From a virus, in IMG/VR virus record IMGVR_UViG_3300034112_001564, positions 8,420 to 72,419 of that record: a stretch of DNA of 64,000 nt, one strand, 5' to 3'. Positions 1 through 64,000 of the stretch are shown here, piece by piece. The notes beneath the pieces are model-generated. The model saw nothing but the letters and a program-made list of their open reading frames with translations, was not told where the DNA came from and did not search any database. Every line of letters starts with the position of its first letter. Within the stretch, counting starts at the first letter, position 1. Made by a program: the position numbers and the translations under genes.

Positions 1-134
1 ATCTGTGACAGCGAGGCCGAGGCATGGGCCGCCGTGGCCCGCGAGCTGACCACGGCCCGAGGCCGCGTCCAGGCGGCGATCGACGAGGCCACCGCCAAAG
101 CCGCCGGCTGCCGGGTCGGGGAGGCGGTGCCGGC

Positions 135-281
135 ATGAACCCCCGATCGTGGAAATGGGTCATGGACGACCTGATCCGCACGCTCGTGCTCGTCCGACTC
201 GGGCAATTGCTCGGGTCGGAGAGCACGGCGGCGCGGGCCGTCCACGACCTCGTCGAAGCCGTTTTTTCGATTGTCAGGTGA
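135..281 (+). CDS. small hypothetical protein
   Basis: ATG at 135 overlaps (ATGA) the stop of an ORF running in from the window edge; MNPRSWKWVMDDLIRTLVLVRLG... Confidence 0.45.
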   Translation: MNPRSWKWVMDDLIRTLVLVRLGQLLGSESTAARAVHDLVEAVFSIVR

Positions 282-300
282 TTGGCCTGACGCATAGAAT
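271..300 (+). promoter_or_regulatory. putative sigma70-like promoter with internal dyad
   Basis: TTGTCA-N18-TAGAAT; GTCAGG-N7-CCTGAC inverted repeat at 273-291. Confidence 0.45.
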
Positions 301-336
301 GACACCCCTACCCGAGTGTGGAAACGAGAGGACACG

Positions 337-627
337 ATGAAACCCATCGACCCCAGCGACTACCTGACCATCCAACAGGCAATGGACGCTCTCGGCTGCC
401 CCAGGCGGACGCTTGCCAGGGCGATCCTGCGGGCCGAGACGGCCGGCAAGAAGATCGTCACCGAGATTCTCGGCAAGAGCGTGATCCACAAGTCGAAGAT
501 CGCCGTGCTCAAGGAGTTCTACTACCCATACGGCTCGCCGGCCCACCAGAAGATGGTGAAGAAGTGGGGCTCCGCCGGGGGCACACAGAAAAGGATCAAT
601 CGCGAAGAGGCGGAGCAGGGGCGGTAG
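337..627 (+). CDS. excisionase/MerR-like HTH DNA-binding protein
   Basis: YLTIQQAMDALGCPRRTL resembles the HTH_17/Xis pattern; GAGAGG upstream. Confidence 0.6.
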   Translation: MKPIDPSDYLTIQQAMDALGCPRRTLARAILRAETAGKKIVTEILGKSVIHKSKIAVLKEFYYPYGSPAHQKMVKKWGSAGGTQKRINREEAEQGR

Positions 628-640
628 TTAAAGCCTGCCT

Positions 641-931
641 TTAACTTGAGTCGCGGGCCGTGCGCTTACTATGGCATGCCTTGTGTAAAAGCCGGAGGTT
701 ACTGAGGCTATCAGTACCACCTTTGGCCTTCTCGACGATGTGGTCGATGTCGCCGCTTTCGCCGACGATCAGCATCCCGCACAACTGGCAGATGCCCTGG
801 TCGCGGGCGATGACGGCAAGGCGGGTGCGTCTCCAGGCGGCCGAGCAGTAGCCGCGGGCCGCCGCCGTCGGGCGGGCCTCCCCCCGTGGGGCGAAACGAG
901 CCGGCCTATACGTCGGGATTCTTTTCGGCAC
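641..931 (-). CDS. HNH endonuclease (HK97 gp74-like, packaging-associated)
   Basis: RDQGICQLCG...DIDHIVEKAKGG...NLRLLHKACHSKRT; AAARGY motif typical of terminase-linked HNHs. Confidence 0.9.
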   Translation of the reverse strand: MPKRIPTYRPARFAPRGEARPTAAARGYCSAAWRRTRLAVIARDQGICQLCGMLIVGESGDIDHIVEKAKGGTDSLSNLRLLHKACHSKRTARDSS

Positions 932-1247
932 GAGCCTGCTCCTGCCACCCGTACATCAGAACCTTGTGCGCGTGGTTCTTCTTCCACCACGCGATGATCG
1001 CCTTGACGATCAGTTGAGCCAGCACGCTGATCAAGATCGCGGCGATCACTGAGCCGTACTTGTCCCTGGCGCGGATGCGGAGGCGGGCGGCGAGCACCTC
1101 CTCCATGCGGTCAGGCGGCGCGTCGATTGGGAACTCCTCGACCGCCCATTCGACGAGCTGATCGCGGAGGGCGGGATGCGTCGAGAGACGGATGCCACCG
1201 GCTCGCGAGACATACCGCTTTAACGTGTCGTACTTGGCGTCGGGCAT
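906..1247 (-). CDS. hypothetical membrane protein
   Basis: hydrophobic segment VIAAILISVLAQLIVKAIIAWW; overlaps neighbouring genes. Confidence 0.6.
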   Translation of the reverse strand: MPDAKYDTLKRYVSRAGGIRLSTHPALRDQLVEWAVEEFPIDAPPDRMEEVLAARLRIRARDKYGSVIAAILISVLAQLIVKAIIAWWKKNHAHKVLMYGWQEQARAEKNPDV

Positions 1248-1510
1248 TTGCCGTCCTTGCATGGTGCGGGGGCGGCGGAGGTCGCTGCCTTTCCAGTGCC
1301 TTTACAGACAGGGCACTCAGATCGCACGCGGCCGTCAGACAAATACCCGAGGCCGCGGCAATTGCTGCAAACGCCAGACGGAGCAGGAGCCGGCTTGGCC
1401 TGGGCCATCAGCGAGTACCTGCCGGCCACCGCGACGAACGGCCGGAGGTCTTCGGCGGCATGCGTGCAGCCGCAGAGAGACAGCAGGAGGACGATCAAGA
1501 GCTTAGACAT
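1220..1510 (-). CDS. putative lipoprotein with CxxCxGxG zinc-finger repeats
   Basis: MSKLLIVLLLSLCGC signal/lipobox; CSNCRGLG and CPVCKGTG. Confidence 0.6.
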   Translation of the reverse strand: MSKLLIVLLLSLCGCTHAAEDLRPFVAVAGRYSLMAQAKPAPAPSGVCSNCRGLGYLSDGRVRSECPVCKGTGKAATSAAPAPCKDGKCPTPSTTR

Positions 1511-3701
1511 TGCCTTCGGCTCCGTAGGTCGTGTGCTTGCGGCGAGGCCAGCCAGCCACGCTCGAGAGAGCAATGCACTGGCATCGGTCAAGGTTGTCGG
1601 CGAGTGCCCAGAAGCATCCCTCTGGAATCAGGAGATCGGTGCCGAGCACCTTGCGGCTCCCTGAGTTCCATTTCGCCCAGGAGTTGACGACCAACACGAG
1701 CCCCTGCCCGTACTTCCTGTGCGTCTCCGGCCGATCGTCAAATCCTGCGAGCCCCATCGAGTGGTGCCACACCCCAATTTGACGACTTACGCCATCCTCA
1801 TTTCTGGTTCGATCGAAGCCTAAAGAACTACATACGAAGCAGCCGAAACCGGCCGCGAGGAAGTCCCTGATCTGCTCCCTGCCCTTGAGGAACGTCGCCG
1901 TCCTCGCGACGTACTGCTTGCTCTCGCGCAGCCAGTTCTCGCCGGGGGGCGTCGCGCCGCCGAGACGAATCGTCTTCTCGGTGTAGTGCGTCAGGTCGAT
2001 CTTCAGATCGGGGTACGGCTTGCGAATGAGGAAGCCCTTCTCGCAGGCAACCTTCGCGGCTTCAGAACACACCCAGCCGTCCCCGGCAAAATTTCTCCAC
2101 GCAAAAAGTGATTCGCTGGCGATCACTGACTCGCGGATGCCGGCCTCTGGAAGTTCAGGAGCGCCCTCAAGCCTGCCGGTCACCTCGTCGGGCTTGTTGT
2201 CGTAGATTTCCGCGCTCAAACTGCCAAGCAAGGCACGCGAACACCCCCATCCGACGCAGTTGTGGACAGCGTATCCGTTCGCGATGAATGAGTGATCCTC
2301 CTCGACCTCGAGACAATACACATCGCCCTCAAACGCTTCGCGGGTCGTCTCGGCAACCTTCTTCCACATGCCCCACTTGCCGGCCTTTTTCCCAGTAGAT
2401 ACGCCAAGCCCCCGCTCGGTCTTTGCGGCCGGAAAAGCCGCGATGGCATTGTCGCCGAAAAGATGAAGCACGTCCGCCGACTTCGACTGCTTATAGGCAG
2501 GCCGCGTGCTGACGGAGGCGACGGCCCCGCACGAGTTCGCGATGTCAAACATGTCGCGGACAAGACCGCTGGATACAGAGACAGCACACGCCGAGAACAC
2601 GTTGCTTTTCGCTGGCTTGCCTGTCTTGAACGCGAACGCCCCCTTCGCCACCTGCTTGAGATTGCCGTCGCCTGCAAACCAACCACGAAGCAGCCCAAGA
2701 CGGACAGACTTTTTCGCCGTCAGAAAAACTCGGTTGACCCGTTTTGTGTATGTGTTGCCTGGGGCAAGCTTCTTGAACAGCCATGCCACGGGGCCGCAGT
2801 TGAAGCGAACGTAGACGACAGACGGCTTTGAGGGGACTCTGACAATCCTTGCGTCAAGGCCAAATATGTCATTTATGAACTGAACCGCTGTCTCCGCGAG
2901 AAACGCTTCATGGGAGCCCAGGTTAAACGTGATCCGCGAGGGTCCGTACTTTCCATAGTCGCACGAACCCTCGGCAAGAAAGAGGCCGATCAGCCACGCG
3001 AGCCTGAAGTCCAGCGGGGCATACCTGTTGATTTCTTTTTTACCGTGAAGCCAACGAAGTCGATGTTCAGCCGTCGGCTTCACGTTCCGCGGGTCGGCCT
3101 GCCCGAATGCAATCGCCCGCGGCGCTTCTGCGAGATCGAAGACGATCTCGTCACCGATTTCCGCGTGCCGCGGGATGAGGACATCCGTACCTTTCGTGAT
3201 GAGTTCGGATTGGCACCAGAACGGATTGTCGTCGTTTCCACAGACAAAACGGTGGTCTGGAGTAGAGCGGACGCTCCTCGGCACTCCGCGGGCTCGCAGT
3301 TTCACAAGGTCGCCCTTGTACGGCTTCTTGAGTGTATTGAGCACCCTTCGGACGTTGCCGTTGTGGGTGACAACGCTCTCGCCCACCGCGACCGCCTCGA
3401 TCGGCTTCTCGGTCCCGTCTGCCATGCGTACAGTCGTGCCGGCCGGAAAGCAGTCGCCCCATAATTGCGACGGCCCCGGCAGCGAGCCTGGAAACACGGC
3501 CTCGATGGTTCGCCAGAGCGTCGACAGCCTGCCGGCCCCGGCCTGCTCAAGCCCCCAGTCGTAGGCGACGTTCGCGCCGTTCGGATCGCCGCCGTACCGC
3601 AGCACATAATCGGCGAACACCTCGTCGGCCCGCGGGTCTTTGCGGCAGCCGATGAACCCCTTCGCGTATTTCTCGACGGGGTCGAAGTCACTCATTGCCA
3701 T
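1503..3701 (-). CDS. papain-like (C1) cysteine peptidase containing an intein
   Basis: after intein removal the sequence reads Q-LWGD-C-VGW (oxyanion Gln, catalytic Cys); WHHSM and VNSW supply catalytic His and Asn. Confidence 0.8.
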   Translation of the reverse strand: MAMSDFDPVEKYAKGFIGCRKDPRADEVFADYVLRYGGDPNGANVAYDWGLEQAGAGRLSTLWRTIEAVFPGSLPGPSQLWGDCFPAGTTVRMADGTEKPIEAVAVGESVVTHNGNVRRVLNTLKKPYKGDLVKLRARGVPRSVRSTPDHRFVCGNDDNPFWCQSELITKGTDVLIPRHAEIGDEIVFDLAEAPRAIAFGQADPRNVKPTAEHRLRWLHGKKEINRYAPLDFRLAWLIGLFLAEGSCDYGKYGPSRITFNLGSHEAFLAETAVQFINDIFGLDARIVRVPSKPSVVYVRFNCGPVAWLFKKLAPGNTYTKRVNRVFLTAKKSVRLGLLRGWFAGDGNLKQVAKGAFAFKTGKPAKSNVFSACAVSVSSGLVRDMFDIANSCGAVASVSTRPAYKQSKSADVLHLFGDNAIAAFPAAKTERGLGVSTGKKAGKWGMWKKVAETTREAFEGDVYCLEVEEDHSFIANGYAVHNCVGWGCSRALLGSLSAEIYDNKPDEVTGRLEGAPELPEAGIRESVIASESLFAWRNFAGDGWVCSEAAKVACEKGFLIRKPYPDLKIDLTHYTEKTIRLGGATPPGENWLRESKQYVARTATFLKGREQIRDFLAAGFGCFVCSSLGFDRTRNEDGVSRQIGVWHHSMGLAGFDDRPETHRKYGQGLVLVVNSWAKWNSGSRKVLGTDLLIPEGCFWALADNLDRCQCIALSSVAGWPRRKHTTYGAEGNV
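2259..3452 (-). mobile_element. intein with LAGLIDADG homing endonuclease (398 aa)
   Basis: block A CFPAGTTVRMADG, block B STPDHRF, LAGLIDADG motifs LIGLFLAEG and LLRGWFAGDG, blocks F/G VYCLEVEEDHSFIANGYAVHN followed by Cys+1. Confidence 0.95.
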
Positions 3702-4173
3702 TCACCTTGAAGCACCACTTGAGCACCCCGCAGGCATCCATGAGCTGCTGCCGCTTCACGGCATCGACCGTGGCCGTGTCGGCCCCCGCCGCCGCGAAGA
3801 AGACGGCATCGATGGCCTTGTCGAGTCCGGGGTACTTGCCCACGTTCTTCTTCTGGATGGCAAGCTGAAGGCTCCCGGCGTGGAACTGCGCGAACTTGTC
3901 GGTGTCGCCGATGATCGGCGTCGACCGCTCGCCGTCCTGCTTGAGGACATACTCCATCGCGTCGTAGAAATTGGCGAGATACTCCCGGTCGGCCGGCAGC
4001 ATCCTGGGCAGGATCGACTTCAAGTCGCCGGCCCACTTGATCTGCTCGGCGGCAGGCTTCTCGGCGACGACGGTCGTCTGCGGGGGCAGCGGCCACTTCA
4101 CGTCCAGCGAGCCGCCCTTCCAGGCGAATGCGAGCAGTGCGCCTGCCACGATGTACCTCGCTGTGTTGTTCAC
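3688..4173 (-). CDS. hypothetical membrane-anchored protein
   Basis: N-terminal hydrophobic stretch YIVAGALLAFAW then Pro linker; coupled to neighbours. Confidence 0.65.
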   Translation of the reverse strand: MNNTARYIVAGALLAFAWKGGSLDVKWPLPPQTTVVAEKPAAEQIKWAGDLKSILPRMLPADREYLANFYDAMEYVLKQDGERSTPIIGDTDKFAQFHAGSLQLAIQKKNVGKYPGLDKAIDAVFFAAAGADTATVDAVKRQQLMDACGVLKWCFKVNGNE

Positions 4174-4448
4174 TACTTGTCGCTCCCGGCCACCAGGGCC
4201 AGCGTTAGGGTGTCGATGGCTGCCCTCTGGGGGCTCTTCTCTTCGCCCAGGAGGCCCGTGGTGTTCAGGCGGGCTCGCACTCGGGCGAGGTTATGAATGG
4301 CGTCCTCGTAGCCCACAGGGGCCACGCTGGGGGCTGGCAGGGGCGTCGATGGCAGCTTGCCCAGCACGAACTTGCCGACGGCGGCGATCTTAGGCCACGC
4401 CACCACTGCCGCCGCAATAATCCCGGCCCCAATCTGCTCGTAGGTCAT
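4173..4448 (-). CDS. small membrane protein
   Basis: IGAGIIAAAVVAWP TM segment; ATGA overlap. Confidence 0.6.
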   Translation of the reverse strand: MTYEQIGAGIIAAAVVAWPKIAAVGKFVLGKLPSTPLPAPSVAPVGYEDAIHNLARVRARLNTTGLLGEEKSPQRAAIDTLTLALVAGSDK

Positions 4449-4738
4449 GTGATCTCCTGTGCGACGAGTGCGAACCATTCAACGAGTGCCTGACCCTCGG
4501 GCGTCTTCAAAACCGCCTCGATCCGGTCAAGCACGTTGTTGTCCTTGTCAGTGACCGTCTTGTCGGCCGCCAGCCGGAGGGCGGCGACCAGAGCCAGAGC
4601 CTTCTCCGCGGGCGTCTTCGCCAGGGCGACGGCCTCGAGCTTCGCCAAAAGCGGTGCCCACGCCGCCAGCAAGCGGACCTTGTCGATAATCGACAAGCTG
4701 CCGTACATCTGGCCGAACTGCTCGTCACTTACGTCCAT
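4445..4738 (-). CDS. hypothetical protein
   Basis: 97-aa amphipathic ORF, overlap-coupled. Confidence 0.55.
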   Translation of the reverse strand: MDVSDEQFGQMYGSLSIIDKVRLLAAWAPLLAKLEAVALAKTPAEKALALVAALRLAADKTVTDKDNNVLDRIEAVLKTPEGQALVEWFALVAQEIT

Positions 4739-4910
4739 TGCGATTTCTCTCCAGAAACGCCTGATATTCCCGGCTAGTCGTGCGGCCTTCGCTCGTCAGC
4801 TTGCCCCGCACATACGGCTGGTCGCGGACAAGTGCCATCAGCGGCGTCGAGTCGTCGCCGCGGCGACTCTCGAACTCGCGATGGTCGATGTCGGCGTCGT
4901 CAATCACCAT
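4725..4910 (-). CDS. hypothetical protein
   Basis: 61-aa ORF filling the operon gap. Confidence 0.45.
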   Translation of the reverse strand: MVIDDADIDHREFESRRGDDSTPLMALVRDQPYVRGKLTSEGRTTSREYQAFLERNRNGRK

Positions 4911-5091
4911 GCACCATGAAATTCATGCCGTCATATGCGTCGTCGAACACGGCCCTGGCGAACTCCGCGGCCTCGCTTTTTCCGATCGTTCTCCCGAACG
5001 ACCAGACCTCGTCCTCGACGATGTCGTCGCCCTTGCGAATCGTCAGCCTCGCCTCCTTTGGAGCGATCACCAATTCGACTTTCGCCAGCAT
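4900..5091 (-). CDS. hypothetical protein
   Basis: MLAKVELVIAPK..., GGAG upstream. Confidence 0.5.
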   Translation of the reverse strand: MLAKVELVIAPKEARLTIRKGDDIVEDEVWSFGRTIGKSEAAEFARAVFDDAYDGMNFMVHGD

Positions 5092-5365
5092 TGTTGTCTG
5101 CTCCAGTAGGCACATTCATCTTACCAAGTCGGGACTCCCTCTCGGCGGGACTCCAAGTGGCCCGAATCTTGGCGCACTCAAGGCGAATCTGTGCCGGGGT
5201 CGGCAGGTAAAAATCGGGCTCGGGGCGATCCGGTAGCCCCAGGATGCCGGCGGCCACCGCCAGCTCGTCGACCGAGAACTCTAGCTCGACGCAGATTTCC
5301 TCCGTCGTCGAGTCGCCCTTCCAGAGCCGTCGCAAAGCCCGCTTCTGGTTGGCGGAGAGGATCAT
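4931..5365 (-). CDS. GcrA-like HTH protein (paralog of 7691-8029)
   Basis: LRRLWKGDSTTEEICVELEF and PTPAQIRLECAKIRATWSPAERESR; ATGA overlap with the glycosyltransferase stop. Confidence 0.55.
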   Translation of the reverse strand: MILSANQKRALRRLWKGDSTTEEICVELEFSVDELAVAAGILGLPDRPEPDFYLPTPAQIRLECAKIRATWSPAERESRLGKMNVPTGADNNAGESRIGDRSKGGEADDSQGRRHRRGRGLVVRENDRKKRGRGVRQGRVRRRI

Positions 5366-6234
5366 GGCAATATCGCGACGTACCTCGAGCCTGGGTTCAA
5401 AAAAAGCTGGTAGCCGGCCTTCTGCATCGAGCGGTGCAGGAAGACGTGCTCGCAGTCGCCGCCCTCGTAGGTGCCGGCCAGGAACGCCTCGCGGCGGTAG
5501 AGGCACAGGCCGCCGAACGCCGAGTTCATCGGGATCGGCGGCGACCCGACGGGCGGCATGAGCAGGTGGAACCACGCATGGTCGCGGCGGTCCTCAAACC
5601 AATTGAGCCTCGCTGCCCACGCATCGTACTGGGCCGCCCCGTAAGCCCCAGACGGTTCCTCTCGCAGGAACAGCGAGTAGCTCGCCATCGCCCCCGGCTC
5701 CCGCCGATGCCAGGACTCGCCCAGCATCTCACAGAACCAGCCGAGGCTGTTGAGCACCCCATCCACGCTGAATCCGCCGTGCGGGTCGGTGTCGAGCACC
5801 ATGACATACCCGGCGTCGACCGCGTAACGCCGCACCCACTCCTGGCACTTGGTGCGGCACTTCGCCAGCCGCACCGTCCGCTCAGACCCGAATCCTCTGG
5901 CGTCCTCGCCGCCCAGGCTGTCGTGCTCGATCGTAACCCACTGGCGGATCGCGAAATCGTCGAGCACGTCGTTCGTACCGTCGGTCGAGTCGTTCTCGTA
6001 AACGAAATAAACGCAATCCCTCCAGAGCCCCGCCAGCTCGTCCACGAGCCGCAGCGTATTCTTCAGGTGCGGCATCGAGTTCCTGGCGATGCTCACGATC
6101 GCCAGCTTCTGCCGGCGGGCCTCCACGCGGCCGAATTCGACGTGTTCGCGGTAGCCGGCGACGTAGGCGTCACCGACGGACCACATATCCTCGGGTCGGC
6201 TGACGGTCATGCCACTGCTGTATCTCAGCCTCAT
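5362..6234 (-). CDS. GT-A glycosyltransferase, CAP59/GT69-like
   Basis: IARNS...VYENDSTDGT, RTVRLAKCR, VLDTD (DxD), YDAWA, NSAFGGLCLY, DCEHV. Confidence 0.75.
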   Translation of the reverse strand: MRLRYSSGMTVSRPEDMWSVGDAYVAGYREHVEFGRVEARRQKLAIVSIARNSMPHLKNTLRLVDELAGLWRDCVYFVYENDSTDGTNDVLDDFAIRQWVTIEHDSLGGEDARGFGSERTVRLAKCRTKCQEWVRRYAVDAGYVMVLDTDPHGGFSVDGVLNSLGWFCEMLGESWHRREPGAMASYSLFLREEPSGAYGAAQYDAWAARLNWFEDRRDHAWFHLLMPPVGSPPIPMNSAFGGLCLYRREAFLAGTYEGGDCEHVFLHRSMQKAGYQLFLNPGSRYVAILP

Positions 6235-6857
6235 GTCGATATTGCCTCGATCATGGCGGCACGCCGGTCTGGGAAGCAGGTTGCATGGAAGAAGCGACAG
6301 CCAGAGACTCCCCTGGAGTCTCTGGCGTGCGGATTCCACTCATACGGCAACTCCGCCCAGGCGCGACCGGCGGGCGTCGCTACTGGCGTCGCGTCGGGGT
6401 CTCCGCCGAGGGCTGCGATCAAGGCGGCCTGCTCCCACCAGCAAGACGAGCGTCGAAACCCATTCAGGGGCCAGAGACTCTCAAGCAACTCAGCGGCTTC
6501 GGCGCGAGCGAGCCAGACGCCGCAGTTGGGAACGGCCCCGTCCTCGGTGTGATGCACGACCATGCCCACCGAAGCGCCGGCGGGCAGGTCGTCAAGTATG
6601 TCGCGGTCGTCCCTGAGCACGACGACATCGGCGTCCAGCCAGAGCGCGGCGTCGTACCCGCCGTTCAGGAGCGTCAGGATCAGCGGAATCTTGCCCCACG
6701 ACGGATGCCGGCTCATGCCGGCGAACTGCTCGCCGGACGGCACGAACAGGTCGTAGCCGTGCCTCTGGGCATACCTCGCGAACGTCGGCATCGCCACGTC
6801 AAGCAGCTCGGCCATCGGGCCAAAGCCGAACGTGGTTAGTACCTTCCTCATTTCCAC
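6231..6857 (-). CDS. glycosyltransferase, GT34 (MNN10/GMA12-like)
   Basis: YAQRHGY, SWGKI, WLDADVVV, NCGVWL, WEQAAL. Confidence 0.8.
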   Translation of the reverse strand: MEMRKVLTTFGFGPMAELLDVAMPTFARYAQRHGYDLFVPSGEQFAGMSRHPSWGKIPLILTLLNGGYDAALWLDADVVVLRDDRDILDDLPAGASVGMVVHHTEDGAVPNCGVWLARAEAAELLESLWPLNGFRRSSCWWEQAALIAALGGDPDATPVATPAGRAWAELPYEWNPHARDSRGVSGCRFFHATCFPDRRAAMIEAIST

Positions 6858-7369
6858 CCCAAGAACAAAGAGCGACCCCTGCTATCCGCGTCGGCCACGG
6901 TCGTACTGAACTTCGCCGCCACCGCCGCCTGCATTGAGTCGTCAAGTTGCTCGAAGTCGTGGATTGCCAGAATGCTTCCCGTAACCTCGGCGCAGCCCAG
7001 GTACTCGAGAAACGCCGCCGGCCCGTGGACCGCGTCGTGGAACACGAAGTCGAACTGCCCAGGCTGGCACTGCGACAGGTAAACCTCGGCATCGGCGGTA
7101 ACCGGGAAGATGTTCGTGATCCCGAGCGTCGCCCAGTAGGTCTCGCGCATCGCCTCGGCGACGGTGTCTGACAGGTCGACCGCCGTGATCGATGACTCAG
7201 GCGAGGCCAGGGCCATCGCCGCCGCCGAGAGACCCATGTGGCTTCCAAGCTCAAGGATTCGCCACCGCCTGCCTTCGACGGCCTCGCAGAGCATGCGGAT
7301 ATGCCGCCGGTCGGTGGTCATCGGGTGCGAGTCATCGATGGACTCAACGAATTCACGCCAGTCGCTCAC
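6848..7369 (-). CDS. class I SAM-dependent methyltransferase (Methyltransf_24-like)
   Basis: ILELGSHMGLS motif I; FDFVFHDAVH; IHDF; GTGA overlap start. Confidence 0.85.
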   Translation of the reverse strand: MSDWREFVESIDDSHPMTTDRRHIRMLCEAVEGRRWRILELGSHMGLSAAAMALASPESSITAVDLSDTVAEAMRETYWATLGITNIFPVTADAEVYLSQCQPGQFDFVFHDAVHGPAAFLEYLGCAEVTGSILAIHDFEQLDDSMQAAVAAKFSTTVADADSRGRSLFLGWK

Positions 7370-7659
7370 GACACGTTCTCCAGAAAATGTCTCGCCTCGG
7401 CCGCCGAGGTCACGACGGCCACCGGGCATCCTGCCGCCGAGAGTTCACGCATTCTGTGGAGCTGAATCTTCGTCGGCTCTTCGCCTGGGCGCTTGCACTC
7501 AAGCCAGAACGCGCGGCCGTCCTTGATCATGAGCACGTCGGGGACGCCCGCCATTGAATAGGCGTTCCCGTGGAACTTCGTCGCCCAGAAGCCCAAGGCT
7601 CTTCCCTGAGCCATGACATTTGCAACGATGGTTTTCTCCAGGGGAGCTTTCCGTTGCAT
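7366..7659 (-). CDS. VRR-NUC domain nuclease
   Basis: EKTI...GVPDVL...WLECKRPG...Q PD-(D/E)xK pattern. Confidence 0.85.
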   Translation of the reverse strand: MQRKAPLEKTIVANVMAQGRALGFWATKFHGNAYSMAGVPDVLMIKDGRAFWLECKRPGEEPTKIQLHRMRELSAAGCPVAVVTSAAEARHFLENVS

Positions 7660-7665
7660 TTCCTG

Positions 7666-7694
7666 ATTGTCTTACACGGCAGGGTTATGGTCAA
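7666..7694 (-). promoter_or_regulatory. putative promoter
   Basis: TTGACC-N17-GACAAT just upstream of the VRR-NUC ATG. Confidence 0.5.
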
Positions 7695-8029
7695 GACGAA
7701 AACGAGTATGCCTCGCGGTCGAAGTGGAAGTTTCTGATCTCGACTCGCTTGGGCCGGTAGCACTTTGCCATCCTGCTGCGCCGCTCCTCCGGCGTCCACG
7801 TCGCGCGGATGGCGGCGGTACGCTCGGCGATCTGCTCGGGGGTGGGGTCCGGGGTCTCTGGCTCACGCGGAGCGTTGAACTGCGGCGGCCGGCGGCCCAG
7901 GCGGTGCTTGCGGACGAGGTTGAAAAGGTGGCCCCTAGTGCAGCCCAGCTCCTCACAAATCTGGTCGCTCCGCATCTCGCTCTTCCAGAGATGCGTCAGG
8001 TACTTGAGGTCGATCGGGGGGCAGTGCAT
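7691..8029 (-). CDS. GcrA-like HTH protein
   Basis: LTHLWKSEMRSDQICEELGCTRGHLFNLVRKHRL; AAGGAGG RBS. Confidence 0.65.
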   Translation of the reverse strand: MHCPPIDLKYLTHLWKSEMRSDQICEELGCTRGHLFNLVRKHRLGRRPPQFNAPREPETPDPTPEQIAERTAAIRATWTPEERRSRMAKCYRPKRVEIRNFHFDREAYSFSS

Positions 8030-8060
8030 GGAATCCTCCTTGATGGGGTGAAAACGGAAC

Positions 8061-8552
8061 TTACGGTTGAACGAGATTGGGGCCAGAATCGGTGTTGCGG
8101 TAGACGAATCCTGCCGTTTCGATCGCGGCCCGCAGGCAATCGACGAGTTCGCGAAGTCTCGCAATCTCGTCGCGGGCGGCAGACGTGCAGGCACGCTGCA
8201 CCTCGATCTCGGTCGCCGCCTCCTCGAACAACGTGCCGCTGTGCGCGAGGTGCAGCCCACGCCAATGGCGGAGGCGGGAGACGATGTCGCCTGAGTAGGC
8301 GGCGGTGTCGATTTTGTTCACTCCAGCCGCTCCAGCACCTCCCATGAGCCGTTCGGCCTCTGCCTTGTCGAAACTATCCTCTGGATAGGCCAGATCGACC
8401 ACCGTCGGGAAGTGCCTCAGGAGACGCCGAGCCTCGTCGCGAGCGGCCTTCGGAATCTTCTTGTACCCGTCGGGCAGGTACGGGCTAGAGAGCCGGAAGA
8501 GGAAATCTCTCGCGTAGACGACAGCTCGAGTTCGCTCTGACGGCATGGTCAT
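8061..8552 (-). CDS. BPSL0761-like phage protein with coiled-coil C-terminus
   Basis: MTMPSERTRAV...IPKAARDEARRLLRHFP. Confidence 0.6.
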   Translation of the reverse strand: MTMPSERTRAVVYARDFLFRLSSPYLPDGYKKIPKAARDEARRLLRHFPTVVDLAYPEDSFDKAEAERLMGGAGAAGVNKIDTAAYSGDIVSRLRHWRGLHLAHSGTLFEEAATEIEVQRACTSAARDEIARLRELVDCLRAAIETAGFVYRNTDSGPNLVQP

Positions 8553-8929
8553 GTCTTCACCTTCTCACTGCATGCGTCGCACAGCGTCATGATCCAGCCA
8601 CCGCCGCGACGCTCGCCAGCGGAGCCGCACTGTTCGCATGTCACGGCCGACACGGCCTCGGCCATCGCAATCACGCCCTCGCAGTAATCGTCGCCGCCGT
8701 GGTAATAGAGCCGCAAGGCTCCCCACTTTTCCTTGACTTGGGTGAACTGAAACGACGGCGACCCCGTGTGCTTCTCGCGGGCGGCGATCTCGCTGCACGC
8801 CGATCGGATGATTCCATGCCAGCCGTCTCCGCACTCGACGCCAAATGCCATGCAACTCCCCTTGCTCTCACGGTTCGCGAAGAGCGTCGGGAAGTCTTCG
8901 TAGAGCTTCTGCTCAAGTTCGGGGCTCAC
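8549..8929 (-). CDS. conserved phage protein with C-terminal Zn-binding motif
   Basis: ECGDGW...QVKEKWGALRLY...CEQCG...TLCDAC. Confidence 0.7.
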   Translation of the reverse strand: MSPELEQKLYEDFPTLFANRESKGSCMAFGVECGDGWHGIIRSACSEIAAREKHTGSPSFQFTQVKEKWGALRLYYHGGDDYCEGVIAMAEAVSAVTCEQCGSAGERRGGGWIMTLCDACSEKVKT

Positions 8930-9135
8930 AGCCTCTTCTCCATCTCGTTGCAACGAGTGTCCAGCGTGGCGTTCACGTCGCGGAGAGCGGTGATGAGCAG
9001 TCGCTGCTGCTGGTTTTCAGCCAGGAGCTTCTGGTAGCGATCGTGGCCGCGGTCGTTCTCTTCCTCCAGAGCCCTGACCTTCGCCTCAAGCGACGCCAGC
9101 CTGTTTTTCGTCAGCCAGTTGATGATCCGCTTCAT
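8926..9135 (-). CDS. coiled-coil hypothetical protein
   Basis: heptad-rich ORF, overlap-coupled. Confidence 0.55.
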   Translation of the reverse strand: MKRIINWLTKNRLASLEAKVRALEEENDRGHDRYQKLLAENQQQRLLITALRDVNATLDTRCNEMEKRL

Positions 9136-9437
9136 TGCGTCACCTCTTTGCAAAATACGCCCTCCGGCGTCAACGTCCCACGCCGATCCTTGATCTCCCC
9201 GTAGGCCGACGCGAGGCAGTCCTCGATCGACACGCCCTGGAGGGCCGCGTAGATGATGAGCGTCACGAGCACATCGCCCACGCCGTCAACGATGCCCTCG
9301 CGGTCGTTCTTGAGCGTGGCGTCAGCCAGTTCGCCCAGCTCGCTGACCGTCTTCATCAACTGGGCCTGCGGCGTGCTGTTCGGGGTGATCTGGCGATCTC
9401 TCGCCCAGGATTCAACTTTATTGATTAGGTCGTGCAT
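9132..9437 (-). CDS. MazG-like nucleotide pyrophosphohydrolase
   Basis: QLMKTVSELGELADA...DGVGDVLVTL...AYGEIKDRRG. Confidence 0.85.
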   Translation of the reverse strand: MHDLINKVESWARDRQITPNSTPQAQLMKTVSELGELADATLKNDREGIVDGVGDVLVTLIIYAALQGVSIEDCLASAYGEIKDRRGTLTPEGVFCKEVTQ

Positions 9438-9636
9438 CTTCCCTCCACCATGCTTGGATGATTCTGTAGTGCCGCATGATTTGTCTGGCCGATGGCCCGA
9501 AGAAAACCTCGTCCCTCGCGTAGACGTGAATCGCCGCCCCACAGGCCAGCGGCATCGTCTCGCACTCCTCGGGCACCGGGCGAACCGCCCCGTCCAGCGG
9601 GCCGCCGACGAACTCGAGACGCAGGAGTTTTGTCAT
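9418..9636 (-). CDS. hypothetical protein
   Basis: FVGGPLDG motif; GGAGG RBS. Confidence 0.55.
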   Translation of the reverse strand: MTKLLRLEFVGGPLDGAVRPVPEECETMPLACGAAIHVYARDEVFFGPSARQIMRHYRIIQAWWREDARPNQ

Positions 9637-9649
9637 GGTGGCCTCCAGG

Positions 9650-9686
9650 CGGCCGGGGGAGGCGACGAGAGCGGCCTCCCCCGGCC
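9650..9686. repeat. 13-bp GC-rich intergenic hairpin
   Basis: GGCCGGGGGAGGC...GCCTCCCCCGGCC. Confidence 0.6.
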
Positions 9687-9703
9687 TGACCCGGCGAGGA
9701 GGA

Positions 9704-10030
9704 TCAGTTGGAGTAGCGGAGCACGGCGAACCAGCCGCGGCGAACCGGCGACCACGCGACGCCGCGTTCGACGATGCGGTAGCGGCCACGCATGGCCTCG
9801 TTGTAGAAACATGCCGACTTCACTGCCTCGAGCGGGCTGACGGTCGAGAAGCCGATGCCCTCTCGACGGCCACCGAGCAGGCGGCAGTGGCGGAGCACGC
9901 CCGAACGGGCGCAGTCCTCGGCCGTTTCCTGGGCACTGATCACGGTCGTCGTGGTGACGACCACGTTGTTCTCGCCGCTGGCGATCGTGGTGCAGCAGGC
10001 GATGGCGAAAGCAAGCAGAAACAGTCTCAT
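9704..10030 (-). CDS. secreted protein, possibly minimal CAP/SCP-like
   Basis: signal peptide MRLFLLAFAIACC; LRH...EGIG...GVAWS...WFAVLRY. Confidence 0.55.
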   Translation of the reverse strand: MRLFLLAFAIACCTTIASGENNVVVTTTTVISAQETAEDCARSGVLRHCRLLGGRREGIGFSTVSPLEAVKSACFYNEAMRGRYRIVERGVAWSPVRRGWFAVLRYSN

Positions 10031-10067
10031 GCGAAATCCTCCATGAAAGGGAAACTGAACCGGCCGC

Positions 10068-10096
10068 ATTGTCTGGATCGGAAGCCTATCTGTCAA
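10068..10096 (-). promoter_or_regulatory. putative promoter
   Basis: TTGACA-N17-GACAAT. Confidence 0.6.
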
Positions 10097-10304
10097 GATC
10101 GTCTTCCATCTCAACCAGAAACTTCCGCATCTCGTGAGCGTAGACCTCCATAGACTCTTTGAGCAGGAACGCGGCCGTCGCCAGCCCGTTGGCATTGACG
10201 GCCTTCGCGGCCCGCCCGAGAGCCTCGATCATGGGCATCGTCGCGACGAGCCTGTCGACCTGCACCGTTGCGGCGGCAACCATGATCCGCTCTTCGGGAG
10301 TCAT
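10086..10304 (-). CDS. hypothetical protein
   Basis: MTPEERIM..., ATGA overlap. Confidence 0.5.
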   Translation of the reverse strand: MTPEERIMVAAATVQVDRLVATMPMIEALGRAAKAVNANGLATAAFLLKESMEVYAHEMRKFLVEMEDDLDR

Positions 10305-10705
10305 CTCGCCGCCTCTTTCCACGACCCGTCGGGCTTCCTGTCGAACTCGACAAACGGAATGCCCAGGCGGCGTGCTAGCGATGCCATTGACGGCCGGAAC
10401 ACGGCGACTTCGTCGTGATCGACGAACACGCCGGCCGCCACGAGGCCGGCGACGCACAGAGTCGCCACGCCGCGGCGGCGGTAGGCCGTCGCCACGAACG
10501 CCTCGATCGTCGGCAGGTTCTGCCATATCTCAGTCCTCGCCCAGCCGAGGATCTCGCCTTGATCCAGGCAGATAGCGATCGTGCCGGCCGGCTCGCCGTA
10601 GAGCAGGGCACGCTGGAAGTCGCTCCCCGCCCGCGTCAGGTGGTCGGCGATGAACCGCCGCTCCGAGCGACGCAGGCGGGAGGTCTTGAGGACGAAGAGT
10701 TCCAT
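10301..10705 (-). CDS. GNAT family acetyltransferase
   Basis: FVATAYRRRGVAT acetyl-CoA binding motif A. Confidence 0.75.
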   Translation of the reverse strand: MELFVLKTSRLRRSERRFIADHLTRAGSDFQRALLYGEPAGTIAICLDQGEILGWARTEIWQNLPTIEAFVATAYRRRGVATLCVAGLVAAGVFVDHDEVAVFRPSMASLARRLGIPFVEFDRKPDGSWKEAAR

Positions 10706-10962
10706 TATCCAAGCCTCACATAGAGCGGGCCATGCTCTCCAACGAATGCGCCCAGGACGTTAAAGGACATGTACTCGTCGGCCTCCTCGTGCGTCATACC
10801 GTCGCGATCGACGAGAACCTGGACGCACTTGTCGTAGTCGTAGACGGCGACAACGGCGTGATGGTGATTCATCGTGTAGCCGATGAACCCCGCCTCCAGG
10901 CCGTCGGCCAGGAGAGCTTCGGGGTTGAGTTCGGCAAGCTCTTCGAGTCGTTCGACGCTCAT
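10705..10962 (-). CDS. conserved phage hypothetical protein
   Basis: ADGLEAGFIG...VAVYDYDKC...EYMSFNVLGAFVGEHGP. Confidence 0.65.
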   Translation of the reverse strand: MSVERLEELAELNPEALLADGLEAGFIGYTMNHHHAVVAVYDYDKCVQVLVDRDGMTHEEADEYMSFNVLGAFVGEHGPLYVRLG

Positions 10963-11705
10963 TCGCCAGTGACCTCCTTGATCCACTCCCGATAAAGACT
11001 CACCCGCGTGTGCGCCGTCTCCTCGCCCTGCCGGCTCTTGAGCGGCCCCTTCGCCGCCATCGTGAAGCTGTTCACGCCGGCCAGCTTGCCGCCGGCAAAG
11101 AGCGGGCCGCCGGAGTCCCCAGGCGAGATGCAAAACTCGAGCGTGCTCGTGCCGCACTGGGCGTGGCAGACGATGACCGTCCGCTCGAACCGCTCGATCG
11201 TCTGCGTCCCGGCACGCAGTTTGCCGTCGTAGCCCGAGTGGCCGTCGGTCAGTCGACCGTGGAGGCCGTAGCCCACGATGCTCACCGTCTGCCCGACCTT
11301 CTCGTCTCCGTCGCTGAGTGGTGGGTAGTAGGCAATGCCGGCGGGCGTCTCGCAGTGGAGCAGGGCCAGATCGTGCCAGCCGTGCTTGTCATCGACCCAG
11401 TCGGGATGAGCGACCACGCGATCGACGGGGCGGCTGGCCGTACCCGTGGTCAGCGTGATCCCGTTGACGCCGTGAGCAACGTGCGCCGCCGTGATCGCCC
11501 AGTGCGGCGAGATCAGCGTGGCCGTCGCCTCGTTGAGCCTGCCGTCGGCGTCGCGACCGCGGAACTTGGACGTGTACGGGGCGAACGCCTTCGCGTACTC
11601 GAGGTACCGGGCATCGGGGACCGCGTCGTCAGTTGTGCCGGCCATCGCGGCCGGCACGCCCAGGAGGAAGGCTGCCAGGGCTTTGTCTTCGATGGGTGGG
11701 GTCAT
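10959..11705 (-). CDS. trypsin-like (S1) serine protease with probable signal peptide
   Basis: TAAHV, HDLALL, GDSGGPL catalytic triad motifs. Confidence 0.9.
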   Translation of the reverse strand: MTPPIEDKALAAFLLGVPAAMAGTTDDAVPDARYLEYAKAFAPYTSKFRGRDADGRLNEATATLISPHWAITAAHVAHGVNGITLTTGTASRPVDRVVAHPDWVDDKHGWHDLALLHCETPAGIAYYPPLSDGDEKVGQTVSIVGYGLHGRLTDGHSGYDGKLRAGTQTIERFERTVIVCHAQCGTSTLEFCISPGDSGGPLFAGGKLAGVNSFTMAAKGPLKSRQGEETAHTRVSLYREWIKEVTGE

Positions 11706-11797
11706 GCCTTCACGATCCTGAATTCCGAGCACCCGCACTTCGGGCAGGGGCCGTTGGATTCCTTTCGCTCGTTGCAGCGGTTGCAGTAGCGTGTCAT
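11702..11797 (-). CDS. 31-aa zinc-ribbon microprotein (below ORF-track cutoff)
   Basis: MTRYCNRCNERKESNGPCPKCGCSEFRIVKA; ATGA overlaps at both ends. Confidence 0.65.
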   Translation of the reverse strand: MTRYCNRCNERKESNGPCPKCGCSEFRIVKA

Positions 11798-12012
11798 CGC
11801 CCCTGCTCCTTCTCAAGCCAATCGGCCGCCTTCACCAGCCACGCCGCGACTTTCCGCAGCGCGTCTGGATTCTCCGAATAGTCGGGATCGTCGTTCGTCG
11901 GCGGTACGCTGTCGAAGCGACAGTCGACATACGCCGCCGCCCCGTCCTCTGACGGCCTGCACACCATGCAGAACAGCTCGTCGTCGATGTCGATCGGTGC
12001 AGGGGGTTTCAC
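11794..12012 (-). CDS. hypothetical protein
   Basis: 72 aa, GTGA/ATGA overlaps. Confidence 0.55.
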   Translation of the reverse strand: MKPPAPIDIDDELFCMVCRPSEDGAAAYVDCRFDSVPPTNDDPDYSENPDALRKVAAWLVKAADWLEKEQGR

Positions 12013-12122
12013 TTGTCCCTCGTCATGTACGGGATAAGGCTGATGTACGCGACCGCCCCGACGAACACGAGCAGCGTCGCGACGTTGAGCCAGACGCTGA
12101 TCGACTGTTCGATTTCGTTCAT
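12009..12122 (-). CDS. 37-aa single-TM microprotein (below ORF-track cutoff)
   Basis: MNEIEQSISVWLNVATLLVFVGAVAYISLIPYMTRDK; overlaps at both ends. Confidence 0.55.
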   Translation of the reverse strand: MNEIEQSISVWLNVATLLVFVGAVAYISLIPYMTRDK

Positions 12123-12568
12123 GCCCAGATGACCTCGATTTCTACGACTGCCGTCTCCGGCGGGCTCCACAGCATCGGCCGGTCAAGGCTCGTGATGTCG
12201 ACGGAGTCGACGTAGCTAGAAACCGTGATCGACACCGGCCGCTTGCCGGCGACCATCGGCTCGACCGTGCTATTCAGGTTGTCTGCCGACGGCGTCTGCC
12301 CTTCGATGTACCGATAGGTCACTTGAAACCTGTCGTGGTCGCCGACTGAGAGCATCCGCGAGTAGTGGACAACGTCGCATTCCTTGAGCTTCTCCATGAC
12401 CATGTCCTGCGCGGACTTGGCGGAGTAGGTCGGCGTAGGCGTCTCAAGAGCCGGAGGTTGAACAGGCAGAGCCTGCTCAACCTCCTGGCCCGACGGCATC
12501 CTCACGCCAGCCGCGAGGGCCGCGCCGAATGCCGAGAACGCTTTGAGGAAGTCTCTGCGGAGCATCAC
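12119..12568 (-). CDS. protein with twin-arginine (Tat) signal peptide
   Basis: MLRRDFLKAFSAFGAALAAG. Confidence 0.65.
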   Translation of the reverse strand: MMLRRDFLKAFSAFGAALAAGVRMPSGQEVEQALPVQPPALETPTPTYSAKSAQDMVMEKLKECDVVHYSRMLSVGDHDRFQVTYRYIEGQTPSADNLNSTVEPMVAGKRPVSITVSSYVDSVDITSLDRPMLWSPPETAVVEIEVIWA

Positions 12569-12807
12569 TCACCGTTGAACCACTGTAGCCACGTTCGCGC
12601 CGGCTTCTTGAGCTGCTCGACATCGAACAGCAAGGCGGCCCACGACTTCTCCAGAGCCTCGACGCGGGCAGTCAGGGCGGCGATTCCCCTGGTAGCGACC
12701 ACCACCATGCGATCAGTCGACTCGCCCTCCTCGCGGAGATCGTGAACCGTCTTCGCGATGTCGGCGAGCGACTTCTCGACGCTGAAAACTGGCTTTTTCT
12801 TGCTCAT
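12565..12807 (-). CDS. hypothetical coiled-coil protein
   Basis: ATGA overlaps; GAGGAGG RBS. Confidence 0.55.
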   Translation of the reverse strand: MSKKKPVFSVEKSLADIAKTVHDLREEGESTDRMVVVATRGIAALTARVEALEKSWAALLFDVEQLKKPARTWLQWFNGE

Positions 12808-13481
12808 GCGACCTCCTCAAACATGGTCTTCTGGGTGTCATCGACGATCATGCGGTTATCACGCTGATACCGCTTCACAATGATTTCCAACGCCTCTCCG
12901 TAGGTCAGCCAAGGCAAATCCCGTCGAACCTTGAATGCGTCGCGCCACCAGTTGGTGCTGTCGACGCTGTCAAGACGCCGCACCTTTGTGTAAGCACGCA
13001 AGGCCCAGCCGTGGATGTGCATGTCCTCGGGGATGTTGTCGCATGCCCAGCGAACGAACCGCTCCTTGCCCTCGCGGGGAGGCACAAGGCCGATTCCGAT
13101 CCAGTTACCTCGCTCGCGGGCTATGGCGACTAAGTCCTTCAGAAGTTCCGGCGGGTCAGAGTCGTGAATAGTAGGGAATCCGTTGGGCATCGCCTCATAG
13201 TTGCGGAGGCTCTGTCGCCAGTCGCCCGCGATGTCGTCAAGCCCTGCGACCGCGTCGGCGTGTCCGTCCCAGCGGAGCGACCAGTCGGCATACGCCGCGA
13301 TGTCGATCTTCTGACCGGAGTTCAATACAGAGTACGCGCCGCTGTCGATCAGCAGCCGCCTAAAGGCGTGCTGGTACTTATCCAGAAATGGGTCGTACAA
13401 GCCGAACGACAGTAGCACTGGCATGCCCTTCACATGCTCTGCCTGCTGCTGGTTGCCGGGGCTGGCGAGATAGACGGTCAT
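12804..13481 (-). CDS. dpdA: DpdA-like 7-deazaguanine DNA transglycosylase (TGT fold)
   Basis: LIDSGAYS, GLDDI, PTIH, WIGIG, HIHGW, SVDSTNW; lies downstream of queD/queE. Confidence 0.75.
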   Translation of the reverse strand: MTVYLASPGNQQQAEHVKGMPVLLSFGLYDPFLDKYQHAFRRLLIDSGAYSVLNSGQKIDIAAYADWSLRWDGHADAVAGLDDIAGDWRQSLRNYEAMPNGFPTIHDSDPPELLKDLVAIARERGNWIGIGLVPPREGKERFVRWACDNIPEDMHIHGWALRAYTKVRRLDSVDSTNWWRDAFKVRRDLPWLTYGEALEIIVKRYQRDNRMIVDDTQKTMFEEVA

Positions 13482-13684
13482 GTGATTGCCCTTGCGGCTC
13501 TTGCCAGATACCTGAGTTGATTTCGGGCGTGCATCGCACGGCATCTCGGGTCGCGGTAGCGCGCGGCCATGTATTCTCGGTGAGCTGCCCATTGCTCTGG
13601 AGTGCAATCCGACTTCTTGCGGCGAATGCACTTGGGAGCAACGCCGCCACTGCGGATCAAGGCAACACGATCATCGAAGGTCAT
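13478..13684 (-). CDS. small basic hypothetical protein
   Basis: 68 aa, ATGA overlaps on both sides. Confidence 0.5.
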   Translation of the reverse strand: MTFDDRVALIRSGGVAPKCIRRKKSDCTPEQWAAHREYMAARYRDPRCRAMHARNQLRYLARAARAIT

Positions 13685-14091
13685 GTGCTGTTCCTCGCCA
13701 TCACGTCGAAGTTCATCAGGAACACAACGGCGGCCTCAAGCGAGTCAAGGATCGCGTGTGTGTGAACCATGAGCCACGGGCTTGGTGCTGACGCATCGGA
13801 GAACGCGACGACGCCTTTGCCGCTGTCCCACGCCCGAACCACCTCCATAGCAGTCCCCCAAGACGGCCGCGAAGCATTGACAAGGACAAAGTTGCAAGCG
13901 GCGATCGCGTGGAGGTCTGCTGAGACCAACTCCCTGGCGGCTGAGGCTTCCCGCCCCCTCAAGTCCCAGTCCATCGGATCAAATATGTCGAACTGGCCGC
14001 TGCTGAGGAGCTGCCGCGCCCTTGCACGCCAAGCCATGCACTCGTCGTCGGAGCACCCGTTTATGGGGCCAGCGAGGTATACAGCCTTCAT
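13681..14091 (-). CDS. nucleoside 2-deoxyribosyltransferase/Rcl-like N-glycosidase
   Basis: VYLAGP...FDP...DLHAIAAC...GTAMEV with catalytic Glu. Confidence 0.8.
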   Translation of the reverse strand: MKAVYLAGPINGCSDDECMAWRARARQLLSSGQFDIFDPMDWDLRGREASAARELVSADLHAIAACNFVLVNASRPSWGTAMEVVRAWDSGKGVVAFSDASAPSPWLMVHTHAILDSLEAAVVFLMNFDVMARNST

Positions 14092-14672
14092 GGCATCCCC
14101 CACGACTTGTGAGACTGTGCGCACAGCGTGTAATCGCGGTGCGTCTTGACCCATTCGACGCAGGCGGCGAGTGACTCTCGGCTCCCAGCCATAGGCTGGA
14201 CGTAGCGATAGCCGAAGTCGGTGCCTGACAAGTCAAAATCTTCCAGCGCCATTTCGTTCAGGCCGGGCACGAGCTTTAGCTCCGCGCCCATCCGCTGCTC
14301 AAAACGCGCGGTGTGCGGCGAAACGGAAACCCACCACCAGTGGCCTTCCACTTTTCTCACGCCGCTCGTGGCGATGCACGGCTTGAAGTCCGCAGACCAC
14401 AGAGCGAGATTGAGGGCGGAAAGGTCTTGGTCTGTCGGCTCGCCGCCAGTCACCCAGACGTACTTCGCTCGGCCGTTCTCAGCCCGGAGGCGAACGCACT
14501 CGTCGACAACCTCGGCGACCGTCGCCTCGCGAGCGAACGTGTAGTTCGTGTCGCATGTCGGGCAGCCGACGCTGCAACCGGAAAGACGTATGAAAACCAT
14601 AGGCTCGCCGACGAAGTGCCCCTCGCCCTGGATCGTCCAATACACGCCCTGGCTGGCTAGCGTGAGTCTCAT
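14088..14672 (-). CDS. queE: 7-carboxy-7-deazaguanine synthase (radical SAM)
   Basis: TIQGEG...FIRLSGCSVGCPTCDT, VTGGEP, VSVSP, YVQP, QSHK. Confidence 0.92.
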   Translation of the reverse strand: MRLTLASQGVYWTIQGEGHFVGEPMVFIRLSGCSVGCPTCDTNYTFAREATVAEVVDECVRLRAENGRAKYVWVTGGEPTDQDLSALNLALWSADFKPCIATSGVRKVEGHWWWVSVSPHTARFEQRMGAELKLVPGLNEMALEDFDLSGTDFGYRYVQPMAGSRESLAACVEWVKTHRDYTLCAQSHKSWGMP

Positions 14673-15064
14673 GGCGTCACCGTCACCGAGGATGTGTCGG
14701 TCTCGTGCAGGACGAGGCTCACGACGTTGAGGCCGGCGGCGACGAGCCGCTCCGCGAGATGCTGCGCCATGTTCTCGCACGACGTTTGAAACGGCACTTC
14801 GTAGACCTTTCCGCAGGCACCGCTGGCGATAAGCGCCGGCTTGGCCGGGTCTTTGCTGTACAAAAGAAGCGAGTGATCTAGTTCTGCGACCACCGTCATT
14901 GCCGCATCCTCGAGCGAGGCGAATGGGATGGTGACGCTGCCGGCCTTGTCGTGACGGACTGAAATGTCCACGCCGTAGCGATGGCCGTGGATGTTCTCGC
15001 ACTTTCCGCAAATCTCAGGATTGCGGTGCGCGGCGTAGAAATGAAGCTTCTTTGTGACAATCAC
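14669..15064 (-). CDS. queD: 6-carboxytetrahydropterin synthase
   Basis: FYAAHR...CENIHGHRY...LDHSLL...TSCENMA...ETDTS. Confidence 0.92.
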   Translation of the reverse strand: MIVTKKLHFYAAHRNPEICGKCENIHGHRYGVDISVRHDKAGSVTIPFASLEDAAMTVVAELDHSLLLYSKDPAKPALIASGACGKVYEVPFQTSCENMAQHLAERLVAAGLNVVSLVLHETDTSSVTVTP

Positions 15065-15243
15065 GTCGCAGGCTCCTTCGACGGTGCTCGGTAGATCAGC
15101 TCGTCCCGCACGATCTTGATGTGCTTGGGGGCGTTGATCACGAGCCTGACCGTCTTCCCGACGACCGACTCAACCGTGATCTCGATATGCGGCCGGTCCA
15201 GAATGAGCTTCTGGCCGGGGCGCCGCGTGAGACAAAGAGCCAT
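15061..15243 (-). CDS. csrA: carbon storage regulator CsrA-like RNA-binding protein
   Basis: LCLTRRPGQKLIL...ITV...VRLVINAPKHIKIVRDEL. Confidence 0.85.
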   Translation of the reverse strand: MALCLTRRPGQKLILDRPHIEITVESVVGKTVRLVINAPKHIKIVRDELIYRAPSKEPAT

Positions 15244-15277
15244 TTCAGGAGTCCTTTCCGATGTGTGCGGCAGTAGC

Positions 15278-15754
15278 TTAACGAGACCCAACTGTCCTGT
15301 CCAGATGTTTTTTGCACGCCTCCTTCACCATCTGCCGAGGGTGGCTCTCGGCAGCCCACTTCAGGTAGTCCAAGCCTCGCGGCTGCTTCTCTACCTCGTC
15401 AAGTGTCAGGCCGGCGAACCGGCCGTCTCGCAGGACGAACTCCTGCCCTCGAGGCTTGAGATGCCCCTTGATGGCCTTCACCCACTGGCCGGTGCCGCAG
15501 AACGCGCACGAGAGATACCACTCGCCATGCTCCTCGTGCAGGATGTCGTGGGATTGGGTGTTGCAGGCTGCGTCAGCGCAGTCGTAAGTGTGGTCGATCA
15601 TGCCGATGGGCAGGATCGCCCTCTGCGGCCTTGAATCCGCTTTATAGATCGGAGTCTCTTGGATGACCTGCACCGCATCCGCCTGCGCGCGAGAAGGCCG
15701 CTTCTTGGAGGATCGAGTCGGCTCGTCGGGGGTTATGTCGAAAAGCGTGTCCAT
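15278..15754 (-). CDS. Zn-finger protein with C-terminal GRF-x-G...YLKW domain
   Basis: CADAAC...CAFCG; GRFAGLTLDEV...DYLKWA (DUF3820-like); TGATG coupling to the helicase. Confidence 0.55.
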   Translation of the reverse strand: MDTLFDITPDEPTRSSKKRPSRAQADAVQVIQETPIYKADSRPQRAILPIGMIDHTYDCADAACNTQSHDILHEEHGEWYLSCAFCGTGQWVKAIKGHLKPRGQEFVLRDGRFAGLTLDEVEKQPRGLDYLKWAAESHPRQMVKEACKKHLDRTVGSR

Positions 15755-17406
15755 CAGCGTGGCAACTCCATTGCGTAAGGTTCGTCCGACTCGCACACAA
15801 TCAGCCGCTCTTTGGCTCGAGTAACGCCGACATACTCGATCCGGCACTCCTCGTCGTGGCAGCGTGGGTCCAGCTCTCGCTCCTGCTCGACCCGCGCGGC
15901 CGTCTCGGTCGCCAGGATTACGTCTTGGGCCTCCATCCCCTTGGCCCCGTGGATCGTCGATAGCCTCACGTTCGGCTTGGTGGCGACCTCCGGCCCATGC
16001 CGCTTGGCAGAGTCGTACCACTTCTTCCCGCCGTCAAGCAGGCTAGCCCAGCCCCCAGACCGGATCATATCGACCAGGGACTCCGTAGCCCCGCCGACAC
16101 TGACGATCTCGTCGGCCGGCAGGAAGTCGACATCGTCCCGCCGGCCGCTTGACCACGCAGTCTTCTCGCCACGACGCAGGAAAATGGCGTCGCCAGTAGC
16201 CTTTACGGGCGTCAGTTCGATTGCCGCCTTCCACTCATGGCCGCCGATGTCCTGGCCGTGCTGGAGCTTCCAGTAGGCGTTGAATGCGACGAGCGCCTTG
16301 GTGTCATCCTTCTCGTTGATGCCGGCATGCGGGATTCGGCGGGACTCGAGCACCTCGGAGAACTTCGCCAGCGAGAAGTTGCAGCGTGCTAGTACCAGTG
16401 TCGTGCGGCTGCCGTCGATCTGGCACAAGGCCCGCTCGACAGACGCCTCTCGAATCACGCACCCGTCGTGAGAGGCTGGGGCGATCTTCCTGTCGAAGTA
16501 ACCCTTGTGCATCCGCTTCAGGCACCGTTCGCCAAGCTCCATGACGGCCTTCGGGCAACGCCACGACTGAGGCATCGTCCGCTCCTTGTTGACGCTCCAC
16601 GACAGGAAGTTGTTGTAGTCCGCCCCGCCAAACCCAAAGACCGACTGGAAGGGGTCTGCGGCCAGATACGCCCACTTCACGCCTGGGGCGTAGGCCAGCC
16701 GCCGGCAGACGCGGTCTACCAGAGCCGAGGCGTCCTGGGCTTCGTCGAATATCCACGCCCGCACGCCCGCGGGCGTGTCCCCGGCGGGATCGACCTCCTC
16801 CGGCCCCTCCAGCTCGAACCGGACGCCGCAGTACCGCCCCAGGAGGTCGACGAAGTCCATTTTCCCGTCGATCCTCTTGGCTTCCTCGTACTTCCTGACG
16901 AAATGCCTCACCGTGGTGATAGGAGGCACCTCTAAGCCCGCGTGAGACTTTTCGGCATGAACGGACGCCAGGGGCACGATCCGGTTCCTAGCGATGTCCC
17001 AGAGCGTCAGAGAGGCAGCCGCCTCGGAGTCGCCGACGCACGCCGAATACCCGCTGTCGGCTACCTTCTTCCACGAGACAGAGACCCGCAGGCGGTCGGC
17101 GACCCACTTCGACGCCTTGTTGTCGCCGGCCAGCATCGCATCCGGCTTGACCTCTAGCATCTTGTGGCAGGTCGAATGCACCGTCCTGAACCAGCCATGC
17201 CTGTCCAGCAGGCTGTGGTGGCAGTCGAACGCCGCCGCAGCCCGGTTCACCATCTCCTCGCGTGCCGCGGTCGTGAAGCTCGCAAACCCGATTGCTGCCG
17301 GCGAGTCGCCGATCTCGCCGAGTACGCTCTTCATGATCCCCAGCAGTTCCGTCGTCTTGCCAGTTCCTGCCCCGCCGATCAGCCGCGCGACCTGTGTTTC
17401 GCTCAT
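15754..17406 (-). CDS. UvrD/Rep-like SF1 helicase
   Basis: GGAGTGKT, FRTVHS, DEAQD, DPFQSVFGFGGA, QSWRCP, STIHGAKGME, YVGVTRAK. Confidence 0.92.
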   Translation of the reverse strand: MSETQVARLIGGAGTGKTTELLGIMKSVLGEIGDSPAAIGFASFTTAAREEMVNRAAAAFDCHHSLLDRHGWFRTVHSTCHKMLEVKPDAMLAGDNKASKWVADRLRVSVSWKKVADSGYSACVGDSEAAASLTLWDIARNRIVPLASVHAEKSHAGLEVPPITTVRHFVRKYEEAKRIDGKMDFVDLLGRYCGVRFELEGPEEVDPAGDTPAGVRAWIFDEAQDASALVDRVCRRLAYAPGVKWAYLAADPFQSVFGFGGADYNNFLSWSVNKERTMPQSWRCPKAVMELGERCLKRMHKGYFDRKIAPASHDGCVIREASVERALCQIDGSRTTLVLARCNFSLAKFSEVLESRRIPHAGINEKDDTKALVAFNAYWKLQHGQDIGGHEWKAAIELTPVKATGDAIFLRRGEKTAWSSGRRDDVDFLPADEIVSVGGATESLVDMIRSGGWASLLDGGKKWYDSAKRHGPEVATKPNVRLSTIHGAKGMEAQDVILATETAARVEQERELDPRCHDEECRIEYVGVTRAKERLIVCESDEPYAMELPR

Positions 17407-17484
17407 TGGACCGCTTTTCCTTTCTGGGTGTTTTGTGGGCCGGTTTTCGGTCCACCGTAAAGTCTTATCCAGTAGCCACTTAGG

Positions 17485-19242
17485 TCACGTTGGCCCACAA
17501 ACCAGCGTTCCCGCGCTCATAATTGGTTTTTCCAAATCAATTTGGCCCCTATATATAAGGGCCTTTTGGTCCGAACCTCCGTCAGGATGGGCAATGTTCT
17601 CAAGATGGGCAACATGGGCTTGTGTCCACACGACGTACCGACGCCTGACGCCTGCCTCTGTCCGCACCCGCTCTACCCGAAACTCGTCCTCGCCGGCTGC
17701 TGCCAGCATCCGCCTCTTGAGGGCCACCATGTCGCCCTCGTTGAGCCGGACCTTCCTTGTCTTCTGGATGTCCTCGAAGACCCGAGTCCACGAGAAGTAG
17801 AGTTCGTAGACGCCGTCGCCAGACCGCACCCAGCACGGTCTGCCAGACGGGTGAGGCATGGAGTCGTCCATATCCGGCTCCGGCTTGGCGATGTTCGACA
17901 AACCGTCCAGCAGCCACCCCGCCACGACCGCATACCGCTGCTGTTCGGCAGGCGGCCACTCCTCGTCCCGATCATCCATCAGCTTGACCTTCAGCCCGCG
18001 AACCTTGACGGTCTTCTTCTCGCCTTCCGGCTTGTAGGAGTATCCGTTCCAGATTTTCGCCCACTCCTTCGGGTTTGGGTCCGTCACGTCGATCGTGCCG
18101 GTGGCCTCGAGCACCTTGCGGGCGACGGCGATCGGGCTTGACCAGTCTGCGCTGGTCAAGGAGACGAAGACACGCATCTTCTCGTCCTCGTCATCGTCCT
18201 GAGTGGCCCCAGGCAGGGGCACTCCCAGTCGGAACTCCTTGGGGTCAGAGTGGACGACAGTCAGCCGCCACAGGCCGGGGAACCACTCGCCGCCGCGGAT
18301 TTCCAGACCGCTGGCGGTGTGGGGGCTCTTCGCCCTGGCCTCGCGAACCTTCTCGTCAGCGTCCTTGTCTGTGCTTGCGATCTTCGTGGCCCCGGAAGCC
18401 CTGGCCTTCATGCCCCAGCGGAGCTGCCCCTGCCATATCGAAACAAGTTGGGGGTCTTTAAGAGGGTCCGCCAACTGGGTCTTGTTAAGGGCGCGGAGGA
18501 TTGTCAGCACGTTCTGCTGTTCAGCCGGGTCGTGCGGGTCTCGCATCCGCATGATCTCAGATGACACCCAGGCAACGAGCGCGTCGTTGCGCTCGCCCTC
18601 GACAATGATCCGCTCGTAGATCGTGTTTTTGGTGATCTCGCCTTCGCCGCCCTCGCCTCCGCACGCGGCTATGACCGCGAGCACAAGTGCCTCCGGCATC
18701 GTTGCCAGCTCGACTTCGTCGGGCGACCGCCCCGGCTCCCACGCATACTTCTTTCCGGTGTGGTGGACGCTAGGAGGAATGATCGACTGCGTCATCTTGC
18801 CGCCGCCGCCGAACCGCACCTCCAGGCCATCGATCTTCTTGACGCCCTTGGATATGTCAACGAGCCGCTTGTCTATCTTCCATAGGCGATGGCCGCCTCG
18901 GGAGGAGACGAACCCTGGGGTCGGTATGCCGAGCAGGCCAAACCGCTTCGCGGTTGCGAATGACTTCTCGTCATCCCACTCGGTATCGATCACGCCGCTG
19001 GACGGCCCGAGGGGGAGCCCGATGTTCCACATCTCTCCGTCCTCGTACCACGACGCAATCGTGTCCTCGTCGGTCGTGACGTGGAGAAGCCAGTCATCAT
19101 GAATCGGATGCTTCCCCGGCATTCCGCATGACTTCCCCCGGAAGCACATGCAGCCCCCGTCGTCGCGCATTCCGTAGTTCTGCACCATCGGCCAGCCTTG
19201 GTTGGCCGCGTATCCTGCTGCTGCTTTGAAAATGTCGTTCAT
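17485..19242 (-). CDS. bifunctional primase-polymerase (Prim-Pol) with PriCT-like region
   Basis: GKHP, NIGLPLG...IDTE, SSRGGHR, IIPPSVHHTGKKYAW, EGERNDAL. Confidence 0.85.
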   Translation of the reverse strand: MNDIFKAAAGYAANQGWPMVQNYGMRDDGGCMCFRGKSCGMPGKHPIHDDWLLHVTTDEDTIASWYEDGEMWNIGLPLGPSSGVIDTEWDDEKSFATAKRFGLLGIPTPGFVSSRGGHRLWKIDKRLVDISKGVKKIDGLEVRFGGGGKMTQSIIPPSVHHTGKKYAWEPGRSPDEVELATMPEALVLAVIAACGGEGGEGEITKNTIYERIIVEGERNDALVAWVSSEIMRMRDPHDPAEQQNVLTILRALNKTQLADPLKDPQLVSIWQGQLRWGMKARASGATKIASTDKDADEKVREARAKSPHTASGLEIRGGEWFPGLWRLTVVHSDPKEFRLGVPLPGATQDDDEDEKMRVFVSLTSADWSSPIAVARKVLEATGTIDVTDPNPKEWAKIWNGYSYKPEGEKKTVKVRGLKVKLMDDRDEEWPPAEQQRYAVVAGWLLDGLSNIAKPEPDMDDSMPHPSGRPCWVRSGDGVYELYFSWTRVFEDIQKTRKVRLNEGDMVALKRRMLAAAGEDEFRVERVRTEAGVRRRYVVWTQAHVAHLENIAHPDGGSDQKALIYRGQIDLEKPIMSAGTLVCGPT

Positions 19243-20123
19243 ACACACGCCTCCACTTGGTTCCAGAGCTTCCCCCACGCCTCTCCCGCCGTATTCGCAA
19301 AAATTCGATTCGCAGCAAACTGCTGGCACAGCCACATTTGACGATCATCGAATTCCTTCGGACTTGCGACAACAACCGTCTTCTTCCTGGCGACGGCCAT
19401 GCCGATCTCAAAGATTGTGCCGAAGCAGTCGTCCGAGCTGATCCAGGCAAACAGGAGATCGCACCTTGCGATCGCCAAGTCGATGTTCCTGTGGACAGCC
19501 GACATGGCCCGCCGACGTTCAGCATCGCTTGCCGGCACTTCCATCCCATGATTGTCAAAATCTGTCGACGTGTATGCGTGAGGCTCTCCGCATGAACAGG
19601 CAGTGCCGTGGCCGCCGCCAGCCCCGAAGTCGCACCACCAGGGGCCGACGTAATCAAGCCTCGCCCCGAATGCCGCGGCCGCCGCGCGAGGCGCTGAATC
19701 CCATCGCGTGCCGCTGTCGCTGTTCACGGCGGCGTAGTACCGATTTGAGTCATCGTTCTGATGCCCCCATCCCTCCACGATCTCGCCGCGCCAGCCATCG
19801 CCTGTGATCTTTCCCGCAAGATAGACAGACCGAATGGGCTTTCCGCGTTCGATGAATGCCGGCGCGTAAACTCGAGGGTCGTAATTCGACTTGCCATGCG
19901 TGAACTCGTGGCAGTCCTTGCAGATAGCCTGCAAGTCCTCCAGCGGCTCGTCGTATTTTCGGGCATATGTCAGGTGGTGAACGTGATCCATTTTGTTCAC
20001 CCGACAGCGTTCACACTTGCCGCCGCTTCGCTTCCTGACCGCCTCGCGTCTGGCGCACCACTCTCTACTGCACAGATACGCCTGATACTTTTCCTTGCTG
20101 TCGCTTTCTATTTTCCAGTCCAC
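19239..20123 (-). CDS. HNH nuclease fused to an NDT-like domain
   Basis: N: YLCSREW...CERC...VHHLTY...DLQAICKDCHEFTH; C: VYLAGKI...DLAIARCDLLFAW...GTIFEIG; GGGAGG RBS before GTG. Confidence 0.75.
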   Translation of the reverse strand: MDWKIESDSKEKYQAYLCSREWCARREAVRKRSGGKCERCRVNKMDHVHHLTYARKYDEPLEDLQAICKDCHEFTHGKSNYDPRVYAPAFIERGKPIRSVYLAGKITGDGWRGEIVEGWGHQNDDSNRYYAAVNSDSGTRWDSAPRAAAAAFGARLDYVGPWWCDFGAGGGHGTACSCGEPHAYTSTDFDNHGMEVPASDAERRRAMSAVHRNIDLAIARCDLLFAWISSDDCFGTIFEIGMAVARKKTVVVASPKEFDDRQMWLCQQFAANRIFANTAGEAWGKLWNQVEACV

Positions 20124-20164
20124 TGTTCGCCTCCCTGCCTTCGCTGTTGGTGTTTGGGTGTTGT

Positions 20165-20464
20165 TCAGTTCAGCTCGTGCTGTCGATTCGCCGGACGGCT
20201 GACGATGCTGCTCGGCGCGTCGTGAAGGATCACCGAGTCCGAAAACGGCGTGATGGCGTCCCATGCGTTGCGAAAAAGCGAGACCTGCTCTTTCGTGGGG
20301 TGGATGTCCCAGCCAATCACGGCTCCGACGCCGCCGTCCTCGTTGTCGAAGACATCGACGGCCAGGATGCAGGACGGGCCTTCGTCGTGACGGATGAATT
20401 CAGCGATCGCCATAAAGACGCTGGCTACGCATGTCGTGCAGTCCAGCTCGACGTTCATTTCCAT
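20165..20464 (-). CDS. hypothetical protein
   Basis: 99 aa with AAGGA upstream. Confidence 0.5.
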   Translation of the reverse strand: MEMNVELDCTTCVASVFMAIAEFIRHDEGPSCILAVDVFDNEDGGVGAVIGWDIHPTKEQVSLFRNAWDAITPFSDSVILHDAPSSIVSRPANRQHELN

Positions 20465-20496
20465 TGATCAGTTCCTTCTTGGTGGTTGTGTTCGTT

Positions 20497-20688
20497 AAAA
20501 GACCCCCTGCGGAGCCGCCATCGCTGGCGACCCCGCAGGGGTTTGAGTCCCGCCCGCCCAGGCCCGTGGGAAAGGTGACACGGGTGATCTGGGCCGACTT
20601 CCGGCGTTACGACGCCACAAACCGGCTTGGCGACCGGGCGGTTGGACGATGAAGCCAACCGCTATGGCCGCCGGCCCAGCCGGCTGAA
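20497..20688 (-). ncRNA. candidate structured RNA / terminator region
   Basis: about 190-nt intergenic stretch with five hairpins; the last is followed by TCTTTT on the minus strand. Confidence 0.35.
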
Positions 20689-21477
20689 TCACTCGTCGTC
20701 GCCGACATCCGCCGCGGAGACAGTCGCCCCGGCCGGCGGCGTGTTGAACATCGCCGTCAGCGGGGTGTGGTAGACCTTCTCGGCCACCGTGCCCTGCTCC
20801 TCGGAGATCGTGCCGACGGTGCGGAACACGATCTGCGAGTACGGCTGCCCGCCGCCGTTCTTGACCTTCTGGAGCTTCAGCCCGATGACGCACTCGTAGG
20901 GGAACGAGGGCAGCCGCTTCTTGAACGGCAGCCAGTTCGCCAGCGAGCCAGGACCGACGGTCACGAGGATCGGCCACGTCTCGCCCTCACGCAGGATGGC
21001 AAGCACGCGGGATTCCTTGACCTTCCGCGACCGGCCGCCGGCCTTGCCCGAGCCCCAGCCAAACTCTGGGCCAGTGGACAATGCCGCCCAGTCGTACTTG
21101 CGGTCGCCGATCCGATACTTCTCGAGAGCCTTGGGATCGCAGTCGCCCAAGGTGTCCTCAGAAACCCGATAGCCGACGATCAGGTCGTGCGTCACGATCA
21201 CCGGCCGCATGTCAGACGGGTCGTCCTTCGGCCAGAGCGTGCCGCGGCGGCCCTCGGCGACGAGCAGACCGACGATCTCGTCGGTCGTCTCGATGTTGCC
21301 CTGGTTGTCGATCGCCCACACCGTGCCGCCGCCTGCCGGCGTCGGCACCTTGATGAGGTCTTGCTCCCTCATCGGCTCACCCTCGAGGTTCGACTGGATG
21401 ATCCTCGCCTGCCGGCTGGTCGGCGAGAGCGAGGGGTAGTCGATGGTCTTCACGTTCGTCGAAATCGCAGTGCTCAT
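20689..21477 (-). CDS. putative single-stranded DNA-binding/recombination protein
   Basis: IKVPTPAGGGTVW, PILVTVGPGSL, acidic C-terminus DVGDDE; replication-module position. Confidence 0.5.
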   Translation of the reverse strand: MSTAISTNVKTIDYPSLSPTSRQARIIQSNLEGEPMREQDLIKVPTPAGGGTVWAIDNQGNIETTDEIVGLLVAEGRRGTLWPKDDPSDMRPVIVTHDLIVGYRVSEDTLGDCDPKALEKYRIGDRKYDWAALSTGPEFGWGSGKAGGRSRKVKESRVLAILREGETWPILVTVGPGSLANWLPFKKRLPSFPYECVIGLKLQKVKNGGGQPYSQIVFRTVGTISEEQGTVAEKVYHTPLTAMFNTPPAGATVSAADVGDDE

Positions 21478-21552
21478 GGTTGTCTCCTAGAGCTTTCCTA
21501 ATCGAGCAATCAAACACACCGCCCAGGCAACACGCCTGAGCGGCAACGCTTC

Positions 21553-21825
21553 TCACAACCGCTCTTCGCGGTCGCTTCTGGTGATGTAGTCCTCCTCCAT
21601 CTGGCGACCTTCTTCCGCCGTGATGACGCGGGCGTCGATGGTCCGCATCGCCCGCCGGTAGCCGGCGTTCCCTGGCTGATACCGCGGCCCCGTCGGGGGC
21701 GCAGGACGGGCAGCGATCTCGGGGTACGAGATCGTCGTGAGCCGCGTGCCGCTCCCCCACACGATCGTCGTGCGAGTCATGCCGTGGGCCAGGAACTCAA
21801 CGTGTCGCGAGATGACATCGCTCAT
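21553..21825 (-). CDS. hypothetical protein
   Basis: ATGA overlap with upstream gene. Confidence 0.5.
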   Translation of the reverse strand: MSDVISRHVEFLAHGMTRTTIVWGSGTRLTTISYPEIAARPAPPTGPRYQPGNAGYRRAMRTIDARVITAEEGRQMEEDYITRSDREERL

Positions 21826-22286
21826 GAGCCACCTCCGACCGTGAGGTGACGAAGAACGGGGCGGACGTATTCGCTGACGAGGCCGGCGAACGGCGTGCCA
21901 TCTGCCCACGGCTGGCGGGCGTCCTTGCCCGCCGCCTTGTGCATCTCCTTGAGGACCGTCTTCAGTTGCGACGTGTTGACGCCGATCAACTGGGCTTCCA
22001 TGCCCGCGGCCCTCACCGCAGCCAACACCGCGTCCTTGTTGTCGGCCGTGGCGGAAATCGAATGCTCCCACTCGACCCGCCAACTCCTTCCGGCAACCCT
22101 GACTCCGTCCAGGCGTCCTGCCGTCATCTCCTCGACGGCCAATTCAGCGAGACGATCCCGCTTTTTCTTCAGTTCCTTCACCGTCAGCTCGGCCGCGTCG
22201 ATCTCGCGGTCGATCTGGGCGATCTGCTCAAGCGCGTTCGAGAGCGGGCTTATTGTGTCTGGTGCTGTAGGCATTAATGACGACAT
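21822..22286 (-). CDS. coiled-coil phage replication-module protein
   Basis: N-terminal coiled coil then VNTSQLK motif. Confidence 0.6.
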   Translation of the reverse strand: MSSLMPTAPDTISPLSNALEQIAQIDREIDAAELTVKELKKKRDRLAELAVEEMTAGRLDGVRVAGRSWRVEWEHSISATADNKDAVLAAVRAAGMEAQLIGVNTSQLKTVLKEMHKAAGKDARQPWADGTPFAGLVSEYVRPVLRHLTVGGGS

Positions 22287-23622
22287 CGATCACTTCCTTT
22301 CGGTTACTGAGGGCTTCGTACACGCGGCCGTCCGCAGAAGTCTTGCCCTGTAGGGTTGCGACGAGACTGAAAAACCGCGTGCTTCGTTCCTGCCCAGGCC
22401 GGTGAAGGCGGGCAATTGCCTGGAGCCATTCGGAGAGGCTGTGGCCGAGGCTGTAGAAGACGCCGACGGCGGCCCTGGTCAAGTCGATGCCGATTCCGCC
22501 AGACTGGATTTGAGCGACCAGAACGGCGGTCTCACCGGCCTGCCACGCGGCAAGGGAGTCGATTCTACCTGATAGCTCGCTCACGCTGCGGCCAAGCGAG
22601 TTGCAGACGTGGATCACGCTGTCGATGTCCGACCTGAACCGGCAGAACACCACGAGCGGCTCGTCGGCCGGCATGTCCTCGAGCATGTCGGCGAACGCGG
22701 CACGCTTCGACGGCGTCTCGTCGATCTGCCTCGCGGTCGCCGTGTCGTCGAGCTTCATGAACCCGCTGGTCGCCTGGAGCATTCGCAGCAGGCCGACCAT
22801 CGCGTTGGCCGGCGTGATGTAGCCGCCGTCGACCTCGGCGCAGAACTCGCGCTCAAGCTGGGTGTAGACCTTGGCCTCCTTGGCCGTCATTTCGACCGGC
22901 ACCTCGACATGGTGGATCGGCGGCAGGTCAAGCACGTCCTCGGATTTGCGGTGAAACGTCGTGGCCGCAACTTTGGCCGCAAATTGCTCGCGGTTTCGCC
23001 AGCCGATGACCATGCCGGGGACATGCGGATTGACTATGGCGTAGGTCGCCTTGAAAAGGCCGTAGAGCTGGCCGAATGTCGGGCATTCTGGGCTTTCGAC
23101 GGCCCGCCATGTCCCGAAGGCGTCGAGCGGGCTTTGCGAAAGCATGGTGCCTGAAAGCCCGATCCTCTTCGCCGTCGGGTTTTTCTTGCCCAGCTTGGCC
23201 GCCCACTTGCTCGCCGCCCCCGACGGGGACTTCAGGCGATGAACCTCGTCCCACACCAAGCAGTTCCAGGAAACTTTTTCGACTTCCTTGATCCGCCAGA
23301 GCGACTCGTAGTTGCAGACGATGATGACCGGCGAGGTGTCTGCCATCGCGGCGACGATCTGCCGTCCCTTGTCGGCCGAGGTGCCGCGGTCAAGCAGGAT
23401 GATGCGGATTTCGGGCAGCCAGAGGGCCGCCTGCTTCGCCCAGGCCGGGATCACTGCCTTCGGGCAGCCGACGAGGATGCGGCGGATGCTGCCGGCCAGC
23501 ATGCCTCGCTTGATGATCTCCAGAGCCACGCGGGTCTTCCCGCAGCCCATGCCGAGCCAGAGCAGGGCGTCACGACGCCCGTCGGCCCATTCGATCGCTT
23601 CCTGCTGATGCGTCCATAGCAT
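22228..23622 (-). CDS. SNF2-family helicase
   Basis: MGCGKT, NYESL, DEVH, LSGT, GGIGIDLT, QAIARLHRPGQ. Confidence 0.92.
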   Translation of the reverse strand: MLWTHQQEAIEWADGRRDALLWLGMGCGKTRVALEIIKRGMLAGSIRRILVGCPKAVIPAWAKQAALWLPEIRIILLDRGTSADKGRQIVAAMADTSPVIIVCNYESLWRIKEVEKVSWNCLVWDEVHRLKSPSGAASKWAAKLGKKNPTAKRIGLSGTMLSQSPLDAFGTWRAVESPECPTFGQLYGLFKATYAIVNPHVPGMVIGWRNREQFAAKVAATTFHRKSEDVLDLPPIHHVEVPVEMTAKEAKVYTQLEREFCAEVDGGYITPANAMVGLLRMLQATSGFMKLDDTATARQIDETPSKRAAFADMLEDMPADEPLVVFCRFRSDIDSVIHVCNSLGRSVSELSGRIDSLAAWQAGETAVLVAQIQSGGIGIDLTRAAVGVFYSLGHSLSEWLQAIARLHRPGQERSTRFFSLVATLQGKTSADGRVYEALSNRKEVIDVVINAYSTRHNKPALERA

Positions 23623-23647
23623 GCGCCTGCTCTCCTTAGCGGGAGGC

Positions 23648-23676
23648 AGGATATAAGGCTACTGAAAAAGAGTCAA
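23648..23676 (-). promoter_or_regulatory. sigma70-like promoter of the replication operon
   Basis: TTGACT-N17-TATCCT, then AAGGAG RBS before the SNF2 ATG. Confidence 0.7.
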
Positions 23677-24215
23677 GCGGGCTTCCGCTTGCGTCCTTTT
23701 TTCTTGCCTGCGGCCTCGAGCCGGCGGGCGATGGACACGTTGGCTTCGCATGAGGCTCGCGAGAAAATCCAGCACCGGCTGCGGTTGTTGCGGCCGTTGG
23801 TCAGCACGCGGCCGACGATCTTCCCTGCCTTGGCGAGCCGCGGGGGGAACGTCCAGTGAACCGCGAGGATTTCCCCGGCCTCGCCCGTGGAGATCGCGTC
23901 GCCGAACTCGATCTGCTGCTCACATGCCGCGAGCTTCTTGAGCATGGCGGGCCGCTCGTCGACCGACGTTCTCGCCCGCTTGCCCGTGCCGCCCGACTTC
24001 ATGGCGGCCTCGTAGTCGGCGAAGTCCTTGTCGCACTCTTTGCTCGAGTAGATCGCAAACGACCGCTCTGGGTCGGACACGATCGGCGACAACAGCGCCC
24101 GCGTGGTCAGGAGCCCTTTTTCGGCCATCCGCTTCGGCTGCGTGAAATGGACGCCCAGGAGGCAGGCGGCCTCCCAGCTTCCCAGGGCAAGGTCAACAGG
24201 TTTTGCTTTTTTCAT
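23673..24215 (-). CDS. tandem HTH (Xis/MerR-like) regulator
   Basis: two repeats: LGSWEAACLLGVHFTQPKRMAEKGLL and ISTGEAGEILAVHWTFPPRLAKAGKI; next to attP. Confidence 0.6.
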   Translation of the reverse strand: MKKAKPVDLALGSWEAACLLGVHFTQPKRMAEKGLLTTRALLSPIVSDPERSFAIYSSKECDKDFADYEAAMKSGGTGKRARTSVDERPAMLKKLAACEQQIEFGDAISTGEAGEILAVHWTFPPRLAKAGKIVGRVLTNGRNNRSRCWIFSRASCEANVSIARRLEAAGKKKGRKRKPA

Positions 24216-24321
24216 CGTGTCCGCCTTCTGGCGGTCGTGCCGCCACAGGCAGGATACCCCCGCAACCTGCCCAAAATCCAATTTCCGAAAAATCCGTCAC
24301 GGCTCCCCTTGCACAAATTAA

Positions 24322-24342
24322 GTGGAGGATAGAGGATTTGAA
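24322..24342 (-). other. putative attP core: 3' end of tRNA-Ala (or tmRNA)
   Basis: minus strand TTCAAAT-CCTCT-ATCCTCC-A-C = T-loop, 3' T-stem, acceptor strand with U70, discriminator A; about 350 bp from the integrase. Confidence 0.7.
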
Positions 24343-24427
24343 TACCAGTGCTGGCACCGACACATGGTGCCAGACCGGCCGGCAAAAAGCCAGCCGCCAT
24401 ACGGAAGACACATGGAGGTGCCTGCTG

Positions 24428-24649
24428 ATGCCCCGCTACACGGTGATCTGCGAGTGGTCGGATTCTGGCCCTGACGGCGGGTATGCCGTCGAGGACGCCG
24501 ACGAGATCGTGGTCGTGACAGACACCCCGGCCTTGGCCGTGGAGAAGGCGAGAAAAAAATGGCGTATGACCATCGGTGCCGAGTGGCCGCACTGCCGGCT
24601 CACGAACGCATTCGTGCTGACAAAGGAAAAGTTAGCCGAGTCCCTATAG
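24428..24649 (+). CDS. hypothetical protein
   Basis: GGAGG RBS; MPRYTVICEW... Confidence 0.6.
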   Translation: MPRYTVICEWSDSGPDGGYAVEDADEIVVVTDTPALAVEKARKKWRMTIGAEWPHCRLTNAFVLTKEKLAESL

Positions 24650-24669
24650 GCGAAAAATTTTGCCCACAC

Positions 24670-24691
24670 GCGCCCCCCCGAAGGGGGGCGC
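24670..24691. terminator. GC hairpin before the integrase
   Basis: GCGCCCCCC-CGAA-GGGGGGCGC; no clear U-tract. Confidence 0.35.
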
Positions 24692-24697
24692 AATCAG

Positions 24698-25600
24698 TTG
24701 TCGCTGCGCATGGAAGTGGTACTTCCTTCAAGGGAGATGCACGCCATGCTTTTGCACCATGTTCTTACTGATCTCTACGCGCCGCTGACCGGCATCAGCG
24801 GGCGCACGGTTGAGTTGTACGACTACACGCTCAGAAAATGGGCCGAGGTGCTCGGGCGACCGCCCGAGACCACCGACCTTGAGGAATTGTGCGTGGCGCA
24901 GTTCCTGGCCCACCGCGTCCGCACAAAGTCCGCAGCCTCGGCCGCGAAAGACAGGGCTCAGTGCCGCGCCCTCTGGGAATTCTGTGCCCGCCGCCGCCTC
25001 TGCGAGACGTGGCCCGCCATGCCGCGGATTATCGTGCCAGAGCGAGTGCCAGAGGCGTGGCTGACTGACGAGATGACGCGGTTGCTCGCCTCGGCAGCGC
25101 AGGAGCCTGGGAGGATCGGCGGCTTTCCTGCGTGCGACGTTTTCAAGGCATTGCTTCTTCTTGCCTACGACACGGGCGAACGCATAACGCCCCTGATGGA
25201 GCTGCGGACATCCGACGTTCGTGGTTGCAACGTGATTTTCCGAGCCGAGCAGCGAAAGGGTAGACGCCGCGACATCTTGCGGGAGATCAGCGTGGCCTGC
25301 GCCGACGCCCTCTTGGCCGTTCGCCGTGGCCCTGACGACACGGCCATCCCGTGGGATCGCCACCGCACCTGCGTCTGGCGGCTCCTGAAGGTCATCCTCC
25401 AGCGAGCTGGCCTGCCGTCAGATCGGCGGTGCAAGTTCCACAAGATCAGGAAAACGACTGCGTCGTATTACGAAGCGGCCGGCGGGTCGGCTCAGAGGCT
25501 GCTTGACCACTCGAGCCCCGCCGTCACGAGAAAGTACCTCGACCCCAGGATCGTCAGCCCCGGCGTGCCGGCACCGAGCGTGCTGCCGAAAGTTGTTTAG
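24698..25600 (+). CDS. tyrosine recombinase/integrase
   Basis: YDTGER (R), K, FHKIRK (HxxR), LLDHSS (H), TRKY (Y); true start may be 24737 or 24746. Confidence 0.9.
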   Translation: MSLRMEVVLPSREMHAMLLHHVLTDLYAPLTGISGRTVELYDYTLRKWAEVLGRPPETTDLEELCVAQFLAHRVRTKSAASAAKDRAQCRALWEFCARRRLCETWPAMPRIIVPERVPEAWLTDEMTRLLASAAQEPGRIGGFPACDVFKALLLLAYDTGERITPLMELRTSDVRGCNVIFRAEQRKGRRRDILREISVACADALLAVRRGPDDTAIPWDRHRTCVWRLLKVILQRAGLPSDRRCKFHKIRKTTASYYEAAGGSAQRLLDHSSPAVTRKYLDPRIVSPGVPAPSVLPKVV

Positions 25601-25890
25601 CTAGGCTCCACCCACGTCACCGTCGCCGTGTCGAGCGTCCAGCCTTCGCCGGGGCAGGGCGGGATAAAAGCGTCGATCCGCTCATCGTAGGTGTAGCCGA
25701 GGCCAGCGTAGTTGCCTCGAAAAGCTCTGCCCTGTGGATGCTGGTTTGCCTGCGTGTTGAAACTGGTCCGCTTGCACGGCAGCCCCCTCACCTCCGCATA
25801 GTGCGACTCCCAATCAACGCCCTCATCCTCGTCGCGCCCGACAATCACCTCGACGACGATGCCGTTCTGAAGAAATGCGTAGTGCGCCAT
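25597..25890 (-). CDS. hypothetical protein following the Gly-rich protein
   Basis: MAHYAFL...KRTSFN...FRGNYAGLGYTYD...DAFIPP. Confidence 0.7.
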   Translation of the reverse strand: MAHYAFLQNGIVVEVIVGRDEDEGVDWESHYAEVRGLPCKRTSFNTQANQHPQGRAFRGNYAGLGYTYDERIDAFIPPCPGEGWTLDTATVTWVEPS

Positions 25891-25902
25891 CTGGTGCCTC
25901 AA

Positions 25903-26775
25903 TCAGGTGAACGTGACGGTGCCGGTGCCTGCTGTGATCGTCACGACGCTGTCCCCGTCGGAACTTGTTGTAGACGAAGTCAGTCCGGCACTGACTGCGA
26001 TTTGCATGGATGACGCGAAGCGAAGCACAACGATCCCAGACCCTCCAGCACCGCCGACGCCCGTCGTACTACCAGAGCCGCCTCCTCCACCACCGCCGCC
26101 AGTGGACGCAGACCCAGCGGTGCCAGCACCACTTCCGACACGACCGTTGCCGCCGCCGCCGGTGCCGCCTAGTCCCTGCAATTTGTTGCCCGTGCCGCCG
26201 CCGCCGCCACCGGCATAGGTGACGCTCGCACCGGAAATACTTGATGCAAATCCGCTGCCACCGTTCCCCGCCTTCGCGCTGGTACCAGCCACGCCGGCAC
26301 CACCAGCACCGCCGCCGCCGCCGCCGAGTCTGTACGTCGCGCCGTCCGTTGAGCCAGCACCGCCGCCGAAGCCTTGCGTCCCGGCAACCTGCGCCGAACC
26401 GCCCGAGCCGGATGTCGATGTCACGGTGCCGCCGCCGCCGCCTGAGCCTCCGTCAACGCCAGCGAGAGCCGTAGCCGATGTCGCACCGCCGCCGCCGCCG
26501 CCAATCGCCACGACCGACAGTGCGATGGTCGGGGAGCCGTTGATCCCTCGCACCGTCACGCTGCCAGCACCACCGGCACCAACCTGCACTGCGTAGGCGA
26601 CTCCCAGCGCGACCGACACCGCCGTTTCCACGACGCCACCACCACCACCACCGCCGCCCTGCTCGCCGTTTCCGCCGCCACCGCCGCCGACCACCAGTAC
26701 CCTGACGGTGCGGTTGATCTGCGCACGCAGCCGCGAGGCACTCACCAGCGATGTGGAAGCGTTGCGGAGCGTCAC
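25903..26775 (-). CDS. glycine-rich domain virion protein
   Basis: VLVVGGGGGG...GGSGIVVLR; many GGx runs. Confidence 0.8.
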   Translation of the reverse strand: MTLRNASTSLVSASRLRAQINRTVRVLVVGGGGGGNGEQGGGGGGGGVVETAVSVALGVAYAVQVGAGGAGSVTVRGINGSPTIALSVVAIGGGGGGATSATALAGVDGGSGGGGGTVTSTSGSGGSAQVAGTQGFGGGAGSTDGATYRLGGGGGGAGGAGVAGTSAKAGNGGSGFASSISGASVTYAGGGGGGTGNKLQGLGGTGGGGNGRVGSGAGTAGSASTGGGGGGGGSGSTTGVGGAGGSGIVVLRFASSMQIAVSAGLTSSTTSSDGDSVVTITAGTGTVTFT

Positions 26776-27098
26776 TAGCTGATCTCCACTCCGAAGGCAC
26801 TGAAGGCTACGCTGGCCGACCCTGCGTAGACGCTCACAACGTCAGTCGCCGCCAGCGTCACGCCAAGCGTGAGAGTCACTGTGTCACTGGCCGGGAGCGG
26901 TGCGTCGTAAACCAGATACTGCGAGGTAGCAATCGACGCCCCAGCGGGCCGCACCGCGATCCGATAGGTGGTCGCCGTCGCGGCTGTGTTGCAAATCGTC
27001 AGCGACGACACAATCGCCTGCGACGGTGCCGTATAGAGCGTGGTGAGCGTGGTTGCGGCCGGGTTGCTTTGCCCCAAAACTTTATGTGTCTGCGGCAT
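26775..27098 (-). CDS. small beta-rich virion-associated protein
   Basis: KVLGQSNPAATTLTTLYT...FSAFGVEIS. Confidence 0.7.
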   Translation of the reverse strand: MPQTHKVLGQSNPAATTLTTLYTAPSQAIVSSLTICNTAATATTYRIAVRPAGASIATSQYLVYDAPLPASDTVTLTLGVTLAATDVVSVYAGSASVAFSAFGVEIS

Positions 27099-27099
27099 G

Positions 27100-27471
27100 T
27101 CAGCCTCCCATAAGCAGGAACGGATGAAAAATCTGGTTTCGCACAGTGTCGGCAAGATCGGCCTCGGTGACGGCACCCGCCGCGCCGCCGCCACCCCCAC
27201 CAGAAACCCCGACCTCCGCGTAGACGCTGCCCGTCCACTGATAGAGTCGCGAGTTATCCGACGCAAGGTGCAAGACGCTCGTCGATCCCGTGGCAGGAAA
27301 GTTCGCCGCCGTTGCGTAGGGGGCGATCGAGGAGAACGTCGTGACAGCACCGCTACTGGAGCGGTAGAACAGCCGACCGTCGGCTTGGTTCACGCCGATC
27401 TGGCCGTTACCAAGCGACGGAGGCGTGTTGCCAGCCGTGTTCGAGTATGGGTTGCGAACGACGTTTGCCAC
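27100..27471 (-). CDS. tail fibre-associated protein
   Basis: PPSLGNGQIGVNQADGRLFY; FPATG...LYQW; ends FHPFLLMGG. Confidence 0.65.
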   Translation of the reverse strand: MANVVRNPYSNTAGNTPPSLGNGQIGVNQADGRLFYRSSSGAVTTFSSIAPYATAANFPATGSTSVLHLASDNSRLYQWTGSVYAEVGVSGGGGGGAAGAVTEADLADTVRNQIFHPFLLMGG

Positions 27472-27472
27472 T

Positions 27473-28180
27473 TCAGAAGGTTCCCGAGTCGATTGTGATA
27501 TTGTCGATCGAACCGCCCGTGATGTTCACGTTCGACGAACTCTGCTGGCTCATCGACCCGAGGCCGAGGTTCGATCTCGCAGTTGCCACGTCGGCCAAGT
27601 CGCTGAGATTTGACGCCTTGGCGAGCTTGCCGCCGATGGTCGCGGAGATCGTCGTGGAGAATGACGCATCCGAATTTAAAGCGGAGGCCAGTTCTGCCAG
27701 TGTGTTTAACGCTTCCGGTGCCCCGTTCACTAGCGCGGAAACAGCCGCCGACACGAACGCCGTCGTGGCGATCTTCGTCGAGTTGTCGCCGGTCGTCGGC
27801 GTCACTGAGGCAGGGGTGCCCGTGAAGGTCGGCGAGTTAATCGGTGCATAGGTGCTGCTCGCCGACGACTGCGTCAGGTAGGTGCTGCTCGCGGACGAGA
27901 TCGTCAGATAGGTCGAAGCGGCACTGGCGGCCGTGAGGTAGTTGGCGAGTTGCGAACTCACGTCCACCGCGGCGACGGCAGAGGCAACATACGTTTTCGT
28001 GGCAAACACGCCGTCGCCGCCGATGGCAATCACGCTGGTTGCGTTGCCGTCCTGACCCAATCCTTTGCCATACCAAACGACATTGTCGACCTCATTAACG
28101 GCGCACTCCCCGTTCAAGAGTGTCGCGGGCGCGCCCGCGTTGCCAGAGACTCGTCTTTTCAGCCTGAGACGATTTGCCAT
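27473..28180 (-). CDS. tail fibre protein
   Basis: ASSTYLT repeats, APINSPTFTGTP, IATTAFV, APEALNTLAELA. Confidence 0.8.
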   Translation of the reverse strand: MANRLRLKRRVSGNAGAPATLLNGECAVNEVDNVVWYGKGLGQDGNATSVIAIGGDGVFATKTYVASAVAAVDVSSQLANYLTAASAASTYLTISSASSTYLTQSSASSTYAPINSPTFTGTPASVTPTTGDNSTKIATTAFVSAAVSALVNGAPEALNTLAELASALNSDASFSTTISATIGGKLAKASNLSDLADVATARSNLGLGSMSQQSSSNVNITGGSIDNITIDSGTF

Positions 28181-28199
28181 GATGCTCGCTCCTTGAGTT

Positions 28200-28481
28200 T
28201 CAGAAATTCTGTCCGTCTAAAATCAGATCACCCTCGGCGTGGTTGCGCCACTTATTTGACGAGTAACGAAGCAGGTCGCCGTCCGCGACGTTGCTCAACT
28301 GCACGTTGCTCAGTTCACCTAGCGAGCCGCCAGCAACACCTGACGGCCCCTGCGGCCCGATCCCGCCGCCAACGCTGGCCGTCACGACCGATGAGCCAAC
28401 GCTCGCGGAGATGCTTCCTGAGCCGCTGACGGTCGCCACGATCGGCTGCGACTGTACGGTCGCCGTGATCTGCTGCGTCAT
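28200..28481 (-). CDS. small fibre protein with short collagen-like motif
   Basis: GPQGPSG; LSNVQLSNVADGDLLRY. Confidence 0.6.
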   Translation of the reverse strand: MTQQITATVQSQPIVATVSGSGSISASVGSSVVTASVGGGIGPQGPSGVAGGSLGELSNVQLSNVADGDLLRYSSNKWRNHAEGDLILDGQNF

Positions 28482-28798
28482 GCGTAGACCTCCACGGTGC
28501 CAGAGAGGGCCGTCCGCTGGACGCCGCCGGGAGCGGTCCAATCAAGCTGCCAGCCGTAGGTGCCAGCGGCGAGAGAAGCGGTCTGGGTGTCGGTAAGACT
28601 CACTGAGACTTGCCCCGCCGAGGCGTCGGCAATCGTCGTCGTGAATGGCACGACGGTCGCCCCGGTGACGAGGCTGGTCAGGTTCGCCGACACGGTGTAA
28701 CCGACGAGGTCTGTGCCGTTGAAGTCGATGACGGCTGCGAAGTCGTTGGACTTCCTGAACGCGAGCGGGAGTTTGCCGGGCAGTACGGAGTAGGTCAT
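28478..28798 (-). CDS. BppU-like tail appendage protein
   Basis: DASAGQVSVSLTDTQT...YGWQL...RTALSGTV; paralog of 37993-38358. Confidence 0.6.
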   Translation of the reverse strand: MTYSVLPGKLPLAFRKSNDFAAVIDFNGTDLVGYTVSANLTSLVTGATVVPFTTTIADASAGQVSVSLTDTQTASLAAGTYGWQLDWTAPGGVQRTALSGTVEVYA

Positions 28799-28801
28799 GT
28801 T

Positions 28802-28927
28802 TCACCAGTAAGAGATGATCACTCGTCCAATCGCCCACCGCATCGCCGCCGCCCCGGCGCGAGCCGAGAGCACCAGCGCGGCGGCACCGGCTGTGGCGAG
28901 GGCGGCGAGGTAGATGGTGTCTCTCAC
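28802..28927 (-). CDS. small hydrophobic protein
   Basis: GTGA-coupled; IYLAALATAGAAALVL. Confidence 0.4.
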   Translation of the reverse strand: MRDTIYLAALATAGAAALVLSARAGAAAMRWAIGRVIISYW

Positions 28928-30804
28928 GAGATGCCCCACTTGGTCATGAGGTACGACTCGATATTCGACACGTTCTGTGATGTCAGAGAAGCACTGTAGA
29001 TCAGTAGCTCCGAGATGTGGCATGACATGAGCCGCTGTCCAGACTCAAGCCCGTAAGCCGTATACCCGCCAATGACGACGCCCGCTGTACTGGCAGAGTT
29101 GAATAGCGTCGAGGTGTTCGTGCCTTGTAGCGAACCATTCATGCGGGCTTGCAATCCTGCGCTTGTGTTGACGTACCCAAGCAGGCGGGCGGCTCCGTCG
29201 TTGAAATTTGACGTGGTAGCCTGCGTTGCCGCGTTGGTGCCATCATGAGCGTACATGGTGGCCGGAGTGGCAGACGTGGCACCGCCCGTGTAGGCGAGAA
29301 TCCACGCCGTCCCAGTAGACTGACCAACACCGGGCCATTTGCCGATGAGGCCAAGATTGCTGCCAGTGGAGCTTGTCTTGTAGACACAAAATATCGCCAG
29401 CCCGTTTGCACCATTGAGTGCAGCAGCGTGAGCGATTCCGAGCCAGTCGCCGCTATCGGCGGTGTCCGCCACAAACTCAACAGATTCCCTGCTGTTGAGT
29501 CCAGCGAGTCGCCGCGTTGGCCTGCTGCCGCTTGTGGATTGGATCGCGTGGTTGCCTGAACCTGACTTGTCCGTCCACCTCGCCACGGCACCGTCTGCGG
29601 CCACGAGAGAGCCGCCGCTAGTGGCGTCAAACAGCGTCGAGGCGTCGGATGCGTCTAGCCATGTTGTCAAGCCGCTCACGCTGGCTGGCGTGAATGAACT
29701 CCATGTACTTAACGCCGCCCGCTCCCATGTATTCGCTGCCGTGGCGACGTACAGGTAATCACCGTCATACGCGATGCTGCCCGCCGTGCCGCTCGCCGTC
29801 GCCGACGCTGGCACGCTCGACCATGTGAGGCCAGAGCCGCCGCCGCCCGAGCCGGTGATGGTCACGGGGTAAGTCTGGGCGGCGGTGTAGGTGCCGGTGC
29901 CTGCGGCTACTGCTGGCGGCGTGAAGTTTGCCGTAAACCGCGCCGTGCCTTTTGTCACGCGCAGGTCGTCCAATCGCCCATTGAGCGAGAACAGATACGG
30001 GTGGGCGTTCAGTTGACCGATCCACAGGTCGGTCGTTGCGCCGGGAGTCATGTCGTCGCTGTTTGTCACGGTCGAGCCGACTTGCACGCCGTCAACAAAC
30101 GCGCGGATGCTGCTGCCCGAGCGAGTCACGGCAACGTGATGCCACTGGTTGAGATTAAAGGTCGCCGTCCAGTTCAGGTCGGTCGTGCCTGTGTAGACGT
30201 TGATAGTGTTGTATCCGCTCGACGTGCCGTTGATGCGTAGCTGCCAGCCTTGATTCCCGCCCTGCCCGGCAGGGTAGGTCGCCATCAAACAGGCACCGTA
30301 TGCGCCGTCAAATGACGCCGAGGCAGCATTGAAAAACACCCACGTTTCCAGCGTGAAATCGGCGGGGAAGGCAAACGCCGAACTGCCAGCGACGCGCAGG
30401 TAGTCGCCGGTGCCATCGAACGCCAGCGAGTTGGACCCGTACTTCGCCATCCCCGTCGCCGCCGCATTGCCGTAAGCCGTTACGCTGCGTGCGTAGCTCG
30501 ACGAGTCCGTCAGGTCTCCGTCGCCCTTCAGAAGCAATTGCGTCTGCGTCCAGAACTGGTCCCCGCTCGCCGGAATCGTCACGCTGCCCGAGAGCGAGCC
30601 GCCGCCAGACGCAGCCAACACGCCGTCGGTGATCGTCAAGCCGCTGCCGACCTTGACGAGGCCCAGCACCGAGGCGGATGCGGTTGGGATGGAGCCGCCC
30701 GTGCTTGTGAGCAATTCCCACGCATAGCCCGTCCAAAAAAACTCGCGTTGGTTCTGTTGGCTGGTTTGCCCGACCGTCGGCGACGATGGAAACGAGAGTG
30801 GCAT
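28924..30804 (-). CDS. LamG/concanavalin-domain tail fibre or receptor-binding protein
   Basis: DFTLETW...WHHVAVTR...FVDG...LDDLRVTKG; second domain WLDASD...WTDKSG...ISELLIY...YLMTKW. Confidence 0.8.
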   Translation of the reverse strand: MPLSFPSSPTVGQTSQQNQREFFWTGYAWELLTSTGGSIPTASASVLGLVKVGSGLTITDGVLAASGGGSLSGSVTIPASGDQFWTQTQLLLKGDGDLTDSSSYARSVTAYGNAAATGMAKYGSNSLAFDGTGDYLRVAGSSAFAFPADFTLETWVFFNAASASFDGAYGACLMATYPAGQGGNQGWQLRINGTSSGYNTINVYTGTTDLNWTATFNLNQWHHVAVTRSGSSIRAFVDGVQVGSTVTNSDDMTPGATTDLWIGQLNAHPYLFSLNGRLDDLRVTKGTARFTANFTPPAVAAGTGTYTAAQTYPVTITGSGGGGSGLTWSSVPASATASGTAGSIAYDGDYLYVATAANTWERAALSTWSSFTPASVSGLTTWLDASDASTLFDATSGGSLVAADGAVARWTDKSGSGNHAIQSTSGSRPTRRLAGLNSRESVEFVADTADSGDWLGIAHAAALNGANGLAIFCVYKTSSTGSNLGLIGKWPGVGQSTGTAWILAYTGGATSATPATMYAHDGTNAATQATTSNFNDGAARLLGYVNTSAGLQARMNGSLQGTNTSTLFNSASTAGVVIGGYTAYGLESGQRLMSCHISELLIYSASLTSQNVSNIESYLMTKWGIS

Positions 30805-30857
30805 GTGTTACCTGCTTAAAGCGACGAGGACGATGGAGGTGCGGATCATGCGATGTG

Positions 30858-33800
30858 TCACTGTGGCGGCAGTAGCTGAATGTCGCCGACGCGAACGTCG
30901 GTGAGAACTGGGTTGTCAACCACGAACTGCCACCGCCAATATCTGTAGTTGGCGGGTGCTGCAAATGTAAACGTCTTTGTCTCGTTGTCAGACCACGCCA
31001 AGCCGACTCGCTCGTCAATCATTTGGAACGTCGCGCCGTCATTGCTACCAGAGAGAAATATCCTGTTCGGCCCGAAAGTACCGGCGGCATCGCCTGTCTT
31101 GACTCGGTAGCCACCAGCCCACGATTTCTGGTTCTCAGGAAATGCGTATTGCAGCCACCTGAGCGGCGACACGTTAGCGGCCGCTCGCACCTGCATCCCA
31201 CCGCAGCCTTGATCAAAGACACGCCAGAATTCCTCGCTCCCGCCTCCTCCGCACTGCGAGGTACGCCACCCCGGAAAAGCATATTCATGAAACGACACTT
31301 CGCCGGATGGCGCGGTCATGGAGGTCATCTGTGGTATCAGGCGATACGTCAAATCTTCTGGGGTTACACCTCCCGACAGCGCCGACCACGCCCCTTGCCC
31401 TGCGGCATTGATCGCGGCCACGCGGAAGACGTATTCAACGCCGTTCGTGAGGCCAGTGACTGTCGTTCCGGTTGATTCGGCAAAGCCGTCGCTGAATGTA
31501 GTCCAGTTGGACCCGCCGTCCGAGGAGTATTGGACAACGTAGTCTTGCACAGCGCTTCCGCCGTTGTTTGATGGCGCAGCCCATGAAAGGCTTGCGGAAG
31601 CATTGCTGCGAGTTCCCGACACCCCTGTCGGCGAGTCTGGCGCAGTGAACGGTTTTCCAGAGAATGAATCGCTGTAGCCTCCAGCGCCGATAGCGTTTAC
31701 CGCCCGCACTCGCACGCCGTACAGCGTCCCGTTCGTCAAGCCGTCAAGGTTGTAGGAGGTCGCGCTTGTGCCAGTGCTGACGGTTTGCGCAGAGCCGCCG
31801 CTGGGCGTGTATTCAATGGTGTAGCCTGTGATGGCTGAACCACCGTTGTTGGGCGCGGTCCAACTCAGCGCGAGTCTGCCGGAGGCTGTTCCGCTCGTGA
31901 CGGTCACATTCACGACACTGGCAGGTACTGTGGCAGGCGTGCGGCTGATCGCCGTCGTGTACGAGCCTCGGCCAACCGCGTTGTTCGCGGCAACTCGGAT
32001 CGAGTAGCTCGTGCCGTTGGTTAGTCCTGTCAGCGTGTACGGGCTTGATGCCGCCGTCACTGTCACGGCGGAGCCGCCTGAAGGCGTGTACTCCACCGTG
32101 TAGTTCGTGATCGCGGAGCCGCCATTGCTCGTCGGCGCGGTCCACGACAGGGCAACGCTGCCGTTTCCGACAGTGCCTGCAAGCGATGTCGGCGATCCCG
32201 GCACGGTTGCTGGTGTTCCAGAGAATGAATCGCTGTAGCCACCCGACCCTACGGAGTTCACCGCCCGCACTCGAACGCCGTACAGCGTCCCGTTCGTCAA
32301 GCCGTCAAGGTTGTAAGATGTTGCTGCGCTGCCGGTGTTGACTGTCACGGCCGACCCACCCGACGGCGTGTACTCGATCGTGTAGCTCGTGACCGCGGAA
32401 CCGCCGTTACTTGAAGGCGCGGTCCAACTCAGCGCGAGTCTGCCCGAGGCTGTTCCGCTCGTGACGGTCACATTCACGACACTGGCAGGTACTGTGGCAG
32501 GCGTGCGAGTGATCGCCGTCGTGTACGAGCCTCGGCCAACCGCGTTGTTCGCGGCGACTCGGATCGAGTAGCTCGTGCCGTTGGTCAGTGAAGGCAGAGT
32601 GTATGGGCTGGACGCCGCCGTCACCGTCACAGCGGAGCCACCTGACGGCGTGTACTCGACGGTGTAGTTCGTGATCGCGGAGCCGCCGTCGCTGGCAGGA
32701 GCGGTCCACGACAGGGCGACGCTGCCGTTTCCGATCGTGCCTTGAAGGCTCGTGGGTGCGCCCGGAGCGGAGACTGGCGACGCGGTTGCGGCGGTGCTGT
32801 ATCCCCCCGACCCGACGGCGTTCACAGCCCGTGCGCGGACGCTATAGGTCGTGCCGCCTGTCAGGCCGTCAAGATTGTATGATGTCGAATTGCTGCCAGT
32901 GTTGACCGTCGCAGGCGAGCCGCCTGAAGGCGTGTACTCGATTGTGTATTCGGTGATCGCGGCCCCGCCGTTGCTGGACGGTGCTGTCCACGAGAGTTCC
33001 AGCCTGCCCGCAGTGCCACCTCCAGTGGCATTGAGTCCTGTCGGCTCGCTGGGCGTCGTGGCGGGGGTGCGATTGATTGCCGTCGTGTACCCGCCACGAC
33101 CCGCTGCGTTATTTGCGGCGACTCGGATCGAGTAGCTCGTGCCGTTGGTCAGTGAAGGCAGAGTGTATGGGCTGGACGCCGCCGTCACCGTCACAGCCGA
33201 ACCACCCGACGGCGTGTACTCGATCGTGTAGTTTGTTATCGTGGAGCCGCCATTGCTTGATGGGGCGTCCCACGAAATAGCAACGCTCGCGTCGCTTGTG
33301 GTGCCGCTCAAGTTGGCTGGAACGCCGGGGACAGTGAAAGGCGTGCTGGAGGCAGCTTCGCTGTAGTTTCCAGCGCCGCCCGCGTTCACCGCCCGAACCA
33401 TCAAGCTGTATGAAGTGCCGTTCGTCAGGCCGTCAAGGTTGTAAACCGTATTGGTGCTGCCTGTGTCGACGGTCTGAGGAGAGCCGCCCGAGGGTGTGTA
33501 CTCGACGGTGTATCCCGTGATCGCGGACCCGCCCGCCACCGAGGGCGCGATCCAGTCAAGCACAAGCCTGCCAGACTCGCTGCCGCCGGTTGCCGTCAAG
33601 CCCGTCGGAGCGCCGGGTACTGCGATTTGTGGAGTTCGAGCGATCGCCGTCGTGTACTCGCCTCTTCCAACCGCGTTGTTTGCGGCAACTCGGATCGAGT
33701 AGCTCGTGCCGTTGGTCAGGCCGGTCAGCGTGTACGGGCTTGCTGTCGCAGTCACGGTCGCGGCAGAACCACCTGCCGGTGTGTATTCGACGGTGTAGTT

Positions 33801-36800
33801 CGTGATCGTGGCCCCGCCGTCGCTGGCAGGTGCGGTCCACGAGAGATCGACGCTGCCGTCTCCGATCGTGCCGATCAGGCTGGTGGGAGTGCCGGGAACA
33901 AGACCCGGTGTGCCAGTTGCGGCTGTGCTGTACCCGCCCGCTCCAACGACATTCACCGCACGCACTCGCACGCTGTAGGACGTGCCGTTCGTGAGGCCGT
34001 TGAGATTGAACGAGGCCGACGTGCTACCAGTGCTGACAGTCTGAGCGGACCCGCCAGACGGCGTGTACTCAACAGTGTATCCCGTGATCGCCGACCCGCC
34101 GTTGCTGGGAGCGGTCCACGCAAGCACGAGCCTGCCGGATGCGCTTCCGCCAGTTGCGGTCAGGCCAGTTGGAGTCCCCGGCGCAGTGGCTGGCGTGCGA
34201 GTGATCTCCGCCGTGTACCCGCCCCTGCCGACCGGGTTGTTCGCGGCAACTCGGATCGAGTAGCTAGTGCCGTTCGTCAGCCCGCTCAGCGTGTACGGGC
34301 TGGAGGAGGCGGCTACCGTCTGTGCAGACCCACCCGCCGGGGTGTACTCGACCGTGTAGCTCGTGATATCAGGACCGCCGTCGTCGGCAGGTGCCACCCA
34401 CGAGAGATAAACGCTTCCGTCGTCTGACGTGCCACTGAGGTTAGTCGGCACTCCCGGCAGACCCTGCACCAAAACCGGCGACGATGCGTCGCTCCACTGG
34501 CCGACACCGACTGCGTTGGTCGCTCGAACGCGGAACGTGTACGACACTTCGTTCGTCAGGCCGGTGACGGTGTACGAGGAGTTGACAGAACCAGTCTCGA
34601 CCGTCTGGGGGGAGCCACCAGATGCCGTGTACTCGACTGTATACCCCGTGATCGCAGACCCGTTGGCAGACGACGCAGTCCACGCGAGAGCCACCTGACC
34701 AGAAGTTGCCGTGCCGCTGGGAGTCCCCGGAGAACTCGGCACGCCGCGAGGGGTGACGGCAGAAGACTGCGTCGGAGTGCTGTCGCCGACCGCCGTGCGG
34801 GCAGAGACTCGGAAATAATAAGCCGTGCCGTTTGTTAGTCCCGTGACTGTATACGAACCAGAAGTGTTCTGGCCGTCGTCGATCGGCGTCCACGAGGACT
34901 GATCGGTGCTGTATTGCAGCAGGTAGTCCAAGACCGGCGTGCCGCCGGTACTGCCAGCTACCCACGACACGACTACTTCGCCATCACCAGCAGTGCCGGA
35001 AACACTGGCTGGCGGGCTGGGCGGGCCGCTCGGCGTGACGGCTGCACTGGATGCCGACCAAGGCCCGGTGCCGGAAGACGACTGATACGCCACTCGGAAG
35101 ATGTAGCTCGTGCCGTTCGTGAGTCCGCCGACAGTCGATGTGACACCTGACGCAGCTTGCGGCGTGAGGTCCGTCCATGTGCTGCCGGAGTTTGCACTGT
35201 AGGAGACGATGTAGTTGGTCAGGACGCGGCAGCTTGTGTTCGCAGGTGCCGTCCAACTCAGAGTCGCCTGCCCGTTGCCGGATACGCCCGTCACTGATGT
35301 CGGTGCTTCTGGCAAAGCCAGAGACGGCGTAGCCGTAGCGACACTTGAATACACGCCGGTATATTGTCCGTTGGTTGCAGCCACGCGGAAGTCGTAGCTC
35401 ACACCATTGGTTAGCCCGGTTACTGTGATGAACGTGTTCGTCGACGCGGGGTGCGAGAAGGTCTGCCAGCTAGGCCCGCTTTTGTACTGCACAGTGTAGT
35501 CAGTCACGTCGCCGTCAGGTGCCGACCAAGAGAGGCATGCCTGCAAGTGTCCAGCGGCAGCAATCAGGCCGGAGACTTGGGCGGGTGGCGTGAGAAGAGT
35601 CACGGGAGTGCTGGTGATCCACACCCCCTGCCCGCCAGCGTTCACGGCGGCGACACGCACTGTGTATGTCTCGCCGTTTGCAAGTCCGGTGATCGTGCGT
35701 GATGTCGTAGACACGCTGCCCCCAGACTCCCACTCGCCGCCATCTCGCTGGTATTCGACGACATAGCCAGTGGCACCAGTCACAGCCGCCCATGAGACGG
35801 ACAACTGCCCGTCTCCGGCGGTCGCCGTCACTGTCACGGGCGAGTCGGGGGCCAGCGGCCTCTTTGCGACCGGGAATGGCTCAGAGGGCGGAGTGAAGTT
35901 CGCCGAATACCTCGCTCGCTTCGTGACCCTGAACTCGTCGATGAAGGCGACGGGCGAGCGGGCTGGGTAGCCGACGAAGAGCCTTCCAGAGAGAGCAGCC
36001 GAACCGCTCCACACGTCCGCAGACGTTTGCGGGTTGATCTGAACTCCGTCGACAAACAGGCGGATGCGAAAGTCAGCCTCGCGGACCACGGCGATGTGAT
36101 ACCAGCGGGCGGCTTGAAACTGCACCGGCGAAGGCGCACTTAGCTGCGCCACCCACGATCTGCCGTATCGCAGCGCTTGTCCGTTGGAGGATGTCGTGAG
36201 AAAGCTCATGTTCCTGCCTTCGGTGCTGTTGTTTGCACCGTGGAACAGGTAGAGTTCTCGCGTCGGCGCGGCTTTGAAAAAGACCCAGAACTCGATCGTG
36301 AACGCGCCAGTCAGGGCGGTGCTGGGACCGTTGGCGACGGTGAGGTAGTTGCTGCTTGTCGGCAGGTCAGCGCTTTTCGCCCCCCACTTCTTTTGAGTCG
36401 TGGACTGAGTCGCACCAAGAGACGTGATGACCGTGTTGTTCACGGACGAGTCCACGAACGTGGTCCCGCTGCCGTCCATCTTCAGGAGCAGGGCAACGTC
36501 GTCCCAGTTGTCGTCGTAGGACACGGGCGTGGCGGCTGCTGTGCTTGACCACGCCCCCGGCCCGATGCCGTTAACCGCCCGAACGCGAAACTGATACGCC
36601 GTCTGACCAGCGAGGCCGGTGACGGTGAAGCCCAGCGCCGTCGAGGCCGAGGGGCGAGTCACTGCGGTCCACGTCACGCCAGAGTCGACGCTCTGCTCGA
36701 TCGTGTAGTCCGAGATCGCGACTCCGCCTGTGCTGGCTGGAGCAACCCAAGATAGTTGCACCTGCCGCTCGCCAGCCGTCGCCGTCAAGCTCGTCGGCGC

Positions 36801-37154
36801 ACCGGGCGGAAGGCCGATGAGTGCGGCGACCGTCGTCGAAGCGTAAGGCCCGAAGCCAGCCTTGTTGACCGCCCGCACCCGGAAGAAGTACGAACTTCCG
36901 CTGGTGAGGCCGGTCACGACGGCGGTCGCCGCGCCGCCAGCTTGGTCGTAGAACGTCGTCCACGAAACGCCGTCGGCGCTGTACTGGACTTGGTGATCCG
37001 TAATAGGCAACTGAGATATCGTGGCAGGAGCAGCCCACGACAACGTAGCCGAGCCGTCGCCGCCAGCCACCGTGAGCGAAGTCGGCGCGGGGGGTGCAAA
37101 GGCACTGATGATCGAGTTCCAACCCTGATCGCTTAGTCTATCCAGCCTCGCCAC
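30858..37154 (-). CDS. giant fibronectin type III repeat protein (about 18 FN3, LamG, C-terminal discoidin-like domain)
   Basis: repeating P..P....LSWxAP...Y.VEY...GLTNG..Y..RV.A.N..G; LamG after repeat 2; C-terminal GSNDG...YRYWR. Confidence 0.9.
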   Translation of the reverse strand: MARLDRLSDQGWNSIISAFAPPAPTSLTVAGGDGSATLSWAAPATISQLPITDHQVQYSADGVSWTTFYDQAGGAATAVVTGLTSGSSYFFRVRAVNKAGFGPYASTTVAALIGLPPGAPTSLTATAGERQVQLSWVAPASTGGVAISDYTIEQSVDSGVTWTAVTRPSASTALGFTVTGLAGQTAYQFRVRAVNGIGPGAWSSTAAATPVSYDDNWDDVALLLKMDGSGTTFVDSSVNNTVITSLGATQSTTQKKWGAKSADLPTSSNYLTVANGPSTALTGAFTIEFWVFFKAAPTRELYLFHGANNSTEGRNMSFLTTSSNGQALRYGRSWVAQLSAPSPVQFQAARWYHIAVVREADFRIRLFVDGVQINPQTSADVWSGSAALSGRLFVGYPARSPVAFIDEFRVTKRARYSANFTPPSEPFPVAKRPLAPDSPVTVTATAGDGQLSVSWAAVTGATGYVVEYQRDGGEWESGGSVSTTSRTITGLANGETYTVRVAAVNAGGQGVWITSTPVTLLTPPAQVSGLIAAAGHLQACLSWSAPDGDVTDYTVQYKSGPSWQTFSHPASTNTFITVTGLTNGVSYDFRVAATNGQYTGVYSSVATATPSLALPEAPTSVTGVSGNGQATLSWTAPANTSCRVLTNYIVSYSANSGSTWTDLTPQAASGVTSTVGGLTNGTSYIFRVAYQSSSGTGPWSASSAAVTPSGPPSPPASVSGTAGDGEVVVSWVAGSTGGTPVLDYLLQYSTDQSSWTPIDDGQNTSGSYTVTGLTNGTAYYFRVSARTAVGDSTPTQSSAVTPRGVPSSPGTPSGTATSGQVALAWTASSANGSAITGYTVEYTASGGSPQTVETGSVNSSYTVTGLTNEVSYTFRVRATNAVGVGQWSDASSPVLVQGLPGVPTNLSGTSDDGSVYLSWVAPADDGGPDITSYTVEYTPAGGSAQTVAASSSPYTLSGLTNGTSYSIRVAANNPVGRGGYTAEITRTPATAPGTPTGLTATGGSASGRLVLAWTAPSNGGSAITGYTVEYTPSGGSAQTVSTGSTSASFNLNGLTNGTSYSVRVRAVNVVGAGGYSTAATGTPGLVPGTPTSLIGTIGDGSVDLSWTAPASDGGATITNYTVEYTPAGGSAATVTATASPYTLTGLTNGTSYSIRVAANNAVGRGEYTTAIARTPQIAVPGAPTGLTATGGSESGRLVLDWIAPSVAGGSAITGYTVEYTPSGGSPQTVDTGSTNTVYNLDGLTNGTSYSLMVRAVNAGGAGNYSEAASSTPFTVPGVPANLSGTTSDASVAISWDAPSSNGGSTITNYTIEYTPSGGSAVTVTAASSPYTLPSLTNGTSYSIRVAANNAAGRGGYTTAINRTPATTPSEPTGLNATGGGTAGRLELSWTAPSSNGGAAITEYTIEYTPSGGSPATVNTGSNSTSYNLDGLTGGTTYSVRARAVNAVGSGGYSTAATASPVSAPGAPTSLQGTIGNGSVALSWTAPASDGGSAITNYTVEYTPSGGSAVTVTAASSPYTLPSLTNGTSYSIRVAANNAVGRGSYTTAITRTPATVPASVVNVTVTSGTASGRLALSWTAPSSNGGSAVTSYTIEYTPSGGSAVTVNTGSAATSYNLDGLTNGTLYGVRVRAVNSVGSGGYSDSFSGTPATVPGSPTSLAGTVGNGSVALSWTAPTSNGGSAITNYTVEYTPSGGSAVTVTAASSPYTLTGLTNGTSYSIRVAANNAVGRGSYTTAISRTPATVPASVVNVTVTSGTASGRLALSWTAPNNGGSAITGYTIEYTPSGGSAQTVSTGTSATSYNLDGLTNGTLYGVRVRAVNAIGAGGYSDSFSGKPFTAPDSPTGVSGTRSNASASLSWAAPSNNGGSAVQDYVVQYSSDGGSNWTTFSDGFAESTGTTVTGLTNGVEYVFRVAAINAAGQGAWSALSGGVTPEDLTYRLIPQMTSMTAPSGEVSFHEYAFPGWRTSQCGGGGSEEFWRVFDQGCGGMQVRAAANVSPLRWLQYAFPENQKSWAGGYRVKTGDAAGTFGPNRIFLSGSNDGATFQMIDERVGLAWSDNETKTFTFAAPANYRYWRWQFVVDNPVLTDVRVGDIQLLPPQ
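31650..32765. repeat. highly similar tandem duplication (about 560-bp period) in the FN3 gene
   Basis: TTCCAGAGAATGAATCGCTGTAGCC at about 31655 and 32216; GCGGTCCAACTCAGCGCGAGTCTGCC at about 31855 and 32419. Confidence 0.85.
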
Positions 37155-37528
37155 TAGAAGACCTCCTTCCAGTTCACGTCGACTGTCAGCTTGTTGGCGA
37201 CCGCCGCTGCGACATACAGACTTTGGTTTTCGAGAAGCCCGAATCCAAAAGTCTTGTCGATCACGACGAGGCTGTGACCGGCCTGAATCGGAATCTGATA
37301 GGCGATGTGAAACGGCGTGCCGACGTTTGCGGCGTCGTCGTACCTCGTCACCGTGACCGACACGGCGACTGACGGGTCGGCGTTAGCGACGATGACGGAG
37401 TCGACCAGAAGAAGCTTGCCGCTATCCACCGCGTTGCTGACCAGAGAGGTCGCTGCCGTCGACCCAAGCGAGACCTGATTATTATTCGCGAGGATCGTGC
37501 TTGCGTTGTTGATGTTTGGGTTTGCCAT
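37154..37528 (-). CDS. virion-associated beta-rich protein
   Basis: MANPNINNASTI...SVIVAN...LVVIDK...LLENQSL. Confidence 0.7.
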   Translation of the reverse strand: MANPNINNASTILANNNQVSLGSTAATSLVSNAVDSGKLLLVDSVIVANADPSVAVSVTVTRYDDAANVGTPFHIAYQIPIQAGHSLVVIDKTFGFGLLENQSLYVAAAVANKLTVDVNWKEVF

Positions 37529-37537
37529 CGATCCACC

Positions 37538-37996
37538 TCACGAGAGTGCCAATACTGTTCCGATTCGCACGCCGCTGCCGCTCGGTCCCATTGGCCCCAC
37601 GATCGACGAAATCGGCACGAGGTTGTTCCACGCCGTGTCGCCGACCAGTCGCCACTGGAGGTATGAGCCGGTCGACTGGAACTCCGGCCGCAAGGCCGGC
37701 AGCACGAGGCTCAAGGTCTGCGACGGTGCCGACCCCGTGATCGACACTGCGGCCGTCGGCCCCACGGCGACCGTTCCGATCGACAGCGTGTTTGGCGGCC
37801 CCAGGAGCGACGTAAGCGGCACGAGGTCGGTCCAGCTCGAGCTGGCGACCAGCTTCCACTGAACGTGCGTCGCGTTCGCCCGAAGCTCGGCCGGCAGGGG
37901 CAGCAAGTCGCCGACGTTGACGTTGACTGAGTCGCCGCCGGAAACGGAGACGCCCGCGGTGCCCGAGCCCGCGACCGTAATGTTGATTGCGCTCAT
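37538..37996 (-). CDS. tail fibre-associated protein
   Basis: two QWxLV...WxxLVP repeats; GPMGPSG. Confidence 0.6.
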   Translation of the reverse strand: MSAINITVAGSGTAGVSVSGGDSVNVNVGDLLPLPAELRANATHVQWKLVASSSWTDLVPLTSLLGPPNTLSIGTVAVGPTAAVSITGSAPSQTLSLVLPALRPEFQSTGSYLQWRLVGDTAWNNLVPISSIVGPMGPSGSGVRIGTVLALS

Positions 37997-38358
37997 GGGG
38001 CCACCGCCGTCACGCTGCCGCTGATGATCGTTCTCGTGATCTGCCCTGGAGCCACCCAGCGGAGATACCAGCGGTAGGTGGATGACGGCGACAGCAGGTT
38101 GGTCTGGGTCTCGGATAGCGCCACGGTCATGGAGCCGGCGGCTGCATCGGTGACAGTGATGGACGGTTGCGTCACCGTCGCTCCGATGCCACTGAGGGAC
38201 TCCACGCCCCCGCCCGTCGTGACCAAGTCGCTCTGGTAGACGTAGCTTTCCCACGAGTACCCAGAAACATTTCTCTGGATATTCACGGGCACGGTCAGTT
38301 CGTCCCCGCGGACGAAGCGCAGATTTAATTCCCCTGGCAGTAAAACGAAATCGGGCAC
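37993..38358 (-). CDS. BppU-like tail appendage protein
   Basis: LPGELNLRFVRGD...DAAAGSMTVALSETQT...YRWYL. Confidence 0.6.
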   Translation of the reverse strand: MPDFVLLPGELNLRFVRGDELTVPVNIQRNVSGYSWESYVYQSDLVTTGGGVESLSGIGATVTQPSITVTDAAAGSMTVALSETQTNLLSPSSTYRWYLRWVAPGQITRTIISGSVTAVAP

Positions 38359-38367
38359 GGCTTGGCC

Positions 38368-38664
38368 TCAGTGGGGTGCTTCGCCGGTCTTCTTCACGAC
38401 AGCCTGCTTGATTTCCTGCTGGCCGGCGGCGATTTCTTGGAGGGTTTCTGCCTGCTTGAACTGCGTTTTCCCGATTTCGTCGAGGGTTTCTCTCGTCGAA
38501 TCAAGGAATTCTGTGTGGGATTTGACGATCGGGACGAGCACGGTGCCGTGGAGCGTCACCGCCGCGTCCCTGAGAAACCAGATCATTACGGCCAGAATGA
38601 CGACCGGAACGCCGAACCTCTCGGCCACGCGGAACGCGGCCTCGGTGAACGATTCGCTTGACAT
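38368..38664 (-). CDS. holin-like membrane protein
   Basis: ERFGVPVVILAVMIWFL TM followed by coiled coil. Confidence 0.5.
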   Translation of the reverse strand: MSSESFTEAAFRVAERFGVPVVILAVMIWFLRDAAVTLHGTVLVPIVKSHTEFLDSTRETLDEIGKTQFKQAETLQEIAAGQQEIKQAVVKKTGEAPH

Positions 38665-38707
38665 CTGCCACTCCGCGAAAACTACAAAATGTCGGCTAGT
38701 AGCCTTC

Positions 38708-39235
38708 TTAAATTGTAGCAGCGGTCAGTTGCAGTCTGAGGGCATCCAAGGAGCCGGAATTGTCGATGATTCGGGCGACAAGAAGGTCGCTCACCCCCGC
38801 CTCGCTCGAGTGCGACGCCGAGGCGTCGTCGAGGCATCGCCACCCCGGCCGCACGACCCTCCACACCTCGCCGCCAGCGTCGATGATGGCTTTGGCCTCG
38901 TTGTCGAACCGAACGTCGGTTATGACGACGCCGCGGCCGGCGGCCAGTTCCGGCTTCGCCCGCTCGAGCGCGATCCGAATCCAGATTTCCTCGTGAACGC
39001 TGCCTCGACCCCACTCGGTGCCGAGGGTCTGGAGCATCTGCCTAGGCGACTTGCCGAGCCAGGGGATCAATGCCTCTTTCACGGCCCGGTCTTGAAGCCG
39101 GCCGACGGGGAGGCCCGTAATCGTCGAAATGCACTGATACAGCGGGTCTGCGAAGGCGATCTGCCGGAAATCGGTAAGAATTTCCGCCACCGTATTCTTA
39201 CCGGCCCCAGCCGGCCCGCAGAGTCCAATCAGCAT
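38708..39235 (-). CDS. deoxynucleoside monophosphate kinase
   Basis: GPAGAGKNT, AFADPL, PRQMLQTLGTEWGR, ITDVRFDNE, HSSE. Confidence 0.9.
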   Translation of the reverse strand: MLIGLCGPAGAGKNTVAEILTDFRQIAFADPLYQCISTITGLPVGRLQDRAVKEALIPWLGKSPRQMLQTLGTEWGRGSVHEEIWIRIALERAKPELAAGRGVVITDVRFDNEAKAIIDAGGEVWRVVRPGWRCLDDASASHSSEAGVSDLLVARIIDNSGSLDALRLQLTAATI

Positions 39236-39714
39236 TGAAAATCTCTCCCATCGAAGCGAATCGTGACCCCTACGCTGCCGGCCAGGAGCCTCTGGCTGAC
39301 TCCGGCCTCCTCGAGCATCCGCTCCGCCATCTCCACGTTCAGGAGCCAGCGTGCCGGCGTGGCGTTCCTCATGGCGACGAGGCCGACGACCTCCTTGATG
39401 CCAGCCTGGATGATCGCCCTGGCACAGTCGGTGCAGGCGAACCAGGGGCAGTAGAGCGTTGCCCCGGCAGTTGCCGCCCCCACCTCGGCGGCCTTGTAGA
39501 TCGCCGCTCGCTCGGCGTGCTCGACAAAGTGGTACTTGAACGGCCTCGCGAGCCTGTGGTCGGGGCGCGACACCCCCCGCGGCACGCAGTTGGCGGCGTA
39601 GATCGTGCCGCCGGCAGTCACCAGCACGGCTCCGTTCTGCGTGTCTGGGTCGTGGGAATTCTCCGCAGCGTAGCGGCAGGCGTCCCGCAGTCGCACGAAG
39701 TCGAAGTCGATCAT
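39229..39714 (-). CDS. dCMP deaminase
   Basis: SHDPDTQNGAV, HAERAAI, PWFACTDC. Confidence 0.88.
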   Translation of the reverse strand: MIDFDFVRLRDACRYAAENSHDPDTQNGAVLVTAGGTIYAANCVPRGVSRPDHRLARPFKYHFVEHAERAAIYKAAEVGAATAGATLYCPWFACTDCARAIIQAGIKEVVGLVAMRNATPARWLLNVEMAERMLEEAGVSQRLLAGSVGVTIRFDGRDFQC

Positions 39715-40886
39715 CGTGTCGGCCCCGCGATGTGCATGGCGGTCAGGCCGCCCTCGGGGAGGTAGATGAACGTCTCCATGCACTGTCGCGAGCAAATGTA
39801 GCCGCTCGCGGAATGCCACTCATCCGGTGGGGTGATCGACGGCGCAGTTCGCAGCACCACCGAATCAACGGACTCGATCGCCCGCTCGGCGGCCTGGGCG
39901 TGGAGGTGGCCGGTGTGAAACTCCCGATACCAGCACCGCGACCAATCAGCCGACGCCTCCATCGCCATGATCTGCGGCAGTCGCTTCTTCGCCTTGTCGC
40001 CGTGGGCCGCGCCGATGAGGTTGCTGCCGTGGGTGACGTACTGCCGGCGTGTGTAGTGCGGCGAGACGGCGACCCTGCCGTCATTGCGGAATCGCTCTTG
40101 AAGGATTCGGCGAAACGCGGCCGTCAGCGTCTCGTCGTGGTTGCCGTTCACGACGAGTACGTCTGTCGGCACAGTGGCCGCCGACCGCTCGACCAGCCCA
40201 AGCAGCGTATCGCAGCCGACTTGGATCATCTTCTGAAACCGACCGTCATTGTCCTGCGGAGTCCCTGCGGTCGTGTTGCCCGCGGGGCCGTCGGCGTTGA
40301 ATAAGTCGCCCAAGAACAAGATCGTGCGGCGGGCCGGCTGGTATGTGTCGCCGGTATCAATCAGGGACATGCCTGTCTCGCCGACCATCTTCTCGGCGAT
40401 CGACAGATCGTAGTCATCGTGGCCGGTCGACTTGGCCCAGGCGTATTTGCCAAAATGAGTGTCCGCGACGACCAGCACCTGCCAGAGATCGCCGCGAGAC
40501 TTCGGCTTGTTCGGCTTCTGCTTCGTCCTGGGCAGATTCGCTCCGGCGATCATCGCCTCGACGATTTCCTTGATGCCTGGGCCTGCCTTGGGCTTGAGCC
40601 TCACCCAGACGCGGTGAAGCTCAGTGACCGTTGGCTCGCCATTGGCGTCGGCGGTCGCGACCTCCCATTTGGTCGCCTCACTAGCCGCTACTTCGTAGCG
40701 GCTAGTGTCGGCCTCGATGTGCTTGAGGAGATCGTCGACCGTCTTGATTCGACGGCTCGTCGATCTCGCCTCGAGCGTGTCTCCGTCGCGACGCTGCGTC
40801 ACCTGCTCGGCGTCAGGGGCCGGCTTCGGGGTGGACGCCGCGGCTGCGGCCGAGAGGATGTCGCCGGTCAGCCCTGGGTCAGCCAT
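39711..40886 (-). CDS. calcineurin-like metallophosphoesterase
   Basis: ADTH, GDLF, GNHD, AHGD, GHLH. Confidence 0.85.
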   Translation of the reverse strand: MADPGLTGDILSAAAAASTPKPAPDAEQVTQRRDGDTLEARSTSRRIKTVDDLLKHIEADTSRYEVAASEATKWEVATADANGEPTVTELHRVWVRLKPKAGPGIKEIVEAMIAGANLPRTKQKPNKPKSRGDLWQVLVVADTHFGKYAWAKSTGHDDYDLSIAEKMVGETGMSLIDTGDTYQPARRTILFLGDLFNADGPAGNTTAGTPQDNDGRFQKMIQVGCDTLLGLVERSAATVPTDVLVVNGNHDETLTAAFRRILQERFRNDGRVAVSPHYTRRQYVTHGSNLIGAAHGDKAKKRLPQIMAMEASADWSRCWYREFHTGHLHAQAAERAIESVDSVVLRTAPSITPPDEWHSASGYICSRQCMETFIYLPEGGLTAMHIAGPTR

Positions 40887-41113
40887 CGTTGCACCTGCCG
40901 GTATTTGGCGACTTTGTAGCCGCGGGCGGAGATCTTCTCGACGATCGTCTTTGCCATCTGGCAGGCCGAGACACCCGTCGCCTCGGTTGTCTTTCGCCAG
41001 GAGTCGCGGACCTCAAGGATCGCGCTTTGGTGCTCTTCGGACAGAGCGTGAAACCAGCTTTGGTTTCCTGGCGACGGCCTTGCGCTTTCCAGAATCTCCT
41101 TGGCTAAGTCCAT
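40868..41113 (-). CDS. small hypothetical (possible HTH) protein
   Basis: 81 aa overlapping the phosphoesterase start; YRQVQRWL. Confidence 0.55.
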   Translation of the reverse strand: MDLAKEILESARPSPGNQSWFHALSEEHQSAILEVRDSWRKTTEATGVSACQMAKTIVEKISARGYKVAKYRQVQRWLTQG

Positions 41114-41234
41114 CCTGTTTTCCCTTGAGGTGAATCCACCCGTCGTCGTCGGGGATGCCGCCTCCGGCGATCTCCTCGTCGTCGTCCAGCTCAGGCGGGA
41201 GAATGACTCCCTTGGGTGGGGTTGCCTTGCCCAT
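41013..41234 (-). CDS. small acidic/basic hypothetical protein
   Basis: PPELDDDEE...PDDDGWIHL; follows a promoter. Confidence 0.45.
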   Translation of the reverse strand: MGKATPPKGVILPPELDDDEEIAGGGIPDDDGWIHLKGKQDGLSQGDSGKRKAVARKPKLVSRSVRRAPKRDP

Positions 41235-41241
41235 GACTAAT

Positions 41242-41270
41242 AGTGTCGCCTAGTAGTCTTTACTGGTCAA
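41242..41270 (-). promoter_or_regulatory. putative promoter of the nucleotide-metabolism block
   Basis: TTGACC-N17-GACACT. Confidence 0.5.
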
Positions 41271-41739
41271 TGCTGTTTCGGTGCGGCGTCGCCTTGCCCC
41301 ATTTACCAGCGGGGCATTCCTGATCAGCCCACGATAATTTGCTGACGTACCCGCGAATCCTCGCGACCGGGCAACCGCAGAGAGAGCAGGCATTGTTTTG
41401 CAGATGTTCGCACTGAAGGCAGATATCGTGCCGCCTGATGATCTCGTCGTCCGATGCCATCGGCATGCCTGCGGCGACGTGACCGGCGGCGGCAGAGGCG
41501 AGATTTCGTACCTTGGTCAAAAACGACGGCGCGCCGTGTCTGGAAAGCTGCGTTGCTACGGCCGCATCTTCCACGCTGTAACCCGGCTTCAGCGTCCTCG
41601 GATACCACGGGCTGTCAGTGTCGACGATCCACTCGTCGGCAGTCTGCGAGACAACGCACGGCATCACCTCTTCCAGCGTATAGCCTCGCTCGGCGCAACG
41701 CTCTTCAAGGTGCTCGCGGCGGCAACTGACTGTGTTCAC
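41260..41739 (-). CDS. Cys-rich protein (DUF6171-like C-terminus)
   Basis: RHDICLQC...CSLCGC...KLSWADQECPAGKW. Confidence 0.7.
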   Translation of the reverse strand: MNTVSCRREHLEERCAERGYTLEEVMPCVVSQTADEWIVDTDSPWYPRTLKPGYSVEDAAVATQLSRHGAPSFLTKVRNLASAAAGHVAAGMPMASDDEIIRRHDICLQCEHLQNNACSLCGCPVARIRGYVSKLSWADQECPAGKWGKATPHRNSIDQ

Positions 41740-42356
41740 GGCAGCGGGTTGTCCAACGAGTTTATGTGGCAATACGGGCTGGGCGGCGAAGAATACTCGC
41801 CGCTCAACTCAGAGCGAATCAGAGAAAAGCCATCCTTTTGCTTGGTCGGCACCTGTCCAAAAATGTAAGCCCAGTAGCCAGGGTCGCCCGAGGCTGGAAC
41901 ATAAGACTCCGACAATTCACGATCAACGTCGGGAATGTTTAAAAGCCCCCCTCCTCGGTTGAATAATGTGGGCTGACGAGACGGGATGTACGGGCTGGGT
42001 TCTCCACCCAGCAATCCACGACTCGGAGAGTTAAATGGATTCCTATTACCATACGAACCCGGCGGATACCTTGGCCCGCCCGTCACCGAAGGAAGCAAAG
42101 CCTCCGGGTATCCCGGGCAAAGCGACAGCGCGTCTGTAACCACATGCCCGTCGACAAGTCGCCCAGGAGGCGCGGGCGTCCCGAACTGATCCATCACAGC
42201 AAAGTCTTGATCTTGCGGCGTCAAAACGTATTGGTTGACTCCAAATGTTGGAATATCCCAGTCGTAGTGTGTGAAGTAGCGGTAAAACTTGTTCGTGCCG
42301 TCAAACGCACGGAACGCCGGGCAGCACTGCGGCGGATTGCAGCATGGACAAGCCAT
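41736..42356 (-). CDS. tail-associated protein with Cys-rich N-terminus
   Basis: MACPCCNPPQCC; GGAG RBS; visibly more AT-rich than its flanks. Confidence 0.6.
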   Translation of the reverse strand: MACPCCNPPQCCPAFRAFDGTNKFYRYFTHYDWDIPTFGVNQYVLTPQDQDFAVMDQFGTPAPPGRLVDGHVVTDALSLCPGYPEALLPSVTGGPRYPPGSYGNRNPFNSPSRGLLGGEPSPYIPSRQPTLFNRGGGLLNIPDVDRELSESYVPASGDPGYWAYIFGQVPTKQKDGFSLIRSELSGEYSSPPSPYCHINSLDNPLP

Positions 42357-42357
42357 C

Positions 42358-43002
42358 TCATATCTCCAGCGAAACGAACGTTGCCGTGAACGTGCCGGCC
42401 ACAACCGTGGCCGTCTGCGTACCGCTGATGGCGACGACGGTCGCCGTCTGCGTCGGGCCTGCCACTTGCAGAGAAGCAGTTGTCTTATTCAAGGTGATGC
42501 TGCAACTGCTGGTGTTAAAAACAGCAGACACGTCCGTTATCACCGTCACTGCGGAGGAGTTGGCAGACGCAAACGTGATGGATTGGGTGGCGTTTGGCCC
42601 GATAAAAGTGATCGACTGCGTGGACGTGGAAAACGCTCCGGTCGCGGCTGACATCTGAAAGCTAACCAGATACCACTGCGTGCCGTCCTTCGCGATGTTG
42701 ACGATCCTGCTTGTTGCCGTGCTCCTGGGAGCTGGCAGGCTGACGATCTTGTTGATTGCACTGACCGTGTTCGGCGTGGCCGTGACGCCGTAGAAGGTCA
42801 CTGTCTTCAACGTGTCTAACGACCATGCGCCGGCAGCGGTGCAGACGCGGAAGACCTTGGGGGCGTATGACTGCCCGTCGCCCTCGATCACCGTCGGTAT
42901 GCGGCTCACCGGCCCGCCGAACGGTATGGAGTCCACTTTCGCGATCGTGCTTTTCAGCTTCTCGCGGAGACTCTCGCCGATAAGGTATTTGCCGTCTGCC
43001 AT
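42358..43002 (-). CDS. minor tail protein
   Basis: Thr/Ser-rich beta repeats (TQSITF, TQTATVV); second gene after the tape measure. Confidence 0.6.
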   Translation of the reverse strand: MADGKYLIGESLREKLKSTIAKVDSIPFGGPVSRIPTVIEGDGQSYAPKVFRVCTAAGAWSLDTLKTVTFYGVTATPNTVSAINKIVSLPAPRSTATSRIVNIAKDGTQWYLVSFQMSAATGAFSTSTQSITFIGPNATQSITFASANSSAVTVITDVSAVFNTSSCSITLNKTTASLQVAGPTQTATVVAISGTQTATVVAGTFTATFVSLEI

Positions 43003-44078
43003 CAGGTAAACCAGCGTATTCCGAAGTTCGAGAAATTGCTGCCAAACGCCATTTCTGGCTGGATGCAGATGCGGTTGATCAGTACCCTTGGGTTCGCAGA
43101 CGGCGACCTTGGCGTGCCGTCGTCGTTCAGCGCCACGGGCTGTGCGGCGGGGCGTTGAACGTAGCCGCCGTCGCCTGCGGGGACCGTGACCATTGCCCTC
43201 GCCTTCTGCTGCTCAGTGCCAATGGCGAGCACTGGGAATGACCCGCCGACCAGCCATACCTTGCCTTCCCTGTGCTCAAGCGAAAGCGATCTCTGGTCTA
43301 CGTCTCCGCGGGAAAGGCCGCTGTTGTAGATGTTAAACCCCGTCTGCGGGACGGCCATATCCCAGCCGATTGCCTGGAAGCCGTGGCGGGTGAGTGTCCA
43401 GTGCGCCCTGACGGCAAACCCGAACGTCACCTTGAACCCCCTAAACGTCGTGTTGCCGAACTGCTCGACAACAGCGTTCGACGAGATGCTCTGCAACATG
43501 CAGCAATGGACGCCGATGGAGAGGTTGCTGAACGTGAACTGGTCGTTGTTCACATACCCGCAATAAGCAAGCAACTGGCTCATGTCGCTCGCCGAATACT
43601 GGTCGATGTTGATGTTCACGACCGGCTCGAGGCGAGTCACGCCATCGACGAGGTCTCCAACGGGATTGGCGGCCGGCACCCACGCCCCCGACGCGCCGCC
43701 CGTCACCGGAGCACCGCCCCACGCGGCGATCTCCGTCAGGGACGTAGTCATCGAATACATCGCCGGCCGGACGGTTGGCTCCTGAAGCCCAGGGTCGGTG
43801 CCACCGACGCTCGGGTTGCTGCGGTACTGGGCCGTGACGATGCGGACCAGCCGGCTCTCGCCATCCGCCTTCACGTCCAGGCTGACGCAAGGGATGGAGT
43901 TCTCGGAGCCAAGGGCGTCGCCGATGTTGACGCCGATTGCTTCCGCAATGTTGAACGACTCGTTTGGTGAGTTGAGCAGGATTTTCCACGTCCGCGTTGC
44001 CTGATCGGCAAGCTGCCCGCCATCGGCACTGCGGCTGAAGGATTTGCCCTGCGCGAGTTCTGATACGAGCTTCGGCAT
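43002..44078 (-). CDS. distal tail/baseplate protein
   Basis: 358 aa immediately after the tape measure; TAATG coupling. Confidence 0.6.
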   Translation of the reverse strand: MPKLVSELAQGKSFSRSADGGQLADQATRTWKILLNSPNESFNIAEAIGVNIGDALGSENSIPCVSLDVKADGESRLVRIVTAQYRSNPSVGGTDPGLQEPTVRPAMYSMTTSLTEIAAWGGAPVTGGASGAWVPAANPVGDLVDGVTRLEPVVNINIDQYSASDMSQLLAYCGYVNNDQFTFSNLSIGVHCCMLQSISSNAVVEQFGNTTFRGFKVTFGFAVRAHWTLTRHGFQAIGWDMAVPQTGFNIYNSGLSRGDVDQRSLSLEHREGKVWLVGGSFPVLAIGTEQQKARAMVTVPAGDGGYVQRPAAQPVALNDDGTPRSPSANPRVLINRICIQPEMAFGSNFSNFGIRWFT

Positions 44079-47000
44079 TACAGCAGGACTCCTGGGTTAC
44101 CTTCTTTGATCGCCCTAACGACCTCGTCCAGCTTGTCCGTCTGCTTCCGCAGCTCCGCGAGATTCACATCCTTCGCCGAGTCGTCGCCTCGGAGAAGCCT
44201 GTTGAGTTCGCTCTGGCCCTGGCTCGTCGACACGTCGGAGACGTTGAGGGCGGCGCGGGACGGGCCTTGGAGCAGGGCGTTCTGCCGCTCCTCTTGAAAC
44301 TGCTGGAGCATCGGGGCGACCTGCTCCATCTGGTTCTGGATGGCTTGGCGGAGGAAGGCTTGCGGGTTCTCGCCCTTGAGCAGCATATCGAGGGCATTGG
44401 CGTTAATGTCCGCACCCGCCCCCTCGGTGAATTCTTTGCGAAAACGCTCGCGGTCAGTCATGCCGAGATCGCGGCCTCGCAGGGCGCGGTCTCGGTCGTT
44501 CTGGATCATCCGCTCGATGTCGATGGCCTTCTGCTCATCGCGAGTGCCGTCGGCAATCATCAAGTCTCTTTCGGCGAGCATTCTGCGGCTGTCCTTTTGC
44601 CTCGCAATCCGCTCGTCCTTCTCTCTCTGCGTCAGCCCAACGCTCGCCTCTTTTTCGGCAAGCGCCGCGAGTCTCTCGTCATTCGCCGCGATCAACCTGT
44701 TGTTGGCTGCGAACAGCGGGTCTTGCTCTATTTCCTTTCGTTTGTTGTCCAGATCGTCTTGCAGCTTCTGGGCTAGCTCGCGGTCAGCACGAAGTTGCGC
44801 GTCGGCCGCGTTACGATCTGTGCGATTCTGCTCGGTCGGGTTGTTGATGTACCTCTCCTGGGCCTCATTCGCCTGACGCTCGCTGTCGGCGATGATCTGG
44901 TTCGCGGCGTCCATTCGCCTCTTGAAGGTCGGGTCTTCGGCGGCCCGCTGCCGGCTCTTTTCAAGCTCCTTCTCGCGGGCAGCGATGCCGTTGTTAATGG
45001 CGTCAAGCTGCTTTCTCTCTGCCTCTGTGAGGTTGCGGGCGAGGTGCTCGCGTTGGCGCATAAGCTCAATCTCGCGCTTCCTGGCTGCGTCAAGCTCATT
45101 CTGTTCAGCCGGATCAAGAGACCCAATCCTTGCTTTGGCCTCAAGGTCTGCCCGCCGCTGCGTAATGGCTTCAAACTCTTTGTTGATGCCCTGCATTCGC
45201 GGGTCGTTCTGCACCACGCCTCGCCGAATGTCCAAATCCACCTGAGCCTGCGCCACGCGAGCGCGGTCGTCGATTAACCTTCGCTCCGCATCGTCGCGAG
45301 ACTGGCCGCTGCCAGCCCGCAGGGGGTTCTCTTCAAACGCCTTCTGTGCGGCGTCTGCCCCTTGCTCGGATCGCTGCACCGCAGACTCGCCGACCTTGCG
45401 AATGCGGGTCAGCGCGGCCTCGACGGCGACGGCTGCTTCGGCGAATGCCGCAGCGGCCTCCGAGGCGCTCTGGGCGGCCTCAAGCTCTGCCTCTGCGGCC
45501 TTGATTTCTGCGTCAGACCCCTTTGCCGTCGCAACCTCGAGCTGCCCGCGAGCCTCAATCTCTCGGTCGATTGCGGCCTCAATGTACGCGGTCGTTCTAA
45601 TGCTATATTCGTCGCCTGCAAACCGCTCGTTTCCTTGAATCGACGCCAATGCGGCCGTCGTCCGCTCGCCGCCAAACGTGCGGCCGAGCCGCGTTTCGCG
45701 AGAGCGGAGGCGAATGCCAGCCCCCTCTGCCTCGACTTGGTCGATATTCGCCTTGGCCTCGTCTACCTTGGCCCGCTTCTTGTCAGGGTCGGTTTCCTTC
45801 TGGGCTTCCTCGAGCGATACATAGGCTTCTTTCAGCTTCTTGGCATTCGCATCAAGCTCACGCTGGAACGCTGCGGCATTCGGCACGCCCCTGCGAATCG
45901 CCTCCGCAACGTCCTCTTGGGCTTGGCGAATCTGGGCCGCGGGGCCGCGGGAGGACTCGGCGATTTCGTTAGCAGTCCTATTGATTTCCCTGAGGAGCGG
46001 AGCGCTCAGGGAGCCGAGGACAAGACGGAGTTCTGCGATCTCCTTTTTTGCCGTTGCCGCCTCGTTTGATGTCAAAAGCCCGCCTTCGATCTGCGTCGAC
46101 AGTTCCTTGATGCGAGCATCAACCTGCTCCCTCGCCTCGCTGACGCTCCCCGCCAACGGAACGGACGCAGCCCGTTCCATGAACGGCGCGGCTGCTCGAG
46201 CGGGAGCAAATGGGTCGTCGGGATTACTCGCTCCCTCGTCTCTCGCGGCGGCCACGGCCTGTGCTTCCAGAGACTCCCGCAACCTTTTCTGAATCTGACC
46301 AAAGTCTGGCGGCGGCGCGGAGACGGCGCGGTCGGCGGCGTCCCGCTCGCGTCGCCTGGAGTCCTCCAGTTGCCTCTGAAGCCCGACGATCTCGCCAACG
46401 TCTGTGCTCTTTTCGATATCATCTTGGAGCTTCCGCTGCTCGGCCCGCTCCTTGATCACTTCGGGATCGAAGTCGGCTACGTTATTTCGGATCGCCTCGT
46501 TCTGCTTCTTCCGAATGTCCTCCATCTGCCTCGAGAACTCTGCGGCCTGCTCGCCGCCGGCAGAGAAGGTGCCGCGCGACATCGCGTCGCCAAGCGACCT
46601 GAACGCCTGCGCCAAATCCTCGACAAGGCTCTTTTGTCGTGCCAGGGCTTCGTTGAGCGCCTTCGTCTGGTCTTCCGCCGACCGGCCATTGTTCGCCCAC
46701 TTAATGAGCCCGACGGCCGCCTGCCCCGCGATCACGGCACCCAGGCCGACGAACAGGCCCGTCGTTCCGCCGACTATAAAACCAAGCTGGGTGATGTTGT
46801 TGCTGACGGCGCGAAGCTTGAATTCAAGGCCGCCGGTAGAAGACATGAAGTCGTCTACGGCGAATATGGCTTGGTTAAGACCGAGGGCAAACTTGTCAGC
46901 GCCGGCTCGACCAACGTCGCCGATGCCCTTGACGAATGAAGCAGCTTCTGCCTTGCTCTTGAACAAGCCAGCGGCAAGGGCAGCCTCTCCAATCTTCTCT

Positions 47001-50000
47001 GCGAGCTGGTCGGCCTGCTCCTTCGTGGAGGCGAGACCAATGGTACCCTTCCTGGCAGCGCTCTCGACGAAAGCTGCGTACTTGTTGAAGGCGTCGGCGA
47101 CGGGGCCGCTAGCCGCCGCCCCGATGTCCAGCAGCTTGGCCCTGATGAATCCGATCTGCTTTTCTGTGCGAGTGAACGCCGCGGTGTTCAGCGCGTCTCC
47201 AAGCGTGCCGCCGAGCTTGGCGGCCTGCTGCGTTCTGGTCAGCGCCCGCTCAAGGCCAGCGACCTTCTTTGCGACTGCATCGATCTCCGCCGCAGTTGAC
47301 GATGGGCCAAGCCCCTTAAATGCGTCTCGAACCTTGTTGATCGCCGGAATCAACTGAGCCTGCAACGGCGTCGGCAGCTTTTCAAGGCTGGTCTGGAGCG
47401 ATACGACATTAGCTTGGAGGTTGGCGTATCCACGAGCGGCTGTGCCGAAGTCTGCTCCAAGAACGTCCACTGGCGGTTTCGGCGGTTTCGGCGGCGGTGC
47501 CGCCGCGATCGCTGCGTCCCGCAACTGGCCCGCACGCTGGCCGGCAAGCCTCGCAGCCGCCTCGTTGCCAGCATTCGCGCCGACGAACGTCTCGATCTTG
47601 GCGATGTTCTTCTCGCCGATGGCTTTCATCGGGCCGTCAAGTTTCGCGACCGCCGCCTTGGCCTCGGCAAGGTTTTTCTTGAGGATATCGATGGGCTGGC
47701 TCGGATTCGCGCCGTCTCCGATGGCCGCCATCGCAGCCTTGAGGTCATCTGCCGCCTTCTTCGCCTGCAACTCCTTGTCGACGAGATCGACGAACACCTT
47801 GATCAGCGGCGCGCCGAAGTCCGCGTTACCAAGCCCCGCGATGGCCGCGTCCTTGGCGGTCGTCACCCTCGCCAAGGCGGCGGGGTCGAGGCTGCCGGCT
47901 CTGGCGATGGTGCTACGCAGCTCGCCCTCGGCCTGCGCCCTGTTCTGCGGCAGTCCCGTGAACTGGAACGCGGCGGACTCCTTGAGGGCGTCGATGCTGG
48001 CCTTCAGGTCATCCGTCTTCTTCTTGGCGTCTGCGGTAGTGAGGTTGAACTTCTTGTCCTGGGCGACCTTGAATGCGATCTGGTCAAGAACGTCGTTGTA
48101 CTTGTCCAAGTCGCCCAATTGTCGCGCCATTGCCGCGTCTTCTAGGAGCGGCTTGTAGTTCTGACGCTGTGCGCGGTCTAGGCCGACGATGTCGCCTTCT
48201 AGCTGCCCTCGGCGGCCGTCTGCCTGCTCCATGTTCTGCGGACGGCCGGTGATGACGAAGGCGGCGCGCTCGCGCATTGACGTGATCTTCGCCGTGATCT
48301 CGTCAGCCTTTCTCTGCGCCTCGGCGGTGTCAATGGTGACCCTGATTTCTTTTTCCGCGACCTCCTGAGCCTCGCCGAGCTTCTTGATAACAAGATCAAG
48401 CGACAGTTGCGCTGGCCCCGTCGGGAGGCTATCAGCAATCACTGCTTGCAGCTTCGCGTACCGAACCGTGGCCTCCTGCGAAAGCCTGTTGACCTCCACG
48501 AGCGACTCGACAATCCTCGGGTTTGCCTGAATCGCCGAGGCCGGCAGCGCCGCTGCTTTGTCGCCGATAGCCGCTCCGCGGTCCAAAGACTCGGACAGCC
48601 CGGGCTGGTCAAAGAAAAGCTCCCTGCCGGTCTTGATCTTCCCGACCTTCGCCGACGCCTCGGCCAATCGCGAGACCGACGCCACGACCTGATCGACATC
48701 CTGCTTTATGCCGACGAACGTGGCCTCAATTGCCTTGGCGGGAGCGACGCCGTCATCGATCAGTCTTGCCAGCGACTCAAGATCGTTTTGCACGCTTGAG
48801 AGCGCAGGCAGGAAACCAGCCTGAACCTCTCTGGTCAGCGTACCGAACTGCTGCGTGGCTGCCGCGATAGGCTTTGACAGCTCCTCCGACTGAGACACCA
48901 TCTGCCGCATCTTCGTCGTCGCGGCCGTCAGGTCAGAGCGGCCAAGCTCTTCCATGACGCGAGGCAGTTTGCCGAGTACCGCCCCCGCGGCCTCGGCCTT
49001 CTTGGCGACATCGTCAAGCGTCTGAATGTCGACGTTCACGCCGAACTCAGCGGTGACCTTTTTGCCAAGTTGGCGATTCAGCTTGCCGAGCGTGCTTTCT
49101 GCCTCTGTCAGCTCGTCGTACTTCGCCTTGATGTCGACGACGCGCCCGCTGGCCTTGGCCTTCTCCAGAGCGGCCGTCAGCCTGTCGACCCTGTCCTGCG
49201 CCTCGGCGATCTGTGCCTTGAACTCGTCTGTCGATACACTGATCTTGGCGACCCTGGCCTGCTTCTTTTCAAGCGAATCGATCTCCTCCGAGATGCCGTC
49301 GATCACCGCGCGGACCTTTTGAAGCTCTCGTTCATCACCGCGAACGCGAATGGCCTTCGCCTCAAGGGATGCCCGCTTGCTGTTCAGCGCATCAAGTTGT
49401 TCGTTGATCGCGTCGAGTTCGCGCGAACCGCCGCCGCCGGCTGCGGCCTGATCCTGCAACCTCTTCAAGGCCGCCGTAGCCTTGGCAAGCCGCCCCTCGA
49501 GCTTCTGCACCGCGGCGTCATCGACGGGGACGGTAACCTTGCCACCGCTGTCGGCCGCGGACTTGATCTCCTGCTTCAGCGCCTGAATCCGATCTTTGGC
49601 CGATTCGACATCCGCCGCCACCTTCATAACAGCGGGCGACGACCTGATCTGCTCACGAAGCTCGTTGATCTTCTCCAGGCCGCCGACGCGGGTGATGATC
49701 TCCACGTCCTTCGACGTAAGGCCGTTGATGGCATCGCGGAATTCCGTGATGCTCTTCATTCCGCTCGTCTTCAGGACGATGTCGATCTGTCGCTCGTTGA
49801 GACCTTGCAGCCGCCGCTGAAGGGCGTCCACGTCTCCGATGAGACCCTTGAAGCCCTTGAACGATAGCTTCATCGACTCGGCGGCCCGCAGAGACCGCTC
49901 GACTTTCTGGAGGGGCGTGTAGATACCCTCCAGAGCCCTAGCAGCCTGAGTGGACGCCGATGTCAGGTTGCCCTGCACCCGGCTGGCGAAGTTGGCGACT

Positions 50001-50089
50001 TCTTTCGCAGACTTCGCCAGCTTGCTGTCGAAGTCTCCCGTGCTCGCCGAGACAACTGCACTGATCTTGCCGAGGTAGCCGTTTGCCAT
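44078..50089 (-). CDS. tail tape measure protein (2003 aa)
   Basis: long Ala/Glu/Lys/Arg-rich helical ORF after the tail chaperones; central hydrophobic segment. Confidence 0.9.
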   Translation of the reverse strand: MANGYLGKISAVVSASTGDFDSKLAKSAKEVANFASRVQGNLTSASTQAARALEGIYTPLQKVERSLRAAESMKLSFKGFKGLIGDVDALQRRLQGLNERQIDIVLKTSGMKSITEFRDAINGLTSKDVEIITRVGGLEKINELREQIRSSPAVMKVAADVESAKDRIQALKQEIKSAADSGGKVTVPVDDAAVQKLEGRLAKATAALKRLQDQAAAGGGGSRELDAINEQLDALNSKRASLEAKAIRVRGDERELQKVRAVIDGISEEIDSLEKKQARVAKISVSTDEFKAQIAEAQDRVDRLTAALEKAKASGRVVDIKAKYDELTEAESTLGKLNRQLGKKVTAEFGVNVDIQTLDDVAKKAEAAGAVLGKLPRVMEELGRSDLTAATTKMRQMVSQSEELSKPIAAATQQFGTLTREVQAGFLPALSSVQNDLESLARLIDDGVAPAKAIEATFVGIKQDVDQVVASVSRLAEASAKVGKIKTGRELFFDQPGLSESLDRGAAIGDKAAALPASAIQANPRIVESLVEVNRLSQEATVRYAKLQAVIADSLPTGPAQLSLDLVIKKLGEAQEVAEKEIRVTIDTAEAQRKADEITAKITSMRERAAFVITGRPQNMEQADGRRGQLEGDIVGLDRAQRQNYKPLLEDAAMARQLGDLDKYNDVLDQIAFKVAQDKKFNLTTADAKKKTDDLKASIDALKESAAFQFTGLPQNRAQAEGELRSTIARAGSLDPAALARVTTAKDAAIAGLGNADFGAPLIKVFVDLVDKELQAKKAADDLKAAMAAIGDGANPSQPIDILKKNLAEAKAAVAKLDGPMKAIGEKNIAKIETFVGANAGNEAAARLAGQRAGQLRDAAIAAAPPPKPPKPPVDVLGADFGTAARGYANLQANVVSLQTSLEKLPTPLQAQLIPAINKVRDAFKGLGPSSTAAEIDAVAKKVAGLERALTRTQQAAKLGGTLGDALNTAAFTRTEKQIGFIRAKLLDIGAAASGPVADAFNKYAAFVESAARKGTIGLASTKEQADQLAEKIGEAALAAGLFKSKAEAASFVKGIGDVGRAGADKFALGLNQAIFAVDDFMSSTGGLEFKLRAVSNNITQLGFIVGGTTGLFVGLGAVIAGQAAVGLIKWANNGRSAEDQTKALNEALARQKSLVEDLAQAFRSLGDAMSRGTFSAGGEQAAEFSRQMEDIRKKQNEAIRNNVADFDPEVIKERAEQRKLQDDIEKSTDVGEIVGLQRQLEDSRRRERDAADRAVSAPPPDFGQIQKRLRESLEAQAVAAARDEGASNPDDPFAPARAAAPFMERAASVPLAGSVSEAREQVDARIKELSTQIEGGLLTSNEAATAKKEIAELRLVLGSLSAPLLREINRTANEIAESSRGPAAQIRQAQEDVAEAIRRGVPNAAAFQRELDANAKKLKEAYVSLEEAQKETDPDKKRAKVDEAKANIDQVEAEGAGIRLRSRETRLGRTFGGERTTAALASIQGNERFAGDEYSIRTTAYIEAAIDREIEARGQLEVATAKGSDAEIKAAEAELEAAQSASEAAAAFAEAAVAVEAALTRIRKVGESAVQRSEQGADAAQKAFEENPLRAGSGQSRDDAERRLIDDRARVAQAQVDLDIRRGVVQNDPRMQGINKEFEAITQRRADLEAKARIGSLDPAEQNELDAARKREIELMRQREHLARNLTEAERKQLDAINNGIAAREKELEKSRQRAAEDPTFKRRMDAANQIIADSERQANEAQERYINNPTEQNRTDRNAADAQLRADRELAQKLQDDLDNKRKEIEQDPLFAANNRLIAANDERLAALAEKEASVGLTQREKDERIARQKDSRRMLAERDLMIADGTRDEQKAIDIERMIQNDRDRALRGRDLGMTDRERFRKEFTEGAGADINANALDMLLKGENPQAFLRQAIQNQMEQVAPMLQQFQEERQNALLQGPSRAALNVSDVSTSQGQSELNRLLRGDDSAKDVNLAELRKQTDKLDEVVRAIKEGNPGVLL

Positions 50090-50093
50090 CGAT

Positions 50094-50740
50094 TCATCCC
50101 TGAATTGGCGTGTTCAACTTCATCAGCTCGGCCATGATCTGATCGTTCGTCTGCTCCGGCTTGATCACGCTCGGGATGAACGCAGCCTCGTCTGGGAGGT
50201 CATGCTTCTTGTAGTTCCCAGACGAGGCCATGATCACCCTGCACAGTCTGGCCGTTTGCCCCCACGGGTCAGGCAGCGGCCACCTCTGATCAAATGCGTA
50301 CCATTCGGCGATCTCCGCGCTGTCAACCTCCTGCAACAGACGCTTGACGCTCATCCCCAGCGTCGCCGCTAGGCGGAAGTAGAACCTCCGCTCTGGGCGG
50401 TTTCGGAATCTTCCCCCAGGGCATCCACTGCCTCCTGCGTGAAGGCATTCAGCTTCCAGCCGGCCTCGAAGAGACGGTTGATCACAACCGAAGACTTCTT
50501 GCCGAGAATGTCGGCCTCGTCGTCACTGAAGAGCCGCTCTCCATCCTCGTCGCACAGAGCGAGCAGGAGGAAGCGAATGCGAAACGCCTTCATCTTCTGG
50601 TCGGCGTAGCTCTCCTCGAACCTGTCGCGGTCGGTGCCAGTGAGCACACGGAGATACACGTCGCCCTTCCACTCGGGGACGGCGACCTTCTCCTTGCGAA
50701 CGTCGTCGGCGGCCAGGATGCTCTTTCGATCAAGTGCCAT
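50094..50740 (-). CDS. tail assembly chaperones G (50369-50740) and G-T via -1 frameshift
   Basis: MALDRKSILAADD...VPEWKGDVYLR; GGGGGAA at 50411-50417 leads into RPERRFYFRLAATLGMSV. Confidence 0.85.
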
Positions 50741-50785
50741 GTCTGCTCTGCTCCCAGTAACGGTGTGGCGCGGCATCCTTGCCGG

Positions 50786-51151
50786 CTATGCTGCTTGGTA
50801 ATCAGTCATCAAGAACTTGAGCGAGCCTCGCACCAGCTCGCCCGCCTGCGCGCCTACAGACGCGGACTCGCAGACCACTCGCCGGCTGATGCTGTAGCCC
50901 CTCGACGAGAACGTGAGCTGGCCGACCCTCCTGACGAGCAACTGCGGGTCGACATTCGATGTCAGGAAGTCGACGGTTATGGTGCCGCCGGACCACTCCC
51001 CGGTCGGCACCGCAACCATGCTGCCCAGCACGTCGTTGGCAGAGGTCATGTTGACGACCTCCGCAGTCGGCATCTCCACAGAGATGCCGACCAGCGACCC
51101 GCTGAAGTTCAGGAACGAAAAGGTCGCGCCGTGTGCGGTGGCCCCGGCCAT
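50786..51151 (-). CDS. putative tail tube protein
   Basis: AHGATFSF...VVNMTS...GTITVDF...ELVRGSLKF; directly before the chaperones. Confidence 0.65.
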   Translation of the reverse strand: MAGATAHGATFSFLNFSGSLVGISVEMPTAEVVNMTSANDVLGSMVAVPTGEWSGGTITVDFLTSNVDPQLLVRRVGQLTFSSRGYSISRRVVCESASVGAQAGELVRGSLKFLMTDYQAA

Positions 51152-51171
51152 GTCGGGTCACCTCCAGGGCG

Positions 51172-51501
51172 TTAGGCGACCCGCCAAGTCGCGTTGCCCT
51201 TGATGAGATCGCCGACGGTGCCGCCCACGGTCGACGCCGTGAGGGTGGCGTTGCCGGTGAAGCTAACCGGGCCGGCGATGCTGATCGCCGCGGACTGAAT
51301 CGTGATGACGGTCGTGGCGATGTAGTCGCAGGAGATTTCCCGCTGCACGAACGTGGGGACGTACTCCCGACGCCCGCCAGGGGGGATGCCGAGATGCGAA
51401 CCATCGGCGTTGTCGATCTGGTCGTTGACATTGAAGCTCGTAATCACCAGCGTCTGACCGCTGTAGGTCATCGTCACGCCCATCGCAGCAACACCGGCCA
51501 T
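51172..51501 (-). CDS. second tail tube-like protein
   Basis: AMGVTMTY...DGSHLG...TVGDLIKGNATWRV; AAGGAGG RBS. Confidence 0.55.
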   Translation of the reverse strand: MAGVAAMGVTMTYSGQTLVITSFNVNDQIDNADGSHLGIPPGGRREYVPTFVQREISCDYIATTVITIQSAAISIAGPVSFTGNATLTASTVGGTVGDLIKGNATWRVA

Positions 51502-51525
51502 AGTGCGCCTCCTTGCGCTAAAGTC

Positions 51526-51951
51526 TTATTCGGTAGCTTCGGACCACCGAATCTGAAACAGTTGTCGAACCTCGTATGCGGGCGGGAGCTGGGCTCCCAC
51601 GGCTGCCGGGTCCAGATAGTCATCTGTCTCCGACACGAGCCGTATATCACTTATTGTAACGCCCGCGAGGGTGCCAGTGCGTCCATCCAAAGCGAGACGC
51701 ACCTCGTCGGCAAGCTCGCGGGCAACGTCGTAGTAGAGTGCCCAGGAGGCGATCTGGAGATGCACGATCGGCTGGTACATCGGGCCTGCGAGATGGGCCT
51801 CGCGGGTGATGTTATTCCGCTTGTAGATGCAGAACGGCAGGACGGCGTTTTTCGGCACCGCGATCGGGTAGACCTGAAAACCGACCAGCCTCGCCACCTC
51901 CGGCGAGGTGATGAGCCTCTGGAAAACGTGTTTTTCTGGGGAGATGATCAC
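51526..51951 (-). CDS. tail terminator (DUF3168-like)
   Basis: LVGFQVYP...LPFCIY...LQIASW...LADEVRLALDG. Confidence 0.75.
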   Translation of the reverse strand: MIISPEKHVFQRLITSPEVARLVGFQVYPIAVPKNAVLPFCIYKRNNITREAHLAGPMYQPIVHLQIASWALYYDVARELADEVRLALDGRTGTLAGVTISDIRLVSETDDYLDPAAVGAQLPPAYEVRQLFQIRWSEATE

Positions 51952-52685
51952 TTACTGAGCCTGTCAAGCGAGTTCTGGATTGCTGCCTTGAGCGTATTCA
52001 GTACAGCGTCCTTGGTTTCGGCGATGGACCGCTCCATCGCGTGGCTGGCTGGCATCGGAGCGTAGGTGTCGCCTGGGTGGAGGGTGATCGGATGCTGCCT
52101 GCCGTTGGAGTAGCCGAAATCGTGGGGGTAGCCGATGCCTTGGCGGGCCTGCCGCGTCTCTTCGTCGCGGCTGCCCATCAAAAAGTAGTAGCCCCTCGAC
52201 ATATTGGCGAACTGCTGGTCATTCGCCGACGAGTGGCGTCGCATCTTGCCGTTGATCATCTGGTGGACGTTGACGTAGGTGCGGCGGCCCTTGGTCCCCG
52301 GCCTGCGCGGGCCGGACCCGAACTCCTTCAGCCAAGCGTGGTTGCCCGAAGCCTGCTTGTCAGTGCTGCGGCCCGTTCCAGACTGGTACGGTCCCACAAT
52401 CGCCACAGTTGCCGCATCGTAGACTTTGGTTTCGATCCTTGTCGATCTCGCGAGGTTGCCGGTGACGTTGCCGACCTTCGACTGATAGCTTCGCTTTATG
52501 TGGCTGCTGGCCTTTCTGACGGCCTGCTCGAGCGCCTTTGGCTCGCCCACCTCTGCGGCGAGCTTCTGGAGCCTCTCGGCCAATTCACGGACACCCTCCA
52601 TCCTGACCGACACGAACCCCTCGGCCAGCGACTTGCCGGTGCTGCCGCCAATCGATCTCGGAGTCCCGTAGCCCTGCGTAATCAT
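51948..52685 (-). CDS. HK97 gp10-like tail completion protein
   Basis: EGVRELAERL...TGNLARS...HAWLKEFG. Confidence 0.7.
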   Translation of the reverse strand: MITQGYGTPRSIGGSTGKSLAEGFVSVRMEGVRELAERLQKLAAEVGEPKALEQAVRKASSHIKRSYQSKVGNVTGNLARSTRIETKVYDAATVAIVGPYQSGTGRSTDKQASGNHAWLKEFGSGPRRPGTKGRRTYVNVHQMINGKMRRHSSANDQQFANMSRGYYFLMGSRDEETRQARQGIGYPHDFGYSNGRQHPITLHPGDTYAPMPASHAMERSIAETKDAVLNTLKAAIQNSLDRLSK

Positions 52686-53008
52686 GTCGCGTCCTCCCTC
52701 GCCAGTATCTCATGGATCGAGCGGGTCTCTCGCTCAAGGACGCTAGAAATCTCCATCACACGGCCCCTCCAGAGAAGCCGGTGCTGGTGATTTAGGCCGG
52801 GGAAGAACCTGATCCGAACGCGGTGCGTCACGATCGCGCCGGCCTGCTGGGCGGCGAAGTAGTCGCTGGCCCTAACGCCCATGATGCTGGCGTAGACTGT
52901 GGCCTCGTCCACCCAGGTCAGCGTCGTCTCGCCGAAGGAACTCTGCTGCTCCACGGGCTTCTGGATCGTGACCCGCTCGCGCATCGTGCCCGAATTGATC
53001 ATGGTCAC
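52682..53008 (-). CDS. head-closure protein (SPP1 gp16-like)
   Basis: GTMRERVTIQ...THRVRIRF...GRVMEI. Confidence 0.85.
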   Translation of the reverse strand: MTMINSGTMRERVTIQKPVEQQSSFGETTLTWVDEATVYASIMGVRASDYFAAQQAGAIVTHRVRIRFFPGLNHQHRLLWRGRVMEISSVLERETRSIHEILAREDAT

Positions 53009-53334
53009 CCCATCCAGAGGGCGGTGTACGAACCCGTGCCGGACGGCGCAGAGACTGTGATCGTCGTTGTAACTGGCAGCACGGCCACGCGGCCGGCGGC
53101 CACGTTGAAGCTGCCAGCCAGCCGCAGGACGCTCGTGCCCGTGTTCTTGACCACCAGCGTCGAGAGCGGCGTCGCCCCGACGATCTGAACGGCGGCTGTG
53201 CCGACGCTGCCGTTGATCGTCTGAGCGCTCGTCAGCGACGGGGAAATGTGCTCGGACAGCGAGCCGATCGTGAGCGAAGTGTCACTCGAGTCGTGGTAGA
53301 CGGCGTCGATGTCGATGCGGGCCTTGACGGTCAT
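53005..53334 (-). CDS. hypothetical virion protein
   Basis: ATGA overlaps; beta-rich. Confidence 0.6.
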   Translation of the reverse strand: MTVKARIDIDAVYHDSSDTSLTIGSLSEHISPSLTSAQTINGSVGTAAVQIVGATPLSTLVVKNTGTSVLRLAGSFNVAAGRVAVLPVTTTITVSAPSGTGSYTALWMG

Positions 53335-53972
53335 CGGTAAACCCCCATGCTGGCCGCGGCCAGGAGCGTATCGAACGTCTGCGGCACAGAAACGGGTGCC
53401 CCCGTGACCGCCGGCTGCCTCGTGTCGAACCAGTGGGCCACGAGCAGGCAAATCAAGTGCTTGACCACGGGCGGCGCGCTCTGCCCGTCGTCGCCGTAGC
53501 CCGCCGAATACCGCACCGTGACTGAATTTTCGTCGCCGCGGGTCGCGGGCCAAGCTCTGGCCCACTGCGGGTAAATCCGCCCAGGCAGGACGCTGGCGTC
53601 GACCTGAAAGTCGCCGTTCGCGCTCAAGAGCGTGCCGTAGGTGCCGTCGCCGTTGCGATAGGTCACCGTGATCGACCTGTCCAGAAGCGGCAGGCGGGGC
53701 AGGATGATCGCCCAGACAGGAAACAGGTCGTACTTGGCCTCCCACACGGTCGTGCAGATCGTGATGTCAAGAACATCCTCGACATACTGCCTCGCCACGG
53801 CGATGAGACCCTGGATGTAGAGGTCATCCACATCGGTATCCACCCGGCAATGCTGCTTCGCCGTCGACAGGCTGACCGGCTCCACGGCCGGGTTCGTAAT
53901 GCGTCGCAGGCTGCGAAACGGCGTAATCGTCGCCGTCGGCCTCTGCGGCGTGCCGAAGACAATCTGATCCAT
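53331..53972 (-). CDS. head-tail connector (gp6 / phiE125 gp8-like)
   Basis: EPVSLSTAKQHCRVD...VTVRYSAGYG...LLVAHWFDTR. Confidence 0.88.
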   Translation of the reverse strand: MDQIVFGTPQRPTATITPFRSLRRITNPAVEPVSLSTAKQHCRVDTDVDDLYIQGLIAVARQYVEDVLDITICTTVWEAKYDLFPVWAIILPRLPLLDRSITVTYRNGDGTYGTLLSANGDFQVDASVLPGRIYPQWARAWPATRGDENSVTVRYSAGYGDDGQSAPPVVKHLICLLVAHWFDTRQPAVTGAPVSVPQTFDTLLAAASMGVYR

Positions 53973-54164
53973 TTATCGCCTCTTCTTCGGTGTGTGCTTG
54001 ACGGCCACTTCCGCACGCTCGACGGCCTCGGGGACAGCCTCGGCGGTCTCGACCTCTTCGATCAGCCCGCGGCGGATGAGGATGTCGCACATCCCGGCCG
54101 CCCAGTCCTCGAAGACCTGCCCCTTCTCGTAGCAGTCAAAATTCTGGAGCACGCGGATTTTCAA
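53973..54164 (-). CDS. small protein, ribosomal bL9 N-terminal-like
   Basis: KIRVLQNFDCYEKGQVFE...LIRRGLIE; TTG start with TTGA overlap. Confidence 0.5.
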   Translation of the reverse strand: MKIRVLQNFDCYEKGQVFEDWAAGMCDILIRRGLIEEVETAEAVPEAVERAEVAVKHTPKKRR

Positions 54165-54889
54165 TGAACGTGCCCCCAGGCGCTTTCCGGTGCCTTCTGG
54201 CCGTTCGTCCAGTATTCCGTCGTGTGCTGCTGCACCTTGCCGCCGTCGGCCGTCCTCGAGGGCCATGTGACCATCAGTTCGGCGTGGCCGACGCTGACAT
54301 GCGTGGCGAGGCCCAGCTTGTTGCCGCAGGCGGCCCACGACTTCCAGAACGAGATGTCCTCGTCGGTATGGCCCCCCGTCCACTCTCCCTGGTCGTTCGC
54401 CTTGGCGAGGAACCAGGGCTTCTTCATCTTCTTGAGGCCCGAGGTCCGCAGGAATGTCAGGCCGAAGTGGGCCGTCTCCACGGGCTGCACGACCTTGTTG
54501 AAGAAGTCGCCGTCCACCGTCGTCTTCTGGTCAACGTCACTGCCGGCCAGGGCGAACATCACCGCGTTCGCCTCCCGCTTCGTCTGAAGCGGAGCGATGG
54601 CGTCGTAGCCAGAGTGCAGGAGCAGTGCAAGGAGCGCCTCGACCGTCTTCGCACTGAAGACCGTGTCGTAGTCGATGGTCAGGATCACGTCGTGCGTGTC
54701 GACGACCTGCTCCATCGCTCGCTGAAGGCACTGGCCCCAGAAGGCACCCGTCACCTTGATGGGACTGATGCCATGCGGGGCCAGTGCCGACGAGACACAG
54801 AAGAAATTGTCGGTAAATCCAAGCCGCGGGGTGCTCATCACCGCCGCGACTTTGATTTCCGCTTCGACGTTACCGACTCTGATCAGCAT
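54161..54889 (-). CDS. GT-A (GT2-like) glycosyltransferase in the head module
   Basis: ILTIDYDTVF (DxD), HFGLTFL, KPWF, DEDISFW, VGH. Confidence 0.75.
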   Translation of the reverse strand: MLIRVGNVEAEIKVAAVMSTPRLGFTDNFFCVSSALAPHGISPIKVTGAFWGQCLQRAMEQVVDTHDVILTIDYDTVFSAKTVEALLALLLHSGYDAIAPLQTKREANAVMFALAGSDVDQKTTVDGDFFNKVVQPVETAHFGLTFLRTSGLKKMKKPWFLAKANDQGEWTGGHTDEDISFWKSWAACGNKLGLATHVSVGHAELMVTWPSRTADGGKVQQHTTEYWTNGQKAPESAWGHVH

Positions 54890-54965
54890 GGATCGCTCCG
54901 TGTGTGGAGCGGGCGCGCATCCATGCGCCTTTGTCGGCCATCATGGCCGTCCCGCAGTTCGGGAA

Positions 54966-55391
54966 TCAGCCCTTGACCCAGCCGATGACGCCAGCGTCAG
55001 CCGCCGTCACCGGAGCCTCTTCGCCACGCGACAGACGAGCCGACACCACGGTGTTCACGCTGACCGCGGGGGTCGCCGTGACCTTGAGGTAACGCTTCTT
55101 CGCCTTGGTGTCGATATCGAGCTTCACGATGGCGGCCGACGCGGTGTCGGACACAGCCGGAATCGTGAAGTCGGTGCCGCCGACGAGGCCCGACACGTTC
55201 GAGTAGGACGAGTTGTCATCCGACTCTTCGACCTTCAGCACGCTGGCGAACACCGTCGAGGCGTTGCTCGCCCGCAGCACGTCCACGCTCGCGTGGTCGT
55301 AGCCGAGGGTGTCGATCGTCAGGGTCACTGCGCTGGTGCCGACGGCCGCGGGGACGGAGCCGACAACCTTATCGTTCTGAGAATGGATCAT
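54966..55391 (-). CDS. head decoration/cement protein
   Basis: IDTLGYD...VEESDD...KRYLKV; directly after the capsid gene. Confidence 0.65.
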   Translation of the reverse strand: MIHSQNDKVVGSVPAAVGTSAVTLTIDTLGYDHASVDVLRASNASTVFASVLKVEESDDNSSYSNVSGLVGGTDFTIPAVSDTASAAIVKLDIDTKAKKRYLKVTATPAVSVNTVVSARLSRGEEAPVTAADAGVIGWVKG

Positions 55392-55429
55392 GGTTCTGGG
55401 GTTCTCCTTCTAGAGGGTGTTTGTCAGGC

Positions 55430-56782
55430 TCACGACGCCGCGGACTTGAGAGCAACCACGGGGCCGGCGGTCGTGTTGTCGCCGAGCGAGTGATGAACCA
55501 CGTCGAACCGCATCGTGCCCTGGAGCAGGAGCTGATCGGTCGTGGCGTAGACTTGGTCGTACATCCGCACTGCGAAGTCGCGGCGACGAGCGTAGATGCT
55601 GGAGAGACCCAGGTTCGCGAAGAGAACCTTGACCTTGCCCGGATCGGCACCGAGCGTGCCGTCGAGGACGTGAACGTAGTTCACGGGGAATCCGAGGAAC
55701 TGCTCGGTCACGCCGCCGCCAACCTGCTCGACGGTGTTGCCACCAGCCGCGTAGCGGAGGCGGGCCATCGAGGCAGCAAAGCCGGCCGGCGAGATGTACC
55801 ACGCTGCACCCTGGCGGGCGTAGAGCGGCATCTTGCCGATGACCTTGATGAAGTCGGTCACGGTCAGGGTCTCGAAGCCCGTGGCACCGGCACCGGCAGT
55901 CACGACGCCCGCGTTGTGCGTGCCGTCATTGACCTTCGGCACCACGCCGTAGATTCCGCCCGAAGCCGAGTCGCCCGCGCCGAGCCAGCCGACCAAGTCG
56001 GTCTTGTAGGCCAAGCTCGTCGCGAACTCAGTTGCCACGGCATCAGCGATCGACACGAGAGCGTCTTCCACCACCTCGCTCGACATGCGGGTTCCCACGG
56101 CCAATTTCTTGGCAATGAGCTGCACGTTCGAGTAGGTCGGCTCGCTCTCGCTCACCGCGGTGCCTTCGCCGACGAAGTAGGCCGTGGTGCCCGTGACACG
56201 CTTCGGGATGATCATCGTGTCGCGGGTCATCGTCACCTTCTCGACGTTGCTCGCTGCGAAGGTTCCGAAATTTTCTACTAACCGGATCACGCGAGAAGCG
56301 AACTCCTCTGGGACAAGGGCACCGCCAGAAGCGTTGCTGTTCTCGCCCATCGCGCGGTTCTCGACGCCGTGATCCTTGCACCACCGGAGGTCTTCGGCGT
56401 TCTTGAAGATGTGAGCCCGGAGCCACCGGCCGCAGCGGTAGGCACTCTCGACAGCCTCGGGGCCGTCGTTGAATGCACGCAGGCTGGTGTGATGAGGCTG
56501 GATCGAACGAATCTCGACCTTCTTCTCCTCGACCTTCGCGGCGACTTCGGCCACGGGAGCCGGGGCAGGGGCGGCCTTCTCGACCACGGCCCGCAGTTCG
56601 GCTTCCTTCGCGGCGATCCGCTCCTCGAAGTCCAGGGAGGTCTTCAGGTCGTCGGCCTGAGTGCCGAGCGAGATGAGTTCCTTGGTCTGCTCGGCCGAGC
56701 GATCCTCGATACCGGACAGTTCGGTCATCCGAGCGGCGACAGCCGCGGCACGTTCCTGAAGACGCTTGAGATTCGACGCCAT
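55430..56782 (-). CDS. major capsid protein (HK97 fold, N-terminal delta domain)
   Basis: coiled-coil N-terminus, GGALVPEEF, FVGEG, MSSEVVED, MRFD; AAGGAG RBS. Confidence 0.93.
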   Translation of the reverse strand: MASNLKRLQERAAAVAARMTELSGIEDRSAEQTKELISLGTQADDLKTSLDFEERIAAKEAELRAVVEKAAPAPAPVAEVAAKVEEKKVEIRSIQPHHTSLRAFNDGPEAVESAYRCGRWLRAHIFKNAEDLRWCKDHGVENRAMGENSNASGGALVPEEFASRVIRLVENFGTFAASNVEKVTMTRDTMIIPKRVTGTTAYFVGEGTAVSESEPTYSNVQLIAKKLAVGTRMSSEVVEDALVSIADAVATEFATSLAYKTDLVGWLGAGDSASGGIYGVVPKVNDGTHNAGVVTAGAGATGFETLTVTDFIKVIGKMPLYARQGAAWYISPAGFAASMARLRYAAGGNTVEQVGGGVTEQFLGFPVNYVHVLDGTLGADPGKVKVLFANLGLSSIYARRRDFAVRMYDQVYATTDQLLLQGTMRFDVVHHSLGDNTTAGPVVALKSAAS

Positions 56783-56929
56783 GTTGGCCTGCTCCTTGGT
56801 TTGAGCCGGCCAATCGCACAATGCGGCGGCCGGCGGGTGATCCCGCTAGCGCGCCGCGTGCTTGAATCCTCAAGTCGCTCGCACTGCCCCTCACGACATC
56901 CGTCGTGAAGCAATGTCTCTACCTGTAGA

Positions 56930-58603
56930 CTACTGACCCTGACGTGCGCCGTGCAACTGAGTCCGAAGGATTGTCGCCTTCAGGTTCGCGAGCTTCACAG
57001 CGATATCGACGCTTTCCTGCTCCGCACGCATGTCCTCGGCGGGCTTTTCCTCAACCGGAGCAGGCTCCGGCTTCTTTTCTTCTTGGCTCATACGCTCCTC
57101 GGGAATGATCCACAGCTTGCACACGGCGTCGGCCGCGATGGCACCTTGAACGATGTAGCACCGGCCCTCTTCGCCCTCGAAGAAGACGCAGTTGCTGCAC
57201 TTCACGCCATCCCTGGCGAACGGATTGTCGGTCATGTAGTGAGCGTCGTTCTGGCTCCAGGGGCCGTACTCCTCGGCAATGCCCTCATACGACTCGGCCA
57301 GGGTGAGGTTCGCAGCCGACAGGACGCTGCCGTACTCTTCCTCAATGGCCTCGCCGTCTTCGCCGATGTCTCGCTTGCCGCTCTCGCGTTCCATCTGCGC
57401 GACCTTGGCCTCACTCCACCGCCACGCCGGGTCACCGCCCCAGAGCATCCAGGCGGTGTAGCCAGGGGTTTCCTCGCCCTTGTTCGACCAGCCGGCCTTC
57501 TTGTCGACCTTGTGGCGGCGGAACCACGCCCGCATCTCGCGAACGTGCTCAGGCGTCAGCTCCTCGCGAGCCGCGATCTTGCCGGCACGGGCCACCGTCT
57601 CCGGCTTGAGGCCGTCGCCCGACCGACCAGCCTCGTGCAGGGCCAGACCGCGCTTCGCGGCGGCGGCCATGCCCGCCGTCGGGGTCAGATTCACGTCGGA
57701 GGCGGCTCTTTCCTCGGAAACAGGGGCGGTTTCAGCCGGGATGTCCACAGACGGGGCTGTCTCATCGGACGATGAGGCAGCACGCCGATCCACCCACTTC
57801 TCGCCAGCGTCGCCGCCGGCCAATTGCCACTCGATCCAGGCCGGCGAGCCCGACCAACCCGTCACTTTCGCCGCCAAACACCGCTCGTAGACGCCGGAAA
57901 GGTACGAAACCTCCTCGACACTGACGATTTCGCGGTTCGCGACTCGTTCGGCGATGCACAGGAGGCGAGAATCGATGTTTTCGTGCCTCTGAGCCAGCTT
58001 CAGACCTCGTTTTGACGCATTCGCCATCGTCTGGATGGGCCTGAACGACTCGCCGAGGGCCATTTCGATGGCTCGGCGGCTCACAACCACGCTGGAGGAG
58101 TCATATGCAGGCCGAACCACAGGCCCAACGTCCTCGAGCAGGCCGATCGCTTTCACTTCACGCCTGCGAATGCCACGCTGGTTGTCCGTCGACCACGAAT
58201 CGCCACCATCTCGCTTGATCGCGAAGGCGAAACTGGACCCGACAACCGTCCGGTCCTTCACCCACTCGATCACGTCGCGGCCGATGGAGGTGTTTTCGTT
58301 CGGCGTGATCTCGTAGCGAAGCCCATACGGGTCTTTCGTGAGCTTCATCGACCCGTTTCCGGTGCGGCCGAGGAGCAGATTGCGGTCGTGATTGAACACA
58401 CCGATGACATCGGGGTTCTCGGCGAGCACTTCGTCGAACGCATTCGGGTGAATCGTCTCGACGAAGCCGCCGAGGTTGCGACTTTCGGCGTTAAAGACGG
58501 CGGCATAGCCCGAAATCACGGGCTTTTTCTCGCCGTTCCCCATGTCGCGGTACTCGACCGTCGCGTCCGAAACCGTCGTGCGCCGCTCAATCTCGTTGCT
58601 CAT
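56930..58603 (-). CDS. HK97-family prohead protease with two repeated helical domains and a HiPIP-like domain
   Basis: GYAAVFN, FNHD, GSSFAF, DVGPVVRPAY; C-terminal CSNC...C...GAI...CKLW. Confidence 0.9.
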   Translation of the reverse strand: MSNEIERRTTVSDATVEYRDMGNGEKKPVISGYAAVFNAESRNLGGFVETIHPNAFDEVLAENPDVIGVFNHDRNLLLGRTGNGSMKLTKDPYGLRYEITPNENTSIGRDVIEWVKDRTVVGSSFAFAIKRDGGDSWSTDNQRGIRRREVKAIGLLEDVGPVVRPAYDSSSVVVSRRAIEMALGESFRPIQTMANASKRGLKLAQRHENIDSRLLCIAERVANREIVSVEEVSYLSGVYERCLAAKVTGWSGSPAWIEWQLAGGDAGEKWVDRRAASSSDETAPSVDIPAETAPVSEERAASDVNLTPTAGMAAAAKRGLALHEAGRSGDGLKPETVARAGKIAAREELTPEHVREMRAWFRRHKVDKKAGWSNKGEETPGYTAWMLWGGDPAWRWSEAKVAQMERESGKRDIGEDGEAIEEEYGSVLSAANLTLAESYEGIAEEYGPWSQNDAHYMTDNPFARDGVKCSNCVFFEGEEGRCYIVQGAIAADAVCKLWIIPEERMSQEEKKPEPAPVEEKPAEDMRAEQESVDIAVKLANLKATILRTQLHGARQGQ

Positions 58604-59073
58604 GCCGTCACCTGATTCGCGAGGTAGTTATCCAGACCGATCTGCTCGATCACACGCTGCACTGCTTCGATTTTGGCGATCGCCTCTTCGCTGCCCTCAA
58701 GCAGCATGACGAAGGCCGATGCCGATATCTCGTCCCCGGCCGCCCGACACGCCAGCACCCCGGCCCTCTCGGCCTCCGCCGCAGCCGTTTCCAGCGAAAG
58801 ATTCGCCGCGAGGATGCCCTCGTAGTCGTGCCTGGGCCAATCGGGCTGGTCGTGGTCGTAGGTCGGCTGAACGTCGTAGTATTCGAGCCGGGACTGCACC
58901 TCGTGCAGGTGGCCCCGCTCTTCCTCGGCGTCAGCGCGGCAGCCGGCTGCCAGCTTGCCGTACCCCCAGCGGTCGAGATGCTCCGCCTGCGACTGGTAGT
59001 TCTCAATCGCCAGCAGATGCAGCCGAACGGAGGCTTGGAGGGCGTCAATCACGCCTTCAGGTGCTTGCGGCAT
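58600..59073 (-). CDS. bacterioferritin-like protein with degenerate ferroxidase centre
   Basis: full-length match by eye to Bfr: VIDAL, WGYGKL, EERGH, LSLE, IEQIGLDNYLANQ. Confidence 0.85.
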   Translation of the reverse strand: MPQAPEGVIDALQASVRLHLLAIENYQSQAEHLDRWGYGKLAAGCRADAEEERGHLHEVQSRLEYYDVQPTYDHDQPDWPRHDYEGILAANLSLETAAAEAERAGVLACRAAGDEISASAFVMLLEGSEEAIAKIEAVQRVIEQIGLDNYLANQVTA

Positions 59074-60700
59074 CGGTCGTCAGGTGCTTGTCGCACCAGT
59101 CCTCGGTGACTGATTCGTACTTCTGGCCGCTGCGATGACACTCAAGCAGGAGTTCTCGCGAGCGGGTCATCCACGTTCCCACAAACTTGTCGATGTCTCT
59201 GCCGGTAGCCTGTGCGGACTCGCGCAGCTCTTCCCGCATCCGGCCGGTCATTTGATCAAGCCACGCAGCAAGCTTCTCGGGCTTATTGCGTCGCTCAAGG
59301 ACGCCGTCAGCCTCGATGGCGGCGAGCCGCCGGAGAGAGGTCTTGAAGACGACTTCGGCTCCTGCGATCTGGCGGGCGTCGGGGGCGTCTTCTGCGTCGG
59401 GGGCATCGCCAACCGTCGGTTCCGGCGGCCCGTCAACGCCGCCCTGGGGAGCGGGATTCTGCGGCTTCTGGCCGGTCGGGTTCTCAAGCGTGAACGCCTC
59501 CAGCAACTGCATGTTGACCTGAATGAACCGCTTCTTCCCGACGCCGCCGGGGAGCGGGTTGTAGCCGATCTGAGCGCGAATCTCGTCGATGTCGAGGGCT
59601 CCGAGGTTCGCCATCTCCCGAATGAACTGCGACCTCGCCGCGTAGTCGCCGGCCATCAGCGAGTTCAGGTCGAACTGGCAGAAATACTGCTTGTCGTCGA
59701 CCACGAGGTCTCGCCGGCACGCCATCTCCCACCGCCGGCACCAGGGCAAGAGCGAGAACGTGACGAAGTCGATCGCCTGCTGCTCCACGGTGCTGTGGCG
59801 GACATCAGACAAGTCGCCAATCAAATACTGTGGCACGCGATAGCACCGTGCCACTTCGGCCAACTGGAAGCGCCTGGTCTCAACCAGTTGGGCCGTGTCG
59901 TTTCTGACCTCGACCTGCTTCCGGTGGAAGCCGAACGGCATGACGACGGTTTTGTATGCCTTGTCCGGCCCCTGGTGGGCATCGTTCCACTGATCCTTGA
60001 ACCGGGCGAGCACCTCTGGCTTGTGCGGCTGATCGGTTTCGATGTACGTCCCGACCTGCGCGCCGTGCCCGAAGAAGCTGCCGGAGTGTAGCTCAGTTGC
60101 TCTCGCCAGACCGATCGCATCGCGGGACAGGCTCGTTGGGATAAATCCTGTCACCCCATCTGACGAGAGCCATCGCAAATGAAAAATCTCGTCCTGCCGA
60201 TACTCCGTCGGGTCGGGCGTCGGCTGAATCAGCGTCGCGGGCTCTCGGTAGTAGTACCTCAGCTTGCCGTTGGTCAGCCGCTTGACCTCCATCCGCGACG
60301 GATGCAGCGGGATCAACTCAGTCACCGCGCCGTTCTTGCCGCCCTTGATGTAGGCGTAGGCGTTGCCCCACAGGAGCAGCCAGCTTTGCATCAACTCGCG
60401 GAACTCAAAGCCCGTCATCCACGAGTTCGGCTGGTAGGCGATCACCTCGTGCAGGTGCTGCTCCTCGGCGATCTCCTTGCCGCCGCCGGGAAGCCGCCGA
60501 TACACGTTGAACGGAAGGCTGGCGAGCGACTCGGACAGCACGCGGACGCAGGCGAGAACGGCCGTGCATTCCAGGGCCGTTTCCGGCGAGACGGAGACCC
60601 CCGACGCAGTTCGCCGGGTGCTGGAAATCTCCTCGAAAATGCGGGAAAGATTACCGCGAAGCTCGATCAGATCGGAGACTTCCTCGTCGACTCTGTCCAC
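59057..60700 (-). CDS. portal protein (HK97 family) with C-terminal extension
   Basis: AVLACVRVLSESLASLP, LLWGNAY, EIFHLR, VARCYRVP, EIRAQIGYNP. Confidence 0.93.
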   Translation of the reverse strand: MDRVDEEVSDLIELRGNLSRIFEEISSTRRTASGVSVSPETALECTAVLACVRVLSESLASLPFNVYRRLPGGGKEIAEEQHLHEVIAYQPNSWMTGFEFRELMQSWLLLWGNAYAYIKGGKNGAVTELIPLHPSRMEVKRLTNGKLRYYYREPATLIQPTPDPTEYRQDEIFHLRWLSSDGVTGFIPTSLSRDAIGLARATELHSGSFFGHGAQVGTYIETDQPHKPEVLARFKDQWNDAHQGPDKAYKTVVMPFGFHRKQVEVRNDTAQLVETRRFQLAEVARCYRVPQYLIGDLSDVRHSTVEQQAIDFVTFSLLPWCRRWEMACRRDLVVDDKQYFCQFDLNSLMAGDYAARSQFIREMANLGALDIDEIRAQIGYNPLPGGVGKKRFIQVNMQLLEAFTLENPTGQKPQNPAPQGGVDGPPEPTVGDAPDAEDAPDARQIAGAEVVFKTSLRRLAAIEADGVLERRNKPEKLAAWLDQMTGRMREELRESAQATGRDIDKFVGTWMTRSRELLLECHRSGQKYESVTEDWCDKHLTTDAAST

Positions 60701-60701
60701 G

Positions 60702-62204
60702 CTACAGCACCATGAGGTTTGGTTCGTCGGTATTGCCGTGGGTTTCGCTCGAGGCAATGCCCAGGGCCATGATCAGTGAGACCGCGCCGTCGATGCGGGC
60801 CGTGGAATGACTGTGCTTCTTGGTCGGCTTGATATTCCCGGCGTCGTCTACCTTCACCTGCACATTCGACATCTGCCACGCCAAGACGGGGTTGCCGCCG
60901 TGACGCAGTTTCTTGGAGATTGTCAGCGTCTCGAGCAGCTTCGACGGCGCTGACATGCTCGCAAAACCTTGTCCAAACGGCTTAACGTCGATTCCCTCCG
61001 CCGTGAGCTGCGTCGTCAGATGCACTGCGTTCCAGCGGTCAATCGCAATAGACCGAACCGCATTCTTCTCGCAAAACGAGAGAATGTAGTCGCGGACCAC
61101 GTCGTAATCCGTTATGTCGCCATCTGTTAGTGTAACAAAACCGTCCTTCGCCCAGGCTTGATACGGCACCCTGTCCTCGCGACCACGCTTGATCGCGTTC
61201 TCCTCTGGGATGAAGAAGTGAGCGTGGATGTCGTAGGTGCCGTCGGCGTCCGGCCAGACCGCCACGAACGCCGTCGTATCGAAGGTGCTGGCGAGGTCGA
61301 CGCCGCACCAGCACGGCCGCCCCGCCGTCGGCCTGAGCGGAGCGTTGTTGGCATCCCAGGCACCGTGCCTGATCCACTTCGTTTCCGATTTTTGCCACTG
61401 GTTCAAGTGGAGGGTTCGGAAAACGACTTCGTCGGTGGGTGAGGACTTGGCTTTTTCCGAAAATTGCCTGAAATAGTCGGGTTTTAGCGTGATTCCGTAG
61501 TTCGGGTTGGCCTTCTTCCAAGTCTCCTCGATGAACGGGTCGTCCTCGGGATCGGCGGCGTATATGCAGGGCAGGAACGAGTCGTCCTTCAGGACGCCGT
61601 CGCGAATCTTGAGTGCCCGCTGCCAGTCCTTGTAGCACGGGCCGTCCATGTCGGTGCCGGCCGTCGTGATGTAGATGGTCAGCGGCTGGCTTCTGGCACC
61701 CATGCCGGTCTCCAGAACGTCGATCAGCTCGCGGTCGGGGAAGACGTGCATTTCGTCAATGAGGCAGCAGCTTGGGTTGTAACCGTGTTTCGTGGCACTT
61801 TCGCTGCTGATGCACAGCATCGTGGAGTTCTTCTCAGGGAAGACGATGCTATTTCTGTAGATGCGGCATCTCTTCATCAGTGACGGACAACCCTCGACGA
61901 ACTGCTTTGCAGCCGTGTGCAGGAGCGAAGCCTGCGCGCGGTCGCCGGCCGCGACGATCACCTCTGCCCCCTCGTCGTCGCAGCACATCATGTAGATGCC
62001 GATGGCGGCGCAGAGGGCTGATTTACCGTTCTTGCGGGGCAACGCGAGCAGGCTTGTCCGATACTGCCGCAGGCCGTCGGCTTTCTTCGTGTTGAAGAGC
62101 TTGTCGAGATATTCGTCCTGCCAGCGCTCGAGGACGAAAGGCTTCCCCGCAAAGTCGCCGCGACTGTGCTTCAGCAGGCCGATGAAATCGCGGATATCAA
62201 CCAC
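60702..62204 (-). CDS. terL: terminase large subunit
   Basis: PRKNGKS, IDEMH, ITTAG, GVDLAS, RIDG. Confidence 0.95.
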   Translation of the reverse strand: MVDIRDFIGLLKHSRGDFAGKPFVLERWQDEYLDKLFNTKKADGLRQYRTSLLALPRKNGKSALCAAIGIYMMCCDDEGAEVIVAAGDRAQASLLHTAAKQFVEGCPSLMKRCRIYRNSIVFPEKNSTMLCISSESATKHGYNPSCCLIDEMHVFPDRELIDVLETGMGARSQPLTIYITTAGTDMDGPCYKDWQRALKIRDGVLKDDSFLPCIYAADPEDDPFIEETWKKANPNYGITLKPDYFRQFSEKAKSSPTDEVVFRTLHLNQWQKSETKWIRHGAWDANNAPLRPTAGRPCWCGVDLASTFDTTAFVAVWPDADGTYDIHAHFFIPEENAIKRGREDRVPYQAWAKDGFVTLTDGDITDYDVVRDYILSFCEKNAVRSIAIDRWNAVHLTTQLTAEGIDVKPFGQGFASMSAPSKLLETLTISKKLRHGGNPVLAWQMSNVQVKVDDAGNIKPTKKHSHSTARIDGAVSLIMALGIASSETHGNTDEPNLMVL

Positions 62205-62679
62205 GCTTGGCTAGAAGAGCGTCCATCGGGTCTAGCACGACCTTCTCGGCGTGATAGCCCATGCGGGTGCGGTCGGCAGGCGTTAGGCCGAGAACAGTCT
62301 CAAGCTGCCGCAACTGCTCGTGGCAGTGGTTACTCTGCGACTGCCACTTGTTCGGTCGGCTGAACCGGAGGGAGCCGTCGGGGGCCGTCACCTCGACCCA
62401 ACCGGAATCCATCTTGGCAAGCTGCATTTCCGCCTCTCGCCAGCGATCCCAGATGATCGAATACCGCGAGATCACCTCGACATCGCTTTCGGCCAGGGTG
62501 CCCATTCTCTGGGTGTAGCCGCAGACAAGGTTGAACATCTCCCTGGCTGCCGGCCGCATCCAGTCGGGGGCGGACGGCAGAGAGTGCAGGGGGGTGCCAA
62601 GCTCCTCGCGGTAGTTGGCTTCCTCAGAGCCTCTCAGCTTGAGGAGGTGCTTCGGCGTTGGTGCTGGGCCTCTTGCCAT
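62197..62679 (-). CDS. terS: terminase small subunit (P27 family)
   Basis: RGPAPTPKHLLKLRG...LGLTPADRTR. Confidence 0.88.
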   Translation of the reverse strand: MARGPAPTPKHLLKLRGSEEANYREELGTPLHSLPSAPDWMRPAAREMFNLVCGYTQRMGTLAESDVEVISRYSIIWDRWREAEMQLAKMDSGWVEVTAPDGSLRFSRPNKWQSQSNHCHEQLRQLETVLGLTPADRTRMGYHAEKVVLDPMDALLAKRG

Positions 62680-62681
62680 GC

Positions 62682-63704
62682 CTACGAGTATTGCACAGTA
62701 GGCAATGGCCCCGCAAAGGAGTCGGATTTCTTTATGTTGCACGCCCAGCAGGCGGCCTGGACGTTACTCGGTCTGTGGCCTGGGCCGTCGGGACCGTAAG
62801 ACAGCGGCACGATGTGATCGATCGTGGGGCTGCGGGGATGCGGAGTCTCGCTGCCATCGATCTTTGTCCACCGCGGAAGCAGCTCGCACTGGCATATCTG
62901 GCACGTCCAGTTGTCCCGGCGAAGGATCGACGTTTTCGAGAACGACTCGTAGTGGCACCCGTACTTAACGCATCGAAACTTGTGGCCGCCAGCGTTGCCG
63001 CCGACATTCAGCGGGTCGCCTGCGTCATTGCCCCAGGTTCCGAACCACACAGCGATCTGCTCGTCAAGCGTTGCCCCCGGCCGCCTTGTCAGTCTCGCGC
63101 ATGGGAGGCGAAGCCGCCTCGCCTCAAATGCGCATTCCCTGGAGCAGTATTTTCCGGCATTTCGCCCGGTTCCTCGTTTTCGGAACGGCTTCTGGCAACA
63201 GAGGCACTGCCGCTGCGCAGCACGGCTCTTGTTTCTTTTGATCGTCTCGGGTGCCCTCGCCAGCGCGACACAGCTCTGGCTGCAAAACTTGCTCCCAGAG
63301 TGCCTCTGCTTGAAGCTTTTTCCGCACTGCTGGCAAGGCTTAACGCATGGGCGGTTGGGGTATCGGCACTCGTCGCTACAGTATTTTGAGTTCTTAAACC
63401 GAACGAAGCCCTCACCGCATCTCAGGCATGTCCCGTGATGCGTCGGCTTCTTTGTCTTTCGCAGCTTGCGGCACTGATCGGAGCAGACTTCCCGGCGTCT
63501 GCCGACACTACTTGCGTCCTGCGGTACGTCTTTGCCGCAGACAGAGCACGGCACGACCGCGGGCTTCGGCGACCGCGACGAAGCTCGGCAGCAGGCCGCA
63601 GAGCAATACGTCCTGGGCTTAACGCCAAGGGAGGGCGGCACAGAACCGCCGCATACGGGACAACTTTTGCCTTCCTTGGCGTTTTCTCCGGCGTCTCCAC
63701 GCAC
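62682..63704 (-). CDS. HNH endonuclease with multiple CxxC...CSxxC zinc fingers
   Basis: five CxxC-(F)-YCSxxC units; C-terminal RDNWTCQIC...TIDHIVPL...NVQAACWACNIKK. Confidence 0.85.
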   Translation of the reverse strand: MRGDAGENAKEGKSCPVCGGSVPPSLGVKPRTYCSAACCRASSRSPKPAVVPCSVCGKDVPQDASSVGRRREVCSDQCRKLRKTKKPTHHGTCLRCGEGFVRFKNSKYCSDECRYPNRPCVKPCQQCGKSFKQRHSGSKFCSQSCVALARAPETIKRNKSRAAQRQCLCCQKPFRKRGTGRNAGKYCSRECAFEARRLRLPCARLTRRPGATLDEQIAVWFGTWGNDAGDPLNVGGNAGGHKFRCVKYGCHYESFSKTSILRRDNWTCQICQCELLPRWTKIDGSETPHPRSPTIDHIVPLSYGPDGPGHRPSNVQAACWACNIKKSDSFAGPLPTVQYS

Positions 63705-63779
63705 GGGTCATAGGCTACCAGAACAGAGTGTTTTTGCCAAACCGTCGGATCGTGGTCGGCGGCCAGCAAATTGGTTAGG

Positions 63780-63860
63780 CCGACCGGGGCGCACGGAGCG
63801 GAGGACATGCGGTCTGCCCTACAAAGCCGACCGGCGCAAGCCCCCCCATCCCCCCCGCAA
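63780..63860 (-). other. putative cos (packaging) region
   Basis: non-coding G-runs followed by AGACCGCATGTCCTCC upstream of HNH-terS, resembling HK97-type end regions; cut site not determinable. Confidence 0.35.
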
Positions 63861-63887
63861 GCATCCGACGGCGTCCCCTCGCAGTCT

Positions 63888-63944
63888 CGACGACGGCAGG
63901 GGCTCAGGCATCGGCAGGCAGGCGACGACGGCAGGGGCTCAGGC
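63888..63944. repeat. 22-bp direct repeat x2 plus partial third copy
   Basis: CGACGACGGCAGGGGCTCAGGC at 63888 and 63923. Confidence 0.8.
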
Positions 63945-64000
63945 TCGATGACGGCGGGTGATTTTCTCACGATGCTAACTGTCCGAATAATCAAACGGCC

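Follow-up and report, generated by a model that had tools for sequence, protein, structure and literature searches.

Bacterioferritin-like gene and HiPIP-like protease domain as apparently separate additions to the head operon of an uncultured tailed phage

A bacterioferritin (Bfr)-like gene and a protease gene with a HiPIP-like domain lie next to each other among the head genes of an uncultured phage, raising the question of whether they form an iron-protein pair that serves the capsid or are unrelated additions to it. We analyzed a window of 64,000 nucleotides (positions 8,420 to 72,419 of IMG/VR record IMGVR_UViG_3300034112_001564) from a complete 72-kb genome of a tailed phage, in which terminal repeats were present. 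The initial annotation had placed a Bfr-like ORF between the portal and prohead protease genes, overlapping both, and the sequence confirmed this. On the minus strand, the portal gene (59057-60757; 566 aa; Pfam Phage_portal, 6.7e-89; PHROG 12, 2e-101) is followed by the Bfr-like gene (58600-59073; 157 aa; Pfam Ferritin PF00210, 6e-11), the prohead protease gene (56930-58603; 557 aa; Pfam Peptidase_S78, 7.3e-37; PHROG 80) and the major capsid gene (55430-56821; 463 aa; Pfam Phage_capsid, 2.4e-25, residues 166-441). The Bfr-like ATG lies 17 nt inside the 3' end of the portal gene, and the Bfr-like stop and the protease start share ATGA. The same annotation described two iron-protein homologues within one co-oriented, overlapping head operon, and this description was also borne out.

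The surrounding genes are those of a tailed phage. The large terminase gene (60702-62204, minus strand) has the small terminase gene (62197-62742) and an HNH endonuclease gene (62682-63704) upstream of it, all assigned by Pfam. Because portal, terminase and tail genes are present, the locus belongs to a DNA-packaging phage and not to an encapsulin, an identity that the portal, TerL and TerS genes rule out. The protease gene follows the order portal, protease, capsid, and its S78 match scored 127.5 bits (cut-off 21). The capsid protein carries a long N-terminal region of about 165 aa before its HK97-type Pfam domain, which starts at residue 166. A search of 50,697 deposited phage records with the portal (tblastn) gave a best match only 37.7% identical, indicating that the phage has no cultured relative among them. 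Scanning of the minus strand at 54000-64000 found no promoter-like site and one weak terminator-like site, numbers that match chance expectation, and an Rfam search of the same interval gave no match. A radical-SAM gene in another part of the genome (14088-15011) represents an Fe-S demand.

We then compared the Bfr-like protein with families and structures. Its PF00210 match scored 42.9 bits (cut-off 24.5), and all 48 PDB sequence matches at E<=1 were bacterioferritins, ferroxidases or Bfr-type ferritin. The best of them, 5zur_A (1.8e-11), aligned end to end (query 8-156 with chain 7-155), so that the four-helix bundle could be aligned along the whole length. The protein resembles bacterioferritins (5zur, 3uof, 1bcf) in length, bundle, WG motif, C-terminal E-helix and acidic pI (4.5), and the E-helix motif is strongly conserved in its family, with G146, N149 and L151 invariant. 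Since the bundle and the E-helix are kept, the protein probably still forms a ferritin-type cage. In PDB and family alignments, neither end of the protein extends past those of Bfrs. Dps-like DNA binding was considered and ruled out by the pI of 4.5 and the lack of a basic tail. The dN/dS ratio was 0.105-0.186 in all six pairs tested; the gene evolves under purifying selection.

The metal site differs from that of canonical bacterioferritins. The Bfr-like protein has H19, E52, R53, H55, E95, S128 and A131 in the alignment columns where canonical Bfr rows read E-E-M-H-E-E-H. Three of the six ferroxidase ligands (E18, E51, H54, E94, E127 and H130) are therefore replaced (E18->H, E127->S and H130->A, the last being A, S or G across the subfamily), and R53 stands in place of the heme axial ligand Met52. 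All 33 family members have H19, E52, H55 and S128, and none has Met at position 53. H32, R81-H82-D83 and E102 are further invariants that bacterioferritins do not share, with R81-H82-D83 forming a loop insertion relative to them. When 1.84 billion representatives were searched with a profile and signatures were read in the 136 of the best 150 rows that were at least 140 aa long, 33 of the 34 best full-length matches had H19/E52/H55 plus S or T at 128, and none of the 34 had Met53 or His131; rows with the canonical E-E-M-H-E-E-H began at about E 1e-22. The phage clade was monophyletic with respect to five canonical Bfrs (SH-aLRT 100). Neither a tblastn search of the 50,697 deposited phage records nor PHROGs gave a match or family for this protein. 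Judged from sequence, the protein is a phage-restricted subfamily and an offshoot of bacterioferritin. The alignments show a di-iron centre remodelled to His19/Glu52/His55/Glu95 and the loss of the heme Met, so that it cannot work as a canonical Bfr.

The protease consists of an S78 domain, two helical domains, a HiPIP-like domain and a C-terminal helix, all encoded on the minus strand. The S78 domain, defined by Pfam and the family alignment (aa 21-180; 58064-58543), retains the FNHD motif (from aa 70) and, from aa 122, GSSFAF or ASSFAF across the family; we take the FNHD and GSSFAF motifs to be catalytic. Helical domain 1 (aa 186-280; 57764-58048) was defined by alignment, helical domain 2 (aa 300-415; 57359-57706) matches PHROG 2859, and neither has a Pfam family. 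Helical domain 2 recurs in isolated phages (34 records by tblastn) under capsid, minor-head and protease genes, and its nearest clusters in the ESM Atlas were viral, without family or name. The HiPIP-like domain (aa 441-510; 57074-57283) was assigned by profile and predicted fold. The protease had been described as ending in this domain. The domain is there, and the protein continues beyond it for a 47-residue tail (aa 511-557; 56933-57073) with a conserved amphipathic helix at about aa 530-551. This helix aligned in all 37 rows that reach the C-terminus, the remaining row of the 38 ending at a contig edge before it. The protease shares its S78 domain, its gene position between portal and capsid and its C-terminal segment with HK97 gp4, and differs from gp4 by about 370 extra residues between the protease domain and the tail, which make up the two helical domains and the HiPIP-like domain. 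The C-terminal segment of HK97 gp4 is said, in work by Duda and colleagues from 2013, to target the protease into the capsid interior. By this analogy, the C-terminal helix of the phage protease is a probable capsid-targeting signal.

The evidence for the HiPIP-like domain came from its cysteines, profile and predicted fold. The candidate ligands C469, C472, C482 and C495 (C-x2-C ... C ... C) do not vary across 100 sequences, and in the alignments they coincide with the cysteines of 3h31, 1hpi and PioC. The domain shares this spacing and its predicted fold with HiPIPs such as Rhodothermus marinus 3h31 and PioC (6xyv), together with a conserved Tyr ahead of the first Cys (Tyr456) and a Trp past the last (Trp498). 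HIPIP was its sole Pfam match (E 0.003) at 18.2 bits, below the cut-off of 22; it was also the best match for all four HiPIP-domain sequences scanned and the sole match for two of the four. The four best matches of the family profile in the PDB were HiPIPs (3h31_A, 2.2e-4), and 1isu was also among the HiPIP matches. The AlphaFold model reached a pLDDT of 90.8 with 100 sequences and 49.9 with 18. Foldseek returned 16 PDB matches at E<=10, with HiPIPs in all 15 rows listed; the best, 3h31, had a probability of 1.00, TM of 0.62/0.59, rmsd of 1.7 A and E of 0.046, the E-values being weak because the domain is small. Phage homologues in UniRef are likewise named by the HiPIP profile. Calling the four-Cys domain HiPIP-like was therefore correct, as the profile and the predicted fold (15 listed of 16 matches) point only to HiPIPs, and the domain probably binds a [4Fe-4S] cluster. 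HiPIPs are small free periplasmic electron carriers. The phage domain differs in being residues 441-510 of a 557-aa head protease, internal to a cytoplasmic protein and not a free secreted carrier.

The HiPIP-like domain was found in at least 539 IMG/VR stretches. Its 71 distinct carrier ORFs comprised 39 S78 proteases, 15 portals and 17 others; ten carriers scanned with Pfam included three portals, and among the rest were an S49 protein, an S78-capsid fusion and a Zeta-toxin protein. In uncultured phages it is also fused to ParB/Srx-like, HAD-like and helicase proteins, and standalone phage forms of 89-125 aa exist. A tblastn search of the 50,697 deposited phage records with the domain gave no match. 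Its occurrence on varied phage carriers resembles that of capsid-delivered multidomain proteins (polyvalent proteins, T4 internal proteins and P1 DarB); for T4 IPIII and P1 DarB, signals that direct the protein into the capsid are documented (PMC9024508). The words HiPIP, iron-sulfur, ferritin and cysteine do not occur in the main text of a polyvalent-protein survey (PMC5512222), and the domain may go under another name in its supplements.

To follow the gain and loss of the Bfr-like gene, we examined its relatives in samples retrieved with Bfr, HiPIP or portal sequences as seeds, which biases all junction and locus frequencies. Among the matches listed for portal-seeded relatives, the gene was present at 37 of the 53 unique junctions between portal and protease. 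By portal identity, it filled 21 of 22 junctions at 80% or more, 14 of 15 at 70-79% and 2 of 16 below 70%. The near clade (at least 70%) thus had the slot occupied at 35 of 37 unique junctions listed. The junction filter (gap of at least 0 nt) left out two loci, L201 and L202, in which the protease abuts the portal (gap -3) without a Bfr-like gene. On a 73-row portal+S78 tree, restricted to loci with a near-complete portal, the gene changed state (gain or loss) at least six times. In one relative, L161 (portal 81%, S78 87%), the portal ORF terminates in a remnant of the Bfr E-helix, which we read as an in-frame deletion scar of the Bfr-like gene. These changes and the scar indicate that the gene is dispensable for this head type, and the nested relatives that have the same portal, protease and capsid without it argue that its product is not a head part. 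The initial annotation had named a sporadic insertion among relatives, and a lack of co-occurrence with the HiPIP domain, as findings that would speak against its own reading; these apply in part, although the gene is stable in the near clade. Its retention there, always in the portal-protease slot with overlaps, is tighter than that of most accessory genes and is also what would be expected of a head-associated protein.

The gene was found outside head modules in 7 of the 56 Bfr-seeded loci listed. Three of these contexts were scanned and contained helicase/methylase, IMPDH-like/glycosyltransferase and integrase genes. In the Bfr tree, L031 and L050 grouped with head-slot lineages. Two Bfr lineages that have diverged to about 55% identity both sit in precisely the same slot, which hints that the position itself matters. 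In a set of genomes (one per species, 185,579 species), 15 loci matched. Eleven were examined, four further Roseibium loci being left out, and five of the eleven had the phage signature; two of those five carry the head genes of this phage. The subfamily thus appears almost only on phage contigs.

We next considered whether the two iron-protein homologues work together. If they were an obligate redox pair, they would swap electrons or iron as Bfr and Bfd do, tying head maturation to iron or redox state. Their genes are adjacent and overlap here, and the two features co-occur at 40 of 86 unique junctions among the matches listed. However, 15 of these junctions have the Bfr-like gene without the HiPIP-like domain and 9 have the reverse, all four combinations being found, and of six independent pairs that differ in the Bfr-like gene on the portal+protease tree, HiPIP changed likewise in about one and did not differ in about five. 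The domain is also much commoner than the gene (found in at least 539 stretches, versus 56 listed), and Bfd acts through the Bfr heme site, which is absent. A predicted complex of protease residues 186-557 with the Bfr-like protein (score 0.00, mark 0.32) counted neither for nor against. The consistent co-occurrence of a Bfr-Bfd-type partner was therefore not seen; by their distribution, the gene and the domain are separate optional add-ons and not a linked pair. Of the proposed iron-protein pair, the adjacency stands and the association does not, and a link between head maturation and iron through the two proteins, disfavoured by the distribution, seems very improbable. A different partner would be the host's own ferritin, with the phage subunit co-assembling with or mimicking host Bfr and so altering iron storage or release. 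The cage-building bundle, WG motif and E-helix are kept while catalytic and heme residues are lost, and PDB 9bts (chains a, A), one of the best matches, is listed as both 'Ferritin (Ftn)' and 'Bacterioferritin (Bfr)', which fits the mixed Bfr-type cages that exist. Against this, identity to canonical Bfrs is low, and the subfamily's own invariants (H32, R81-H82-D83 and E102) suggest a self-contained function; we consider a takeover of host ferritin unlikely.

The Bfr-like 24-mer could instead be packaged inside the prohead as an iron-bearing or protective cargo attached to the capsid, the portal or the protease. In favor of this are the HK97-type shell and the position of the gene between portal and protease, overlapping both and kept in 35 of the 37 close relatives listed. 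On the other hand, a Bfr cage measures 12 nm and would compete with DNA for head volume, the protein has no terminal extension for targeting, nested relatives (one with a deletion scar) have the same head genes without it, and the subfamily also occurs in replication, metabolic and integrase contexts. In encapsulins with ferritin-like cargo (EncFtn; the Mt-BfrB 'cage in a cage'), an HK97-fold shell gene likewise lies near a ferritin-superfamily gene, and encapsulins are reported to enclose the 24-mer ferritin Mt-BfrB (PMC11202242); the phage differs by its portal, terminase and tail genes and by a Bfr-like protein without a cargo-loading extension. With no loading-peptide-like extension on the protein, the suggestion that a ferritin-like cargo is packaged in the head was not supported, and we regard it as quite unlikely. 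Host Bfr co-purified with CsCl-banded AXL1 virions (PMC9206674), so detection in a virion preparation alone would be insufficient for packaging. A phage-encoded member of the ferritin superfamily is also reported from virion proteomics of phage G (PMC12484599), where it is described as a Dps-like DNA-binding protein of a megaphage. Finally, the ferritin fold might help the portal or prohead to assemble, acting as a scaffold or a chaperone without a metal role. The position of the gene and its probable translational coupling with the portal would suit such a helper, whereas the invariant His and Glu residues where the metal site used to be point to metal binding, and relatives have the same head genes without it. 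The long N-terminal region of the capsid protein itself makes a scaffold role unlikely, and this role was ruled out as a candidate because close relatives lack the gene; we give the assembly reading hardly any credence.

We therefore favor, with about an even chance of being right, a reading in which the Bfr-like protein is a dispensable, late-expressed metal-handling accessory and the HiPIP-like domain is cargo carried by the protease into the prohead. Under this accessory-and-cargo reading, the overlaps suggest that the Bfr-like protein would be made late, in step with portal and protease, through translational coupling. Its most likely place of action would be the cytoplasm of the infected cell, where, as an accessory that binds metal or buffers iron, it could curb iron-driven damage during DNA packaging and/or store iron for phage Fe-S proteins. 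By analogy with HK97 gp4, the protease would probably be tethered inside the prohead by its conserved C-terminal helix, so that both helical domains and the HiPIP-like domain would end up within the capsid; in many phages, the domain appears to be fused to further capsid-interior carriers. A bolder reading, to which we assign only a small chance, is that virions are true iron carriers: in many uncultured tailed phages, HiPIP domains would be loaded on portal or protease, in this clade a remodelled ferritin cage would be co-made and possibly co-enclosed, a redox-active protein would be delivered to the host, and the portal-Bfr-protease-capsid arrangement would be kin to ferritin-loading encapsulins.

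The module appears to be undescribed, as the initial annotation had suggested. Searches of open-access full texts and bioRxiv found no paper on Bfr or ferritin with a prohead protease or capsid, and none that connects HiPIP to phage, portal or head. Should the HiPIP-like domain bind a cluster and enter the capsid, an Fe-S protein would be part of the head in a considerable group of environmental phages (at least 539 IMG/VR stretches), and the debated idea of iron in phage particles would gain a specific protein to test. Sister phages that lack the Bfr-like gene or the HiPIP-like domain, one of them marked by a deletion scar, offer ready genetic contrasts. The Bfr-like subfamily is a natural experiment in ferritin chemistry, in which the cage scaffold appears to be kept, 2-His/2-Glu replaces the di-iron centre and there is no heme, and it may reveal how phages handle iron and oxidative stress during DNA packaging.

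ORF calls, Pfam and PHROG placed a standard packaging and head module on the minus strand, with genes for an HNH endonuclease (62682-63704), the small (62197-62742) and large (60702-62204) terminases, a portal (59057-60757), a 557-aa S78 prohead protease (56930-58603) and a 463-aa capsid protein (55430-56821). A 157-aa bacterioferritin-like (Bfr-like) ORF (58600-59073, minus strand) lies between the portal and protease genes and overlaps both, starting 17 nt within the portal gene and ending in the ATGA shared with the protease start; it matched Pfam Ferritin (E 6e-11). The observation in the initial annotation was thus confirmed, and its interpretation is partly supported. The window covers bases 8420-72419 of its source record (72,419 bp), which has direct terminal repeats and is rated complete in IMG/VR. 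Every portal match in deposited phage genomes was below 60% identity (best 37.7%); no cultured phage belongs to the clade, every relative is a metagenomic contig, and the findings rest on sequences. Weak host evidence comes from two small contigs binned with Solirubrobacteraceae and Microbacteriaceae MAGs. Because a tyrosine integrase is encoded (24698-25600, plus strand, opposite to a radical-SAM gene), a temperate lifestyle is suggested.

Several other genes were recorded. The long N-terminal region of the HNH endonuclease repeats a CxxC...C motif about five times, and these repeats resemble zinc ribbons. A glycosyltransferase-like ORF (54161-54889, minus strand; Pfam Glyco_trans_2_3, E 1.3e-4, below cut-off) follows the capsid gene and a family-less 141-aa ORF within the head-to-tail module and is a further accessory gene of the structural operon. 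A 732-aa ORF (1503-3701, minus strand) that matched intein splicing, Hint and LAGLIDADG entries is an intein-interrupted gene, and the tail region holds two very long minus-strand ORFs of 2098 aa (30858-37154) and 2003 aa (44078-50089).

We aligned the Bfr-like protein with solved bacterioferritins (PDB sequences). The results showed an end-to-end alignment, and all 48 PDB matches at E<=1 were Bfr-type proteins. The protein is acidic (pI 4.5), and neither this alignment nor that of 33 relatives showed an added terminal peptide beyond the Bfr ends. Its gene is conserved and under purifying selection, with dN/dS of 0.105-0.186 versus six relatives; H19, H32, R35-W36-G37-Y38, E52, H55, R81-H82-D83, E102, D114, G127-S128 and much of the C-terminal E-helix were invariant across the 33 relatives. 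Ferroxidase and heme positions were mapped from the solved Bfrs through the PDB alignment: ligands E51, H54 and E94 correspond to E52, H55 and E95 of the window protein, E18, E127 and H130 to H19, S128 and A131, and the heme ligand M52 to R53. We checked this mapping against 1.84 billion cluster representatives in a profile search, which returned 1357 matches at E<=1e-3, 362 at <=1e-10 and 34 at <=1e-30; from the best 150, the 136 at least 140 aa long were aligned. H19/E52/H55 with S or T at 128 occurred in 33 of the 34 best full-length representatives and Met53 or His131 in none of them, and from about E 1e-22 on, 40 rows carried the canonical E-E-M-H-E-E-H in the identical columns. Because its ligand columns differ from these rows, the Bfr-like protein represents a distinct subfamily with a bacterioferritin fold, and by the two defining features of bacterioferritins it is not one of them.

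A search of 185,579 species, at one genome per species, found only 15 loci. Five of the 11 examined had the phage signature, and TerL, portal and protease genes of the window's type occur on two of these five, both short contigs. In the remaining six the full set of six ferroxidase ligands is intact (four heme-less E-E-R-H-E-E-H, two fully canonical E-E-M-H-E-E-H). The subfamily is therefore close to phage-restricted. Searches of IMG/VR were each seeded with their own query and took in at most 80 loci, and the counts apply to those sets. The Bfr-seeded search gave 56 loci, 49 with the order portal-Bfr-protease; in the other seven the window's head genes were absent nearby. Three of the seven were scanned for neighbours, and the Bfr-like gene lay beside a UvrD helicase and a DNA methylase (L050), an IMPDH-like enzyme and a glycosyltransferase (L053), or an integrase (L031). 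On the Bfr tree, L031 fell within the main head-slot lineage and L050 beside another. The portal-seeded search, a less biased view, gave 71 loci, 10 without a scorable junction (portal-protease interval), and hence 53 unique junctions, leaving out two more Bfr-less loci (L201 and L202) removed by a filter. Bfr was present at 37 of the 53: 21/22 where portal identity to the window was at least 80%, 14/15 at 70-79% and 2/16 below 70%. The synteny that the initial annotation had proposed to survey is therefore strong, not obligatory.

On a portal and S78 tree of 73 unique junctions, of which 50 carried Bfr and 23 did not, Bfr state changed at least six times, against a mean of 20 for shuffled states (0 of 500 shuffles as low as six), and Bfr-less phages were nested among Bfr-bearing ones. 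One close relative, L161, lacks the gene, with portal and S78 81% and 87% identical to the window's. An in-frame deletion has left a scar at its junction (L161:5091-5240), where the portal ORF continues into the last dozen codons of a Bfr E-helix and the ATGA of the protease start then follows as usual. The slot is filled by either of two Bfr lineages, about 55% identical to each other (L039, L044, L062, L154, L155 and others), beside portals 77-87% identical to the window's; this points to cassette exchange by recombination. Because Bfr-less relatives are nested, the state changed at least six times and L161 carries a scar, the Bfr-like gene is a well-kept yet dispensable cassette and neither a scaffold nor a shell part.

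The protease carries cysteines at 469, 472, 482 and 495. The only Pfam match of the surrounding 70 residues was HIPIP, below threshold (E 0.003, 18.2 bits vs 22), which was also the best match for three other family members. Against the PDB, HiPIPs were the four best matches of an 18-sequence profile (3h31_A, 2.2e-4) and the three best of a 100-sequence profile (3h31_A, 3e-4), and both aligned each cysteine to a HiPIP cluster ligand. The AlphaFold model was poor with 18 sequences (pLDDT 49.9) and reached pLDDT 90.8 with 100; the latter matched only HiPIPs in the PDB (best 3h31, TM 0.62/0.59, rmsd 1.7 A), with E-values weak, as expected at about 60 residues. The four-cysteine HiPIP-like domain described initially was upheld; its placement at the end of the protease was not, since a 47-residue tail follows.

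At least 539 IMG/VR stretches carry this domain, which gives it a much wider spread than the Bfr gene. Among the 80 loci kept (L058-L133 among them), 71 carrier ORFs were distinct, comprising 39 S78 proteases, 15 portals with the domain as a C-terminal extension (ORFs of roughly 800-1500 codons) and 17 others. A Pfam scan of 10 carriers found three portals, S78 proteases, an S49 protease, a protease-capsid fusion, a Zeta-toxin protein and a DUF5824 protein. Standalone proteins of 89-125 aa gave 220 matches, BFVD held fusions to ParB/Srx-like, HAD-like, SppA, XkdF and helicase proteins, and HiPIP-profile names occurred on one phage homologue in UniRef and two more in BFVD, one of these homologues being from Synechococcus phage S-SRM01. 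The carrier range resembles that of the polyvalent, capsid-delivered proteins of phages; in the main text of the polyvalent-protein survey the words HiPIP, iron-sulfur, ferritin and cysteine do not occur.

Portal C-termini and prohead proteases lie inside the capsid. A C-terminal amphipathic helix aligned in all 37 clade proteases reaching the C-terminus, at a position that in HK97 is the capsid-targeting signal. Because the carriers are capsid-interior and the helix holds this position, the protease would bring into the prohead the HiPIP-like domain and two tandem helical domains without a Pfam family (57359-58048, minus strand). Among isolated phages (34 records; cyanophages, roseophages, vibriophages and one actinophage), helical domain 2 is found again in capsid, minor-head and protease proteins. 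In some proteases of the clade about 200-250 additional residues are inserted between the helical domains (L005, L012 and L013, 758-761 aa; L104 and L170, 810 aa), and the L047 protease has a different extra C-terminal segment.

The initial annotation had joined the two proteins as an iron-protein pair. We pooled 86 unique junctions from the Bfr-, HiPIP- and portal-seeded searches. Among Bfr-bearing junctions, 40 had the HiPIP-like domain, 15 lacked it and six had an incomplete protease; the Bfr-less numbers were nine, 13 and three. HiPIP state changed at least five times on the portal and S78 tree, and among six independent pairs differing in Bfr it shifted the same way in about one and did not differ in about five. 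The two are not paired and their distributions are independent. With all four combinations found and no association in independent pairs, an obligate pair is very improbable. A role for the Bfr-like protein as assembly helper is barely credible, and both the pair and the proposed ferritin-fold scaffold are disfavoured.

Encapsidated cargo has precedent in two reports, a ferritin-like protein in phage G particles (PMC12484599) and a proposed ferritin cage within an encapsulin (PMC11202242). Host Bfr co-purified with CsCl-banded phage AXL1 (PMC9206674), so ferritin in a virion preparation is no proof of packaging; the packaged-ferritin idea is unproven and less likely, and we consider it quite improbable. 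Takeover of host ferritin by a catalytically dead phage subunit is unlikely, if worth keeping in mind. Our preferred reading is that the Bfr-like protein would still form a cage, may bind metal at its 2-His/2-Glu site, and would buffer iron or oxidative stress in the cytoplasm during late infection; the HiPIP-like domain would bind a [4Fe-4S] cluster and be encapsidated. As a joint package this stands at about even chances. The Bfr-like protein may supply the phage's Fe-S needs, among them the HiPIP-like domain, in many copies per prohead, and the radical-SAM protein (14088-15011, minus strand), a further Fe-S enzyme. The remaining interest lies in a widespread HiPIP-like domain on capsid-interior carriers, for which our literature searches found no discussion, and in a phage-specific remodelled ferritin.
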